From an uncultured delta proteobacterium (GTDB lineage: Bacteria; Myxococcota_A; Polyangia; Haliangiales; Haliangiaceae), in NCBI GenBank assembly GCA_963848295.1, contig CAWKDB010000002.1, positions 32,001 through 96,000 of the forward strand: 64,000 bases of DNA, read 5' to 3'. Made by a program: the position numbers and the translations under genes. The notes beneath the pieces are model-generated. The model ran no database searches. It was not told where the DNA came from and saw nothing but the letters and a program-made list of their open reading frames with translations. Within the stretch, counting starts at the first letter, position 1. Each line of letters starts with the position of its first letter. Positions 1-64,000 of the stretch are shown here, one piece after another.

Positions 1-1
1 C

Positions 2-349
2 AACAACCGGTCGCCCGATGATCGAGCCCGGCTGGCGCGAGGCATCGCCGACGAGATCGTCAAGGAGAACGCGCCGTGGGCGATCGGGATCGCCGAGCTG
101 TTGCGCGCCGCGGCGATGATGCTGCGCGGCGATGACGATGGCGCGATCCGTGCGCTCGATCTCGCCGAGCCCGCGCTCGCGAACGCGCACATGGCCGGCT
201 ACGTACAAATCGCTCGCATGCGCCGGGGCGACGTCGAAGGCGGGGGCGGCGGTGGCGCCCGGGCCGCGGCGGCGCGCGACACCCTGGCCGAGCTCGGCGC
301 GACCAATCCCGACGCCATCGCGGCCCTTCTCGTCCCTTGGCCGACGTGA
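2..349 (+). CDS. 3' end of a gene starting before the window; resembles the C-terminal helical tail of myxobacterial Ser/Thr kinase-AAA proteins
   Basis: Frame open from base 2 to TGA at 347-349; ends ...ARMRRG...LGATNPDAIAALLVPWPT. Confidence 0.5.
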   Translation, partial: NNRSPDDRARLARGIADEIVKENAPWAIGIAELLRAAAMMLRGDDDGAIRALDLAEPALANAHMAGYVQIARMRRGDVEGGGGGGARAAAARDTLAELGATNPDAIAALLVPWPT

Positions 350-451
350 CGGCCCCGGTGCGCTTGGTATAGGATCGACGGACGGGGTGATCCGAAAGGA
401 TCGGGACGTCGTACATACGGGAGCCCGGCTATCGCCGGACGAGGGTAAAGC

Positions 452-1291
452 GTGTCACTCATCGCTCAGCACATCGCGGTTTCGCAGCGGATCGACATCG
501 AGGATCTCGACTGGGAGCTCGCGCGCAAGGTCGGCCTGACCGCGCAGGAGGTCGAGAGCCTGCACTACTTCGCCGATGTCGAGAGTCAGACCGTCTACTA
601 CTTTCTCGAGGTGTCGAAGCTCTCGGTCGCGCGCGATCCCGAGCTGCTCACGTTCCTCACGATGTGGAACTACGAGGAGTACTTCCACTCGCACGCGATC
701 ACGCGCCTGCTCCAGGAGTGTGGCGCCGAGACCGTAGCTGCGACCGACCGCAGCACCGGCGTCCGCAAGAAGGCGCGGTGGAAAGCTCGGTTCGAAGACT
801 TCGCACAGACGCTGATGTCGAAGCTGATGCCGAAGGCGTTCGTCGCGCTGTGGATGTTCTGGGGCTCGCTGCAGGAGTGCCTGACCACGCAGGCCTACGA
901 AGAGCTCGCCACCACGACGCAGAACCCGGTGCTCGCCGAGCTGTGCCGTCGCATCGCGAAGCAGGAGCGTCGCCACTTCGCGTACTACTTCGCGCAGGCC
1001 AAGGACAAGCTCGAGGGCAACCGCTGGGCGCAACGCGTGTGTCGATGGATCGCGAAGCGGTTCTATGCGCCGGTCGGCGGCGGCGTGAAGACCGACGCGG
1101 AAGGCGCGCGGCTCGTGGCCCAGCTGTTCCCGAACGACCGGATCTTCGAGGTCATGGGCTACATCGAAAAGCGCATGGCCCAACTGCCGGGCATGGACGG
1201 TCTCGACGCGTGCACTCGGTGGGCCGCGAAGGTCCAGCCGATGCTGCCCGAAGCGGTTCGCGCCGGCGCGATCCCGGCGCTCGCCGCCTGA
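452..1291 (+). CDS. Ferritin-like diiron protein (acyl-ACP desaturase-like superfamily)
   Basis: 279 aa ORF with E...EExxH (YEEYFH) and E...ExxH (QERRH) four-helix-bundle diiron ligand pattern. Confidence 0.75.
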   Translation: MSLIAQHIAVSQRIDIEDLDWELARKVGLTAQEVESLHYFADVESQTVYYFLEVSKLSVARDPELLTFLTMWNYEEYFHSHAITRLLQECGAETVAATDRSTGVRKKARWKARFEDFAQTLMSKLMPKAFVALWMFWGSLQECLTTQAYEELATTTQNPVLAELCRRIAKQERRHFAYYFAQAKDKLEGNRWAQRVCRWIAKRFYAPVGGGVKTDAEGARLVAQLFPNDRIFEVMGYIEKRMAQLPGMDGLDACTRWAAKVQPMLPEAVRAGAIPALAA

Positions 1292-1438
1292 GCGCTGGAA
1301 TCCGAGCTCGACGACGGCGCCGACTCCTCGGGCGGCAGGGGCCGGGCCGAGCCGCGCCAACCTTGCCGGCAGCTTGCCATAGCACGATCGATACGGTAAT
1401 CGCTATCGCGCGCGCGTAGTTACCGACCGGTTTGGGAC

Positions 1439-1467
1439 TTGCGCTAGGACGTCAGCCTCCATATAAC
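1439..1467 (+). promoter_or_regulatory. Putative sigma70-type promoter of the pyrophosphatase gene
   Basis: TTGCGC (1439-1444), 17 bp spacer, TATAAC (1462-1467); AGAGGA SD just upstream of ATG 1493. Confidence 0.5.
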
Positions 1468-1492
1468 GCCCCCCTCTTTCCAAGAGGATCCA

Positions 1493-4069
1493 ATGACGTC
1501 CCTTCTGCAATGGCTGGCTGAGGAGAGCGCCGCGATCGGTGGCGCGGTTCGGCCTCATAGCGAGGCTGATCTTCAGCTTCCCTCGTTCGATCAAGTGAAG
1601 TTCCTCGGGCTCAGCGGCTCGACCGTGCTGGCACTGGGCCTCGCGGTCAGCGCGCTCGGCTTGCTGTTCGGGCTGGTCAAGTACCAGAAGCTCAAGAACA
1701 TGCCCGTTCACAAGGCGATGCGTGAGATCTCGGAGCTGATCTACGCGACCTGCAAGACCTATCTGCGGACGCAGGCGAAGTTCATCTTTCAGTTGTGGGT
1801 GCTGATCGCGACGGTCATCGTCGTGTACTTCGCCGCGCTCGAGAAAGAGGGCGTCGGGGAGGTGCTCGCGATCGCCGGATTCTCGGTCGTCGGGATCCTC
1901 GGTAGCTCGCTCGTCGCTTTCTTCGGCATTCGCGTGAACACGTTCGCGAACTCGCGCACCGCCTTCGCATCGCTGCGCGGCAAGCCATACGGCACCTACG
2001 CGATTCCGATCGAGGCCGGCATGAGCATCGGCACCGTGCTGATCTCGACCGAGCTGCTGCTCATGCTCGGGATCATGGTGTTCATCCCCGGCAAGTACGC
2101 CGGCCCGTGCTTCATCGGCTTCGCGGTCGGTGAATCGCTCGGCGCCGCGGCGCTGCGCATCGCCGGCGGGATCTTCACGAAGATCGCCGACATCGGCTCG
2201 GACCTCATGAAGATCGTCTTCAACATCAAGGAAGACGACGCTCGCAACCCCGGCGTGATCGCGGACTGCACCGGTGATAACGCCGGCGATTCGGTCGGTC
2301 CCACCGCGGACGGCTTCGAGACCTACGGCGTCACCGGCGTCGCGCTCATCACGTTCATCCTCGTCGCATTCCCGAACGCGCACCTCGCACACTTGTTCAA
2401 CGATAAGGGCGACCTGCTCGATGGTGGCGCTTGGCTGCAGACCGTGTTGCTCGTGTGGATCTTCGCGATGCGCATCGTCATGATCCTCGCCTCGGTCGGC
2501 AGCTACATGATCAACGAGGCGATCACGAAGGCGCGCTACGGAAACGCGAAGGAGATGAACTTCGAGCATCCGCTGACCCAGCTCGTGTGGCTGACCTCGA
2601 TCGTCTCGGTCATCCTGACGTTCGTCGTCTCGTACCTGCTGATCGGTCAAGGCGAGTCGCAGCTGACGGCCAGCACGGTCGACCATACGGCCGGGTTGTG
2701 GTGGAAGCTGTCGGCGATCATCTCGTGCGGCACGCTCGCCGGCGCGATCATCCCCGAGCTTGTCAAGGCGTTCACCTCGGTCAACTCCGGCCACGTGCGC
2801 GAGACCGTCGCCGCGTCGAAGGAGGGTGGTGCGTCGCTCAACATCCTCGCCGGTCTCACCGCGGGTAACTTCTCGGCGTACTGGATGGGCCTCACGATCG
2901 CCGGCTTGATGGGCATCGCGTACGCGGTGTCGTCCCTCGGCGGCATCACCGATCTGCTGTACTCGTCGAACATGGCGGCGCACCTCGACATGTCGTACTC
3001 GGCGTGCCAGGCGGCATCGGCCGTGTTCGCGTTCGGCCTCGTCGCGTTCGGCTTCCTCGGCATGGGACCGGTCACGATCGCGGTCGACTCCTACGGCCCC
3101 GTCACCGACAACGCGCAGTCGGTCTACGAGCTGTCGATGATCGAGACCCTGCCGAACATCGAGCAGGACATCGAGGCAGAGTTCAAGTTCAAGCCGGACT
3201 TCGAGAAGGCGAAGATGTACCTCGAGGAAAACGACGGCGCGGGCAACACGTTCAAGGCGACCGCGAAGCCCGTGCTGATCGGCACCGCGGTCGTCGGTGC
3301 GACCACGATGATCTTCGCGCTCGTCATGCTGATCACGAATGGTCTGCAGCCCGATCTCGTCACCAAGCTGTCGATGATTCACCCGCCGTTCTTGCTCGGG
3401 CTCGTCACCGGCGGCGCGATCATCTACTGGTTCACCGGCGCCTCGACCCAGGCGGTCGCGACCGGTGCGTATCGCGCGGTCGAGTTCATCAAACAGAACA
3501 TCAAGCTCGATGGCACCGCGACGAAAGCGTCGACCGATGACTCGAACAAGGTCGTCGAGATCTGCACGCTCTACGCGCAGAAAGGCATGATCAACATCTT
3601 CATGGTCGTGTTCTTCTCGACCCTGTCGTTCGCGTGCCTCGATCCGAACTTCTTCATCGGCTACCTGATCTCGATGGCGATTTTCGGCCTCTATCAAGCC
3701 ATCTTCATGGCGAACGCCGGCGGCGCCTGGGACAACGCGAAGAAGGTCGTCGAGACCGAGCTGCGTGCAAAGGGCACCGAGCTCCACAACGCGACCATCG
3801 TCGGCGACACCGTCGGCGACCCGTTCAAAGACACCTCGTCGGTCGCGCTCAACCCGGTCATCAAGTTCACCACGCTGTTCGGCGTCCTCGCCGTCGGAAT
3901 GGCGCTCGAGCTGACCGCGCGCGGCCTCGATACGCTGAAATACACGCTCTCGGGTGCCTTCCTCGTGATCTCGATGTTCTTCGCGTGGCGGTCCTTCTAC
4001 CGGATGCGGATCGGCAACCTCAAGTCCGAGGACAAGCCGGAGCCGAAGAGCGAAGCTGCCGCGGCATAG
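1493..4069 (+). CDS. hppA: Membrane-bound ion-translocating pyrophosphatase, K+-independent signature
   Basis: GGIFTKIADIGSDL, EDDARNPGVIADCTGDNAGD, DSYGPVTDNA, GNTFKA, NAGGAWDNAKK, GDTVGDPFKDT motifs; many TM helices. Confidence 0.95.
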   Translation: MTSLLQWLAEESAAIGGAVRPHSEADLQLPSFDQVKFLGLSGSTVLALGLAVSALGLLFGLVKYQKLKNMPVHKAMREISELIYATCKTYLRTQAKFIFQLWVLIATVIVVYFAALEKEGVGEVLAIAGFSVVGILGSSLVAFFGIRVNTFANSRTAFASLRGKPYGTYAIPIEAGMSIGTVLISTELLLMLGIMVFIPGKYAGPCFIGFAVGESLGAAALRIAGGIFTKIADIGSDLMKIVFNIKEDDARNPGVIADCTGDNAGDSVGPTADGFETYGVTGVALITFILVAFPNAHLAHLFNDKGDLLDGGAWLQTVLLVWIFAMRIVMILASVGSYMINEAITKARYGNAKEMNFEHPLTQLVWLTSIVSVILTFVVSYLLIGQGESQLTASTVDHTAGLWWKLSAIISCGTLAGAIIPELVKAFTSVNSGHVRETVAASKEGGASLNILAGLTAGNFSAYWMGLTIAGLMGIAYAVSSLGGITDLLYSSNMAAHLDMSYSACQAASAVFAFGLVAFGFLGMGPVTIAVDSYGPVTDNAQSVYELSMIETLPNIEQDIEAEFKFKPDFEKAKMYLEENDGAGNTFKATAKPVLIGTAVVGATTMIFALVMLITNGLQPDLVTKLSMIHPPFLLGLVTGGAIIYWFTGASTQAVATGAYRAVEFIKQNIKLDGTATKASTDDSNKVVEICTLYAQKGMINIFMVVFFSTLSFACLDPNFFIGYLISMAIFGLYQAIFMANAGGAWDNAKKVVETELRAKGTELHNATIVGDTVGDPFKDTSSVALNPVIKFTTLFGVLAVGMALELTARGLDTLKYTLSGAFLVISMFFAWRSFYRMRIGNLKSEDKPEPKSEAAAA

Positions 4070-4080
4070 GGACGAGCTGC

Positions 4081-4110
4081 GGACGCTGTCGCTTTTGTCT
4101 ACTTGCGCGC
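4081..4110 (-). repeat. Extragenic ~30-bp repeat, copy 1 (inverted relative to copies 2 and 3)
   Basis: Reverse complement GCGCGCAAGTAGACAAAAGCGACAGCGTCC matches 6971-7000 and 8104-8133. Confidence 0.8.
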
Positions 4111-4139
4111 TCCAGCCGGGTGCGTGCTACGACCGATAG

Positions 4140-5791
<1,652 letters not shown>

Positions 5792-5795
<4 letters not shown>

Positions 5796-6970
5796 CGCCC
5801 GAGCTCGTGATCCGGAACGCGCGGGTGATGACCTGCGATCCTGCGCGCGCCGGTTTGGGCGTGATCGACCGCGGTGCGATCGCGATCGCGCGCGGTCAGA
5901 TCGCGTGGGTCGGCGGCGATGGCGAACGGCCGAGCGGCGACGCGGAGATCGATGCGGGCGGCGTGCTCGTCACGCCCGGGCTCGTCGATTGCCATACCCA
6001 CGCGATCTTCGCCGGCGATCGGGCGAACGAGTTCGCGATGCGCGCCGCGGGCGAGGGCTATCTCGCGATCGCGGCGGCCGGCGGCGGAATCGCGGCGTCG
6101 TTGGCGGCGACGCGCGCGGCGAGCGCGGCCGAGCTCCGGGACCTACTCGCGGGGCGGCTCGCGGCGGCAACGGCGGGTGGCACGACGACGATCGAGGTCA
6201 AGTCCGGCTACGCGTTGACCTTCGACGGCGAGCTCGGGCTGCTCGACGCGATCGCGGCGCATCGCGGGCCACAGCAGGTCGTCGCGACGCTGCTCGCGCA
6301 CCTCGTGCCGCCGGAGCGCGCAAGCGATCGCGCCGCGTTCGTGGCCGAGATCTGCGAGCGGTGGATTCCGCACGCGCGGGGCGCGACGTCGGTCGATTGC
6401 TATTGCGACGACGGCGCATTCACGCTCGACGAAGCGCGCGCGATCTGGGCGGCGGCCAAGCGCGCTGGACTGGCCGTGCGCGGCCACGTCGGCCAGTTTG
6501 CAGACCTCGGCGCGGCCCAGGTGCTCGCCGAGCTCGGTGGATTATCGGCGGATCATGTGGAACGAGTGAGCGACGCCGGCATCGCCGCGCTCGCCGGTGC
6601 CGGCACGGTCGCGGTGATGCTACCGGGGGCGTGCGTGCAGTTGCGGCTACCGGTGCCGCCGGTCGAGCGTCTGCGTGCCGCCGGCGTGCCGCTCGCGGTC
6701 GCGAGCGATCTGAACCCGGGGTCGAGCTATTGCGAGACGCTCGCGATCCAGATGTGGCTCGCGACCACGCATTTCGGGATGACAGTCGAAGAGACCTGGC
6801 TCGGGGTCACGCGACATGCAGCTCGCGCGCTGGGGGTCGCTGCCGGGGCGGTGGTCGGCGGCGCGCGCGCGGATCTCGTGCTGTGGCGAGCCGATGATCC
6901 GGCGCAGATTCCGTATCGCTACGGCGCTGATCTCGTCGATCGCGTGTATACGGCGGGTGTAGCGCTCTAA
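5792..6970 (+). CDS. hutI: Imidazolonepropionase
   Basis: ATG overlaps hutU stop (ATGA); [33 protein letters not shown] motifs. Confidence 0.93.
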
Positions 6971-7000
6971 CGCGCAAAGGTGACAAAAGAGACAGCGTCC
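6971..7000 (+). repeat. Extragenic ~30-bp repeat, copy 2
   Basis: CGCGCAAAGGTGACAAAAGAGACAGCGTCC; 19-bp core TGACAAAAGAGACAGCGTC identical to 8114-8132. Confidence 0.8.
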
Positions 7001-7003
7001 CCA

Positions 7004-7037
7004 TTGACAGATGTCAAAATGATATCATGATGACATC
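7004..7037 (+). promoter_or_regulatory. Promoter with overlapping palindromic operator for the SPFH-Arc operon
   Basis: TTGACA at 7004; 28-bp near-perfect palindrome GATGTCA-AA-ATGATATCAT-GA-TGACATC at 7010-7037. Confidence 0.65.
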
Positions 7038-7923
7038 CATGGCGATGAAAGAACGTGACGCTATCTCGACCTCGGGCGGACTGATGGTCATCCTCGGACT
7101 CGCGGCACTGGGCGCTGCGGCATGGCAGGGCTCGTTGATGAATCCGCACATCGCCCCGACGGCGCAGGCGATGCACGGGGTCGGCGCGGCCGGATTCGTG
7201 GTGCTCGCGATCATCTTGTTCAAGGGCGTGATCGTGATCGGCCCGAACGAGGCGCGCGTGCTCACGCTGTTCGGGCGGTACGCCGGCACGGTGAGCGACA
7301 CCGGGTTGCGCTGGGCGAATCCCTTGACGACGAAGCGGCCGGTGTCGTTGCGCACGCGCAACTTCGAGACCGCGAAGATCAAGGTCAATGACCTCGACGG
7401 AAATCCGATCGAGATCGCGGCGATCATCGTGTGGAAGGTCGTCGATACCGCCCAGGCGACGTTCGATGTCGAGAACTTCTCGAGCTTCGTCCAAATCCAG
7501 GCAGAGGCCGCGTTGCGCAACCTCGCGATGCATCATCCGTACGATAGCCACGACGATGCGAAGATCAGCTTGCGCGGTCAGTCGGACAAGGTCGCCGAGC
7601 AGCTCCGCATCGAGGTCAACGCAAAGATCAACCAAGCGGGCGTCGAAGTGATCGACGCGCGGATCGCTCACCTCGCGTACGCACAGGAGATCGCGCAGGC
7701 GATGCTGCAGCGGCAACAGGCCGGCGCGATCATCGCGGCGCGAACTCTGATCGTCGAAGGCGCGGTGTCGATGGTCGAGATGGCGCTCGATCAGCTCGCG
7801 AAGCGCGGCATCGTCGAGCTCGATCAGGAGCGCAAAGCGCAGATGGTGTCGAACCTGCTCGTCGTGCTGTGCGGCGAACGCGGCACCCAGCCGGTCGTCA
7901 ACACCGGCACGCTGTACCAGTGA
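7027..7923 (+). CDS. SPFH/Band 7 domain membrane protein (true start may be 7039 or 7045)
   Basis: Two N-terminal TM helices; [58 protein letters not shown]. Confidence 0.9.
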
Positions 7924-8081
7924 TGCCAGAGCGCAAGCCGTTCTTGCTGCGCATCGATCCGTCCGTGCTCGACGCGGTGCAACGCTGGGCGGCCGACGAT
8001 CTGCGCTCGCTCAACGCGCAGATCGAGTTCGTGCTCCGCGAGGCGCTCGTGCGGGCAGGGCGGACCAAGCCCAAGAAGTAG
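7923..8081 (+). CDS. Arc-like ribbon-helix-helix DNA-binding protein
   Basis: [42 protein letters not shown]; start overlaps SPFH stop (TGATG). Confidence 0.85.
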   Translation: MPERKPFLLRIDPSVLDAVQRWAADDLRSLNAQIEFVLREALVRAGRTKPKK

Positions 8082-8103
8082 GTGCTCCGGTCGGTGCCGG
8101 CGA

Positions 8104-8133
8104 GCGCGCAAGTTGACAAAAGAGACAGCGTCA
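8104..8133 (+). repeat. Extragenic ~30-bp repeat, copy 3, overlapping the hutH stop codon
   Basis: GCGCGCAAGTTGACAAAAGAGACAGCGTCA. Confidence 0.8.
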
Positions 8134-9864
8134 CCAAGCGGCGTTAACTGCGGCGATCAAGGAGCCGTCGTCGATCAGCGCGCGGACCGCGGCGATGTCG
8201 GGCGATAGCGGGCGGTCGACCATCATCGCGGGGACTTTGCGGCGAATCGCGGCGTGCAAGGCTTCGAGCGGCTTGGTCGTCTTTAGCGGGCGGCGCAGGT
8301 CCAGGCCCTGCGCCGCGCACAGCAGCTCGATCGCGAGCACGATGCGGACGTGATCGTGGATCGTGTGGAGCTTGAGCGCCGACGTCGCGCCCATCGAGAC
8401 GTGATCCTCGCGGCCGGCGCTCGACGGGATCGAGTCGACCGACGCGGGATGCGCGAGGATCTTGTTCTCCGACACGAGCGCCGCGGCGCTGACCTGCGCG
8501 ATCATGAACCCGGAGTTGAGGCCGCTATCGGGTGCGAGGAACGGCGGCAACCCGCTCGACAGGTGAGGGTTAACGAGTTGTTCGATCCGGCGCTCGCTGA
8601 TGTTCGCGAGCTCGGCGACCGCCATCGCGGCGGCATCGAGCGCGAGCGCGACCGGTTGGCCATGGAAGTTACCGCCGGAGATCATCTCGGCGTCTTCGCC
8701 GGGTCCGCCCTCGACCACGAGCGGGTTGTCGGTCGAGCTCGCCGCCTCGCGTTCCAGCACCGTGCGCGCGAACGCGACGAGGTCGCGGGTCGCACCGTGG
8801 ACTTGCGGCATGCAGCGCAACGAGTACGGGTCCTGGACCTTGCCGCAGTCCTTGTGCGACTCGGCGATGGGCGAGCCCGCGAGCAACTCGCGCAACAGCG
8901 CGGCGACCGCGATCTGTCCGGGATGCGGACGCGCTGCGATCACACGCTCGTCGAACGCACGCACCGTGCCCTTGAGGGCCTCGAGCGACAACGCCCCGGC
9001 GAGATCGGCGATCCGGCAGGTCGCATCGGCGTCGTGTAGCGCGAGCCCGCCGACCGCGGTCATGTGCTGCGTGCCGTTGAGCAGCGTCAGGCCTTCCTTC
9101 GCCTCGAGCACGAGCGGCGCGAGCCCCGCGCGGCGCAGCGCCTCCGCCGCGGGCAGCGTCTCGCCGCGATACTCGGCGTCACCTTCGCCCATCATGCCCA
9201 ACGCGAGATGCGCGAGTGGCGCGAGATCGCCCGAAGCTCCGACCGAGCCACGCGCCGGGATCACGGGATGGACGCCCGCTGCGAGCAATTCGCACAGCCG
9301 CTCGCAGCACACCGCGCGGGCGCCGCTGCGGCCGGTCGCCAGCACTGCGGCGCGCAGTAACATCATCGCGCGCACCGCTTCGCGCGGGAGCGGAGCCCCG
9401 ACGCCGGCGGCGTGCGAGCGGACGAGATTGCGTTGCAGCTGAGCAACTTGCGCCGCGGAGATCCGCACTTCGGCGAGCGCCCCGAACCCCGTGTTCACGC
9501 CGTACACTGCGGGTGCGGCGTCGCCGGCGGCGACGACTCGATCGACGACCTCGCGGGCGCGATCCATGGCGGCGCGGGCGCGAGCGCCGATCTCGACCCT
9601 CCGGCCGGCTCGGGCGACCGCGGCGAGCACGTCGAGCGTGATGACGTCATCGCCGAGCCGAAACGGCTCCGCACCGCCTGCGGCGGCGCTACGCGTCGCG
9701 CGTTCGCCCGACTTGTCTTCAACCTCCGCACCGCCTGCGGCGGCGCTACGCGTCGCGCGTTCGCCCGACTTGTCTTCAACCTCCGCACCGCCTGCGGCGG
9801 CGCTACGCGTCGCGCGTTCGCCCGACTTGTCTTCCACGCGCCGCGGTGTACCACGCGAGACCAC
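8131..9864 (-). CDS. hutH: Histidine ammonia-lyase with repeat-derived N-terminal extension (start GTG at 9864 or 9837)
   Basis: [21 protein letters not shown] (MIO motif), [31 protein letters not shown]. Confidence 0.95.
9667..9834 (-). repeat. 3 x 57-bp tandem repeat with REP-like hairpin, in frame in hutH
   Basis: Units start at 9667, 9724 and 9781; each encodes [19 protein letters not shown]; minus strand has GTAG followed by hairpin CGCCGCC-GCA-GGCGGTG. Confidence 0.9.
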
Positions 9865-9931
9865 CCAAATGCTCGGAATGACACCTCAACTCGTTGACAG
9901 CTCCGACGCTCGGAGTGATCTTTAAAAGGAG

Positions 9932-12900
9932 TTGGGCACTCCCCCGGAAGACGACGCGGGCGCGAACGAAGGCGCGCCCGAGCCGGCGACATCTGCACCG
10001 GCGCCGACCTCGGGTCGCGTCAGCGCGCTCGCCTCGCGCGTCGACGCGTTGCTCGCCGCCGATGACGACGATGACGACCACGCACACGACAACGGCTCGT
10101 CGTCGGGGATTCCCGACGAGCCGCGCACGCTCGAGGTGAGCGCGGACGCGATCGAGCTCGACGATCTCGAGGAGGTTCGTGAGTCCACGCCGGTGGCAGC
10201 GGCCGCACCGCCGCGCCCCGCGTTGCCGCGCCCGCCGATTCCGACGCCAGGGCAACGCCCGCCAGTGCCGCCACCGCCGCGTGGGGCGATGCCGCGTCCG
10301 CCGATGGCGATCCCGCCGCTCGCGCCGAAGATTCCGCCGCCGCGCGCATCGGTTCCGATCTCGGTGTCGATCCCCACGCGTGCACCGAGCGAGCCGCCCG
10401 TCGTGCACGATCGCCCGCCGACCGGCGATCCGCGCCCTCGTACGGCATCGTCGCCGCCTCCATTGCACGCGGATCGCGCGCGCCGGCCATCGACGCCCGG
10501 GACCTCCGCATCGCGGGATGGCGATGCGGGAGCATCGTCGCCACCGGCGGTCGGATCGGCATCCACATCGGGTGCGCTGCCCGCGGTGTCGGCGCAGACA
10601 TCCGACGAGATCATGGCCGGCGGCCAGGATATCTCGGTGATCGAGGGCGGGGGCGGGGTCGAGGTCGGCACCGCAACGCCGAACCTCGTCGTCGATCAAC
10701 CGCTCGAGGCGCAGCTCGAGTCGCCGACCGCGCTCGACAAGGCGCTCGCCGCGGGCGACGCCGGCAGCGAGCAGCGCGCCGACATGCTCGGCCGCGAGAT
10801 CGAAGCTGTCGAGCTCGCGGATCCCAACGCCGCGGCCCTGCTCGCGTACGAGCTCGGCGAGCTCTACGAGACCCGGCTTGCCGACGAAGCGCGCGCGGTC
10901 AAATCCTATGGTCGCGCGATCAACTTCGATCCGTCGCTACGGCCAAACCTGTGGGCGATCCGCCGCGTGTTCTATCGCCGCGCGCTGTGGCCCAACCTCG
11001 TCAAGCTGATCGACGCCGAGGTCGAGTACGCCCGCGACGACGAGGAGCGGGCCGATCTGTTGCTCGAGAAGGCGCGGGTCGCGGCGCACCAGCTCGGCGA
11101 CTTCGACAACGCGCGCGAAGCGCTCGACGAGGCGGTGCGAATCGCGCCCGGCCATGAAGGCGCGTTGCTCGAGCTCGAGCGTGTCGCTGCCAAGATCGGT
11201 GACGCCACGGCGCTGCTCGACACGTGGGAGCGCCTCGCCGAAGCGGTCGAACAGCCAGCGCGCAAGGTCGCCTACTGGCTCGAGGTCGGTCGCGCCGCCG
11301 CGAAGCTCGACTATGGGCGTGCGCAGGCCGCGTTCGATCGCGCTGCGCCGCTCGCGGGTCACGGCGCACCCGCCGAGAGAGTCGCGCGCGAGCGCGTGCG
11401 CGCCGCCGAGAGCCACGGCACCCCCGCGGATGCGAGCGCGGCGATCGATGCGCTCGCGCAGATCTTGCTCGCCGAGTTCGGCCCCGCCGGTCCGGGCCTC
11501 GAGCCCGGCTCGTCGCCGCTCGAAGGCAACCGGTTCGGGCCGGATCGCGCGCTCGCGTTGCGCCGCGAGCTCGTCGCATTGCGCCGGCGTCAAGCACAGC
11601 TCGCGCGCTCCGAGGAGCCGGCCAAGGCGTGGGAGTACTTGCAGCAGGCCCTCGCACTGTCGCCGGGCGAGTCGCTGGTGCTCGCGGATCTGACCGAGCT
11701 CGCCGAAGAGCTCGGTCGTTACGACGACCTCGCCGAGCTCGTTCAGAGCTGGCAAGCGATCGAAGGTGACCCGGGACGCGCGATGGTGCTGTCGATTCGC
11801 CGCGCGGATGCATTGCTGCGCGGCGGACAACGCGACGAAGCGCGCGCGCTGCTCGCATCGCTCGACGCGACCGCACCCGGCTTCATCGTGCTGACCTCGG
11901 CCGGCGAGCGCGATGCGCTCGGGCGTAAGGATCCGGCCGACCTCGCGAAGACGTATCTCGCCGCGGCGCATGCGGCGTTGCTCGGAACGTGGCTCGGACC
12001 GGGCCAAACGCCGAAGCCCGACCCGCACTCGGCCGCGACGCTGTTCGTCCAGGCCGCCGAGTTGCTCGCCTATCAGCTCGGCACGCCGGACGCGATCGAA
12101 GACGCGCGCGCCGCGATCGGCAAGGCACTCGAAGCGGTGCCCGATGATCCGGCTGCGTTCGAAGCCCTGACCGAGCTCGATGATGTCACCGGCCGGATCA
12201 ACGACGCACTCGCGCGGTTGCGCACTGCCGCCGCGAGCGCCGACCCCGATGCGAAGCGCGCGGTGCTCGAGCGCGCGATCCGACTCGCGCGTGGTCACGG
12301 CGAGCTCGAAGCAGTCGCGGATCTCGAACGCGAGCTCGTCGCGTTGGTCCCGAGCGATCTGCGCACGCGGTGGGCCCTCGAGGCGACGCTATCGCAGCTC
12401 GGCAAAGACGAGGAGCGCACCGACTTGCTCGTCGCGCTCGCCGCGGCCGAGACCGACCCGACGAGGCGCGGTACGGCCTTGCTGACCGCCGCGCGGTTGC
12501 GCGAGCGCGCCGGCGCGGTCGAGGCGGCGACCGAGCTGTATCGCCAAGTCATCGCGCTGTGGCCCGACGACACGTTCGCGCGAGAATCGCTCGTCGACCT
12601 GCTGCGCGCACAAGAACGGTGGACCGAGCTCGTCAGCGAGCGACGCGCCGAAGCACGCGCGCTGGCCGATGGCCCGGCAGCGCGCCGGGCGCTGCGGGAA
12701 GCCGCGTGGGTCCTCGAGGTCCGCCAGCGCGACCTGCCGTCGGCGGTCGCGGTGTACGACGATTGGCTCGCCCGCATGCCAGAGGATCGCACCGCGCTCG
12801 AGGGTGCCGCGCGGTGCCGGGCCGCGCTCGGCGATCACAACGGCGAGGTCAGCGCGCGCGCCGCGATCGCCGAGCTCGAGCCGACCTCGGAGATGCGCTG

Positions 12901-15631
12901 GTTGCACGCGCGCAGCCTCGAGCGCGCCGGCCAGTTCGACGAAGCCGCCGACGCTTATCGCGCGCTGATGGCCGGCGAGCCGTCGGTGCCCGCGATCGCG
13001 GCGGCCGTCGCGCTCGGTGACATCGCCGCCGGCCGGGCCGACACCGTGATGCGCGTCGAGTCGACCGCCGCGATCGCCGGTCACACGACCGACGCGCGAC
13101 TCGGCGCCGCGGTCGCCGAGGACAGCGGCTGGATGTACGCGCTCGTGCTCGAGGACTTCGATCGCGCCGCGCAGTCGTTCGAGGCCGCGATCGCGCTCGA
13201 GCCGACTCGCCGCGGTGCCCTGCTCGGCGCCGCGCTCGTCGCGGCACGCCGCAACGACCCCGTCGAGCTCGCGCAGGCGTTCGAGGGACTCGCGTCGAGC
13301 GTGCAGATGCCGCAGGCCGCCGCGGCCCTGATGCTGCGGGCCGCCGCACTCGCCGCCGCGAACGGCGACATCGATCTCGCGAACCAGCGGATCACGACGG
13401 CGTACACGCGCTCGCCCGACGACACCAGCGCCCTGTTCGTCGTCGCGGAGACCGGGACGGCGCCGCCGGTCGACGCCGCAGATACGTTCGCCGCCGTCGA
13501 TCCGCTGCTCGCGCGGGCCGAGATCCTCGAGCTGCGCGGCGCGCTGACCGATGACTTTGCAGCGCGGATCTCGTGGGAGCTCGATCGCTGCGAGGCGCTC
13601 GAGCTCGCCGGGCGGTTGCGCGAGGCCGGAACGGTCGTCGCCTCGGTGCTGCGCTCCAAGCCCGACGATCTGCGCGCGTTGACCGCGCTGCGCCGCATGG
13701 CCAAGCGCGCGGGCGATAGCGCGACCGCAGCGCAGGCGGCGTACCAGTTGTCGCGTGTGATCGGCGATCGCACGGCGAAGCTCGACCTGCTGCGCGAGGC
13801 GGCGGCGGTCTTCGACGGCCCGGGTCTGCCACACAACTCCGACTACGCACTCGCCGCGTACCGCCGGATCTTGCAGAGCGATCCGAGCGCGCGCGAGTTC
13901 GACCGGCTCGGCGAGCTCCTGCGCGAGCGCGCCGATGTCCGCGGCTTGAACGCGGTGATCAGCGAGCGGCTCACTTGGCTCGAGGCCGAGGGCGGGGTCA
14001 ACGCCGATGATCAGATGGTGCCGCTGCTGCTCGAACGCGCGACCGTGTTTCTCGGTGCCGGCGATCGCGATTCTGCGATGATCGATCTCGACGCACTCCT
14101 CGAACGCGCGCCGAAGAACGTCGAAGCGTTACGGTTCCGCGCCGACCTCGCGATCAACGCCGGCGAGGTCGATGTCGCGGTCGGCTTGTGGAAGCGTTAT
14201 CTCGCGGCGGAGACCCGGCAACAGCGGCGCTCCGAGATCGAGCTCCAGCTATCGCAGGTACTCGCGGAGAACGTCAACGACATCGCGGGCGCGATCGAGC
14301 AACTCGAGCGCGTCGTCGCGAATGCCCCGGACGATGTCCAGCTCCGCGATCGCCTGCTCGGCCTGTGCATGCGCGCGAACGACTTCGAGCGCGCGGCGCG
14401 CGAGCTACGCGAGCTCGCGAAGATGCGGCCGACGCCGGCCGAGAAGGCGCGCGAGGAGCTCCGGCTCGCGCTCATGCTGCGCGACAAGGTCGGCGACCGC
14501 GTCGGCGCGCGGCGCGCGCTCGACCGCGCACGCGGGCTAGACCCGTTGAACCTCGACGTCGTACGCGAGCTCGCGGAGCTGCTCGAGCCAGCGGCGCGCG
14601 CGCAGGTGCTGGCCGACACCGCGCGGCATCTCCGCGCGTCGATCGCGCAATCGCCCGGCCGCGGGCCGATGTACGAGCGCCTCGCGCAAGTCAACGCCTG
14701 GCAGGCCGACGTCGACGCGCGTTGGGTCGCGCTCGTCGCGGTCGAAGCGCTCGCGACGCCGACCGTCGACCAGCGTCAGGTGCTCGCTCAAGGCCGGCAG
14801 CAGCTCGGTCCGCCCAAGCGCGTCAAGCTCGAGCCGGCGGCGCGCGCAGCGCTGCGCGGTTCGTTCGGCGGCCCGTTGGCCGAGCTCTGGCTTCAGATCG
14901 CGCCCGCCGTGCAAGTCGCGACCGGCGTCGACGCCGGCAAGCTCGGCTTCGTCCGCGGCGATCGCATCGCGCAGAAGAAGCTCGGCGACAAGTTCGAGGC
15001 ACTCGCGACCGCGCTCGCGAGCTTCGGCATCGAGGAGGTCGAGCTCTACGTCAGCGCGAATCGCCCCGGCATCGCACGCACGCTCGCCGCCGATCCGCCG
15101 CAGCTGTTGATCGGTGCCGATGTCGCGACCGGGGCGATGCCGCAGCATCGCTTCCAGCTCGGTCGCACCGCCGCGACGCTCGCCGAGGGTGTCGCGAGCT
15201 TGCCCGGGTTGCGCGATGGCGAGCTCGAGCAGTTCATCGTCGCGGCGCTGCGCGCGTTCGAGCTGCCGGTGCCACCCGCGCTCGCCGAGCTCGTGACCGA
15301 AGCCGACAACGCGGTCGCCGAGCGGACGAAGGTGTTGCGCAAGGAGCTCGGCCGCAAGCACAAGCCCGCGATCACGGCGCTCGCGCACCAGCACGGGACC
15401 GCGCTCGCCGACGTCCCGGGCCTGCGCACCGCAGCGCTCGCGGTCGGCAATCGCGCCGGCATGCTGTGGGCTGGTGATCTCGCGGTCGCGCTCGCGACGC
15501 TCGACGTCGGCAAGGGCGGGCGCGAGCTGGCCGGCAACCCATCGGCGCTCGAGCTCGTCGCGTGGTCGGTGTCTGACGACCACCTGCGCTTGCGCGAGGC
15601 GCTCGGCATCGTGATCAAGGGGATGCGATGA
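9932..15631 (+). CDS. Giant TPR-repeat protein with Pro-rich disordered N-terminus
   Basis: 1899 aa ORF; many TPR-like helix pairs; C-terminal NRAGMLWAGDL segment; start uncertain. Confidence 0.8.
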   Translation: MGTPPEDDAGANEGAPEPATSAPAPTSGRVSALASRVDALLAADDDDDDHAHDNGSSSGIPDEPRTLEVSADAIELDDLEEVRESTPVAAAAPPRPALPRPPIPTPGQRPPVPPPPRGAMPRPPMAIPPLAPKIPPPRASVPISVSIPTRAPSEPPVVHDRPPTGDPRPRTASSPPPLHADRARRPSTPGTSASRDGDAGASSPPAVGSASTSGALPAVSAQTSDEIMAGGQDISVIEGGGGVEVGTATPNLVVDQPLEAQLESPTALDKALAAGDAGSEQRADMLGREIEAVELADPNAAALLAYELGELYETRLADEARAVKSYGRAINFDPSLRPNLWAIRRVFYRRALWPNLVKLIDAEVEYARDDEERADLLLEKARVAAHQLGDFDNAREALDEAVRIAPGHEGALLELERVAAKIGDATALLDTWERLAEAVEQPARKVAYWLEVGRAAAKLDYGRAQAAFDRAAPLAGHGAPAERVARERVRAAESHGTPADASAAIDALAQILLAEFGPAGPGLEPGSSPLEGNRFGPDRALALRRELVALRRRQAQLARSEEPAKAWEYLQQALALSPGESLVLADLTELAEELGRYDDLAELVQSWQAIEGDPGRAMVLSIRRADALLRGGQRDEARALLASLDATAPGFIVLTSAGERDALGRKDPADLAKTYLAAAHAALLGTWLGPGQTPKPDPHSAATLFVQAAELLAYQLGTPDAIEDARAAIGKALEAVPDDPAAFEALTELDDVTGRINDALARLRTAAASADPDAKRAVLERAIRLARGHGELEAVADLERELVALVPSDLRTRWALEATLSQLGKDEERTDLLVALAAAETDPTRRGTALLTAARLRERAGAVEAATELYRQVIALWPDDTFARESLVDLLRAQERWTELVSERRAEARALADGPAARRALREAAWVLEVRQRDLPSAVAVYDDWLARMPEDRTALEGAARCRAALGDHNGEVSARAAIAELEPTSEMRWLHARSLERAGQFDEAADAYRALMAGEPSVPAIAAAVALGDIAAGRADTVMRVESTAAIAGHTTDARLGAAVAEDSGWMYALVLEDFDRAAQSFEAAIALEPTRRGALLGAALVAARRNDPVELAQAFEGLASSVQMPQAAAALMLRAAALAAANGDIDLANQRITTAYTRSPDDTSALFVVAETGTAPPVDAADTFAAVDPLLARAEILELRGALTDDFAARISWELDRCEALELAGRLREAGTVVASVLRSKPDDLRALTALRRMAKRAGDSATAAQAAYQLSRVIGDRTAKLDLLREAAAVFDGPGLPHNSDYALAAYRRILQSDPSAREFDRLGELLRERADVRGLNAVISERLTWLEAEGGVNADDQMVPLLLERATVFLGAGDRDSAMIDLDALLERAPKNVEALRFRADLAINAGEVDVAVGLWKRYLAAETRQQRRSEIELQLSQVLAENVNDIAGAIEQLERVVANAPDDVQLRDRLLGLCMRANDFERAARELRELAKMRPTPAEKAREELRLALMLRDKVGDRVGARRALDRARGLDPLNLDVVRELAELLEPAARAQVLADTARHLRASIAQSPGRGPMYERLAQVNAWQADVDARWVALVAVEALATPTVDQRQVLAQGRQQLGPPKRVKLEPAARAALRGSFGGPLAELWLQIAPAVQVATGVDAGKLGFVRGDRIAQKKLGDKFEALATALASFGIEEVELYVSANRPGIARTLAADPPQLLIGADVATGAMPQHRFQLGRTAATLAEGVASLPGLRDGELEQFIVAALRAFELPVPPALAELVTEADNAVAERTKVLRKELGRKHKPAITALAHQHGTALADVPGLRTAALAVGNRAGMLWAGDLAVALATLDVGKGGRELAGNPSALELVAWSVSDDHLRLREALGIVIKGMR

Positions 15632-18600
15632 CCGAGAAGCCACGCGGACCCAAACCGTTTCTGTCGGGCGAAGACGAGCTGTCGACCGAGCTCGACGCGT
15701 GGGACGCGACGTTCGATGCGCTCCACACCGGACCCGAGGGTGGCGCGCCGTCGACCGAGCAGGTCATGGCGTGGCCGGCACCAGCGCCGGCTGCTCCACC
15801 GCCGAGCGCGCCGGCTGCTCCGCCGCCAAGCGCGCCGGCTGCTGCGCCGCCGAGCGCGGCCGATTCGCTCGAGATGACCGCGCCGCGCGATCTGCAGGCC
15901 GAGCTCGAGCTCGACGACCACCTCACGCTCGATCGCGGCGCGGCCGACCGCGCGGTGTCCGAACCCGCAGCGCGCGCGGGCACGTGGGACGCCCCCGCCG
16001 AGGAAGCCGACTTCTCGGATGTCGGCGGTGAGGGCGTACCGTCGGCCTTGGGCGAGATCCTCGGACAGCGCGCCGGCACGCTGCCGCCGATCGACGACGA
16101 AAACGAAGCCGAGACCCGGATCGACATCGGCGGCGACGGGCCCGAGGACGACGGTGTGTACACGTCGGCATCGCGGCCCGGGTTACGCGCGACGTCCGAA
16201 GATTTCTCGATCGACGATCCGATCGCGCCACCGCCGCGGCCGGCGCCGGGGCGAGCGCCAGCGCCAGCGCCAGGCAAAGACAAGCCGCGCGGCCCCGCGA
16301 TCATTCGCCGCACCGTAGGCGTCGCGGCGCAGACCCCGAGCCGGACGACCGGCGGTTATGACTCGCAAGACTTTTCCGAGGAGACGCGGATCGGCGATCC
16401 GAAGGAGATGCGGGCGAACGAAGCGCGCTCGAAAGCGCCGACCGCACCGCCGCCGTTTGCCTCGTCGCCGCCGGTCATCGACGACGACGATTACGCCGAC
16501 ATCGAGATCGGTGCGGACGCTCCAGAGAGCTCCGGCGTGCCCGGCGCAGTCGAGCCCGATCAAAGCGGTGGCCGGTCCGCGCCGACCGCTGCGCCTCGCC
16601 GCACGGTCGCTCACGTCGTTCGCCGCGAGGTCGCCGCACGCCCGGCGCCGCCGGCGCCGGTGAGGCCGAGCGCCTCGGTGCCGGTGGTCGAGCTCGATGC
16701 GGATGATGGCGTGCCGTCGCGCGCCGAGTCGATGTCCGAGGACGATTTCTCCGACGTCGCCGCTGCGGTCGGGGCCGGGGACGAGCCGCTCGAGCCTGTA
16801 CCCCCAGCGCACGGTCGGTTCGACGTCGATATCGTCGATCGCGACGACAGCGATGTCATCGACGATAGCCCGGGCCTCGATGCGACGCTCGCCGAGCTGT
16901 CGCCGCGCGCGATCTCGGTCATCGAGGTCGCGCCGGAGCCGATCAGCGAACACAGCGTCGACGACGAGGACGAAGACGAGGCGATGCCGACCGGCGAGGT
17001 CGACCCCGAGCCGGTGCCGAGCAGGTCGAAGCCGCCGCGTCCACCCGCGCTCGCTGATCTCTATCCGCGCGTCAAGCTGCCGACGTCGGTGCCGCCGCTC
17101 GGCTCTCCGATGGCGCGGACGGCGGCGGGGATGCCGGGCGCACGTGTTCCGTACGGCGAGCCGGGTGAGACTGCGGATCAGCGATCCGCGGCCGACCCGT
17201 TCCCGGATACCGAGACGCTGCTCGGTGTCGGTCGCGCGCCGGCGCGTTCGAGTCGACGGCTCGCGACCTCGGTGACCGATCTCGAGGATTCCGCGCCCGA
17301 GCTGGAGCCACAGCTCGATCTCGAAGCGATCCAGCTCCCCGAGCAGGTCCAGCCGCTGCCGAGCTCGCAGCTCGACGAAGACGCGGCCGCTTCGCTGCTG
17401 ATCTACGAGCGGGAGATCTCGACGGTCGACGACAGCGCCGCGTCGGCCGCGCTGCGCATCGAAGCGGGGAGGCTGTCCGAGCGCCTCGGCGATCTCGATC
17501 GCGCGCGGGCGCACTACGACGCGGCGATGCTCGACGATCCGCGTGCGACCGCGGCACTGCGCGGCTTGCGCCGGATCGCGCGCGGCAGCGGCGATCTCGT
17601 CGAGGCGACCCGTCAGCTCGACGCCGAGATCGAGGTCGCGGGGGCTCTCGAGCGCACGCCGCTCGGCCACTACCGCGTCGACCTGTTGATGGCGAGCGGC
17701 GAGCAGGACCTCGCGCGTGTGGCGGTCGGCGAGATCCTCGACAGCGCGCCGTCGGACGTTCGCGCGTTGCTCGCGCAGCTCGAGCTCGCATTCCTCGACG
17801 GACGCGCCGACGAGTTCGGCCGCGCGCTCGAACAACTCGCGGACGCGATCAGCGATACCGAGCTGCGCGCCGCGGTTCAATCGGCGCGTGGGCTGCTCGC
17901 GGCGCATCACGATGATCCCGCGGGTGCGGCGACATGGTTTGCAGCGGCGGCCGAGGCCGATCCGGGCTCGCACGCGGCGCGGCTCGGCGCGATCCGGCAA
18001 GCGATCGGGCGATCCGATCCCGCCGCGGTGGCGAAGGAGTTACTCGAGCTCGCGCGCCAGGTCGAGAGCGCTGACCCGACGGCCGCCGCCGCGCTGGCCG
18101 TGCGCGCGCTCGGTAGCCCCGCCGGCGATGCCGCGAACGCGTCGATCAGCGAGACCGCCCTCGCCGCGGCCGAGCTCGCGAGTCGCGCCGCACCGAACAA
18201 CGCCTTGGTCGCGCGAGCGGTCGCCGAGGCGCTCAACGACGTCGACGCCTACGCGCGCTGGGCGCGCACCCCGGCCGCCGCGGCGGAGCGCGCCTATGCC
18301 GCGGCACGGGCGGCCGAGCTCGATCCGAATCGCGGGACCGAGCTCTGGGGATTCGCGCGCGAGCTCGACCCCGGCGACGACTATGCCGCCGCGCAGCTGC
18401 GCACGTCGCACGTCGTCGCCGAGGCGCCCAAGCTAGCGATCGACGTCGACCTCGCCGATGCCGGGGATCCGGACCGCGAGCGCGCGCGATTGCGCGCGGC
18501 CTACGGCATGATCGCGCTCGGCGAGCTCGAGGGTGCGATCGATCTGTTGGCCCATGGTCGCAGCGAGCGCCGCACATCGCTCGCGCTTGCCGAGGCGCTC

Positions 18601-21600
18601 GCCGAGGCGCTCGCCGCCGCCGGCCGGTGGAACGACCGCGCGGTGTTGCTCGGAGAGCTCGCGGCCGAGCCCGGCGAGCAGCTCGATCGCGACGTCGCGC
18701 AGCTGCGCAGCGCGCTCGCCTGGGAAGAGGCGGTCGGCGCCGCGGCGGCGGCCGAGAACGCGGATCCCGCGCTCGTGCAACGCGCCACCGCCTCCGCGCT
18801 CGAAGCGTGGGAGCGCGTGCTCGAGCCGACCGGCGACGCCGGTGCTGCGGCATCCGCTCACGCCGCAACGCTCGCGCTCGCGATGCGGCTCGGGGATCGC
18901 GACACGCTGGTCGATGTCCTCGCTCGCGCACAAGCGGCCGAGCGCTCGCCGTGGGCGGCTTCGAGCCTCGCGCTGCGCCGCGCGCGGTTGATCGCGGAGG
19001 CCGATCCGCCGCGCGCTGATGCGATCTTGCGCGAGGCCTCTTCGATCGATGATCCGCGCCGCGCGGTCGCGCTCGTGCTCGGCGCCGCACGCGCCGGCGA
19101 GATCGGCGACGCCGCGGCCGTGCTCGAGGAACGCGCCGCCGCGATCGCCGGCGAGCCGGACCATCAGCTAGAAGCCGCCGCGCTGCGCCTGCGCGCCGCG
19201 CAGCTCGCGCTCGATGCCGGAGATGCCGGACGCGCGACCACGCTCCTCGCTCAAGTCGAGAAAGCGTTGCCGCAACTCGGCGTCGTGCCCGATCTGCTCG
19301 CGGCTGCGCGCCGCCGCAGCGGCGATCGACCGACGGCGGCGCCGCAGCGCCACGAGCCCTCGTCCGCGCACGGCGATGCGTTCGCGCGAATCGTCCGCGA
19401 TGCCGACCTCGCCGCGGGTCAGGGCGATGCCGCCGGCGCGCTCGGCCTGTACCAGCGCGCCCTCGAGCTCCATCCCGGCGATCCGCTCGCGACCGTGCCG
19501 CTCATCCGCGTGGCGACGGAGCTCGGCGAGCCCGCGCCGATCACGCAGCTCGCGCTCGCCAGGTTGCGCGCGGCCGAGGATCGCGACGATCCCGCCGCGA
19601 AGGCGAACGCGTACGAGTTGCTCGCGCAGATCGATGGCGAGCTGCGCACCGACGTCGGCTCGGCGCAGATCGCGCTCGAGAGTGCCGTGCAGGCGGATGC
19701 GGCGCGCGTCGACATCCTGCATCGCCTCGAGCGCGAATACGCTGCGACCGACCAGATCGGCGAGCTGCTCCGCCTGCGCAAGGCCGAGCTCGCTCAGCTT
19801 CCGGCCGAGCACGCTCGCGATCGCGCGGCGCTGATCGTGGACACCGCGCAACTCGCGGCGCGCGACCGCCGGCCCGATGCCGAGATCGCGGATCTCTATC
19901 GCAGCGCGATCGAGGCCGATCCGAAACACCGCATGGCGTTGCATCACCTCGAGTCGATCGTGCGGCGCGGCGGCGCGTCGCCCGAGCTCGCGATGCTCGA
20001 GGAGCAGATCGCTAGCTACTTCGATGGCGATCCCCGCAGCGGTGCCGCGTTCTGGACCCGCGCCGGCGAGACGCTCGCGGAGCTCGGCCAGATCGATGGC
20101 GCGGTGGGCAAGTTCGGCAAGGCCGACGAGCTCGTGCCCGGTCACGTGCCCGCGCTCGAAGGCTGGCGCGCTGCGGCGCTCAAGGGCCAGTTGTGGGTCG
20201 ACGTCGCCGAGGCGGCGAATCGCCAGGCCGCGATCTCGAACGATGCGAAGATCAAAGCGCAGCTCCACCACTTCGCCGGCGTCGCGCTGATGGACAAGGC
20301 GCTGATCAACGAGCAAGCGCAGACCGCGTTCAAGAAAGCGCTCGACGCCGATCCGAGTCACCGCGATTCGTTCCTGCGCCTGCGGATCCTGCTCGAGGAG
20401 GACGCCGCCCACGACGAGCTCGCGATCCTGCTCGTCGAACCGGCTCGACTACGAGACCGATCCCCGCGCGCGAATCGCGCTGCATCGGGCGGTCGCGGAG
20501 CTGTCGCGCAACTTCCTGTCCGATCGCGAGACCGCGATGAAGCATTATCGCGAGATCCTCGTCGCCGATCCCAACGATCTGCGCGCGCATATGGCGCTCG
20601 CCGATATCGCGTGGGAGCTCGGTAACTGGCAGGAGGCGGCCGACGCGCTGATGCAATGGGCGCGGCTCGAACGCGATCCCGCGACGTTGAAGACGCTGTG
20701 CTATCGCCTCGGCCTGATCTACGCGGATCGCCTCGTCGATATCCCGATGGCGCTCAAGGCGTTCCAGCGCGCGCTCACGTACCAGCCCGACGACGAGAAC
20801 ACGTTGACCCGGCTCGCCGATCTCGCGACCAGCGCCGGTGAATGGAAGCTCGCGCTCGGCGCGTGCGAGCGCCTCGTCAAGAACGAGCAAGATCCGGACA
20901 AGCGCGCACTCCACCTGCATCGCGTCGCGAAGATCTTCAAGGCCGGCTTCAACGACGCCAAGCGCGCCGAGCGGGCGCTCAACCTCGCCCTCGATGGTGC
21001 GCCGACGAGCGACGTCGCGCTGTCCGAGGTCGTCACGTTCTATCGCGACGCCGGCGACATGACGTCGGTGCGCGTCCATCTCAATCGCGTCGCCGGCGCG
21101 ATGCGGACGCGGATCGCCACCGAACCGAAAGATGGCGTCGCGTATCGCGTGATCGCACGCTCGATGCTCGCGCGTGCGAACGCCGGCGTCGAGACTTCGC
21201 TGGCGATCGCGCGGTCGGCCGCCGAGCTCGCTCAGCTCTTCGGCGCCGGTGGCGAGCCCGAAGCGGCGTTGCTCGCGGAGCACCGCTTCGAGCCCGGCGC
21301 GCTCGCCGCGTTGATCCGCCCCGACAGCGACGAGATCTTGTTTCCCCGCACGGTCTCGGGCGAGCTGCGCCAGGTGTTCCAGCTGCTCGGCGACCGCCTC
21401 GCGAAACACGTCGGCGTCGATCTCCGCAGCTACGGTGTCGCGCGCGGCGATCGGTTGCGCGCGAAAGACAGCAAGGTCGCCGCCGCGGTGCAAGAGGTCG
21501 CATCCGCACTCGGGTTCGGCGATGTCGACGTCTACTTGTCGGCGCGCCAGCCGTACGCGATGGTCGCCGAGCCGACGAGCCCGGTGTCGGTCGTGATCGG

Positions 21601-22075
21601 CCAGTCGATCGCACAGGGCGACCCCCGCGGCGTGCGGTTCGCGGCGGGTAGCGCGCTCAAGCTCGCGCAGTCGTCGCTCGCGATTCCGGCGAGGCTCGGG
21701 GTAGACGAGCTCGGCGTGCTCGTCGTCGCGCTGCTTCGTCTGTTCCAGCCCGAGTTCCCGATCGACGGCATCGATCCGGACGCGGTTGCCGCCCAGCTCC
21801 AGAAGCTGCGCCGATTGATCCCGACGGGCCTGATGAACGAGCTCAAGCCGTACGCGGCCGCGGTCGATAACCAGCTGCGACCGCGCGAGCTCGCGCGCGA
21901 TCTGCGGGTCGCAGGTGCCCGAGCCGGCCTGTTGGCCTCGGGATCGCTGCGGGTCGGCCTCGAGGTCCTCGCGGCGGCGGCAGAGCTCGACCTCCAGACC
22001 TACCTGGCGGATCCAGTTGCCCAGGGGCTACTCGCGTTTGCGCTCGGCGAGGACCACGCCACCTTGTCTCGCTGA
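15628..22075 (+). CDS. Second giant TPR-repeat protein, frameshift near 20435
   Basis: ORFs 15628-20625 and 20537-22075 join if one base is removed near 20435 (..ELAILL/NRLDYETDPRARIALHRAVAELSRNFLSDRETAMKHY..); ATGA overlap with upstream gene. Confidence 0.75.
15784..15855 (+). repeat. 3 x 24-bp intragenic tandem repeat (APAAPPPS)
   Basis: GCGCCGGCTGCTCCACCGCCGAGC and two variants. Confidence 0.7.
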
Positions 22076-22144
22076 CTTCCGCTCGACCGAGCGTGATCGG
22101 CGACGCATGCCGCTGCGGCCCGCTCCTTGCTCTTGACCGAGATC

Positions 22145-23788
22145 ATGCGGTTAGCTTCGATCTGCCTGGCTACTCTAGTTGCCTGTGCCAGCGGGCACGC
22201 ACCCGAGCTGTCCGGGCTGTCCGACCAGGTCGCCCAGGTCGGGGTCGAGCTCGATGTCCAGCTCGACGGCACCGACCAGGACGGTGGCCAGCTGACGTAC
22301 AACTACAGCGCGGCGGACGTCACCGACCTCGGGGCGAACGCCGAGATGACGGTCGCACCGAGCGGCGCGGGCTTGTTCCGCTGGACCCCGCTCGCGGCGG
22401 ACCTCGGCTCGCACGCCTTCGACTTCATGGTGTCGGACGGCATTCACACCACGACCGTGACGATCAACATCGTGGTCAAGTCGGCGATCGGCTCCGGCAC
22501 CGCGCCGGTGTTCGAGCAGCCGCTCGGGACGGGCACGACGATCGACCTGTCGATGAAGCAATGCGTCCAGCTCGCGGTCGTCGTCGAGGACAGCGATTCG
22601 CCGAACGTGATGATCGCGCAGGAGCAGCCGGTGATCGACGGCGCGCTGATCACGCCGACCGACGGCCAGTCCGCGGCGTGGAAGTGGTGCCCGTCGGCCG
22701 ACCAGATCGCGGCGGATGACCGCTACACGCTGATCTTGTCCGCGGATGACGGCGACAACCCGAAGGTGTTGAAGGACTACCTGATCGTGCTGCGCAACGG
22801 CAGCGACAACAGCTGCCCGGGCAACGCGCCCACGATCGATCACACGCCGATGAACGAGACGACGTACCTCGATCTCGCGATCGACGCGACGATCGGCGAT
22901 GACATCGGGCTCAAGGACGCGCCGCTGATCTACTACTCGACGACGAACCCGGGCTCCACGCCGGATCTGTCGTCGATGATCCAGCTATCGATGTCCGAGC
23001 AGTCCGGCGATCTGACGAGCGGCGATTGGCTCGGCACGATCCCGAACCCGGTCGCGACCAGCCAGGCCGGTACGCAAGCGACGGTGTACTACGTGATGGT
23101 CGCGCAAGATGCGGACAGCGCGACGTGCAGCCACGTCACGCAATCGCAGGTCTACTCGATGGTCGTCACCGCGGGCGGCAGCGACACCGCGGCGCTGTGC
23201 TCGACGTGCTCGGCGGATACCCAGTGCGGCAGCGGCAACGAGTGCGCGTACATCGGCGACATGGGCGACAGCTACTGCCTCCAGTCGTGCGACTCGGGCT
23301 GCCCCGACGGCTACACCTGCTCGTCGGACCTGATCTACTCCGTCGACTTCAACTCCGCGCTCCAGTGCGTGCCGATCAGCGGCTCGTGCGAAGCGCCGAC
23401 CCAGCCGTGCGTCGATGACTCGTGGGAGCCCGACGACACGCGCAGCGAAGCCTCGGCGAACCCGACGCTGGATCCCGACGACTACAGCCTCGTGAGCTGC
23501 CCGTCGGCGACCGACATGACGCGCGCGAACGACGACTGGTACAAGATCGTGATCAGCGGCGACAACGATGTCGACCTGTTCCTAGACGGCCAGCCGGTCA
23601 CGGACCTCGACCTGCACCTCTATCACTCGGATGGCACGGTGATCGCGACGTCGACGAGCTCGACCTCGATCGAAGAGATCGACACGTGCCTACCGTCGGG
23701 CACCTACTACGTGAAGGTCAACGGCTACGGCTACGCCCGTAACGAGTACGACCTGTCGTATACAACAACGCCGACCACGTGCGAATGA
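22145..23788 (+). CDS. Secreted lipoprotein with Ig/cadherin-like, Cys-rich and C-terminal PPC (pre-peptidase) domains
   Basis: Lipobox-like LATLVAC; Cys-rich block; DDWYKI...DLDLHLY...GTYYVKVNGY PPC pattern. Confidence 0.7.
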   Translation: MRLASICLATLVACASGHAPELSGLSDQVAQVGVELDVQLDGTDQDGGQLTYNYSAADVTDLGANAEMTVAPSGAGLFRWTPLAADLGSHAFDFMVSDGIHTTTVTINIVVKSAIGSGTAPVFEQPLGTGTTIDLSMKQCVQLAVVVEDSDSPNVMIAQEQPVIDGALITPTDGQSAAWKWCPSADQIAADDRYTLILSADDGDNPKVLKDYLIVLRNGSDNSCPGNAPTIDHTPMNETTYLDLAIDATIGDDIGLKDAPLIYYSTTNPGSTPDLSSMIQLSMSEQSGDLTSGDWLGTIPNPVATSQAGTQATVYYVMVAQDADSATCSHVTQSQVYSMVVTAGGSDTAALCSTCSADTQCGSGNECAYIGDMGDSYCLQSCDSGCPDGYTCSSDLIYSVDFNSALQCVPISGSCEAPTQPCVDDSWEPDDTRSEASANPTLDPDDYSLVSCPSATDMTRANDDWYKIVISGDNDVDLFLDGQPVTDLDLHLYHSDGTVIATSTSSTSIEEIDTCLPSGTYYVKVNGYGYARNEYDLSYTTTPTTCE

Positions 23789-25707
23789 AGCGATCACTGA
23801 CATGCCTGTTCGCGCTCGGCGCCTGTGCGGGCACGACCGCGCCCGATCCCGGGCTCGAGGGACTCGCGCTCACGCAGGTCGCACCGCAGACCGTGATCCC
23901 GGGCTCGACGCTCGAGCTGACCGGTAACTCGTTCGTCGCCTCGCAGTGGGGCAGCGCGACGCTTCACCTCGTCGGCCAAGGCAACGCCGGTCCGATCGAC
24001 GTCACGTGGCCAGCGACGTTCTCGAGCTTCACCGCGATGACCGTCGCGATCGATGCGACCTCGCTCGCCGCGGTCGGCGACACCGACTTCCACGGCACCG
24101 CCGAGGTCGACTTCATCTCGACCACCGACGGCAAGACATACTCGAGCGCGCCGCTGACGACCGCGTTGTCGTTTCGCACCCAGCTGACGCCGGCGCCGAC
24201 GATGATCGCGACCGGCGTGATCTTCGTCAACGACCAGATCGAGATCGACGGCGACGGGTTCCTGCTCGGCGGCGGCGAAGGTAGCTCCTACGCGCGGGTC
24301 AACGGCTGCTTTCAGCCCGACGCCGGTGGCGAATGCGCCGCGATCGCGCAACAGGACATCGCGATGGTGCCGATGGATCCGCTGTCGCGCACGAAGGCGG
24401 CGTTCCCGTTCGCGCCCGAGATCGTCGGCATCGAGCCTGGCACGTTCACCGGCACCGTCCAGGTCATCAACAAGCAGATGATCGGCGCCGAGGTCGATGC
24501 GTCGCCGCTCACCGCGGGCTACACGCTCGTGACCTCGCAGGTGTTCTCCGCGGATCCGCCCGCCGCGAGCCTCGGCCAATACGTGTTCGTCCACGGCGGC
24601 GGCTTCGTCGGCGGCGAGACCGGTGCGCTGACCCAGCTCGAGCTCCAGGGCACGTTCGCGAAGACCGGCGGCCAGTCCGGCCCGGTCGACATGACGCTGA
24701 TCCCGGAGTTCGTCGAAGGCCGGCTCGTTCGCTACATCATCAACACCGACGACGCGCTCGGCCAGGCGCTCGACTTGCGTCACGACACGGGCAGCTTCAC
24801 CGGCACGATCACGCCGATCGTGTCCTTCGGCAGCGACACCGTGCGCGGCGTGTCGACCCAGATCTCGTTCGCGCTCGCGCCGGTGCGCCAGGTCGTCTAT
24901 CTCGACTACGAGCCGACCTACACCGAGGAGCTGCGCGACTACGGCCTGCGCGCGGTCGATGCGCAGATCCGCGCGACGATCCTCTCGGTGTGCCAGGCGG
25001 CGTACGCCGGCGTCAACATCGACTTCCGCACCGATCCACCGACCGACTTCGCGCTGTTCTCGAACGTCGACATCGTCGGCGTCGATCCGAACGACATGGG
25101 CCTGTTCGGCTACGACAACTCGCCCGGCAAGGACAGCGGCAACCTGCGGCTGTACGACGAGCTCGGCGGCGTCAACGCGACGACCCAGCAGGACGGTTTT
25201 CCCGGCTTCGGCGGCGTGTTCGTGCGGTCGTTCATGGCGTTCTCGGAGCACCCCGGCGAGTTCGCGACGTCGGCCGACGAAGCCGATCCGACGTTCGACC
25301 AGATCTTCGATCCGTTCCGGTCCGATCAAGGCGGCGATGCGATCACCTCGGAAGATCTGACGAGCGCGCCGGCGATGTTGACCGACGGTTCGAGCTGCCC
25401 CGGCTCCTCGCGCCACGATCAGGTGGCCTGCGCGATCTACGTGCTCGGCAACCTCGTCGGCGACACGCTGGCGCACGAGATCGGGCACTCGCTCGGCCTC
25501 GCGAACCCGTACCAGGACGGCTTCCACGACAGCGGCGACTTGCCGAATCGCTTGATGGATGCCGGCGGCGATCGCCCGTTCCTCGAGCGCGCGACGTTAG
25601 CCGGCCAGGGCCCGGGCGTGTTCTGCACCGACGAGTACTCGTACCTGCAGGGCATCTTGCCGTCGACGATGCCGGCACCGAACGTCCAGCGCCCGACGTG
25701 CAACTAG
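23785..25707 (+). CDS. Secreted lipoprotein with C-terminal zinc metallopeptidase (metzincin-like) domain
   Basis: Lipobox-like LGAC; AHEIGHSLGL zinc motif and downstream LMD possible Met-turn; ATGA coupling to upstream gene. Confidence 0.7.
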   Translation: MKRSLTCLFALGACAGTTAPDPGLEGLALTQVAPQTVIPGSTLELTGNSFVASQWGSATLHLVGQGNAGPIDVTWPATFSSFTAMTVAIDATSLAAVGDTDFHGTAEVDFISTTDGKTYSSAPLTTALSFRTQLTPAPTMIATGVIFVNDQIEIDGDGFLLGGGEGSSYARVNGCFQPDAGGECAAIAQQDIAMVPMDPLSRTKAAFPFAPEIVGIEPGTFTGTVQVINKQMIGAEVDASPLTAGYTLVTSQVFSADPPAASLGQYVFVHGGGFVGGETGALTQLELQGTFAKTGGQSGPVDMTLIPEFVEGRLVRYIINTDDALGQALDLRHDTGSFTGTITPIVSFGSDTVRGVSTQISFALAPVRQVVYLDYEPTYTEELRDYGLRAVDAQIRATILSVCQAAYAGVNIDFRTDPPTDFALFSNVDIVGVDPNDMGLFGYDNSPGKDSGNLRLYDELGGVNATTQQDGFPGFGGVFVRSFMAFSEHPGEFATSADEADPTFDQIFDPFRSDQGGDAITSEDLTSAPAMLTDGSSCPGSSRHDQVACAIYVLGNLVGDTLAHEIGHSLGLANPYQDGFHDSGDLPNRLMDAGGDRPFLERATLAGQGPGVFCTDEYSYLQGILPSTMPAPNVQRPTCN

Positions 25708-25714
25708 CGCGCGA

Positions 25715-25921
25715 TTATCGGTAGTACGAGGGCACGTTGCCGACGGTAACGACGGGCGCGCTACCGACGCAGTGACCCACGGTCTGCAGGGCGACGTGCG
25801 GGTGACGCCGCGCGGTCTTCGGCGTCATCAAGATGAACGCGACGATCGCGGCGCTGAGTGCGGCGGCAGCCCATGCGATGCGGCCGCGGGGTTGGACAGT
25901 GTCAGCCAGGAGCGTGCCCAT
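25715..25921 (-). CDS. Small single-TM hypothetical protein
   Basis: GGAGG SD before ATG; 68 aa with hydrophobic stretch IAWAAAALSAAIVAFILM. Confidence 0.4.
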   Translation of the reverse strand: MGTLLADTVQPRGRIAWAAAALSAAIVAFILMTPKTARRHPHVALQTVGHCVGSAPVVTVGNVPSYYR

Positions 25922-25963
25922 GCCTCCACGATAGCAGCAGCGGTCGAGTATGCTCGCGAAAAG

Positions 25964-26410
25964 ATGGCTGGCCGCGTCACCCCGACCTCGCCGCAGCGCG
26001 ACATCCGGCGGTGGATCTACGGCGGGCTGGACGTGGTGTTCGCGATCGCCTACATCGTGACGATCTGGAAGGCGATCCCGAATCGCTTGCTGTCCGCGCA
26101 GATCCACCTGTGGATCTTGCCGATCTCGACCGCGGTGATGGCGGGAGGCACGCTCGCCGGGGGCCGGCGCGGCTGGCAGATCGCGCTCGGCGGCGGGTCG
26201 CTGCTCGTGCTCGCCACGATCGCGCTGATCGTCCGGATGCTCGCCTCGGCGGCGTTTCTGGCCGGGACCTACGGCGCGTTCGGCGGGGCCGCAGCGGCCT
26301 CCGCCCTCGTCGGCGTCGCGCTCGTCGTCGAGCTGGTCGGCTTACTCCCGATCGTGCAGGTGAAGTACCTGATGTCACGCGCCGGGCGCCGCGCGTACGG
26401 CGTCGGATGA
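25964..26410 (+). CDS. Four-TM membrane protein
   Basis: Hydrophobic 148 aa ORF, translationally coupled to the next gene. Confidence 0.65.
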   Translation: MAGRVTPTSPQRDIRRWIYGGLDVVFAIAYIVTIWKAIPNRLLSAQIHLWILPISTAVMAGGTLAGGRRGWQIALGGGSLLVLATIALIVRMLASAAFLAGTYGAFGGAAAASALVGVALVVELVGLLPIVQVKYLMSRAGRRAYGVG

Positions 26411-28302
26411 AGCGGCGGACCCGCGCGCTGATCGCGGTGTGGACGTTGCCGAGCCTGATCTTTCTCGCCGCGACCGCGTACGGCTACTTCCCGTTTCGCA
26501 TTCCGCCGCCGGATCGGCTCGACGCCGCCGACCGCGCCGCCGTGATCGCGCCGTTGCGCGCGGCGCTGACCGGAGTCGATCCGCCGCGGTGCAGCGTGCA
26601 CCGGCCGCTCGCCGGGCCACTCGCGGTGACGGTGTGGCTCGATGGCCATCAGCTCGCGCGGGTCGACGGTAGCGGCGCAGACATCGCCGCAGCGACCGAC
26701 CATGCCGCCGCGGTGCTGCGCGGCGTGCCCGCGGTCCGTCGGCAACACCCCGCCGAGCTCGAGCGCGCGCGCATCCAGGTCGACCTCATCGGCGGCCGCG
26801 GTGCGATGCCGAGCGACGGCGGGCTGTTCTCCGCGCTGACGTTGCCCGTCGTCACCGACATGCTCGCGATCAACCCCGGGATCGATGGGATCGGCGCCGA
26901 ACGGGCAGGGCGCCAGGCGTTCGTGCTGCCGCACGAGGTGATCGGCGCGAAGGTCCTGTCTGCGGTGCGGCCGTCGGATGCGGTCGCCGACTTCGCGATC
27001 GGGCTCGATCGCGGCCGGCTCGACCGGCTGGTCGCGAGTCGCCTCGACGGCGCGCCGCCCGGCGCGACCCACTGGTTTCGGTTTCGCAGCGATGCGTTCG
27101 TCGAGCCGCCGCCCAGTGCGAGCGATCGCGCCCCGCTGCCGCTGACGCGCGGCAATCCGCCGCCGCCTCCGCTGTCCGCCGGCGCGCTGCGCGAGGCCGC
27201 GCTCGCCGGTGGCCGGTACCTCGTCGCGCACCAGCTCGCGAATGGCCGCTACGTCTATCAGCACGATCTCGCGAACGGCGTGCGCACCGATCAGAAGACC
27301 GGCCCGTACTCGATGCCGCGCCACGCCGGCACCACGTACTTTCTCGCGCAGCTCTACCGCGTCACGAAACAAGAGTGGCTGCGCGAGCCGATCGAGCGCG
27401 CGTTCGCGTACCTGGTCGAGCTGCTCGCCGCCGGACACTGCGGAGGCACGCTGCCGGACGGCACCGAGTTCGAGTGCGTGCTCGATCGCAACGACACCCA
27501 CGAGAAGGCGCACCTCGGCTCGACCGCGCTGACGATCGTCGCGCTCGTCGAATACCAGCGGGCGACCGGCGATGTCCGGTACCTTCAGCTCGCCACCAAG
27601 CTCGCCGCGTTCGTGTTGTACATGCAGCGGCCGGACGGCTCGTTCCGCCACATCTTCAACGCCGATACTCGCGAGCCCGACGAGCACGAGCAGCTGCTCT
27701 ATTACTCGGGCGAGGCCGCGCTCGCGCTCGCCCGGATGTACGAGGTCACGAAGGATCCGCGCTATGCCCGCGCTGCCGAGGCCGCGCTCGACTGGCTCGT
27801 CGACTGGTACGACTTCTTCATGGGCGGGTTCTTCTACATGGAGCAGCACTGGACCTGCATCGCGGCCGAGGCGATCTGGCCGGCGGTCAAGTCCGACAAG
27901 TACCGCGAGTTCTGCGACGGCCTCGGCGCCTTCCTGCGAGGCCAGCAACCCGACGCCTCCGACCTCGGCGACGAAGCCGACCTCGCCGGTGCCTACATGA
28001 TCACGCCGTTCGTCGCGCCGTACAACACGCCGACCGGGTCGTCGACCGAGGCGATGATCTCGGCGTACCTGCTCGACCTCGATCACGGCCGACCGGATCC
28101 CGAGATCCGCGCCCAGATCGATCGCGCGATGCAGTACGCCCTCGGCCAACAGGTCCGCCCGGACAATGACTTCTCGGCGCTCGGTGCCGGCGACGGCGGT
28201 GTCCCGGAGAGCCCGGTGAACCGGATGGTCCAGATCGACTATGTCCAGCACGTGTGCTCGGCGATGCTCCGGGCGTCCGAGCTACCCGGCCGCTCGTTGT
28301 AA
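26407..28302 (+). CDS. Membrane-anchored protein with C-terminal alpha/alpha-toroid (glycosidase/prenyltransferase-like) domain
   Basis: N-terminal TM; YSMPRHAGT, MQRPDGSF, YYSGEAALALAR, QIDYVQH motifs. Confidence 0.6.
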   Translation: MKRRTRALIAVWTLPSLIFLAATAYGYFPFRIPPPDRLDAADRAAVIAPLRAALTGVDPPRCSVHRPLAGPLAVTVWLDGHQLARVDGSGADIAAATDHAAAVLRGVPAVRRQHPAELERARIQVDLIGGRGAMPSDGGLFSALTLPVVTDMLAINPGIDGIGAERAGRQAFVLPHEVIGAKVLSAVRPSDAVADFAIGLDRGRLDRLVASRLDGAPPGATHWFRFRSDAFVEPPPSASDRAPLPLTRGNPPPPPLSAGALREAALAGGRYLVAHQLANGRYVYQHDLANGVRTDQKTGPYSMPRHAGTTYFLAQLYRVTKQEWLREPIERAFAYLVELLAAGHCGGTLPDGTEFECVLDRNDTHEKAHLGSTALTIVALVEYQRATGDVRYLQLATKLAAFVLYMQRPDGSFRHIFNADTREPDEHEQLLYYSGEAALALARMYEVTKDPRYARAAEAALDWLVDWYDFFMGGFFYMEQHWTCIAAEAIWPAVKSDKYREFCDGLGAFLRGQQPDASDLGDEADLAGAYMITPFVAPYNTPTGSSTEAMISAYLLDLDHGRPDPEIRAQIDRAMQYALGQQVRPDNDFSALGAGDGGVPESPVNRMVQIDYVQHVCSAMLRASELPGRSL

Positions 28303-28357
28303 GGCGTCGAGAGGCCGCGGCTGAACTCCGGCCGATTGTGGTCTACAATGAACGCTC

Positions 28358-30298
28358 GTGGCCGAGGACAAGAAGACCCAGATAGGGCCGCCGGTCGGCC
28401 ATCGCGCGGGTCGTCCCACGGGACCTGAGGCCATGGCCGTCGCGACCACGACGCCAGCGCCGACCGGGACCCCGGCGCCGGTGGTGCCCGCGCCCGTCGC
28501 GTCGGGAACGACCGCGCCCGACCCGTCGCCGCCGGTCCAGCGCTCGACGTCGTACGTGCCACAGACCGAGGATCCGCTGATCGGCAAGACGCTCGCCGAG
28601 CGCTACATCATTCGCCGCAAGCTCGGTGAAGGCGGCATGGGCGCGGTGTACCTCGCGACCCACTTGCTGCTCGAGAAGCAGGTCGCGCTCAAGATCTTGC
28701 ATGGCGAATTCGCGCGCAAGCCGGATCTCGTCACCCGCTTCATGCAGGAAGCGAAAGCGGCGTCGCGGATTCGCCACGAGAACGTGATCGACATCAGCGA
28801 TTTCGGCTCGACTCCCGACGGGCTCGTGTTCTTCGCGATGGAGCTACTCGACGGCCATGACCTGCACGAGCTCGTCGCCCGCGCCCGGCTCGAGGGCTCG
28901 CTGTTGCCGTGGTCGCGCTCGAAGCGGATCTTCCTGCAGATCTGCGGCGCGCTCACCGCGGCGCACGCGCAAGGCATCGTGCACCGCGATCTCAAGCCGG
29001 AGAACATCTACCTCGTCGACTTTCTCGGCGATCCGGACTTCGTCAAGTTGCTCGACTTCGGCATCGCGAAGCTGACCGAGGCCGCGGACGCCGGCGAGCG
29101 CAAGCTCACGCGCACCGGCATGTTGTTCGGCACGCCCGAGTACATGTCACCCGAACAAGCGCGTGGCGAGAACGTCGATCACCGCGTCGACATCTACGCG
29201 ATGGGCTGCATCCTCCATCAGCTCGTCACCGGTCGCGTCCCGTTCGAGGCCGACAACTTCATGGGCGTGCTCAGCCTGCACCTGACCGAGGCGCCGAAGC
29301 GCGTGCCCGACGACGTCCTCGACCGCATCGAGGCACCGCGCGCCCTCGCCGACGTGATCGACCGCGCCCTCGCGAAGGATCGCAACGTCCGCTATCAGAC
29401 GATCGAGGAGCTCGCGAACGCGGTGCGTACGGCATCCGGCGACCCGCTGCCGGTGGCGCGCTCCGGACGCGCGGCCAGCGTACCCGGGGGCACCACACCA
29501 GCGCCGCGATCACCGAGCTCGCCCGGTGCGGCCGCGTCCGGGACGCCGGTGCCGGTCGCGCCCGAGCCGACCAATCGCACGCGGACCGCGTGGACCGGCA
29601 ACCTGAGCATTCCGGAGGAGGCCGCGCCGCAGGCCCGGGGCAAGTCCAAGGCGCCGCTCGCGCTCGCCGCGCTGGTCGTGGTCGCCGGCGCCGCGGTCGC
29701 GATCGTGATGGCGACCCGCGGCGGTGGGAGCTCGGCGGCGACCCCGGGCTCGGCGAGCACCGCGCCGATCGCGCAGGTGCCGACGTTCGCCGACGCCGCG
29801 ATCGCTCCGCCGCCGCCGCCCCCCGAGCCGAAGCTGCCCGAGACCGTCGCGATCAACCTCGACTCGCTGCCGCAGGGGGCGACGGTCGTCGAGCTCGCGA
29901 CCGGCAAGCCGGTGGGCAAGACCCCGCTGACGCTTCACGTCCCGGGCAGCCACACCGCGCGGCAGTACATGTTCCAGCTCCGCGGTCACGGCGATCAGCC
30001 ACTCGAGCTCGTGCCCGATCACGGCCCGATCGACTTCACGATGCCGATGAAGAAGGGCGCCGGCTCCGGGCCCCCGCTGCACGTCCCCGGGACGATCGCG
30101 AAGCATCAGGAGCCCGGCCCCGGCCCCGGATCGGCGGCGGTGACGACCGTCCCGGTCACGCACCCCGACGGCGCCGATTCGGATGCCTCCAAGCCCGAGA
30201 CCAAGCCAGCGACCAAGCCCGACGCGAAGAAGCCCGACCACGACTGCTCGGACGACGATCCGCCGTGCCTCAAGCAATTCCCCGGCAGTAATCCGTGA
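28358..30298 (+). CDS. Membrane Ser/Thr protein kinase with PEGA-like extracellular domain
   Basis: LGEGGMGAVY, VALK, HRDLKPEN, DFGIAK, GTPEYMSPEQ; TM helix; DSLPQGATV..GKTPL. Confidence 0.92.
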   Translation: MAEDKKTQIGPPVGHRAGRPTGPEAMAVATTTPAPTGTPAPVVPAPVASGTTAPDPSPPVQRSTSYVPQTEDPLIGKTLAERYIIRRKLGEGGMGAVYLATHLLLEKQVALKILHGEFARKPDLVTRFMQEAKAASRIRHENVIDISDFGSTPDGLVFFAMELLDGHDLHELVARARLEGSLLPWSRSKRIFLQICGALTAAHAQGIVHRDLKPENIYLVDFLGDPDFVKLLDFGIAKLTEAADAGERKLTRTGMLFGTPEYMSPEQARGENVDHRVDIYAMGCILHQLVTGRVPFEADNFMGVLSLHLTEAPKRVPDDVLDRIEAPRALADVIDRALAKDRNVRYQTIEELANAVRTASGDPLPVARSGRAASVPGGTTPAPRSPSSPGAAASGTPVPVAPEPTNRTRTAWTGNLSIPEEAAPQARGKSKAPLALAALVVVAGAAVAIVMATRGGGSSAATPGSASTAPIAQVPTFADAAIAPPPPPPEPKLPETVAINLDSLPQGATVVELATGKPVGKTPLTLHVPGSHTARQYMFQLRGHGDQPLELVPDHGPIDFTMPMKKGAGSGPPLHVPGTIAKHQEPGPGPGSAAVTTVPVTHPDGADSDASKPETKPATKPDAKKPDHDCSDDDPPCLKQFPGSNP

Positions 30299-31188
30299 TG
30301 CGCACGGGACGCGCGCGCGTCGGCGAGGTCGAGCTCGCGTACGACCTGTTCGGCACGAGTGGCCGCCCGCTCGTGTTGGTCATGGGCATCGCGACGCAAC
30401 GGATCTTCTGGGACGACAGGTTCTGCGAGCGGTTCGTCGCCGCCGGGTTCCACGTCGTCCGGTTCGATCATCGCGATACCGGCGAGTCGACCCGGATGTC
30501 GGGGCGCGCGCCGTCGCCGGTATCGAGCCTCGTTCGCCGCCTGCTCAATCAAAAGGTCGCGGCGCCGTACTCGCTCAGCGATCTCGCGAACGATGTCGCC
30601 GGCCTGATCGACGCGCTCGGCTGGCGCGACGCCCACATTTTCGGCAGCTCGCTCGGCGCGATGGTCGGCCAGCATCTCGCGTTCGAGCAACCCCATCGGG
30701 TGCGCTCGCTGACGTCGGCGCTGTCGACGCCGGGCTCGCGGCGCTACTTGCCGGAGCCGCGTGCGCTCGCCGCGTTGTTCCAGCCGAATCCGCGCACCCC
30801 GGAAGAGGCAGGGCAGGCGCTCGAACGTGCGTTCTCGGTGCTCGGCAGCCCGGTGTGGCCTCCGAACAACGAACGCCTGCGCCGGGTCGGTGCGCAGATG
30901 TTCGAACGCGGCTCGAACCCCGACGGCATGTTGCGCCAGTTCACCGCGGTACTCGCATCCGGCGATCGCACGCCGCGGCTCGGCGAGGTGCGCGCGCCGA
31001 CGCTCGTGATCCACGGCTCGGCGGATCCGATGTTCTCGCTCTCGGCCGGTCGCGCGGTCGCGCGGCTGATTCCCAATGCAACGTGGCTGCCGATCGCCGG
31101 GATGGCGCACGACATGCCCGAGCCGTTGTGGCCGATGATGGTCGCCGCGATCGCGCGTCACGCCGAGCGCGCCGACCGGGCTGCGTAA
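30295..31188 (+). CDS. Alpha/beta hydrolase
   Basis: RFDHRDTG, GSSLG nucleophile elbow, IHGSADP, GMAHD. Confidence 0.9.
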   Translation: MMRTGRARVGEVELAYDLFGTSGRPLVLVMGIATQRIFWDDRFCERFVAAGFHVVRFDHRDTGESTRMSGRAPSPVSSLVRRLLNQKVAAPYSLSDLANDVAGLIDALGWRDAHIFGSSLGAMVGQHLAFEQPHRVRSLTSALSTPGSRRYLPEPRALAALFQPNPRTPEEAGQALERAFSVLGSPVWPPNNERLRRVGAQMFERGSNPDGMLRQFTAVLASGDRTPRLGEVRAPTLVIHGSADPMFSLSAGRAVARLIPNATWLPIAGMAHDMPEPLWPMMVAAIARHAERADRAA

Positions 31189-31202
31189 CCCGGGCCCTCG
31201 GC

Positions 31203-31580
31203 CTACCGCAGCTCGCGCTCGAGCGGCACCGTCACCGTCGCGCCTTCTTCGACATGAACGTGGCGCACGACGTGGCGCGGGCCGCCGCGCGAATCGAGAT
31301 CGATCCGAAGCTCGCCGTCGCTGCCCGGCAGCAGCGCTTCGAATTGCCATCGTCCTGGCAGGCTGCCCTCGCCGTTGTGGTGGAACGTCGAGACCTCGTC
31401 GTCGCCGACCCACAGCTCGGCATCGACCGACCGCACCTGGTCGACCGCGCGGCCGAAGTCGAGCACGATCGTCGCGTGCGAGTGCTCGCCCTTGTTGCAG
31501 CTATCGCGCGCGAGCAGGACGATCGCGACGCCTAACGCGACCGGCGCGACGTACTTGCGGAACACTTCGCGGCGCGACAC
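31203..31580 (-). CDS. Hypothetical single-TM protein
   Basis: 125 aa ORF with N-terminal hydrophobic segment and host-like codon usage. Confidence 0.55.
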   Translation of the reverse strand: MSRREVFRKYVAPVALGVAIVLLARDSCNKGEHSHATIVLDFGRAVDQVRSVDAELWVGDDEVSTFHHNGEGSLPGRWQFEALLPGSDGELRIDLDSRGGPRHVVRHVHVEEGATVTVPLERELR

Positions 31581-31631
31581 CGGTGCTTACTACCACGCGA
31601 GCCGCCGCCCGTCCGGTACGATATGGGCGCC

Positions 31632-31714
31632 GCGCGGGTGGTGGAATGGTAGACACGGGGGCCTTAAAAGCCCCTGCCCGAAAGGGCATGCGGGTTCGAG
31701 TCCCGCCCCGCGCA
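31632..31714 (+). tRNA. tRNA-Leu (anticodon TAA), long variable arm, CCA not encoded
   Basis: Acceptor GCGCGGG/CCCGCGC, D-arm GTGGAATGGTAGACAC, anticodon arm GGGGC-CTTAAAA-GCCCC, variable arm TGCCCGAAAGGGCA, T-arm GCGGG-TTCGAGT-CCCGC. Confidence 0.95.
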
Positions 31715-31715
31715 C
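31695..31715 (+). repeat. attL core (3' end of tRNA-Leu)
   Basis: Identical to 43706-43726. Confidence 0.9.
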
Positions 31716-31760
31716 GAAGGATGCGAGCGATTCCGTCGACGTAACGGAGTCACCCCGCTC

Positions 31761-31782
31761 TGTTGGCACACCGTTGCCACGG
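31761..31782 (+). promoter_or_regulatory. Putative integrase arm-type sites, left end
   Basis: TGTTGGCACAC-CGTTGCCACGG tandem, matching TGTTGCCACGG x2 at 43544-43565. Confidence 0.6.
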
Positions 31783-33022
31783 AGTCGCGCTTGCCGCGGA
31801 GTCGCATGTCGACCGCGCGCGCTGGCGGCGCGATGACGACGCGAGCTCCGAGCTGAGCGACGACTCGCCGGCTCGGGTCGAGCAGCTCGGCGCCCGCCGT
31901 GAGGACGTCGTCGGGGATCGGCCACGCGTGCGCTTCGGCGTGGTGGCAGTAGCGGAGCGTCATCCCCATGTCGGCGTGCCCGAGCCACGCCTGCAACCGG
32001 AGCGGGTTCACGCCGAGCAGCGCGAGGTGCGTCGCGTACGTGTGCCGAAGGCAGTGCCAGCTCCGCTCGGTCAGGCCGGCGATGCGGCACACGCGGTAGA
32101 TGCCGTGCTTCGACAGCGCCTCGCTCATGGGCTCGCTTGCGTCGTCGGCGACCACGCGGCCGGTGCGGATGCGCGCGAGCTGGCGGAGGTGAGCCGACGA
32201 GCCGCGGAGTCATCGGCACCGTGCGCGGCTTGCCCGACTTCGGGACGCCTTCGACGCCGCGCCGCAGGTGCCGCGCGACCGTGATGGTGCCCGGCGACGA
32301 GGTCGAGGTCGCGCCACTCGAGCGCGAGCATCTCGCCGACGCGGAGCCCGCAGTCGGCCACGAGCAGCACCGCCGTCCCCCAGGGCTCGCCGTGGTGCAG
32401 CGCCGCGCCGACCATGCGGCCGAGCTCGTCGAAGTCGAGCACCTCGATGGGTGGCGGCGGTGGGTTCTTGACCTTGATGCGGGGCGCCCGCTCGATGACG
32501 CCCACGTCCTCCGCGTAGCGCATGGCCGTGCTGAGCGTGGCGAGAATGTTCGCGCGGGTCTTCGCCGACAGCAGGCCGGTGCGCCCGCGCCTCGTCAGGA
32601 GCTCGGCGCGGAGAGCGTTCACGGCGCCGAGGTCGATCTCGTCGAGGCGCAGCGGGCCGAGCGTCGGCTCGAGCCACGACCTCGAATATGTACCGCTTCG
32701 ACTCGAGGGTCGCGACCCGGTTCTCACCCTCGCCGCGACATCGCTCGGTCCAGTAGCGACCGCGGTAGTCCTCGACGGCGCTCGTGACGCCGCCGCGGAA
32801 CCACGCGGAGAGCGTCGGGTGTGTCCGCGCGCGCCAGCGAGCCCGGCGCGTACCTCTCGACCACCGCCTCGGCGAGCGTTCGCTCGACGTGCTCGCGCTC
32901 GGCGACCTCGGCCGCGCGCTTCGTGTTGACGTTCGGCGTGCCCGAGATGCGCAGCTTGCTGCCGTCGGGCAGCTTGACCACCACGCGGTAGCGCCACACG
33001 CCGCGCGCGTCGCGATACGCGC

Positions 33023-33763
33023 TCACTTCGACCCCCTGGCCGCGCGCATCTTCGACGGCGACGACGCTCCGCGCGGCGACTTGCCCGCCGCGAGCGCGCG
33101 CTCGCGCGTCCACAGCGAGTACTCCCCCTCGCGCGATGGCGACACAGCGACCACGCCTGAGGCGGGGTCGGCGAGTAAAGCCATAATTGCGCGGCGAGCG
33201 CCGCGCCAGTCGAGGGACCGTCCGAGGCGCCCGCCTGCCCATGCGGCAAGCCCCTTCCACGTCAGCGGCTTGTCCGCGCTCGACAACACCTCGATGAACG
33301 CTTGCGTCATCACCTTGCGTGCCTCGAGCTCGCGCGCAATCGATTCCCGTGCAGTGCGACGAGCTTTTTGCTGGGCCCGAGACAGAGCCTGGAAGTCGGC
33401 GGCCTCGGGGCATGCCCCTACGAGAACGTGCAGGAGCGCGTGGGTCGTCCCGGGATCGGCATTCTTGAACCCCGTCACCACGTCCTCGTAGTCGCGAAGG
33501 ACCTCCCAGACTCCAAGTGCGCCATCGCGGCGCGTGTAGACGTACTCGCGCTCGTCCACGCCACGAGTGCCGATGCCGAAGTGGACGCCCGCAGGATCGA
33601 ACGTCAGGTCGAGCGCGGTGAGCGCGAGGACAACATCCTCGCTGTGGCTGAGCCACCGATGAAAAGTAATCGGCGCGTCGCTCGCCGCGAGGTACGTCGG
33701 CACGTCGTCGCCTGACATCTCGACGACGGGCTTCCGCTTCGTGGTGGTCTTTTTCTGCGGCAT
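33023..33763 (-). CDS. Hypothetical element protein, coupled to integrase start
   Basis: MPQKKTTTKRKPVVEMSGDD.. 246 aa open frame; TGA overlaps the integrase GTG. Confidence 0.55.
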   Translation of the reverse strand: MPQKKTTTKRKPVVEMSGDDVPTYLAASDAPITFHRWLSHSEDVVLALTALDLTFDPAGVHFGIGTRGVDEREYVYTRRDGALGVWEVLRDYEDVVTGFKNADPGTTHALLHVLVGACPEAADFQALSRAQQKARRTARESIARELEARKVMTQAFIEVLSSADKPLTWKGLAAWAGGRLGRSLDWRGARRAIMALLADPASGVVAVSPSREGEYSLWTRERALAAGKSPRGASSPSKMRAARGSK

Positions 33764-33991
33764 CACGACTTCGACCCCGCCGAGCTCGAGCGCTTCGCCG
33801 CGCGCACGAGCACCTCGCGCGCCCATTGCATCGTGGCGAGGCCGGCATCGCGCGCGGCGCGGTGAAAGAGGTCGCGCTCGGCCGCGGTGAGGCGCATCGA
33901 GAGCACGACGTCGGACGCGTGCTCGGCGCGTGGCTTGCGACCGGCCCCGGTTCGGGGGCCGCCGTGCTTCGGGGTGCGGTGACTTGGGCAT
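33760..33991 (-). pseudogene. Small DNA-binding protein: GGxRxGAGRKP motif plus ribbon-helix-helix, frameshifted
   Basis: Removing one C in a CCCC run gives MPKSPHPKHGGPRTGAGRKPRAEHASDVVLSMRLTAAERDLFHRAARDAGLATMQWAREVLVRAA. Confidence 0.6.
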
Positions 33992-34188
33992 GTCCACGAG
34001 AGTCTACCTTTCGTAGTTCGGTTTCAAGAGATAACGATCGACGGAATCAAGGTCGACGAACGACCTCGAGCTCAGGCGTGCGCCGACTCGACTGCAACCG
34101 GCTCGAGGTCAACCACATCGACTGCCACACGACACCCGCACTACTAGTGCGGGGCAGGCAGTGCTGTGTACATGCAGCCGGGTAGATG

Positions 34189-36486
34189 TCAGGCAGCAGT
34201 CGGGCCGGTGTCGGTCGACGCCGGAGCTGACAGTGCCCAAAGGTCACGGCTTCCGCAGCGCCTACTGCGGCGAGCGCGAGGTCTCGGCGTCCACAGCAGG
34301 GATAGCGAGCGCGCCCCGCGGTCGGGTGGCACCTCGACGACGCTCGAGCCGGGGTCTGCGAGCAGTCGCAGCGACCGCCGCGCGCGAGACGTCGCGGCCC
34401 ACACGCCGCCGCGATGCGTGCGGATGCTCACGCGCCACCGATTGAGCGAGCTCGCCGCTGGCGGCGAGCGTGGCTTCGCGCCGCTCGCCGTCGAGCTCCG
34501 CGGCGGTCGACTGGCGAGCTTCGCCTTCCGCCCCTCGCGCACCTCTCGCGCCGGCCTCGCCGCGCCGTCGACCGTCCAGCGGCCGGTGCGTCCGCAGTAG
34601 CCCGCCGGGATGACGACGTCGCCGGTCCCCATGCGGCAGCTTGCCGAGCGAGAGCTCGACTGCACACGTTCCGTCGGGAGCGCTCGGGGCCGTGACCGCC
34701 GATGGCGACGGTGAGGTGCGCGGCGCGCTCGATGGCCGCGGACTCCGCGCCGGTGTCGGTGGTGTCGGCGCCGACGGCCTCATCTGCGCGCAGCGACCGC
34801 GACGCCGCGCGCGACGTCTGAGACACGGCGACGGCGAGCGACGCGGTGCGACCTGGCACCACCGAGCGACGTGCCTCGATGACGTCGGACGACGCGCGCC
34901 CGCTGGTCGTGCGCCGAGTCGACGGCATGATCTGCACGTAGTCGACGACGACGAGCATCGGTTCGCCCGGGTGGCGCTCGACGAGCTGCGCCCGCGCCGA
35001 CTCGAGGCCATCGAGCGTTGCGTCCTCGCCATCAATCACGACGAGCCGCTCGGGCAGCGCCGAGAGCATCGTCACGTCATCGACCTGACCGCGGATCACT
35101 TCGCGGCCACGAGTGGCCTCGGCTCATGCCGACGACGCGCGCGTCGACGAAGCGCGCCGGCAACTCGCGCGATAGGTAGAGCGCCGGGCCCAGATTGTTG
35201 GCGTGCGAGCATGCGAGCTGCGCAGCGAGCGACGACTTGCCCGAGCCCGTCGAGCCGATGACGCACGACGAGCTCGCCGCTTGGGACCCGGGCGAGCTCG
35301 CCGGGGTCGAGCTCGAGCGTGACCCACGGCTCGCGCGCCCGGGCGCGAATCTCGGCGACGCGCTCTGCAGGCGTCCGCAGCCTCGACCGGCTCGCGCTCG
35401 TCTCGACTTCGGCGTGCCTAGGGCGAGGGCCTCGCGCACGAGCGCGGCGCTGCTTCGATGCGCCGCGCTCACGGTTGCCACCCCGCGCAGTCGAGCGTCC
35501 GTTCAGATCTTTGTGTGGTGCCGAAGTTCGACGAGCTCGGACACTCGCGGTCGAGCACGAGGCCGTGCCGGCTACGAGCTGCGGCGCAGCGCCGCGTGCG
35601 GCACCCGCCGCGCCACTTCCGCCGGGGCCGTCGTCATGCGGCGACGATGAGGAGCTCGCCGATGCTCAAGTCACGGACGATGCGGCGCAACGCATCGACG
35701 ACGTCGGCCATGCGGCTTCGCATCGTTCGCGCCGAGCACGCGACCGCGTGCGGCCAGAGCACGCGCAAGCGGTCAGCGTGTCGAACAGGCCCTCGGCGCA
35801 GGATGACAGTGTCGGACGAGCTCGGTTACGTCTGCACACGCCCGACGAGCGAGCTTCGAGTCGTGCCGCCACCGGGCAGCACGCGCACCTTGGTCTGGTC
35901 GGCGGCCGCGCGCGAGCACGCGGTACACGACCATCTGACGAGCTCGCCGTCGAAGCCATGCAACCGCACGGCGACATCGCCGCACGCGCGGAAGCGCACG
36001 ACGCGTCCGCAGATCGGCAGCGCCGGTTCAAGACCGCGACGGCGCGAGGTACGTCCTCGCCCTTCGGGTGTCGCCACTGGAACGCGCCCCACGCTCGCTC
36101 GGCGCTCGCGCGCCGCGCGAGCACAGCATCGAGGTCGACCGCCCGCTGGCTTCGCCACGCGTCGAGCGGGTTGCTTCGGCGACTTCGCGCCGAGACGCGC
36201 GATGCTCTCCGGCGACCGCGAGCACCTTCAGAAAGTCGCGGCGGCCCGTCGAGGCCTAGGTACCCCGCGATGAGCGAGAGAACGTCGCTGCCTTCTCGCC
36301 GCACGCGTGGCAGTGCCACTCTCCGCTCGCCCGATTCACGGCGACCGAGGCGCGTCGATGCTCTACGCCGCTCGGGCACGACTTCGCGCGGAGCTCGTCG
36401 CTGCCGTCGTACGGAATGTTGAACGCGTCGAGCACGAGCGACGCGTGACCGACGAGCGCGCGCTTCACTTCGACGGCGCGCATCAT
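34189..36486 (-). pseudogene. Primase-helicase (Zn finger + TOPRIM + DnaB-like helicase), multiply frameshifted; ends approximate
   Basis: CP..H..SVAVN...WHCHACG zinc finger; EGLFDTL TOPRIM; GSTGSGKSS Walker A, YLSREL, VVVDYVQI Walker B, AESAAIERAAHL. Confidence 0.75.
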
Positions 36487-36793
36487 GGTGCACCTCGTCG
36501 GCCCGCGAGCTTCGGCGGCGTCCACTCGCCGCGCGCCCACGCCTCAATGTTCGCAGGCGAGCCGAGCCAGCGACGGCCAACGCGGCGGAGTACGCCGTCG
36601 TTCTCGAGCTGCGCGATAACTCGAGCGGAGCACCGTGACGCGCGACATGCCCGAGCACGTTCGCGACGAACGGCCGAGGACATCGAGCGCAGCTTGGTGG
36701 GTGTGCTTCGAGCTCGCCGAGCGCGGGCTGGCGTTGGTCGCGAATCACGACCGCGCTCCGCTCCGCGCGCGCGTGGGTTCGCCGCTCGGTCAA
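36483..36793 (-). pseudogene. Small HTH protein (AlpA/Xis-like), frameshifted
   Basis: Reconstructed ..VANVLGMSRVTVLR..IAQLENDGVLRRVGRRWLGSPANIEAWARGEW; stop overlaps primase start. Confidence 0.45.
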
Positions 36794-37031
36794 CTAGCGA
36801 TGCGCTTCGGCGGCGATGAGCTGCTCGAGCTCTCCGCTGCGTAGCTCGAGGACGCGCTCGAGCGCGCGCACAGTGCTCTGGTGCGGCGTGAGTCGGTTCT
36901 CTTCGATGCGGGCGACGGTGGTGCTCGACGTCGCGGGCGCGACTCGCGAGGTCAACGCGCCGCCAGCCGCGGGCTACGGCGATGCTCGCGGACGGCGTCC
37001 CGAGCGACAATGATGGTTTCTTGGTGCCCAT
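36794..37031 (-). pseudogene. XRE/Cro-family HTH regulator, frameshifted
   Basis: With three single-base corrections reads MGTKKPSLSLGDAVREHRRSRGWRRVDLASRAATSSTTVARIEENRLTPHQSTVRALERVLEL. Confidence 0.6.
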
Positions 37032-37146
37032 GTTGACGCTACTCTCGGTTGGGAATTCGTCTCCAGTGGCCGTCAAAATCAAAATCCCAATCCCTCGACC
37101 GCGCTCGCTTGAGCGCCGTCGCGCCGTCACCGACGACGGCCGAGGT

Positions 37147-37734
37147 ATGGGTCCGCTGCGACGCGAGGACTACGCACAGTGGTTCGCGGAGTACCCGCAG
37201 CTGCGCCAGCTCGCGTCTCTCGCGACGCGGGCGTTCGACATCGCTGATCGCGAGTCGGTGGACCTACGTAACGACCGACGCGGCCGACCGCGCGACCGAC
37301 ACCCAGAGGTCGCCGGTTTCGTACGCTGGGCGGTCGAACTAGTCGGCCCCAAAGTTCTGGCGCTAACGCTCGTCGTCGGTGGTGTGCTCGATGACGGCGC
37401 CGGACGATACCTGGCGGGTCAACTCTCGCCGCGAGACCGACGCGATTCGAGCAGGCCCGATAGCCGCACCGGCCTCCGGCAGCTTGCGATGCGGCTCGAG
37501 CAGATTGCGCGCGCTGCGCGCCGTCGCGAAAAAGTGAGGCTGGTGATCGCTGCAGGAACCGATGCCCGCGGGCTGAACGACCACCACGGCGACACGCGTT
37601 TTCCACGACCGCGAATCGCCGCTGCCTCGAAGGAGTTCCTTAGCCGATGCCGCTCAGCTGCAAGAGCGCGCGCGTCTCGCCAGCTGTCAATTCGCGTGCG
37701 TTCACGCGCTGGCCGCGTGCCATCGCGGCGATGA
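37147..37734 (+). CDS. Hypothetical protein divergent from the XRE gene
   Basis: MGPLRREDYAQWFAEYPQLRQL.. open frame after an AT-richer intergenic stretch; 3' end uncertain. Confidence 0.35.
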   Translation: MGPLRREDYAQWFAEYPQLRQLASLATRAFDIADRESVDLRNDRRGRPRDRHPEVAGFVRWAVELVGPKVLALTLVVGGVLDDGAGRYLAGQLSPRDRRDSSRPDSRTGLRQLAMRLEQIARAARRREKVRLVIAAGTDARGLNDHHGDTRFPRPRIAAASKEFLSRCRSAARARASRQLSIRVRSRAGRVPSRR

Positions 37735-39021
37735 ACAGCGCGCGCAACCTGTCGGTCCGCGTGCGACTTGCGCGCTCGCGATGCGAGACGCCTCCATCGC
37801 TGCGGGGCGTATCGAGCGGCCGACCGACATCGCGGAACCGCAGGTCGAGAGCATCGTCTCCGAGACCGAGGCCGCCGAGTCGTGCGCGCACTTCGTCGGG
37901 CGTAGCGGTGACCGCGTTGATGCTGACCCGCCGCCAGTTCGGCCGCGCGCCGCTCTCGCACCTCGCGTTCGTATCGGGCTTGCTTGCGGCTCGAAGCGAT
38001 TCGCGAGGCGGCGCGACCGGGCGGCGTCGGGTTGACCGTGCGCCATCCCGATGACGCCCGGCATCTCCACGCCGGCCGCACGCGCGACGCGTTGCACGTC
38101 GTCGGCGGTGAGTTCAAATGCCGGCGGCATCCGCGGCGGTCGCGGTGCCGAAGGAGGCGCCGTCGGCTTCGTCGAAGCGGGCGCCGGAGCTGGCGCGGTC
38201 GGCTTCCGTGTCTTCGCTGCTCTCTGTTCCCGGTGGACGAGTCGCAGCAGCGGGTCCGTGGGTAAGGTGGGCATCGTCGTGGTCTTCCGTGATTGTGAGG
38301 TTGGTGTCGGACGTGAGCTGCGCATCGGCGGCGCGGCCCGCTCGTCGAGCGCGTGCTCGACCGCAGCGTTGCTCGGAAAAGTGCAGAGCATCTGTCGCTG
38401 CGCCACCGCGAGTACGCGCGGTTCCAGCCGGGCGGTCTCGTGCGCGCGATTTCTTGTCCGTCGACTCGAGCGCTCTGCGCCGAGCAGCAACGCGGCGACG
38501 CGGTCGGCGATGTCGCGGTCGCCGCGATCGAGCGCAGCATCGAGTTGTTGCACGTGGGCGGCGAAATAGCTGACCCATGCGGTCGCATCGAATCTTGTCG
38601 GGGATGCGCTGGCGTTGGCTGCTCACGCCGCACGCTCCACGAAGTGGTCGGCCTCGACGAGCAGCGCGTTCGCAAGTGCGATGACGAGTGCACGGTCCCG
38701 CATGGTCGTCAGCGAGAAGGCTTCAGCGTGAAGCCGGCGGGCACGGCGTCCGAGACCTTCGCGACGCCGACAGTGCGTTGATACGTCCCGCCGGCCGCCG
38801 ACGTCGGGCAACCGGCTTGCGAGGCGTAAGGAATCGAGTCCGGGACCATCGGCCATCTCGGGGCCGCGCCACCGTGCGAAGCCCGCGGTCCCGCCGAGCT
38901 TGAGCGCCTGGTTTCGCGGCGTCGCGTGGTTCACCGGCGAGCGCGGTGGGCTGGTGCCGGCTCGCGGCGCTTCGACCGAGGGCGAGTTGTGCGGAGCGTT
39001 GGTGGTTGACTTCGTGGACAT
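37640..39021 (-). other. Two or three frameshifted hypothetical genes transcribed divergently from terS/terL
   Basis: ATG 39021 (MSTKSTTNAP..), coupled GTG 38626, and MPTLPTDPLLRL.. fragments; no family recognised. Confidence 0.35.
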
Positions 39022-39075
39022 AGTCACAATTCTATTGCACCTGCAAGCCGATGTCAGCTGGTATCGTGATTTGTT

Positions 39076-39726
39076 ATGACGCCGAAGCCAGTCACGCCCG
39101 CCGAGCTCGCTCGACTCCGCGCCGCGTTCACGTCTCGCCGACCGTCGAGCCCGTCCGACTTCGCAGCGGTTGCCGCCGACGTCGGAGTGACCTCGGGGCA
39201 GGCCCGCCGCGCGTGGCTGTACGGTTGGGCCGCCGCAGGTATCGCGCCGCTCGAGCGCGAGCTCGGGTCCGCCGCCGCGGCGCAGCGCCAACTCGGCGTC
39301 GCCGTCGCCACCGCCGAGATGGTCGCCGACGAGTGCGTGCGACGCGCGGCCGAGCTCGGCGAGCACGTCGCCGGGCTCGTGCCGGTCGCGAAGCGACTGG
39401 TCGCGGCGCTCGTCGACGCGCCCGACCTCGCGCAGCTGGCTCCGTCGCTGGCGTTGTCGGCGCTGCGCCAGGTGACGAGCGTGCTCGGTCGCGCGGGCAA
39501 CGTCGCCGCCGACGCCGTCGAGCTGCAACGGCTGGTCGGCGGTCAGGCCGGTCGTATCGTCGCCGTGCAACACGGCGCATCGCCCGACACGATCGACATC
39601 GAGGCCGCGGCTCGCACGCTCGCCGGAACCCAGCGCGCGCTCGAGCGCGCGGCGAAGGCGCGAGCGCCCGCCGCGCCGGACGTCGTCGGGTCGACGGAGC
39701 CGACCGGAGACCCGCGTGTCAACTGA
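39076..39726 (+). CDS. Putative terminase small subunit-like protein
   Basis: N-terminal HTH-like FAAVAADVGVTSGQARRAW, helical body, overlaps the start of terL; call rests mainly on position. Confidence 0.45.
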   Translation: MTPKPVTPAELARLRAAFTSRRPSSPSDFAAVAADVGVTSGQARRAWLYGWAAAGIAPLERELGSAAAAQRQLGVAVATAEMVADECVRRAAELGEHVAGLVPVAKRLVAALVDAPDLAQLAPSLALSALRQVTSVLGRAGNVAADAVELQRLVGGQAGRIVAVQHGASPDTIDIEAAARTLAGTQRALERAAKARAPAAPDVVGSTEPTGDPRVN

Positions 39727-41148
39727 GCTCGCCGCCAACGTCGACGCGCAGCGGCGAGTGTGGGCGCAGCTCGCGAGCCGCGACTTCCCGACGTTCTGCG
39801 AATTCGTGCTCGAGGACGAGGCGGGCGGCGAGGTGACGCTCGCGCCGATGCACCTCGAGTGGTGCCGGCTCCTCGACGAGCATCCGCGACTTGTCATCTC
39901 GGCGCACATCGAATCGGCGAAGACATCGCTCGGCGTCGTCGCTCGCACGCTCTGGCTCCTCGGTCAGAACCCATCGGCGCGCATCGCCATCGTGTCGAAC
40001 ACGGCGACCATGGCGCAGAAGATTCTGCGCGATCGTCGCGAAGTACATCGTGGGCTCGACGCGGCTGCGCGAGGTGTTTCCGGCCATCGCGCCCGACTAC
40101 AACTCCTTGTGGCGAGCGAACGCGATCACCATCGCTCGCCCGACGTTCACGCGCGACCCGTCCGTGCAGGCGCTCGGCACCGACGGCGCGTTGCTTGGCA
40201 GCCGACTCGACGCCGCATTCCTCGACGACGTCGAGACGTACGCCTCGACCTGCACGGTCGAGGGCCGCGCGAAGGTCGCGGGGTGGGTGCGCTCGACGGT
40301 GCTGACTCGACTCGTCAGTGGCGGTCGCGTCGTCGTGCTCGGTCCCGCGTGGCACGGAGCCGACCTCCTGCACACGCTCGAGGCCGACGGATGGCCGACG
40401 TATCGCTACAGCGTGCAGGATGACGAGGGCCGGTCGCGCTGGCCCGAGCGGTGGCCGCTGGCGCGCATCGCCGCGAAGCGAGTCGAGCTCGGTCGTCGCG
40501 CCGCCGCGAACCAACTCGACGTGGTGCCGCTCGCCGAGGGCGGCAAGATTGACCCGGCGTGGGTCGACGCGGCGCTCGCTCGCGGAGCTCGGCGCCCGCT
40601 CTTGCCGTACGTGCACCAAGCGCCCGACGGGTGCAGCATCGTGTGCGGCGTCGACCTCGCCGTGGGTCAACAGAAGCACCACGACCGCACCGCCATCGCG
40701 ACCGTGTTCGTGCACCGCGACGGACACCGCGAGCTCGTCGCGATGGAGTCGGGGCGCTGGACTGCGCCCGACATCGTCAAGCGCATCCACGCCGTCAACG
40801 AACGGTTCCGCCCGGTGTGCATCCTCGTCGAGAGCAACGCGGCGCAGATGTACATCGTGCAGATGACGCGACAGCTGGCCTCGGTGCCGGTGCGCCCGTA
40901 CACGACCGGCGGTGGCACGCGGTCACTGCACTACGGCGTCGACGGCCTCTCCGTCGAGCTCGAGCGTGGGCAGTGGACGATTCGAGGAGGGCGACCCCGA
41001 GGTCGAGGGGCTCGCGCGCGAGGTCTGCTACTACGACCCGCGCGCTCACGTCGGCGACCGACTCGCAGCGCTCGTGCTCGCGCGCCACGCGGCCGAGCAG
41101 CGCGCGAACCGCGTCGAGTTCTTTCATCACGACTTCAGCGCACGGTAA
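39716..41148 (+). pseudogene. terL: Terminase large subunit, frameshifts near 40030 and 40985
   Basis: ISAHIESAKT Walker A-like, RIAIVSNT, GSRLDAAFLDDVET Walker B, GPAWHGADL, GVDLAVG..HDRTAI RNase H nuclease, VESNAAQ. Confidence 0.78.
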
Positions 41149-41662
41149 TACCTATGCGGTCGTGGTGGAACAGCTCACCGACTGGTCGACCGAATGGTTT
41201 GACCTTCAGGTGACGCAGCAACGCTTCTACGCGTCGGCGAAGGTCGAGTCTCGCGCCAGCTCCAAGGACCTCTGCGTCGGACCTCCAGGTTGTCGACTCT
41301 CGTGTGACCGCGATTGGGAGCGATGCACTTCGATGTTGGCGGTCAGGAATCGTGGCACCGCGTCGGAGACAGCCTCGCGCCGAAGGCAATCTGGTCCACT
41401 GCTTTCACGAACCGTGTTGGGCTCCAAGCGTTGAGATTGTCGAGAGGCCGCGGACCGGACGGCTCCCCGGCCAGGCTCTGTAACTGTGCGACCTTCCGAA
41501 ACATAGACGCACGGCGTGGCGTTCGACGTGAACCATGAAATTAGACGCCTGACAGACGCGGACACAGGGTACGTCGTGCGGACGATTAATGACCACTGGA
41601 CGCGTCTACTCGACGAGTCGAAGAACATGGCCGAGGACGTGCTAAAGAGGGCGTTACAATGA
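41149..41662 (+). pseudogene. 5'-truncated, frameshifted conserved hypothetical gene (first of cargo operon; possibly TIGR04255-like)
   Basis: WSTEWFDLQVTQQRF..MHFDVGGQESWHRVGDSLAPKAIW..VAFDVNHE..INDHWTRLLDESKNMAEDVL; no start codon after the terL stop. Confidence 0.5.
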
Positions 41663-42207
41663 GCCGTCAGTAGCGCTCAGCTTGCGTTCGACCTCACGAC
41701 GGCCGCAGACGCCGTGGTCGATGGGAGGCACTTCGTCGAGGGGGAAGGCGGACGACGCCTCCGCGAAGCGTGTGGAATCGGCTAAGCGCGTGGCCCGGAG
41801 AGCTCCCCCTTCGGAAATTCTTGCTCCAGAGACCGCCGCAGAAGACCGCCGCGATGAATCTGCCAGTCAGATTATTTTGCAGAGTTGGGAGTGCACGGTG
41901 CTGAGCGTCAGCGACGACGTGTTTGTGGCATCGCTCCGCTCGCTCCGGGATCCAACTGCCCCCGAGCTGGAAGCCGATATCCCTCGCGACGATGTGACGC
42001 CCGACGACCTCGAGCTACTCGAGCCGGGGCGGTGTTCTATGGAGCATTGGATACGAAACGCGGGGCGGACAGCGCCGTTGCGCGTCGCAACTCGCTTTTC
42101 GACGACTGCCGGCGTGGACCCAGCGCGACGTTGACCGTGTCCGAGATCGAGCGAGAAAGCTCTTCGCGGAGTTCGGGAAGCCCGACGATGGCACCACCCA
42201 GCGCTAA
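41659..42207 (+). pseudogene. Conserved hypothetical gene (second of cargo operon), frameshifted
   Basis: LQSWECTVLSVSDDVFVASL..EADIPRDDVTPDDLELLEPGAVFYWSIGY..FRRLPAWTQ; ATGA coupling upstream, 20-bp overlap downstream. Confidence 0.55.
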
Positions 42208-43263
42208 CGAACTCGAGGTCTCGATCTTCGGGCGAGGCGTCGGGGAGTGCATAGTTGTCCAGTCGGTGGCGGTAAGTGGGTCGTGATCGACTCTTGTACG
42301 AAGCCGGAAACGAACGAGCCCGTCGCGCTCGAATATCTGCGGTCGCTCGGGGTCGCCGTCGAGACCGACGTCGTTGCGCTCGTCGTCACGCACTGGCACG
42401 ACGACCACATCGCGGCGCAAGCAAGTTGCTCGAAGCATGTACGGCCGCGGAGTTCTTTTGCTCCGCGGCGTTGAATCGCGCCGAATTTTTTCAGCTCCTC
42501 GAGTCGGCTGGCCAATTGGTTCTTGCGGCTGGTTCCGGTTCGGGTGTCGACGAGATGGGGCGGGTCTTCTCGGTGCTGAGCGAGCGCAAGGCGCGCGGAG
42601 GGAAAGTCACGTCGCCAGAATATGCGCTCGCAAACAGGGTCATCTACCGACGCGCGAAGCTCGGAGAGGTTGCTGAGTGCACCATCGAAGCGCTGAGCCC
42701 GAGCAGCACCTCCCTGACGCGGGGGCTCCTGTCGTTCACGCCGGCAATCGGCTCGCCCAAAAAGACGATTCCGAACCCGGGCCCGAACGAGCTGTCGGTC
42801 GCGTTGCACGTGCAGCTCGGATTCGAACGCGGCTCTCCTCGGCGCCGACCTCGAGGTCGGCTCGTCCGACGATGTCGGCTGGCGTGCGGTCGTGCTGAAC
42901 GGCCGCCTGCCCGCAGGCAAGACCGCAATCGTGAAGGTTCCCCACCATGGCTCAAAAGGCGCAGACCATCCGCCGATGTGGGCGACGCTCGTCGGAAGCG
43001 ACCCGCACATCGGCGTGACGCCCTTCAACTCGTCGAGCCTCCCCCGGCCCGACGACATCGCCCGGCTTCGCACCCGCTCGCCGAACGTTTTCCACGCCTC
43101 CCCCAAGCAAGGGCGAAAGCTGAGGCTCGACAACACGAGCCAGAGAATCCTCGACGGTTTAAAGATTCGCGAGCGAGGGGGCTCGCTCGGCCATATTCGT
43201 TTCCGCGCCCCGGATGGGGGCGCTGCTACGTGCGAGCTCTTGGGCGCAGCCGAAGCGGCCTGA
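42188..43263 (+). pseudogene. ComEC/Rec2-like metallo-beta-lactamase-fold hydrolase, frameshifted
   Basis: ELEVSIFGRGVGECIV, WVVIDSC, THWHDDH, NELSVAL, LLGADLE, VKVPHHGS, TPF motifs across four frame segments. Confidence 0.75.
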
Positions 43264-43465
43264 CCGCCCCGGAAGCCACCTGCCGACGACTGGCGACGAA
43301 TGCCCGAAGGTCGCTCGCGAGCACGCGCACGACGTTGTTACCGCGGCCGAAGCGCACCGCGGGGAGCTCGCCGGCCCGCACGTGGCGGAGCACCGTCTCG
43401 GTGCAGCACGCGAGCGCGGCGGCCACCTCGCGCGGTGTCATGAGCTCGTCGCCGTCCATCGTCAT
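43226..43465 (-). CDS. xis: Excisionase-like HTH_17 protein
   Basis: ELMTPREVAAALACCTETVLRHVRAGELPAVRFG..VRVLASDLRAFV, next to attR. Confidence 0.8.
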   Translation of the reverse strand: MTMDGDELMTPREVAAALACCTETVLRHVRAGELPAVRFGRGNNVVRVLASDLRAFVASRRQVASGAVRPLRLRPRART

Positions 43466-43543
43466 CGAGCTTGAACCCGCCACCGAGCGCTCGTCCACCA
43501 CGGACGACCATGGGCGACCAGCGCCGCTTTTCGGAGCCCGGCC

Positions 43544-43637
43544 TGTTGCCACGGTGTTGCCACGGCGCGTTGTCGCGAGCTGTCGCGAAGCGTTTCGAGC
43601 TGTCGCGAAGGTCGACGAGGATTCGACGAGATTCGAG
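43544..43637 (+). promoter_or_regulatory. Putative arm-type and Xis-binding repeat array near attR
   Basis: TGTTGCCACGG x2 (43544-43565); TGTCGCGA at 43571, 43581 and 43601 (10-bp phasing). Confidence 0.6.
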
Positions 43638-43705
43638 AGCGGCGGCGCGAGCTTCGACTACATCTCGTGCGTCTTCGACGAGATGGCCGCGCCGCCGTTT
43701 GCTAT

Positions 43706-43726
43706 TTCGAGTCCCGCCCCGCGCAC
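43706..43726 (+). repeat. attR core (duplicated tRNA-Leu 3' end)
   Basis: Identical to 31695-31715. Confidence 0.9.
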
Positions 43727-43791
43727 TCTCGACGTGGCCGCAACGCCGCGTCACTCGCAGTGCTCGACGGTTTGCAAGGCGAGGTCGCGCG

Positions 43792-44415
43792 TCAGAAGAA
43801 GCGCGTGCCGAACGTGAACATGTAGCTGTTTTCGCGGCCGGCGGCTCCGCCGGCTGTCGCGGTGGACAAAGTCTTGCGGGCCGGCTCAATCGCGGGCACC
43901 GCGGCCGCCGAGGTCATCTCGAAGCCGATGTCCAGTCCCATTCCCAGCGGCATCCCGTGGTGGTGGCTGTCGTAGCCCAGTATCGACAACCCGGTGCCGA
44001 CCGAGAAGTCGGCGCGCTGCGAGTCGACCGCGTCCCACCGGATCAGCTGCTCGCCGGTGCCGGCGTCCAAGTACCAGGCCGTCTTCGAGCGCGCGCCGTC
44101 GGTCCCGAGCTCGTCGTCGTTGAGCAGCACGTCGTAACGCGCCCGCCAACCGAACCGGGAGAGCGACACCGATGGGTTCCCCCCGTCGTTCGAGTTGAAG
44201 CCGTCGTGCTCGAGCGTCCCGACCAGCGACAGCGCGTGCCAGCTCGCACCCGCCGCGAGCATGCCACCGGAGAGCATCCCGCCCTGGTCGTGGATGCGCG
44301 CGCCGCCGAGCTGGAACCCGGCCTCGAGGTCGGCGCGCAGCCCGAGCTCATCGGCACGTGCGCGCGCCGTGAGACCCGACATGCACGCCACCACCACGAT
44401 CACGCTGAGTCGCAT
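43792..44415 (-). CDS. Putative outer-membrane beta-barrel protein
   Basis: Signal peptide ending ARA-DE, alternating beta-strand pattern, C-terminal YMFTFGTRFF. Confidence 0.55.
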   Translation of the reverse strand: MRLSVIVVVACMSGLTARARADELGLRADLEAGFQLGGARIHDQGGMLSGGMLAAGASWHALSLVGTLEHDGFNSNDGGNPSVSLSRFGWRARYDVLLNDDELGTDGARSKTAWYLDAGTGEQLIRWDAVDSQRADFSVGTGLSILGYDSHHHGMPLGMGLDIGFEMTSAAAVPAIEPARKTLSTATAGGAAGRENSYMFTFGTRFF

Positions 44416-44534
44416 CCTCCCGTGGTACGCGGGCGGCTCGCGGATAACCCGTTAAACCGCGATGAAGCGCGCGCCAGCCCCGCGGCTCGGCGCGCACAGC
44501 CGGTGTCAAGCTTTGCCACGGCCGGTCTCGTCCA

Positions 44535-44557
44535 GGTTCGAGTCCCGCCGCGCGCGC
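44535..44557 (+). repeat. Degenerate third copy of the tRNA-Leu 3' end (older attR)
   Basis: GGTTCGAGTCCCGCCGCGCGCGC, 21/23 identical to 31693-31715. Confidence 0.7.
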
Positions 44558-44604
44558 GGCTCAAGCATCGCGCCGAGAGCGCGTCCGGCTGTAGAGTAAG
44601 GCCC

Positions 44605-45861
44605 GTGAGGTGGCTCGCGCTCGCACTAATGGCCGCAGGCTGCCTGAGCGAGCCTGCACGTCCGCACGGAGACGGCCTGCCGATCGCAGCCGGCAGCGTG
44701 CTGCGCCACGACGTGGTCACCGGTGATCTCGACGGCGACGGCTACGACGATCTGATCGTGCTGGGCAACGAGGGCGCGCCCGGCACGAGCCCGACCGCGT
44801 TCGTGTACTGGGGCGGCGAGTCGCTCGAAAACCCCGACCTGCGTCTGCCACTCGCGATCGACGACCCGAGCTTGACCGCGCCGCCCGTGTGGTACGAGGC
44901 ACTCGCCGCGAGCGTGTACGTGGGCGCCGCCGGTGACGAGCGCGGCCTCGTGATCCTCTCGGGCCAGGACGCCGTCGCGCCTCCCGTGATGGATCCGCAG
45001 CGCGTCACCTACGTCAGCTACTACCGCGCCGGCGACCGCTCGCTCGACGCGCGCGCGTACAGCAGCGCCCATCACGGCGACTTCGGCGGTTACGCGACCG
45101 ATCCGGCGCCGGTGTTCGTCGCGGCGCGCGATCCGGTCGAGACCCCGCCGCTGCGCGAGTACGCGGCCGCTGGCTTGCAGGCGACGTGGGTCTACGACGG
45201 CCCGCTCGGGCCGACCAGCCAGAGCAGCGTCGAGAGCACGTGGCAGGTCACTCCGTTCGACGAGCTGCAAGGGGCGTTCGCGATACCCGCGGCCCCGGGC
45301 TCGAGCTTCGAGCAGCTGTTGCTCGTCACCGACACGTACGCGTTCCGGATCGACAGCGACGGGCCGAGCTACACCTCGAGCGAGCCAGGCGCGATGTACG
45401 CCACAACCACGTTCGGGCAGCGCACCGTTCGCGGCGCCGCGTTTCACGGCGACTTCTACGCGATCGCGTCGAGCGACGTCGGCGGCGAGACGGCGGCCCT
45501 GGCGATCTTCGATGCGCCGGCTGCGGGCTCCGTCGCGGCCTACGCGTTGCTGGACGCGTCACAGCTCCCGCCCACCGACGTGGCGATCGGCGATGCCGAC
45601 GGCAACGGCACGGTCGATGTCGTCACGCTCGAGGGCCAGGCGCTCGCGGTCTACCGCGACCTCGCGCTCGATCCGACGATGTCGACCTACACGCTCGCGT
45701 CGTCGCGCGAGTCACTCGACAACTACGACCTGCTCGCGCTCGGCAACTTCTTCGGCGACGCTCGGCCCGAGATCTACGCGCTCGATTCGACCGATCCGTC
45801 ACAGCCGCCGCGCTGCTTCCACGTGTCGGGCACGACGCTGGTCGACTGCGAGGGCGAATGA
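44605..45861 (+). CDS. FG-GAP/VCBS repeat lipoprotein
   Basis: Lipobox MAAGC; GDLDGDGYDDL, GDADGNGTVDVV, GNFFGDARPEI repeats. Confidence 0.75.
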   Translation: MRWLALALMAAGCLSEPARPHGDGLPIAAGSVLRHDVVTGDLDGDGYDDLIVLGNEGAPGTSPTAFVYWGGESLENPDLRLPLAIDDPSLTAPPVWYEALAASVYVGAAGDERGLVILSGQDAVAPPVMDPQRVTYVSYYRAGDRSLDARAYSSAHHGDFGGYATDPAPVFVAARDPVETPPLREYAAAGLQATWVYDGPLGPTSQSSVESTWQVTPFDELQGAFAIPAAPGSSFEQLLLVTDTYAFRIDSDGPSYTSSEPGAMYATTTFGQRTVRGAAFHGDFYAIASSDVGGETAALAIFDAPAAGSVAAYALLDASQLPPTDVAIGDADGNGTVDVVTLEGQALAVYRDLALDPTMSTYTLASSRESLDNYDLLALGNFFGDARPEIYALDSTDPSQPPRCFHVSGTTLVDCEGE

Positions 45862-46733
45862 GATATGCCGCGTTCGCGCTCGTGCTGGCGTCGAGCGCCG
45901 CGCACGCCGACGATCCCGTCGCGCTCGTCGCGCGCGGCGACGAGCTCGCCAAGCAAGGGGAGTACACGCGTGCGATCGAGCTGTTCAAGCAGGCCGACGC
46001 GCAGCACCCCAGCGCCGCGAACGCGTGCCGCATCGGGCTTGCGTACACCCGGCGCGAGCTATGGCCTCAGGCCGAGCTGTTCCTCGCGCGCTGCCACGCG
46101 CGTGCGACCGCGGCCGATCCGACGCCGGACTGGTTCGACTCGGCGCGCGCGCAGCTCGCGCAGAAGCTCGCCGAGGTCGACGCGGCGCCGATCGACGTGC
46201 GCATCGCGCCTCCAGTCGCCGGCGCGCGCATGCGGATCTCGGGGTTCCCGCCCGACGAGGCGTTCGAGCCACAGGCGATCCACCTCGGACCCGGAACGTA
46301 CACGATCACCGCGACCGCGCCGGGACGCATGCCCGGGCAAGTCGCGGTCACCGTCGCAGCGAAGACCCCACAGATCGTGACGCTCGCGCTCGCCGAGCCG
46401 CCGCCCCCGCCACCGAGCGCGGCCCAGCGCGCGAGCACGTACGTGCTGTACGGAGCAGCCGGCGCGGCGCTCGTCGGCGTCGCGTTTCACGCGCTCGCAT
46501 CGCACGAGCGCGACGAGCTGACCGCCGCACAGGCCGCCGACAACCCGGTCGCGTGGGATCACCATGCCTCGACCTTCGAGCGCGACCGCGACGTCGCGAT
46601 CGCCGGTTACGGCGTTGCCCTTGCGGCGATCATCACCGGCCTCGTGCTTCGCCACCATCGGCACGAGTGGCCGAGCGTCGAGCCGGCGCCGATGCAAGGT
46701 GGTGCCGCCGTGTGGTTGCGCTGGGACCGATGA
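45858..46733 (+). CDS. Secreted TPR + PEGA-like domain protein with C-terminal TM helices
   Basis: Signal peptide AAHA-DD; TPR GEYTRAIELFKQA; LGPGTYTITATAPG; ATGA coupling. Confidence 0.7.
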   Translation: MRYAAFALVLASSAAHADDPVALVARGDELAKQGEYTRAIELFKQADAQHPSAANACRIGLAYTRRELWPQAELFLARCHARATAADPTPDWFDSARAQLAQKLAEVDAAPIDVRIAPPVAGARMRISGFPPDEAFEPQAIHLGPGTYTITATAPGRMPGQVAVTVAAKTPQIVTLALAEPPPPPPSAAQRASTYVLYGAAGAALVGVAFHALASHERDELTAAQAADNPVAWDHHASTFERDRDVAIAGYGVALAAIITGLVLRHHRHEWPSVEPAPMQGGAAVWLRWDR

Positions 46734-46779
46734 CGATCGGGCGATCGGGTTATCGGCGCCGCAGCCGCAACGCGGTTGC

Positions 46780-47352
46780 TCACGTCGCGAGACCGTCCCA
46801 TTCCTCGGGTTTGACGAACACAACGCCCCGGGCCCCGCTCCTCACGACGGACGCCTTCACTCGCTCGTCGACGACGATGAGCAGGTCGAATTCGCTGAGC
46901 CTGAACAGGCTCGGCTCGCCCGGCACCGGATCTTTCAGGACCAGCTCGTCGATCGCCGAAACGAGGGTCTCGCTGCTGTCAAAAGGCACGTAGTTGCACC
47001 TCTCGCGATCCATCGCTGCAGTCCGAGCGAGCACGTTGGCCGCAAAGTAGGGTCTGAGAGTGCCGCTCGCCGAGTGCGAAACGACAGCGTCGTAGTAATC
47101 GATCTTGTCGACGCCGGCCTGCTCCAGCGCGCTCCGCAGCAAAGGCGAGACCAGCGGAATGTTCGCTGCGGGCCGCAGGTAATCGCACCACTCGAATGGA
47201 TCGGCGCCGTCGATCGTGAAGCGAAGGACGGGCATGGTGCCGGAGAAGCGCTCGCCATCCACCCAGCTGAGATTGTCCAGCGGCGTCCGCAGCACGACGG
47301 TGGAGTACAGCTCGCGAGCCGAGAACAGCAAGTAGCGTGGGCGGTTGCTCAT
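46780..47352 (-). CDS. Imm11/DUF1629-like immunity-family protein
   Basis: DYL...PLVSPLLRSALEQAGVDKIDYY..YFAANVL..DRERC..LFRLSE..IVVDERVK..GARGVVF. Confidence 0.6.
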   Translation of the reverse strand: MSNRPRYLLFSARELYSTVVLRTPLDNLSWVDGERFSGTMPVLRFTIDGADPFEWCDYLRPAANIPLVSPLLRSALEQAGVDKIDYYDAVVSHSASGTLRPYFAANVLARTAAMDRERCNYVPFDSSETLVSAIDELVLKDPVPGEPSLFRLSEFDLLIVVDERVKASVVRSGARGVVFVKPEEWDGLAT

Positions 47353-47386
47353 GGTGCGATCCGACTTCGGAAACGTCTCTTGACGA

Positions 47387-48766
47387 CTATGGCTCGTCGC
47401 GCGACCGACTCATGTCGAGCCGCAGTCGGACGACGGTCTCGACCTGTGCGGTCCCCGGCATCAGGTCGAACGGCTCGATCGCATCGGCGGAGTACCCGTG
47501 ACCAGCGAGCGCGGCGAGGTCACGAGCGAGCGACTCGGGCGCACAGCTGACGTAGATCACCGTCGGGGCAGCGAGCTCCGCGACGAGCGCGGCGCCGCCA
47601 TCGCCGAGACCTTTGCGCGGCGGATCGACGACGATGACATCGACCGATCCAGCGAGCTGGGCGCACAGCTCGACCGGCGCTGCTCCGGCATCGGCCGCAA
47701 CCGCGATGATCGGCAGCTGGGCTCGCTCGGCGGCGCGGCGCAGCTGAGCCACCGCTTCGCGATCGATCTCGACCGCGGTGACCCTCGCGCCGCGCGTCGC
47801 GAGGTGTAGCCCGATGCCACCGAGGCCGGCGTAGAGCTCGACGACGTGCGGTGTCGGCGGCGCGGCCTCCAGCGCGAGCTCCGCGACCCGCGCGTACATC
47901 GCCTCGGCTTGCGCGTGATTGACCTGGACGAACTCCGACGCGCCGACCTCGACGGTGACGCCCGCGATGTCGAGCGCGAGGTGGCCCTGGCCGAGCAAGA
48001 CCTGGGCGCTCGACCCCGAAGGCACGATCGCGCCGTCGCGGCGATCGTTGACGATCGCGATCACACCGCGCACCGCCGCGTGACGAGCGAGCGCGTTCGC
48101 GACCCGCTCCAGCTTGGTCCGAGGCACGCCGGACGCGACGACGAGCGTGACCATGACGTCGCTGCCGACCTCGCGCACGATCGCGTAGCGCAGCTCGCCC
48201 GAGCGTGCGCGCTCGTCGTACGCGATCAGCTGCGCGCGTTCGGCGGCGCCGCGGATCCAAGTCGCGACCTCATCGATGATCGGCGCGACGACGCGACAGC
48301 CGAGCGTGTCGACGACGAGATGACTGCGCGGCGCATAGGCTCCGAGCACGAGCTGGCCGCCGCTGGTGCCGACGACGTACTTGCCCTTGTTGCGGTAGCC
48401 GATGATCTGCGGCGAGGGTCGGACCGCGCCGACCACCTCGAGCGGAACGCCGAGCTCGCGCGCGACTCGAGCGCGTTTGATCGCGAGTTGTGCGGGATAG
48501 GCGAGGTGCTGCCACGCGCAACCGCCACAACGTCCGAACGCCGGACACGCGGGTGCGACGCGATCGGGGCTCGCCGGTCCGGTGCGGCGTACGACGCGCG
48601 CCCAGGCCTCGGCGCGATGCGGGCTCGCGTGATCGATCGCGACGTCGGCGGCTTCACCGGGCAACAGATCGACCACGTGGACCTCGACGCCGCCGTCCGC
48701 GGTGCCGACCCCGCAGCCGGCATCGTCGAGCGCGACCGCGACCACGGAAACGCGAGCGGCGGTCAC
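47387..48766 (-). CDS. rlmD: 23S rRNA (uracil-C5)-methyltransferase
   Basis: TRAM-like N-terminus, CPAFGRCGGCAWQH Fe-S motif, FVQVN, ELYAGLGGIG, VDPPRKG, YVSC, QVET. Confidence 0.88.
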   Translation of the reverse strand: MTAARVSVVAVALDDAGCGVGTADGGVEVHVVDLLPGEAADVAIDHASPHRAEAWARVVRRTGPASPDRVAPACPAFGRCGGCAWQHLAYPAQLAIKRARVARELGVPLEVVGAVRPSPQIIGYRNKGKYVVGTSGGQLVLGAYAPRSHLVVDTLGCRVVAPIIDEVATWIRGAAERAQLIAYDERARSGELRYAIVREVGSDVMVTLVVASGVPRTKLERVANALARHAAVRGVIAIVNDRRDGAIVPSGSSAQVLLGQGHLALDIAGVTVEVGASEFVQVNHAQAEAMYARVAELALEAAPPTPHVVELYAGLGGIGLHLATRGARVTAVEIDREAVAQLRRAAERAQLPIIAVAADAGAAPVELCAQLAGSVDVIVVDPPRKGLGDGGAALVAELAAPTVIYVSCAPESLARDLAALAGHGYSADAIEPFDLMPGTAQVETVVRLRLDMSRSRDEP

Positions 48767-48818
48767 CGCGTCGAGTCTAGCAGCCGGGCAGCCCACCGAT
48801 CTGCTAGCCTGCCCGGCG

Positions 48819-49904
<1,086 letters not shown>

Positions 49905-49905
49905 A

Positions 49906-50867
49906 TCAGTGACCCATCATCCCCATGCCGCCCATCTGCGACATGAGGCTCTTGATCTGCGCCTCGCTCATCTTGACCTTGCCGTGGAGGTGATCGCCGT
50001 CGCGGGTCACGTCGATGCCTTCGAGCACGCCCTTGATGTCCGGCGGCAAGCTGTCCGCCATCTTCTTGGCCTGGGCGAGGCCATCGACGACCTTCGACGC
50101 CATCTCCGGGTCCTTGACCTGGACGGTGACATCCATCGCGAGGCCGCCGTCGATGTCGATCGAGCCCCACATGTCGCCGACCTTATCGGCGATCGGGGTG
50201 TTGTTCGCCGAGCCGGCGAACCATAGCGTCTTCGAGCGATCGACCTTCGCGATCATGTCCTGAAGCTTCTTGTCGTCGGCGGCGTTCGACTTCGCGAACC
50301 CGCGGCGTCGGCCTCGAGCTCGGCGCGGCCGACCTTCGAGAACTCCGGCGCGGCCGAGATCGTGAAGCCCTGGCGCGTGTAGAGCGCTCCGTTCGCGAGC
50401 TTGAGGTAGCCCTGGGTGACGGTCCCCATCGCGTTCGGGATGTCGATCCCGATGAACTTGTTGTCGGGATCGACGGTCGCCTTGAAGCTCGCCTTCGCGG
50501 CGCAATCGGCGACCTGCTTGATCTCCAGGCCCTTCATGACGATCGCGAGCTCGACCTCGGCGTGAATCTTGAACGTGCCGGCGATCTCCACGCCCTTGAG
50601 GCCGACGAAGCACTCCGACCACGCCTTGATGCCGGGCGAAATGCTGTCGGCCATCTGCATCGCGGCGGCGCCGAAGCTCGACGACATGAAGTTCTGCAGC
50701 TTCATGTAGTTTCCGCCGAACGCGCCGTCGCCGGGCGGCAGCGACTTGAACAGCTCGACATCGGCTGCGGCCATCGGTCCCGAGCTCGAGCTCGAGGACT
50801 TTTCACAGCCGGCAAGAGGGGCTGCAACTGCGAGGAGGGCGACGCAGAACACGGAGCGAAGGTTCAT
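49906..50867 (-). CDS. Hypothetical lipoprotein, frameshift near 50300
   Basis: Lipobox LAGC; ORFs 50253-50867 and 49906-50622 join at ..LEADAAG/FAKSNAADDKKL. Confidence 0.65.
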
Positions 50868-50936
50868 GGGGGCCTGGTGCTAACTCGGGGAACGCCGAGG
50901 CGCAAGAACCATGACGCGCCATCGGGCGCGACCGTC

Positions 50937-53900
50937 TCATGACACCAGCGCGACCACCTCGGGCAGGGCGGCGTAGGTCGCGCGCCAGGTCGGATCCGGA
51001 TGCGCGGCGAGAATCGCGAGCTTGCGGTCGACCTCGCCCCGGCCACGGGCTTTGACCACGCGGCTGCGATCGAGGGCGCCGGCTCGCACGAGGACCTCGA
51101 CACATGCGGCGTAGACCTCTTCCTCGGAGCTCTCGAGGTGGCGTTGCACTTCGAGCAGCGCGAGCGCGCGGTGGACGAGCTGACCCGCTGCGGCGATCGG
51201 GCCGCCTTTCTTGACGAGCGCGAGCGGCCTGGCGGGCGAGCCCTTGGATCTCGTAGCCGACGAGCGTCGCCTGTTGCGCGACCGCGACGCCTTCGCCGGC
51301 ATCGCGCACGGCGCCGGTGAGGTCGCCGCGGCGGAGGTTTGCGCCGGCGCGCGTGATCAGCGCGTTCGCTTCGAGATAGCGCGCGCCGAGCCGCCGCGCC
51401 TCGGCCAGCGCTTCGTCGATCATCGCGATCCCGCCGGGGAGGCCGCGCCTCGCGTCGCAGGCGCCCGCGTAGATCAGGCAGTCGGCGCGACTCCAGCGCG
51501 AGGCGGTGCGACCGAACAGCTCGAGCGCGTCGCCGAACATCGCGGCGGCAGGCTCGTACAACCCGACGTGATGCAGCACGATGCCGGCGACCGACAGCGC
51601 CTCGCCTTCGCGGACGCGATCGCCGTAGCGCCGGCACAGCTCGAGCGAGCGCTGCGCCGACGTCATCGCGGCCGGGTAGTTGCCGAGGCACATCTCGATG
51701 ATCGCGACGTGGTTCTGGACGATGCGCTCGAGCCACGGGTCACCGGTCTTCTCGATCCGCGCGATCACCGGGCGGTAGGCGTCGCGCGCTTGCTCGTAGT
51801 GCGCGCGCATCAAGTGGATCCGGCCGCGCCCGACCATCGCCTGCATCTCGTCGGCGACCGCTCCCTCTTGGGCGAACAGCTCGCGCGCCGCGCTGACCAT
51901 GACGAGCGCTTCGTCGAACCGGCCGAGGCGCTCGAGGACTTCGCCGCGCAACCGCAGCGCCTCGCCGCGCTGCCGCGGATTCTCGGCGACGAGCGCGAAG
52001 TCCTCGGCGACCACGGTCGCGACGCTCGCGCCGGTGTAGTCGCCAAAGCCGATCAGCCGCTGCGCGCGACGCAAGGCGACGTCGGCGAGGCGGTGAGCGT
52101 CGCCTTCGCACAGCCGCTGGAGCTCGTCGAGATCGCCGGCATCGGCCGCGATGTCGCCGCGCAGGCGATGGGCATCGTCGCGACCGGCGAGCGCTTCGCG
52201 GCGGCGCGCGCGCGACGTCGGGGTCGGCGGCACGACGCCGAGCTCGCGTTCGAGCGCGAGCGTGCGGGTGAAGCACGCGATCGCGGCTTCGGCGTCCGAG
52301 GCGGTCAGCGCGAGCTTGCCGGCGCGCAGCCAGAACGCGGCGGCCCCCGCCGGATCGCCGCCGCGCTCGAGGTGCTCCGCGATCACCGCCGGCGGTTCGT
52401 CGCGCCCGGCGAAGAACCGTGACGACAGCAACCGGCCGAGGCGCGCGTGAGCCTCGCGCTGCGCTCGCAGCGGCAGCGCGTCGTAGACCACGTCGCGCAC
52501 GAGCCCGCGCGCGAACGCGAGCTCGTCGTCGGCGCCGGCGCGGACGAGAAAGCCCGCCGCGACGAGCTCGTCGAGCCAGCTCGCGTCGCTGTCGGTGACC
52601 GCACCGACGAGCTCCTCGAGCAAGCGCGCGCGCACGCGACCGCCCATCACCGCCGCGAGCCTCAGCGCGTGCTTGCCGGCCTGGGGCAGGCGATCGACGC
52701 GCGCGGCGATCACGTCGCGTGCGGTCGCCGGCACCTTGTCGGCCGCGCTCCCCGCGTCGCGCACCGCTTGGGCGAGCTCCTCGGCGAACAGCGGGTTGCC
52801 GCCGCCGCGGGCGATCACGGCGGCGACGTTGAGCGGCGTCGCGGCGTCGCCGAGCCGGTCCGAGATCAACGCGCGCAGATCGGGACCGGCGAGGTCACCG
52901 AGCGCGATCACCGCATCGACCGCAGGTGGCGGCGGCCCGTCGGGGCGCGCGGTCAACACGAGCAGCTCGGCACCCTGCGCCGGCGCCGCGAGCGAATGGC
53001 GTAGCACCTCGAGACTCGCGCCGTCGGCGTAGTGAATGTCCTCGATGACCGTCAGCAACGGGCGAGCCTGCCCGGGTCCGGGCCCCGAGGCCGCGCTGCG
53101 GAAGGTCGCGAACCCCGCGGCGATCCGCGGCCGCATGTCCGCGATCTCCGGTGCACCGACGCCGAACCCGTCGCGTAGCTCCATCCCGCGATCGACGTCG
53201 GTCGCGGCCGCGCGCGCGCGTTCGTCGGGGACGCCGGCCTCTTGCATCAGGTGTTGCAACCGCCGGACGAGCAACGCACGTGCACCACGGCCCCGCGCCG
53301 GCGGTAACCCGAGCCCGGCTTGATAGAGGTCGATCACGAGCGCGAACGGCGCGTGATGGCTCGCCGGATTTGCGGCGGTGCGGATCACGCGCGGCGGCAC
53401 GGGCGCGGCGCCGCGGCGCGCGATCAGCTCGGTGACGAGCCGCGACTTGCCGATCCCGGCCGCGCCGGTGACGAGCACGGTCAACCGGCGCCCGGCCGCG
53501 ACCGCGCGCTGATACCAGACGTCGAGCTCGGCGAGCTGCGCCGTGCGCCCGACGAACGCGCCGGCGCGCTCGAGCGAGGCGCGCTCGGCGTCCTCGGGAG
53601 AACGCGTGCCGACGACCTCGGTGACCTTGCTGCGTCGAGCGATCCGGCGCGGCGCGGCGACCTCGCGGAGCTCGAACATGCCGCTCGTCACTCGCCCGGC
53701 CGGTCCGACAAACATCGGGCGATCCGGCGCCGCCTCTCTCGCGAGCGCGCGCGCTTCGTCGGACGCGTCGGCTGGAATGCGGGGCGCGCCGGCTTCGCTC
53801 GCGACCGCGACACCGGTGCGGGCGCCGACTCGCAGCGTCGGCCCGCCGGCACCGACCTCGGTGCCCTGATCGCGGGTCATCGCCGCGGCATCGAGCGCCC

Positions 53901-55704
53901 AGCCCATCGCGATCGCGACGTCGTCTTCGCCGGCGACCTCGAGACCGAACGCGACGATCAAGCTCTCGGCATCGAGCGCGACGACGACGCCACCGCGTTG
54001 ATATGCGAGCTCCCCCAGGGCCTTCGCGATCGGCCGCAACACGTCGGCAGGTGCGCCGTCGAGCACGCCGGCGACGACGACCGTCCGGCGACGCTCGGCC
54101 ACGACACCGACCGCGAGCTCGCGGGACTCGTCATCGATCGGATCCTCGACCAGCGGGTCGGGACCCGCGGCCGGTTCCGGCGCAGCGGCCGGACCGTCGA
54201 CCTCGAGCTCGAGCTCGTCGAAGCTCGTCTCCCCGCCGGCGTGGCCCGCGCCGACCGCGAGCGCGGCCGACAGCGCCTGCGCCTGCCTCGTGGCGTCGTC
54301 GTCGAAGCGCATCGCGGACGGCGCCGTGCCGGGGACGAGCTGCAGCAGCTCGTAGACCGGACGCGACGGCCGATCGGCTGGTTGACCGGGCAGGGCGTCG
54401 ACCAACCGCGCCACGCCCGCGAGCGTGCTCTCGTGTCCCCATTGCTGTTCGTTCGAGGTCGCGGTCGCCGTGCTCGTCCGATCGCGATCGCCAAACCGCT
54501 GGACCACGGTGCTGGTCGGATCGCGATCGCCGAACTTCTCGACGGACCCGCGCCCGGTGGCGCCGCGCTCGAAGGCGATCGCGGCAGGCGCGGTCGTGCG
54601 CTCCGACGGCATCTCGACCGGAAACCCGGGCGTGCCGGATCCGAGCTCGGACGGCGGGTGCGCGATGTCCGCGAGCGACGCGGTCAGCGACAACGCCGAC
54701 GGTCGGCTCGGAGGGGATGCTTGCGGCGGCACGCTGATCGACGCACCGGACGGCGGCTGCGCGACCGGCTGGGCGGCGCGAGCGGGTTGCGATGTCGTCG
54801 CGGCATCGAGCCTCGCGAACCATTCGGCGAGGCCGCGCGCGCCCGCGGGCAAGGCGGTACGCATGCACGCGGCGATCATGTCCGCCGACGTGCCGCGGCC
54901 GGCCGGGTCTCGGGTCAACGCGGTCGCGATCGCCTTCGCGATCTCCGGCGGCACCTCGGGGTTGAGGCGATCTGCGCGCGGCGGATCCGTCGTGCGAACC
55001 GCCTCGAGGATCGCCTTGATGTTCGGCCCGCGATACAACGGCAGGCCGGTGAACAGCTCCCACGCGATGATGCCGAGCGCGAACACGTCGGACGCGGCGG
55101 TCGGCGGCTCGCCGAGCGTCTGCTCCGGCGCCATGTACCGGGGCTTGCCGCGCAGGCGGCGCCGCTCGAGCGCGGACGCGAACGTCGCGCGCGCGATCCC
55201 GAAGTCCAAGATCTTGACGTAGCCGTCGGTCGACATCATCACGTTCGACGGCGAGACATCGCAATGGACGATGCCGAGCCCGCCACCATAGCCATCGGTC
55301 TTGCGGTGGGCGTAGTCGAGGCCCGACGCGACCTCGCCGATGATGTACGCGGCGACCGGGATCGGGCACAGCGCATCGCGGGTCACCGCCTGCGCCATCG
55401 CGACGCGCAGATCGCGGCCCTCGATCAGCTCCATCGCGAGGAACAGCTCGCCGTCGGCTTTGCCGAAGTCGAACACCTGAACGATGTTGCGATGAGTCAG
55501 CTCGACCGCGATCCGCGCCTCGTCGATGAAGCTGCGGATGAACCGGCCCTCGCGCGCCGAGCTCGGCAGGATGCGCTTGAGCGCCTGGATCTTCTCGAAC
55601 CCGGCGATGCCGACGGTCTTGACCTTGTAGACCTCGGCCATCCCGCCCTGCGCGATCTTGTCGAGGACGTGATACTTCCCGAAACGCTCGCGCAGCGCTT
55701 CCAC
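50937..55704 (-). CDS. Ser/Thr kinase + degenerate cyclase-like + AAA ATPase + TPR protein, frameshift near 51235
   Basis: AQGGMAEVY, HCDVSPSN, DFGIAR, YMAPEQ; FVGR, GAAGIGKS, IEDIHYAD, GGNPLF; TPR tail. Confidence 0.85.
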
Positions 55705-55733
55705 TTGGCTGATCAGGGTAGCATGCGATGTAG

Positions 55734-56447
55734 GTGGCGGCCGACTATCGCGAGCTCGAAGACGTCCTCGGCTATCACTTCGTCGATCGCGCTCTGCTCG
55801 AGCGCGCGCTGCGCCACGCGAGCTGGTGCAACGAGCAGACCGGCGCACCCGTCGAGGACAACGAACGGCTCGAGTTCCTCGGCGACGCCGTGCTCGGCTT
55901 GTGCGTCTGCGATCGCCTGATGACGCGCTACCCGCAGCTCAAGGAAGGCGAGCTCAGCATGACCCGCGCCCAGGTCGTCAGCGAAGCCGGGCTGTCCGAT
56001 GTCGCCGGGGCGCTCGACCTCGGCCGCTGGCTGATGCTCGGCAAGGGCGAAGAGAAGTCCGGCGGCCGGCAGAAGCCGTCGATCGTCGCGGATGCGTTCG
56101 AAGCGGTGATCGCCGCGGTCTACCTCGACGGCGGGTTCGCCGCGGCGCAGCAGATGGTCGACCGCTTACTCGCATCGCGGATCGAGACCGTCGAGTTCAA
56201 AGGCTTCTACGACTTCAAGACGCGACTGCAAGAGCTCGCGCAAGCGCGGCTGAAGACGACGCCGACGTACTCGGTCGTGTCCGAGCTCGGACCCGATCAC
56301 GACAAGCGGTTCGTCGTCGCGGTCGCGATCGCGAGTGACGAGTGGGCGCGCGCGGTCGGCAAGTCGAAGAAGGAAGCGGAGCAGATGGCGGCCGCCGAGG
56401 CGCACTTCAAGCTCCAGGGCTCGAACGTCGGCAAGCCCAAGAAGTAG
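55734..56447 (+). CDS. rnc: Ribonuclease III
   Basis: DNERLEFLGDAVL, ADAFEAVIAAVYLDGG, dsRBD DFKTRLQE..GKSKKEAEQMAA. Confidence 0.96.
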   Translation: MAADYRELEDVLGYHFVDRALLERALRHASWCNEQTGAPVEDNERLEFLGDAVLGLCVCDRLMTRYPQLKEGELSMTRAQVVSEAGLSDVAGALDLGRWLMLGKGEEKSGGRQKPSIVADAFEAVIAAVYLDGGFAAAQQMVDRLLASRIETVEFKGFYDFKTRLQELAQARLKTTPTYSVVSELGPDHDKRFVVAVAIASDEWARAVGKSKKEAEQMAAAEAHFKLQGSNVGKPKK

Positions 56448-56489
56448 GTCCCGGTCACCTGCGGTCGGGTCCCGGCCGGCCCGGCAACG

Positions 56490-57383
56490 CTAGCGCCGCG
56501 TGCGAACGAGCGCGAGCACGTCGTCGCGATTCGGCATCGCCGACCACGGCCCGAGCTCGCGCAGCGAGAGCGACGCGGCGGCCGCGGCGAGCTCGACGCA
56601 ACGCGCGAACGGCAGCGAGCTGAGCAGCGCGGCGGCGAACGCGCCGTGGAACACCGAGCCGGCGCCCGAGGCATCGAGCACGTCGCTTGGAAAGGCCGGG
56701 CAGGTCACGAGCAGATCGCCGTGCCGGCCGATCGCGCCCTTGTCGCCGAGCGTGATCACGACCGCGCGCGGGCCGAGCTGGATGAGCTCGGCGAGCGCGT
56801 CGGTCAATTCGCCGCGTGGTGCGAGCTCGGACGCGGCGCGCTCGGACGCGATCAGGATGTCGCTCGCGGCGATCAGCTCGGCCGTGCCTTCGCGCAGCTC
56901 GCCGACGTCGAGGATCACCGGCAGCTTCTTCGCGCGCGCGGCGTCGGCGGCGCGCAGTTGCTCCATCGGGGTCGTGCCGTCGATCAGCAGCGCCGCGCCG
57001 TCCTCGAGCGCGGTCGTCGCGTCGAGCGTCGGCAGCTCGCCAGGATCGCCGCGGTAGCGCACGCGCAGCGAACCGTCGGCGGACACGGTCACGATCTCGC
57101 ACGCGGAGGTTCCGACGGCGCGCAGCAGCTCGGTGTCGATGCCGGCGTCGCGCAAGGCGCTGCGCGCGAGCTGACCGAGGAGATCCGCGCCGTGGCTGCC
57201 GACGGCACGCGCCCGACAGCCGAGCCGGAGCGCGGCGCGCAACGCGACCGCGACGCCGGGAGCTGGCGTGGTCGCGAGCGCGGCCAGATCCGCCGCGGCG
57301 GCACCAGGCCCCGGCAAGTTCGGTGCGAGCCCCGAGATCGTGACCCCGATACGCCCGAGGCCAATCACGAGGGGTGGTTTCAC
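56490..57383 (-). CDS. PfkB-family carbohydrate kinase
   Basis: VVITLGDKG and VLDASGAGSVFHGAF (variant of DTxGAGD). Confidence 0.8.
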   Translation of the reverse strand: MKPPLVIGLGRIGVTISGLAPNLPGPGAAAADLAALATTPAPGVAVALRAALRLGCRARAVGSHGADLLGQLARSALRDAGIDTELLRAVGTSACEIVTVSADGSLRVRYRGDPGELPTLDATTALEDGAALLIDGTTPMEQLRAADAARAKKLPVILDVGELREGTAELIAASDILIASERAASELAPRGELTDALAELIQLGPRAVVITLGDKGAIGRHGDLLVTCPAFPSDVLDASGAGSVFHGAFAAALLSSLPFARCVELAAAAASLSLRELGPWSAMPNRDDVLALVRTRR

Positions 57384-57496
57384 GATCTACATCATATCAG
57401 GCAGATAGCCAGGAATCATCCGCTGCGGACCACGCATTGACCGGGGGCGTAAATGTCCTTGCCGCGACGCGGCTTGTCGGTGCACGGTCTCGGTCG

Positions 57497-58177
57497 ATGA
57501 CGGCCCCGCCCGGGCAACGGGTTCCGACCGACCGCGGTCCTAACGGCGAACCGACCGGGGAACCCGTGACCGAAACCGTCGCCGAATCGCACGTCCTGCC
57601 GTCTCCTGCGCTCGCCGATCCTCGGCCGCGCATCTCCGGCTCACTCGGCGACGACGTCGAGCTGATCGCCGCGTGTCGCCGCGGTGAAGCGCGCGCGATG
57701 GAGGTGCTGTACCACCAGTACAAGCGCCGCGTGTTCGGGATGGCACATCGCATCGTCGGCGCGAGCGACGCCGAAGAGGTCGCGCAGGAAGTGTTCGTCC
57801 GCGTGTTTCGCGGGCTGTCGGCGTTCCGCGGCGAGTCGCAGTTATCGACGTGGATCTATCGGCTGACCGTCAACGCCGCGCTATCGCATCTCGCGCGCCG
57901 CGGTCGTCGCCAGGAGGTCAGCGACGAGACGCTGATCGAGATGGCTGCCCCGCCGTCGATCGAGCGCGACTCCGCGCTCGCGACGCGGATCGAGCAGGCG
58001 CTGGTGCAACTGCCGGCCGGTTATCGCGCGATCCTCGTCCTCCACGATATCGAAGGGCTGTCGCACGAAGAATGCGCGGCGATCCTCGAGTGCCGCGTCG
58101 GCACGTGCAAGTCCCAGCTTCACAAGGCGCGCGCGAAGATGCGCGAGCTCCTCGGTCCGATCGGAGGCGTCTGTTGA
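57497..58177 (+). CDS. ECF RNA polymerase sigma factor
   Basis: DAEEVAQEVF, FRGESQLSTWIYR, LHDIEGLSHEECA, GTCKSQLHKAR. Confidence 0.92.
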   Translation: MTAPPGQRVPTDRGPNGEPTGEPVTETVAESHVLPSPALADPRPRISGSLGDDVELIAACRRGEARAMEVLYHQYKRRVFGMAHRIVGASDAEEVAQEVFVRVFRGLSAFRGESQLSTWIYRLTVNAALSHLARRGRRQEVSDETLIEMAAPPSIERDSALATRIEQALVQLPAGYRAILVLHDIEGLSHEECAAILECRVGTCKSQLHKARAKMRELLGPIGGVC

Positions 58178-58920
58178 GGTGCGAGGACGTCCAGGACTGG
58201 CTCACCGCATATCTCGACGGCGAGCTCGACGCCGATCGCGGCAGCGTCGTGCGCGGCCACCTGCGCACGTGCGAGACCTGCCGCGGCGTCGCCGGTGACG
58301 AGGCCGCGCTCCGCGATGGCCTGCGCGATCTGCCGTTGGTCGATCCGCCGGCGAGCTTGTGGGCCGGCGTGCAGGCGCGGCTCGCCGAGGCCGAGGTCGC
58401 CGACGCTCAGCGTCCGGCGTGGCGCGCGGCCCTCGGTCGCTGGCTGCGCGGGACCCTGTGGTCGCCGCGCTCGGGGATGATCGGGCTCGCGGTGTGCGCG
58501 GCGGCGGTGCTCGTCATCGTGCATCACACGCGAGCGACGGGAGACGAGGCGACGCAGGTCGCGGTCGACAAGGCCGGATCGCCGGCTGTTGTCCCTCCGC
58601 CGACGGCTGCGCCGGTGAGCGTGGATGTGACCGCTGACCTCGGCGGCGATACAGCCCGGGCGACCGCGAGCTACGCCGCCGCGGCGAACGAGCTCGTCGC
58701 GTTCGCGACCGATGCGCGCGCGAGCTGGCCCGAGGATCGCAAGCAAGCGTTCGACGCCAAGCTCGCCGAGCTGCGTCGCCAAATCGATGGCGCGGGCGAA
58801 GGCCGAGCGCAGCAGCGCGCCTATCGCGCGATGATTCGCTATCTCCAGGGCGTGACGATCCGCGACGAGATCGCGCAGTCCGAACCGGCGATGCTCGCGA
58901 CGCCGAAAGGGACGCCGTGA
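58174..58920 (+). CDS. Zinc-finger (ZAS) membrane anti-sigma factor
   Basis: C..V...LTAYLDGEL..HLRTCETC (HxxxCxxC), TM helix, coupled to sigma stop. Confidence 0.85.
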   Translation: MRCEDVQDWLTAYLDGELDADRGSVVRGHLRTCETCRGVAGDEAALRDGLRDLPLVDPPASLWAGVQARLAEAEVADAQRPAWRAALGRWLRGTLWSPRSGMIGLAVCAAAVLVIVHHTRATGDEATQVAVDKAGSPAVVPPPTAAPVSVDVTADLGGDTARATASYAAAANELVAFATDARASWPEDRKQAFDAKLAELRRQIDGAGEGRAQQRAYRAMIRYLQGVTIRDEIAQSEPAMLATPKGTP

Positions 58921-59877
58921 AGCGCGCGCTGATCTTCGCCGCGGTGGTCGTCGCCGCGCTCGCGGGCCCGGCGCTCGCCGATCCGGCGAAACCGGCCGCC
59001 CCCGATCAAGGCGTGGTCGAGCGCTCGCGGGTCGAGCTCGCGCCGTCGGGGCGTCCGTTCAAGCAGGTCGAGATCGAGAATCCGCTCGGCGACGTGCGCG
59101 TCGAAGGTTACGACGGTCGCGCGATCATGATCGAGACCCACAAGCATGCGCCCGACGAGGACACGCTCGATCGCCTGCGCGTCTCGCTCGTCCCGAACCC
59201 GGACGGCACGGTGCGCATCACGACGACCGCCGACGGTGGCCACGAGGTCAAGCCGGTCGGTCGCGGCGCGGTCCGGATCGATCTCGATCATCCACGCGCC
59301 CCGCGATGCGCGGGTCGATGCGGCGGCGTCCGCCGGCAAGCTCGAGCTCGTCAACATGGACGCGGGCGGCGAGCTCGACACGTCGTCTGGGGCGATCTCG
59401 GTGCTCAACGTCCAGGGCGCGCTCGTCACGCACTCCGTGACCGGTCCGATGACGATCGCGCAGGCGTTCGGCTCGGTCGATGCGCAGACGATCGCGGCGA
59501 ACCTCGACCTCGACGGCATCGGCGGTGAACAGCTGATCGCGTCGGTGGATCACGGCACGATCGCCGGCCGGCGCGTGCGCTCGCGCGATATCGAGCTGAC
59601 CACGACCGACGGCAAGATCGTGCTCGAGGCCGAGGCCGTGCTGCGCGGTCACCTCGTCGTGTCGAGCCTGCGCGGCGATGTCGCGGTGCACTTGCACCGC
59701 CACGGCGCGTTGATCGTGCAAGCGCGAGGCGTCAAGGTCGATCTCGGAGGTCAGGCGCAGACCCAGCCCAACGGGCTGGTGGTGTGGAACGACGGGCAGC
59801 CACCGGCCGGCGAGCTACCCACGTTCGTCGAGCTCCGCTCGCGCTACGGCTCGGTTCAGTTCGCGGTCGTGCAATAG
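58917..59877 (+). CDS. DUF4097-like secreted beta-repeat protein, frameshift near 59287
   Basis: Signal peptide; repeated S/TxxGxIxV strands; ORFs 58917-59528 and 59146-59877 join. Confidence 0.65.
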
Positions 59878-59910
59878 CCAGCCCTGCCGACTCGCGCTAC
59901 GCTGGTCGGA

Positions 59911-60495
59911 ATGGATGAGCCGGTCCCGGCACGGGTACGCGAGTACGCCGAACAGGCGGTCGAGTACGTGCGCCGTGCGCTCGGCGTCGCGCTCGAGTAC
60001 GACAGCAACACGCTGCCGCTGCTCGACCACTACCTGCGGACCGTCCCGGGCGAGCAGACCGCGACGCTCGAGCTCGTGATCTCGACCGCCGGCGCGTATT
60101 TCGGCGAGGTCGTCCGCCGCAGCATCGGCGGCCGATGGGAAGCCGGCGGCAAGGAATCGGACTGGCGGATGGTCCTGCCGACCGGACTGTCCTTCTCGCC
60201 GATGGGGATTGTCGCCTCGGCGATCGCGCAGGCCGACCTCGATGACCTCGACTCGGAGTTCGACGCCCCGCCGCGGATGAAACCCTACGTGCAGAGCGCG
60301 CTCGAGCGGATGGGCGAGGTCTCGGTCGAGGACTACTACTCGCTCTGCGGCCGGCTCGACACGCTCGAGCACCTGCACGAGGTGCTGGTCGCGGTCGCGG
60401 CGCAGATGATCGGCGGCGCCGAGGACCCCGACGCGGAGGGGGCGCCGCACGACCCGGTCGCCGACGAGCCGTCCGGCGGCGTTCCGGTTAATTGA
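59911..60495 (+). CDS. Hypothetical protein
   Basis: 194 aa; LEYDSNTLPLLDHYL..AGAYFGEVVRRSIGGRW motif. Confidence 0.65.
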   Translation: MDEPVPARVREYAEQAVEYVRRALGVALEYDSNTLPLLDHYLRTVPGEQTATLELVISTAGAYFGEVVRRSIGGRWEAGGKESDWRMVLPTGLSFSPMGIVASAIAQADLDDLDSEFDAPPRMKPYVQSALERMGEVSVEDYYSLCGRLDTLEHLHEVLVAVAAQMIGGAEDPDAEGAPHDPVADEPSGGVPVN

Positions 60496-60533
60496 TCGTG
60501 CACGTGGCACGTGCACGTCCACGTACACGATCA
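60493..60533. repeat. Intergenic hairpin built of CACGTG-like hexamers
   Basis: TGATCGTGCACGTGG-11 nt-CCACGTACACGATCA, 14/15 bp stem. Confidence 0.6.
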
Positions 60534-60558
60534 CCGTCTCCTCTGGTATGACCCTCGG

Positions 60559-63255
60559 ATGGCAAGGGGTACCCGCGCTCCGTCTCAGCACGCCTACCGC
60601 GGCGCGGTCGGCCACACGCAGACCGCGAACATCCACGTCTCGACCGGCAAGGGCGACGTCGTCGCGACGGTCTACACCGCGATCGACGCGGTCGATAACC
60701 CCGAGCTGGTCGCGCGGCTCCACGCCGACGAGCTGAACGTGATCGCGACACCGGGCGGCGAACCGGTGCGCGCCGCGGTCCCGGTCGTCTATCACGACTC
60801 GGCAGCCGAGCTGATGGTGCTCGTGCTGAGCGATGCGCATCGACATCGCGAGCTCGACGAGCGGATCGCGTTGCTCCAGCGTTTGCGCGACGATACGTCG
60901 CCGATTCCCGGCTACGTCAAAGACTTCGCGGTCGCGTACGGCCCTGCCGGGTTGCGCGCGTATCTCGAGCACCGCGCCGAAGAGGCGCTGGTCAAGGCGA
61001 GGTCGCCCGAGGGGACGCGCGAGCGCGAGCTCGATCGCCGCAAGGCCGAGCTCGACCACCAGCGCGCCGACCTCGAGCGCGTCCGCAACGAGCTCGATCG
61101 CACGCGCAGCGAGCTGACCGCGAAGCAGGCCGAGCTTTCGCGCCGGAGCTCGGGTCCGATCGCTCGCGTCGCGCCAGTGGCCGAGCCGACGTCCGACGAG
61201 ACGACGATCGGCGCGCCACCTTCGCCCGAGGACATGGCCACCGCGCCGGTCGGCCGGTTCTCCTCGCTCAACACGCCACTGCCCGCGCCGCTGCCGACGG
61301 ACCCGGCGAGCGCACCGGTCGCAGCGGCGGCCGCCCCGAACGGCGTGTTCCATCACGAGGTCGATCACGATTTCGACGACGGTCCGACCGGGTCGGCGAT
61401 CGTGCCGCAAGGCTCCGATCCGCTGACGACCGAAACCGTCGAGCTGCCTGTGCAAGCCGATCCGTGGCTCGACTTCGCCGCCACCGGCGCGGCGTCGAGC
61501 TTTCACGTCGAGCACGGTCGCGTTCGGCTCGCGCTGATCGCCGACGAGCAGGTCACGCGCGGGCTCGGCGGCGAGCTCGATATTCGCGTGCTGCTCCATC
61601 GCGCACAGACCTACCCGGTGATCGCGCTCGTCATCGGCCCACCCGCCGCGCTGCGCGTACCGAGCCCGCGTCAGCTCGCGTTCGTCGTGCTCGACGTCGG
61701 CCTCGAGCACGATCGCCAGGTGCTCGATGCGCTCGCGCACGACTTCAAGCTCGAGATCGAGCTGATCGCGCGCGGCCAGTCGATCCGTCACGTCCAGCTG
61801 ATCGCGCCACTCGCCGACAACGTCGGGTACGTCGTGCGCGCCGCCGACGATCACCTAAACGCGCTGACCGCCGACGGCGAGACCGAAGCGTCGTTCGCCC
61901 GCGCTCGCGAGCTCGTGCTCGGAGATGGCTACGACTTGCTCGGTCTCGAGCATACCGAGGCGTCGGAGTTCCGCGACGACAAGCTCGCCCAGCTCCAGAC
62001 CGCCCAGCAACTGCGCCGCGCGATCGCGATGGCGCGGCGGTTCGCTCGACCGTCGCGCGAGGACTACCTCGTGTGTGCGCGGGGCTTCCCGATCTCGCGC
62101 TGGCACGAGCTCCGCCGCCACGTGCTGCAGAGCGCGGTCGCGTGGGGCCTGTGGATGGGCCCGGAGCTCGCGCAGGTCGCGGTATCCGAGGGTCTGGCTC
62201 GATCGCGCCGCGATCTGATCGTCCGGCTCGGTGCCGGGTTCGAAGCGCTGCGCGCAAACCCCGCGGCGAACGACATCGACTCCGATGCCGCGGCGGACAA
62301 CGCGAAGGCGCTCGCCGAAGAGGCGAGGGCGCTCGGCGTCGAGCTCGACGCCGACGTCTACGGCAAGCTCAACGGCCACTCGAACGGTCACGCCGCGATC
62401 GCGAGCGAGGATCGCCCGGTCGTGTCGGGCTCGATCGAGCGAACGCCGACCCACGCGCTACACGGCACATCGACGCCGGAGCTGATCGGCCTGCTCGACG
62501 ACAAGAAGCATCGGCTCGCCGCCGCGATCGAGCTGTGCGATCGCGGAGAATCGGCCGCCGCGCCGCTGATCGTCGGGACCGCGAAGAAGCTACCGCGATC
62601 CGAAGCGGTCCGCGTGCTCGGCAAGTCGGTCAAGCTCGGCCCGCCGGCGGCGCAGTCGCTGATCGATGGCCTTGGCAGCAGCAAGGCGTTCCTGCGCCAC
62701 GGCTGCGCGCTCGCGCTCGCGCTGCTGCATACCGACGAAGGCACGAGCGCGGTGATCGAGCAGTTGTTCGCCGAGCCGACCGAGATCTGGCGCGAGATCG
62801 CGCGCGCGATCGGCCAGATCGGGACGACCGCGCTGATGCCGCTCGCCGCGCAGACCGGCCGGCTCGGCGACCGACTCAATGCCCAGGTCGCGGAGCGCGT
62901 CGCCTGGGCCATGGCCCACATCGGCGTACGCGGCGGCAAGAGCTCGCTCGAACAAATGGCCGCGGGCCAGAGCGTGATCGCCCCGATCGCCGCCCACGCG
63001 CTCGAGCTGTTGTCGACCGCGGCGAACGACGACGTCCGGCTGCGCCCGGAGGGCGCTCCGCCGCGCGACGTCACCGTCAATCGCGCGTTCTCGCGTCGCT
63101 TCTTCGAGGCGCTCGAGCCGGACGAAGCGGCCACCGCGCTGGGCGACCTCGAGGCTTCGACCCCGATGGAGCTGCTCGACGAGGCCGATCTCGTCGCCGA
63201 AGAAGAGGCCGACGACGAAGCCGAGCTCGACGAGTCGGATCTCATCCAAACCTAA
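60559..63255 (+). CDS. Large protein with CpXC-like N-terminus, coiled coil and HEAT-like repeats
   Basis: VYTAIDAVDNPELVARL..LN..PVVYHD; coiled coil; C-terminal HEAT-like helices. Confidence 0.65.
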   Translation: MARGTRAPSQHAYRGAVGHTQTANIHVSTGKGDVVATVYTAIDAVDNPELVARLHADELNVIATPGGEPVRAAVPVVYHDSAAELMVLVLSDAHRHRELDERIALLQRLRDDTSPIPGYVKDFAVAYGPAGLRAYLEHRAEEALVKARSPEGTRERELDRRKAELDHQRADLERVRNELDRTRSELTAKQAELSRRSSGPIARVAPVAEPTSDETTIGAPPSPEDMATAPVGRFSSLNTPLPAPLPTDPASAPVAAAAAPNGVFHHEVDHDFDDGPTGSAIVPQGSDPLTTETVELPVQADPWLDFAATGAASSFHVEHGRVRLALIADEQVTRGLGGELDIRVLLHRAQTYPVIALVIGPPAALRVPSPRQLAFVVLDVGLEHDRQVLDALAHDFKLEIELIARGQSIRHVQLIAPLADNVGYVVRAADDHLNALTADGETEASFARARELVLGDGYDLLGLEHTEASEFRDDKLAQLQTAQQLRRAIAMARRFARPSREDYLVCARGFPISRWHELRRHVLQSAVAWGLWMGPELAQVAVSEGLARSRRDLIVRLGAGFEALRANPAANDIDSDAAADNAKALAEEARALGVELDADVYGKLNGHSNGHAAIASEDRPVVSGSIERTPTHALHGTSTPELIGLLDDKKHRLAAAIELCDRGESAAAPLIVGTAKKLPRSEAVRVLGKSVKLGPPAAQSLIDGLGSSKAFLRHGCALALALLHTDEGTSAVIEQLFAEPTEIWREIARAIGQIGTTALMPLAAQTGRLGDRLNAQVAERVAWAMAHIGVRGGKSSLEQMAAGQSVIAPIAAHALELLSTAANDDVRLRPEGAPPRDVTVNRAFSRRFFEALEPDEAATALGDLEASTPMELLDEADLVAEEEADDEAELDESDLIQT

Positions 63256-63290
63256 GTCACCCGTTTCAGGTATCATCTTCCTTTCGATCC

Positions 63291-64000
<710 letters not shown>

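Follow-up and report, generated by a model that had tools for sequence, protein, structure and literature searches.

In the literature examined, phage satellites either borrow the large terminase (TerL) of their helper, as the PICIs do, or bring TerL together with a head of their own, as in the cf-PICIs. In SatelliteFinder the PICIs are modelled by five core components, and TerL is specific to the cf-PICIs (de Sousa et al., PMC10085698). The EPIPs (PMC12822802) and the marine VEIMEs (PMC9618062) resemble the island described here in being small satellites with a small terminase (TerS), but differ in that their available texts report no TerL; the EPIPs additionally list a scaffolding protein, as a further likeness, but also tape-measure and head-tail genes. 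NitKor-E1 of Ca. Nitrosopumilus koreensis is closer in that it is integrated and has TerS, TerL and a tyrosine integrase with no other virion gene, although as presented it is an archaeal single case, a probable relic for which no helper or scaffold mimic is put forward in the available text (Krupovic et al. 2019, PMC6563490).

We describe here an island in an uncultured delta proteobacterium that fills the missing combination and apparently represents an undescribed family of PICI-like satellites. It lies in a 64,000-nucleotide stretch of contig CAWKDB010000002.1 (the window) and has the following features.

31632–31715, plus strand: tRNA-Leu(TAA), the integration target (ARAGORN)
31695–31715, plus strand: left copy of the 21-bp att core, an exact repeat unique in the genome
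31787–33026 (ends approximate), minus strand: tyrosine integrase, four frameshifts (PF00589 and phrog_1)
33023–33766, minus strand: ORF of about 245 aa with no Pfam, PHROG, NCBIfam or PADLOC match
33764–33991, minus strand: small RHH/Arc-like regulator, frameshifted, identified by eye in the six translated frames, no family match
34258–35425 (aligned span), minus strand: DnaB-like helicase, six to eight frameshifts
35472–36486, minus strand: Zn-finger/TOPRIM primase, about seven to nine frameshifts (a low-confidence count), phrog_2304/47
36547–36797, minus strand: putative small DNA-binding ORF, earlier called AlpA-like, no family match
36794–37031, minus strand: XRE-type HTH regulator, frameshifted, weak HTH match (E 0.0016)
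37147–37731 (3' end uncertain), plus strand: ORF with no family match
37640–38292, minus strand: putative scaffold-mimic repeat protein, about five frameshifts, with scoring repeats at 37921 and 37705
38290–38700, minus strand: small frameshifted ORF upstream of the putative scaffold mimic, similarly placed in locus L094
39076–39726, plus strand: putative small terminase, intact, 216 aa
39716–41148, plus strand: large terminase, two frameshifts (near 40028 and 40990), phrog_38
41214–42204, plus strand: cargo ORF fragments of low GC (0.63), no family match
42208–43263, plus strand: MBL-fold hydrolase cargo, frameshifted (PF00753 and phrog_28593)
43226–43501, minus strand: excisionase-type HTH (TIGR01764 over cut-off, PF12728)
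43706–43726, plus strand: right copy of the 21-bp att core

The two att cores are 12,011 bp apart, the left one forms the 3' end of the tRNA, and the 21-mer has only these two copies across the 7.78-Mb assembly, which bears out a first-pass annotation of the locus as a 12-kb island with an exact att duplication at tRNA-Leu. A search of the 125 stop-to-stop segments of at least 60 aa in the window against Pfam and PHROGs gave island matches to the tyrosine integrase (in two frames), primase Zn-finger, AAA_25 (weakly), TerL, MBL-fold and HTH_17 excisionase families, and none to capsid, portal, tail or holin families; profiles of the related phage family discussed below (portal, head morphogenesis gene, scaffold and capsid) had no match in the window or the whole assembly. 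The annotated integrase, cargo and far-end xis are thus confirmed, as is the lack of capsid, portal and tail matches. The integrase is identical to that of L288 at 165 of 389 positions, the MBL-fold cargo scores far under beta-lactamase cut-offs, and the best Atlas score for the ORF at 37147 is 0.82, all leads lying below 0.9. The DnaB-like helicase aligns to four homologs with 154–167 identities over 333–351 aa (scores 482–567, shuffle maxima no higher than 69), one of which matches TIGR00665 under the family cut-off, and the primase alignments score 102–195 against shuffle maxima of at most 59. Because the homologs in related elements align as two separate genes, the primase and helicase are probably not the single fused ORF that had been proposed, although both belong with the integrase in the leftward block as annotated.

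The island resembles the PICIs and SaPIs in its size, in its att site at a tRNA, in its integrase, putative regulators, primase-helicase and TerS-like gene, in having a predicted capsid-morphogenesis factor, and in the absence of portal, tail and holin. It differs from them in its myxobacterial-type host, in a predicted morphogenesis factor built of three repeats and lacking a Pfam family, and in having its own TerL, where PICIs are required to have none. Site-specific att integration is provided for by its own integrase and excisionase, and a primase-replicase module is present. Of the AlpA, MerR or Stl regulators expected of a PICI the possible counterpart is the weakly matching XRE-like fragment; the regulatory genes are frameshifted, the ORF annotated as AlpA-like gives no AlpA match, and the RHH assignment is a reading by eye. 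Capsid morphogenesis may be represented by the scaffold-tail repeat protein, which matches no known morphogenesis family. Since each of the five core functions of a PICI has a counterpart here, in several cases a putative one, we regard the island as a variant of the PICI type to which TerL has been added; the first-pass annotation was correct in seeing TerL without structural genes, but not in placing the island outside both PICIs and cf-PICIs. With the cf-PICIs, as described in the available text of PMC10085698, it shares TerL, a putative TerS and a PICI-like left part, but no capsid, portal or head-tail adaptor/connector was detected, and it would therefore steal heads, not only tails. In literature that included few subscription journals and excluded supplements, we found no satellite with TerL but without portal or capsid, and no tandem scaffold-tail proteins.

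The island TerL matches phrog_38 in two frames (E 3e-32 and 1e-17), is identical to P0002 at 249 of 474 positions, and belongs to a clade with no portal at the loci examined. This clade of 15 sequences, the island's included, is split from 68 other family members and three outgroups with an SH-aLRT of 99.9, and from the rest of a 199-sequence FastTree with support of 0.998, and is sister to uncultured phages in which a portal follows TerL. A portal was found at 64 of 65 non-clade loci with at least 5 kb downstream of TerL and at none of three clade loci, and with 2.5 kb at 84 of 88 versus none of four, a contrast that involves just three or four clade loci and IMG/VR contigs selected for structural genes. 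At six clade loci, called genes and long ORFs were compared with PHROGs, and none matched a portal, capsid or tail family; L094, L096, L104, L106 and L148 carry recombinases, transposases or defence-type cargo, and L104 begins with tRNA-Phe and an integrase. Both element ends are defined for the window member only. The IMG/VR scans recovered no member of the clade, and the window TerL fragment as a query recovered no IMG/VR locus. A further candidate (G407/L223) turned out to be a complete prophage that falls outside the clade. The island is thus not a lone remnant, and the loci homologous to it are small islands with an integrase or resolvase and no portal rather than the full-size prophages that the first-pass annotation had allowed for.

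The claim that both terminase subunits are present holds for TerL, while the small subunit is a homolog by position and architecture. The ORF at 39076–39726 is homologous to a gene that in the phage family usually precedes TerL (HMM E 8e-19; tblastn E 3e-4 with a phage protein as query) and is predicted to fold as an HTH with a helical hairpin (pLDDT 88), and on these grounds we assign it as a putative TerS. The top BFVD match of the model is a TerS, although at a non-significant E of 0.036, and a VIA search returned generic helical hairpins only. A homolog, P0022, is 58% identical and lies on a 15.6-kb contig; it was not found among 147 genomes, and a match in G116 looked spurious.

The ORF at 37640–38292 encodes a member of an unnamed protein family in which the 20-residue motif at the C-terminus of the phages' scaffolds is repeated. 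The family has 87 clusters, of which 65 have representatives with two or three motif copies, and its proteins are mostly 200–300 aa long with up to three motifs about 65–75 aa apart and no Pfam family; none of the 87 representatives matches the scaffold body. In the phages, exactly one copy is present in 60 of 64 upstream ORFs, the motif is C-terminal in all 88 single-motif ORFs across 262 non-clade loci, and the multi-copy protein is absent from the loci examined. The window protein is identical to P0037 at 105 of 197 positions in a frameshift-aware alignment (score 364, shuffle maximum 62). This homology is visible only under such alignment; pairwise BLASTP of one window frame against the L094 repeat protein was not significant.

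A PSSM built solely from 60 phage scaffold C-termini scores the window motifs at 16.7 and 14.0, which places them second and fifth among 12.0 million six-frame windows, although both lie under the phage leave-one-out minimum of 17.7 and the first window repeat scores nothing. It matches each of the six separate clade loci that have sufficient flanking sequence (the window twice, L094 three times, L104 and L148/149 twice each, L096 and L105/106), and none of 18 control loci or three clade fragments shorter than 2.7 kb. Two clade TerLs and two repeat proteins have longest contigs of exactly matching lengths (13,378 and 8,849 bp), which suggests that the two genes are linked. The repeat family was found in one of 401 class genomes searched; low-sensitivity searches with one family member found nothing in IMG/VR (where a DNA pattern was also used) or GenBank phages, and the Atlas held no usable match to the L094 protein. 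The small ORFs upstream of the repeat protein in the window and L094 align no better than shuffles (48 vs 48). The main ORF in 37147–39021, where a hidden capsid or portal had been suspected, is this repeat protein and neither a capsid nor a portal.

The repeated scaffold-tail motif suggests that this is a scaffold mimic like SaPI1 CpmB, and it also names a likely helper family. CpmB shares a C-terminal coat-binding motif with the 80alpha scaffold (Dearborn et al. 2017, PMC5644958), and the likeness is that of a satellite protein carrying its helper's scaffold motif, with coat binding known for CpmB; in that account CpmB forms a dimer of 72-aa chains that each have one motif, in contrast to up to three in the island family, and the motifs themselves look unrelated. 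By sequence comparison, TerL, the TerS-like gene and the scaffold tail all trace to one uncultured tailed-phage family. In the phages the scaffold gene is followed by one whose product has a capsid-protein fold (Foldseek E 3e-10), and G156, a genome of the host's own family, carries this capsid gene as well as a TerL of the phage type; the capsid gene was not found in the island's assembly, which is 85% complete. Complex prediction for the phage capsid protein with a 40-residue motif-bearing piece of the L094 repeat protein scored 0.00, which is uninformative either way.

The att-bounded insertion, the gene content, the ancestry of TerL and the TerS-like gene shared with the phage family, and the repeated scaffold-tail motif are directly supported, and we consider it probable that the island is a phage satellite that packs its own DNA into helper procapsids with its own TerS-TerL and a scaffold-mimic protein. 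Packaging into helper capsids is inferred, and spread through capture of a helper's empty capsids is likely because the island has its own motor and scaffold-tail repeats and no detectable shell genes. When a cell is infected by a phage of this family, the island would excise and copy itself, its TerL would dock on the helper portal, and TerS-TerL would fill portal-bearing procapsids. The repeat protein, by analogy with CpmB, would grip the helper coat in place of the helper scaffold, giving either smaller capsids that exclude the 40–110-kb genome of the helper or procapsids set aside for island DNA. We give even odds to a takeover of both ends of head assembly, in which a single-chain, trivalent copy of the tail prevails over the helper scaffold and determines capsid size, while the complete private terminase fills the heads. 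The likely reason for having its own TerL is that a matched TerS-TerL pair would free the island from any single helper's terminase, which would be useful because the family's TerS proteins are so divergent (16–26% identical to the island's).

The same genes could instead make up an anti-phage interference island that is poorly packaged and moves otherwise, its repeat protein poisoning capsid assembly and its terminase degrading or diverting helper DNA or blocking portals. A protein with several scaffold tails could cross-link coat subunits into unproductive assemblies, and clade loci do carry R-M, AAA-ATPase and TIGR04255 cargo, with ParB and resolvase genes in L106; but we think this unlikely, as intact clade TerLs keep their Walker A/B and nuclease columns and adjoin a TerS-like gene, and att sites, xis and a replication module are retained, the set that a packaged satellite requires. 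Still less probable is an element of the cf-PICI kind in which divergence or fragmentation hides the capsid and portal from detection, a very remote prospect even though frameshifts lower search sensitivity and the ORFs at 33023–33766, 37147–37731 and 38290–38700 have no assignment, since no unassigned stretch could fit a portal and a capsid gene and the relatives' long ORFs match neither.

Decay bears on the proposal that the island is a deletion remnant of a prophage from the related phages, which would account for the origin of TerL and the TerS-like gene and has a precedent in the relic interpretation of NitKor-E1 in the available text of PMC6563490. The frameshifts flagged in the first-pass annotation are present in the assembly, about 26 across five alignable genes, and coding coverage is among the lowest 1–2% of 216 12-kb windows. 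However, there are no stops at aligned codon positions, where neutral decay would give 4–18 assuming 5–20 substitutions per indel, and the frameshifts are probably assembly errors. Moreover, the portal-less TerLs form one deep clade of mostly intact ORFs with 43–59% identity to P0002, and the repeat protein lacks the scaffold body and is missing from the phage loci examined, which makes a remnant improbable. This particular copy may nevertheless be inactive, because it is broken as assembled and its TerL departs from the family at 15 of the 81 conserved columns, one of them a Gly-to-Ala change in Walker A, compared with 1–13 (median 5.5) in 14 clade members.

The results support the earlier proposal of an undescribed satellite family, and it is unusual that the likely helper can be named from sequence alone. 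The family offers a test case of whether a terminase of foreign origin works with a helper's portal and whether several scaffold tails on one chain can set capsid size. If both ends of head assembly are taken over as outlined, one element could exploit an entire family of large and possibly virulent phages of myxobacteria, which would need to have in common just their portal and coat interfaces. The island family also suggests that terminase-only islands once called relics can be functional satellites overlooked by virus catalogues.

The island is bounded by two exact copies of a 21-bp repeat, one of which overlaps the 3' end of tRNA-Leu(TAA), and an assembly-wide search of the host found no third, in agreement with the att duplication that the first-pass annotation had read at this tRNA. 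The leftward block, divergent TerS-like and TerL genes, cargo and far-end xis that it described are recovered between the att copies:

between the att copies, minus strand: XRE-like gene, small HTH, primase, DnaB-like helicase, RHH-like gene, unknown ORF, tyrosine integrase
between the att copies, plus strand: 216-aa ORF, TerL, low-GC cargo
far end of the island, minus strand: excisionase

Its claim of a TerL unaccompanied by capsid, portal or tail also holds, in that 125 stop-to-stop segments of at least 60 aa have no match to capsid, portal, tail or holin families in Pfam or PHROGs. The 216-aa ORF is likely a small terminase, a putative assignment. It matches the profile of the gene usually upstream of phage TerL (E 8e-19), which may itself contain two or three clade members, and one phage protein matches it directly (E 3e-4). 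In the predicted model (pLDDT 88) a unit of three helices at the N-terminus accompanies a long helical hairpin, and the best viral fold match is a TerS, but with an E of 0.036. Elsewhere, ARAGORN predicts a tmRNA in permuted form at 62345-63068 of the window, the tag of which is unconvincing.

TerL homologs with 34-53% identity served as seeds for scans of IMG/VR, genomes and metagenomes, and the family matches are mostly from tailed phages, on contigs of up to 118 kb. In a FastTree phylogeny of 199 sequences the window TerL falls inside a 19-member clade (support 0.998) with no IMG/VR members. IQ-TREE (LG+G4, fast search) on 86 sequences and 484 columns sets 15 clade sequences apart from 68 others and three outgroups with SH-aLRT 99.9. 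This set excludes 13 distant TerLs and four clade rows that are near-duplicates; non-clade rows were retained only at 430-700 aa and with no more than 60% identity to another retained row. Among dereplicated loci, counted up to L185 only, a portal gene was detected in 64/65 non-clade versus 0/3 clade cases with at least 5 kb downstream of TerL, and at 2.5 kb the counts are 84/88 versus 0/4. In the clade loci L094 and L095, cargo lies directly 3' of TerL; these two and L096, L104, L106 and L148 carry recombinases, transposases, methylases and primases, and a PHROG scan of their called genes and long ORFs found no head or tail genes except TerS-type HTH matches. L104 starts at a tRNA-Phe with an integrase, and its contig ends after 15 kb. 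In L094 two IS elements (L094:5900-7980) separate the predicted scaffold-mimic genes from terS-terL, and the TerL has a C-terminal frameshift; in L148 terL has an HTH-type gene on its downstream side (L148:4543-5136), and no TerS-like gene was detected at the usual upstream position.

A check of 37147-39021 for hidden head proteins, which the first-pass annotation had advised, identified the minus-strand ORF 37640-38292 as a scaffold-motif repeat protein. It is homologous to an L094 ORF and 53% identical to the protein P0037, with relatives in L096, L104, L106 and L148. We gathered 80 phage-family capsid-gene loci, whose capsid model matches solved phage capsids; the ORF upstream, assigned by position as the putative scaffold, has a conserved 20-residue C-terminal motif (e.g. 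FDARKATPEQVRERLAARGL). A PSSM from 60 scaffold tails (four of 64 were dropped, three as wrong ORFs and one for an insertion) scores 16.7 at 37921 (INAVTATPDEVRARLGGLGL) and 14.0 at 37705, ranks 2 and 5 among the genome's 12.0 million six-frame windows. L094 has three matches, up to 30.8 (IDARRLSSEDYERRLAQLGL), and the PSSM matches all clade loci with enough flank and 0/18 control loci.

A profile run against 1.84 billion representatives recovered 87 repeat-family proteins, with three motif copies in 32, two in 33, one in 16 and none in six; the query included the motif, so its presence in matches is partly circular, but copy number, spacing and the missing scaffold body are not. No scaffold body was matched in the 87, and exactly one motif copy is present in 60/64 phage ORFs upstream of the capsid gene. 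The 51 members scanned share no Pfam family. Contigs of matching size tie the repeat proteins P0053 and P0046 to the TerLs P0005 and P0002 respectively, and ten other members have no such match.

Family TerL occurs in 8/401 class genomes and 3/401 phylum genomes, mostly outside the clade, and the repeat protein in 1/401 class genomes searched. The same layout with other TerL lineages is found in five tRNA-sited islands of the host genus (9.5-14.3 kb, with att repeats), one of which lies in the host genome. They lack the scaffold-tail motif, no portal or major capsid was matched among their called genes scanned, and two have prohead-protease-like genes. A phrog_38 TerL is present in 29/91 genus genomes (including the unpublished G088), with context examined for eight.

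The second terminase island of the host (G000:C11 ~46420-58150; L231:923-12652) spans 11,679 bp at tRNA-Arg(CCT) with a 51-bp att repeat. Its integrase, primase, helicase and TerS-like genes are intact, its TerL belongs to a distant lineage, and it encodes a prohead-protease-like protein of 548 aa; no portal or capsid was matched. In related genomes, L238, L239, L240, L242, L248, L249 and L251 are tRNA-linked islands of ~8-14 kb with other-lineage TerL and no portal match, some with protease-like genes or genes of weak virion or tail-fibre likeness; of the seven, only L238, L239, L240 and L242 yielded att repeats. L250 (G104:C323) has a similar module followed by tail-assembly genes and may be a prophage that is larger or has decayed. 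At L225/L246 (G662), L229/L247 (G773) and L230 (G046), a non-clade family TerL with no portal detected nearby has IS, type I R-M or recombinase genes as neighbours, and these loci are possibly further independent capsid-less lineages. Other host tRNA islands (C10 3858023, 4260503 and 58703; C11 329647; C1 123059) have att repeats of 20-47 bp and span 6-27 kb, and the tRNA island L233 has an integrase, a DnaB-like helicase and TIGR04255-like cargo, without TerL.

Frameshift-aware alignment to intact homologs counts four frameshifts in the integrase, 6-8 in the DnaB-like helicase, five in the repeat protein, two in TerL, none in the TerS-like gene and, with low confidence, ~7-9 in the primase. 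Coding coverage of the island is within the lowest 1-2% of 216 12-kb windows on three contigs. If neutral decay brings 5-20 substitutions per indel, 4-18 stops would be expected with ~26 indels; the alignments show none at aligned positions of island genes, and one, at position 35826, lies in an unaligned primase stretch. Judged from sequence, local consensus error is the likelier explanation of the frameshifts. The island TerL departs at 15/81 family-conserved columns, the Walker A Gly among them, versus 1-13 in the other 14 clade TerLs, which counts against full function of this copy. Split genes also occur in a 26.6-kb tRNA-Ala island, L234-L235 (G000:C10 4233000-4261000), so indel damage in the host assembly may concentrate in islands.

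By the PICI features described in the available text of PMC10085698, the island has counterparts of the five core functions, putative ones for regulation, small terminase and capsid morphogenesis, but differs in encoding TerL, and it falls outside the cf-PICIs for want of capsid and portal. It is a member of neither class as defined, as the first-pass annotation had argued. NitKor-E1, a TerS-TerL-integrase element, is interpreted as a relic in the portion of PMC6563490 consulted, and our literature search found no description of a PICI-like satellite with TerL but without capsid and portal.

A search of the host's 85%-complete assembly did not recover the capsid gene of the likely helper family; this gene is present in one of 138 genomes of the host's family, G156, which additionally carries a phage-type TerL; G136 (locus L090) belongs to the same GTDB family as the host. 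Among cultured phages, the closest capsids reach 26-31% identity. SaPI1 CpmB and the scaffold of its own helper bind coat via a common C-terminal motif, according to the text available from PMC5644958, and by this analogy the repeat protein may compete for coat subunits. Beyond gene content, we infer that three grips per chain would provide avidity or curvature, that the island TerS would recognise the island's own DNA, and that its TerL, of helper-family descent, would dock on the helper portal. By analogy, the island likely functions as a PICI-type capsid pirate, and its novelty is that of an island variant with an identifiable helper family.

Follow-up and report, generated by a model that had tools for sequence, protein, structure and literature searches.

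Within the window—the whole 64,000-nucleotide stretch of DNA analyzed here—three genes follow each other on the forward strand between positions 41149 and 43263. Gene A (41149–41662, +), a 5′-truncated and frameshifted homologue of DS-42A, is covered by family-profile matches at 41138–41275, 41320–41442, and 41474–41653. Gene B (41659–42207, +) is a frameshifted homologue of DS-42B with profile matches at 41844–42029 and 42037–42180 (iE 5e-17 and 1e-16). Gene C (42188–43263, +), the DS-42C homologue, encodes a ComEC-like MBL-fold metallohydrolase; its frameshifts lie at about 42261, 42409, and 42822, and its stop codon ends at 43263. An earlier note on this DNA had described three overlapping genes, and this layout stands: an ATGA at 41659–41662 joins genes A and B, and the ATG of gene C at 42188 precedes the stop codon TAA of gene B (42205–42207), which yields the 20-bp overlap. 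The metal-binding motifs noted for the third gene are likewise found, namely THWHDDH (the HxHxDH motif, 42388–42408), GADLE (42841–42855), and KVPHHGS (42934–42954). Also, the trio is AT-rich as claimed, with a GC content of 63.5% against 70.6% in the rest of its element and 68.2% genome-wide; 107 of 3670 equal-sized windows of the genome show a GC content as low.

The trio is carried by an element of about 12 kb that is integrated at a tRNA-Leu. This tRNA-Leu(taa) gene (31632–31715, +) provides with its 3′ end the left attachment site, and the right attachment site (43707–43727, +) repeats the tRNA 3′ end in 20 of 21 bases. A tyrosine integrase gene in at least two frames (31667–33249, −; PHROG 1, E 1e-16 and 2.5e-15) lies at the left border. 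Upstream of the trio, the frameshifted gene for the terminase large subunit (terL; 39716–41148, +) matches PHROG 38 on two pieces (E 2e-32)—its C-terminal piece being read from the frames—and its stop codon abuts the truncated gene A. Downstream, a convergent excisionase-type HTH gene (43226–43468, −; Pfam HTH_17, E 1.8e-10, and PHROG 66) overlaps the end of gene C, so that the position between terL and xis proposed earlier is correct. Further content of the element (31716–43727) comprises weak DnaB-like and primase zinc-finger pieces, and a PHROG scan of 17 of its pieces matched neither a portal nor a capsid. The satellite status suggested earlier is unproven: lacking a portal or capsid match, the element fits a truncated prophage equally well and may be either a satellite or a prophage remnant. 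Among the matches listed for 30 relatives, just the tRNA, the integrase, and short stretches of the element recur. A third near-copy of the tRNA-Leu 3′ end (92%) is located at 44535–44558 of the window, 831 bp past attR and near the start of a host gene. Elsewhere in the window (62345–63068), ARAGORN reports a permuted tmRNA of 724 bp with the tag ARSNKWPRARA, of which both length and tag look doubtful.

Condition of this copy

In the frames of the assembly, none of the three genes is open, and each is matched by homologue profiles in two to four pieces. At least 12 indels break the trio, as worked out by hand from contigs and profile matches. In two of the three public sequencing runs, which come from a single study, short contigs of depth 2–3.4 cover parts of the cassette, the shares in the three runs being small (0.10, 0.07, and 0.00). 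At each of the 10 breaks that they cover, these contigs carry a frame-restoring indel, of which eight were read from the indel table and two from loose ends at 41479 and 42261. Each indel rests on one shallow contig, and the breaks near 41282 and 42035 as well as the gene A–terL junction lie outside the cover. Since the contigs undo every covered break, the indels are probably assembly errors, and the frameshifts likely represent long-read consensus errors.

Alternatively, this copy might be a true set of pseudogenes in a decayed prophage with all breaks being real, which we consider doubtful. Frame switches amount to 3.1–3.3 per kb in the element against 0.8–1.0 in the host flanks—52 genome windows show a median of 0.95 and a maximum of 2.86 per kb—and the whole 12-kb element is hence frameshift-rich at about three times the host rate. 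Gene A is cut exactly at the terL stop, at a junction outside the contig cover, the element bears no portal or capsid match, and the contigs, which differ from the window by 1–10 substitutions each, could stem from an intact sister strain. On the contrary, the seven matched segments contain no premature stop in 509 codons, compared with the at least 12 indels of the trio, and the frame is restored at all covered breaks by contigs that carry few other differences. In any case, such decay would bear on the state of this copy and not on the function of the family.

While the frameshifts are likely errors, the start of gene A may truly have been deleted. The gene A profile match starts at position 40 of 220, right at the terL stop, leaving about 39 N-terminal codons absent; hence, the best-conserved N-terminal motif is missing, and this copy, if the deletion is real, would be inactive. 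Decay of the cassette does occur in places: locus L075 bears an IS-type transposase pair inside gene C, and locus L089 about 2.5 kb between genes A and B.

Homology to DS-42

The earlier note could match the trio to no named system. This does not hold, as all three genes are homologous to DS-42A, DS-42B, and DS-42C in the same order. DS-42 (working id PRO1; WP_249925928.1, WP_001024069.1, and WP_001198055.1) stems from DeWeirdt et al. (Science 2026, PMC13092281), in whose accessible parts it is named in the supplementary tables and not in the main text. These tables call gene 3 a ComEC-like MBL (HHpred) and gene 2 CHS5_N (78%), and the phenotype consists of a single phage row, Bas1, with a −log EOP of 1.10 (about 12-fold) and smaller plaques, flagged as replicated. 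Literature searches with bioRxiv supplements outside their scope returned no later work on DS-42, and the available portions of the Ambrosia paper and of PMC13069673 contain no description of the trio.

Family profiles were built from intact homologues with the DS-42 proteins left out. The gene A profile matches DS-42A with an E-value of 3e-19 over positions 9–215 (hhalign 99.6%), the gene B profile DS-42B with 3e-14 (99.1%), and the gene C profile DS-42C with 3e-84 (100%); they have no other match in the E. coli locus of DS-42, whose record places exactly the three accessions between Q and holin. Compared directly, a tblastn of DS-42A against the window gives a weak match (E 0.05) and of DS-42B no match; with an intact homologue as intermediary, genes A and B reach about 23–35% identity. 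With each break filled by X, the window MBL shares 30% identity with DS-42C across 312 aa (E 6e-43), its nearest relatives being about 41% identical. In a tree of 42 sequences, made up of every second alignment row, the window, four further homologues, and four outgroups (ComEC and three Avs1a-like proteins), the window MBL and DS-42C group in one clade apart from the outgroups (FastTree support 1.0).

As in DS-42, the genes run in the order A–B–C, co-directional and tightly coupled, with matching sizes (238, 190, and 363 aa in DS-42), and both trios are prophage cargo. They differ in that gene B here keeps a C-terminal helix that is absent from DS-42B, and in that the present host is GC-rich and carries the trio after terL instead of between Q and holin. 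The MBL identity of 30% is low, and the window copy is broken and read from sequence only. Judged by this homology, the trio is a distant, damaged member of the known DS-42 family.

Structural elements of the three proteins

Intact homologues of gene A comprise about 220 aa, for which a curved antiparallel β-sheet backed by helices is predicted (pLDDT 95.9). The fold matches are middling, with McsB at Z 8.1 (rmsd 4.5) and TBP and RepD at TM ≤0.37. An identity as Rep_trans, TBP, McsB, or AdoMetDC was rejected, as such scores (TM ≤0.37, Z ≤8.1) lie in the range of common arrangements. Together with invariant residues of the types G, P, W, L, I, and T, this leads us to claim no enzyme. The half-pipe fold of PabI was discarded as well, being absent among the 50 fold matches listed. 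A relation to TIGR04255, which the earlier note had put up for checking, finds no match at E 0.05 with three intact homologues and an hhalign probability of 0.3% against an alignment of TIGR04255 matches, although the two may share a fold.

Gene B bears a variable N-terminal region with a family median of about 84 aa, followed by a domain that is predicted to adopt an OB-fold of the cold-shock/S1/eIF5A type (pLDDT 88.7 for the C-terminal domain model). Mostly OB-folds top the fold search, led by IF5A (Z 7.0, rmsd 2.4, 63 aligned residues) and joined by EF-P, Unr, CspB, cold-shock domains, and the LysRS anticodon domain, with no match at E 0.001 or Z 8. We thus assign gene B a predicted cold-shock/S1-type OB-fold. 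Neither gene A nor gene B has a significant named family in PADLOC, NCBIfam, Pfam, or PHROG; the Atlas provides unnamed clusters alone for gene A and no usable named match for gene B, and PDB sequence searches yielded nothing useful for either. PADLOC has no model for gene A, gives a marginal Avs1a match (E 0.006) on one gene B open reading frame, and matches the MBL weakly.

Gene C was claimed earlier to be a ComEC-like MBL, and ComEC chains are indeed the closest solved ones (E 4.5e-10). Across 65 sequences, its metal-binding residues vary hardly or not at all. The spacing from HxHxDH to HHG extends over 172–189 residues (median 183, n = 61), compared with 146 in the host's own ComEC and 200–206 in three Avs1a-like proteins below the cut-off; gene C hence bears about 35 extra residues between the metal motifs, as measured against this one ComEC. 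Weak matches were obtained to LmuA-MBL, RTasMBL, Avs1a (30 of 420 bits), and 6A-MBL (37 of 220 bits). A class B metallo-β-lactamase was rejected (≤27 bits against cut-offs of ≥100), and so was an identity with Trypsin-MBL, Avs1a, or HamM, given the Avs1a score above and genes A and B without a protease match. For the PADLOC 2.0 systems Lamassu, DRT-MBL, and PDC-M48, the partner genes are absent.

The trio shares the ComEC-like MBL fold, the KxxHHGS motif, and the extra sequence between the metal motifs with the protease-gated defence MBL nucleases Avs1a, HamM, VcMBL, and AtMBL as well as with LmuA-MBL of Lamassu, RTasMBL of DRT, and 6A-MBL. However, its scores are far below the cut-offs where these exist, it forms a separate clade, and it comes without a protease, STAND, SMC, RT, or ubiquitin partner. 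ComEC/Rec2 combines an OB-fold, a membrane channel, and an MBL nuclease. The trio resembles it in its closest solved MBL chains and in the pairing of an OB-fold with an MBL, but has no membrane domain and splits these parts over separate genes; the host bears its own ComEC at C2:1052678–1055167.

Distribution and genomic context

When the C-terminal MBL piece was searched against 301 genomes of the phylum, four strong matches beside the window itself came up, each of them an intact trio; gene A occurs in these four genomes as well, out of 300 others—a patchy distribution. For gene A, 55 proteins were aligned, 53 of them from 120 listed homologues and the other two from loci, and a search with this alignment provided 80 genome loci, the best 80 of 91, plus two viral loci. 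In these 82 gene-A-anchored loci, of which four end too soon, gene C is present in 78 of 78 and gene B in 77 of 78, in the same order. The MBL-anchored set (17 viral loci, of which four weak ones were dropped, the best 80 of 351 metagenomic loci, and two plasmid loci) carries gene B in 81 of 81 and gene A in all 62 loci with enough upstream DNA. These sets contain a few duplicates, and loci were anchored on gene A or the MBL with gene B being counted as partner only. The co-occurring three-gene module proposed earlier is thereby confirmed: the trio is obligate. No recurring fourth gene and no recurring protease neighbor accompanies it.

According to the record titles, the family extends over Myxococcota, Acidobacteriota, Planctomycetota, Verrucomicrobiota, Spirochaetota, Actinomycetota, Proteobacteria, Bacteroidota, and archaea. 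For gene B alone, the representatives of clusters at 50% identity include 5,400 relatives. A search of 50,697 phage records returned no match and one of 72,556 plasmids two, and a viral search with the C-terminal MBL piece of the window found none. Two gene B relatives may be fusions that reveal a partner: P0132 (359 aa) with about 160 extra C-terminal residues, and P0121 (227 aa) with two matched stretches.

Housekeeping genes make up most of the nearest neighbors of the trio. Categorized by hand, RM, TA, or nuclease-type families account for 10 of 123 adjacent neighbors and 3 of 89 that are more than 6 kb away (p = 0.25); the Pfam scans behind these counts used different thresholds (1e-5 and 1e-8), and at the stricter threshold the count is 9 of 123 (p = 0.37). 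Hence, the enrichment in defence islands that the earlier note had asked about is not significant—for genes from a simple caller and in binned genomes, which under-represent defence islands. Still, some positions are of the prophage cargo type: the trio follows terL in L108, L136, and the window, and lies between Q and holin in L233–L235. It is found beside DNA methylases in L140 and L143 and after a type I RM/Abi operon in L145. In 61 of 64 loci, its GC content is lower than that of the flanks.

Proposed function

The note's candidate anti-phage role is borne out as probable through the homology to DS-42, which protects weakly against Bas1. By analogy, we consider it probable that the trio is an anti-phage nuclease system, in which a DNA-cutting gene C product would act with two helper proteins. 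According to the accessible parts of two preprints, related defence MBLs are DNases that loop insertions keep shut until a protease frees them, and the characterized ones cut DNA, not RNA (10.1101/2025.11.14.688446, 10.1101/2025.09.03.673762). In analogy to these, gene C might be a latent Zn-dependent DNase whose inserts block the active site. Gene C would be held and released by gene B, a predicted binder of single-stranded nucleic acids, together with the β-sheet protein of gene A, which might serve as a sensor or scaffold. As the trio carries extra residues in the same part of the MBL but no protease, we infer that genes A and B form the gate, which would open gene C by binding in place of proteolysis.

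An anti-phage function is supported by the ordered homology of all three genes to DS-42 and the phenotype of the latter, the obligate co-occurrence, the intact metal motifs, the weak matches to defence MBLs, the longer spacing of the metal motifs than in the host's ComEC, the cargo-type positions, the patchy spread, and the GC content below that of the flanks. Against it stand the modest protection by DS-42—about 12-fold in one phage row and with no mutants reported, as far as the accessible part of PMC13092281 goes—and the distance of the window lineage from DS-42, with 30% identity for gene C and about 23–35% for genes A and B. Also, the neighbors are mostly housekeeping genes without significant defence enrichment, matches are missing or scarce in phage records (0 of 50,697) and plasmids (2 of 72,556), and the fold scores are middling (Z ≤8.1 for gene A and ≤7.0 for gene B).

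The MBL superfamily also takes in RNase Z and RNase J. An anti-phage system in which gene C is an RNase or nucleotide phosphodiesterase, guided by gene B to RNA such as tRNA or mRNA, appears quite unlikely to us. The best OB-fold matches of gene B—IF5A, EF-P, Unr, CspB and other cold-shock domains, and the LysRS anticodon domain—are of RNA-binding types that suit an RNase as well as a DNase, and gene C shows a weak RNase Z match. However, the fold class alone leaves the ligand of gene B unfixed, the closest solved relatives of gene C are the DNase domains of ComEC, and the defence MBLs characterized in the preprints above cut DNA.

Taken alone, the locus is an unremarkable, damaged representative of a system already published. 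DS-42 is weakly validated with two genes unannotated, yet gene B is widespread, and linkage within the trio is strict in many phyla as well as in archaea. This makes the DS-42 family a testable case of an MBL nuclease that would be controlled without a protease. Besides, the trio has the unexplained habit of often standing alone between duplicated host sequence.

Insertion sites and mobility

In a first set, from which nine truncated or near-duplicate loci were dropped, direct repeats of 23–241 bp within 700 bp on each side surround the trio in 8 of 60 loci; among control pairs, 2 of 310 show such repeats (p = 1e-5). A second set, sharing one locus with the first, gave 6 of 40 against 0 of 57 controls. 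In 9 of 60 loci, a tRNA gene is found within about 500 bp (L028, L034, L039, L040, L044, L053, L073, L091, and L098; 9 of the 13 tRNA genes found). Two genomes of the same genus have only the cassette in common (85–89% DNA identity), at different sites. No terminal or inverted repeats are conserved between loci.

Alternatively, the trio might mainly be a selfish addiction module of the TA or RM-like kind. Gene C would then be a toxic nuclease and gene B, variable in its N-terminal region, an unstable antidote; gene A would act as second antidote or regulator, and phage protection would be a by-product. We regard this as unlikely, though it would account for the stand-alone insertions among housekeeping genes, the excess of flanking repeats, the shared cassette at different sites, the weak protection by DS-42, and the fact that gene C never lacks genes A and B in loci of sufficient length. 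Moreover, like insertions with long target duplication, flanked by repeats, are described for RM genes (PMC2853133, accessible part). Conversely, no HTH or RHH autoregulator is recognized in gene A or B, the prophage cargo positions suit defence equally, and the repeats may be attachment sites that outlasted the collapse of an island.

The anti-phage reading keeps our preference. Like RM systems inserted with long target duplications, the trio is a small cassette without recombinase, flanked by host-sequence duplications of 23–250 bp. In contrast to RM systems, it has no methylase or PD-(D/E)XK gene, and it is known here from occupied sites alone. With still greater reserve, one might regard the DS-42 family as a recombinase-free selfish cassette with nuclease-driven insertion and long target duplication, of the kind proposed for RM genes. 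An OB-fold protein and a saddle-shaped one that belongs to no known family would then gate its MBL in place of a protease—a reading that we hold to be quite unlikely. If true, it would describe a new control of MBL nucleases and a non-RM example of such mobility in many phyla.

Single loci illustrate the duplicated borders. In L136 (5379–10317), a 94% identical copy of the terL 3′ end, 250 bp long, comes after the trio. Elsewhere, 3′ ends of host genes, duplicated or orphan, form its border: a thiol peroxidase end of 241 bp in L064 (9714–12525), a C-terminal piece of ilvD in L062 (12342–12644), and a UvrD_C_2 helicase piece in L045 (12289–12648). In L044 and L091, a second copy of the tRNA end lies opposite the tRNA, with little but the trio enclosed.
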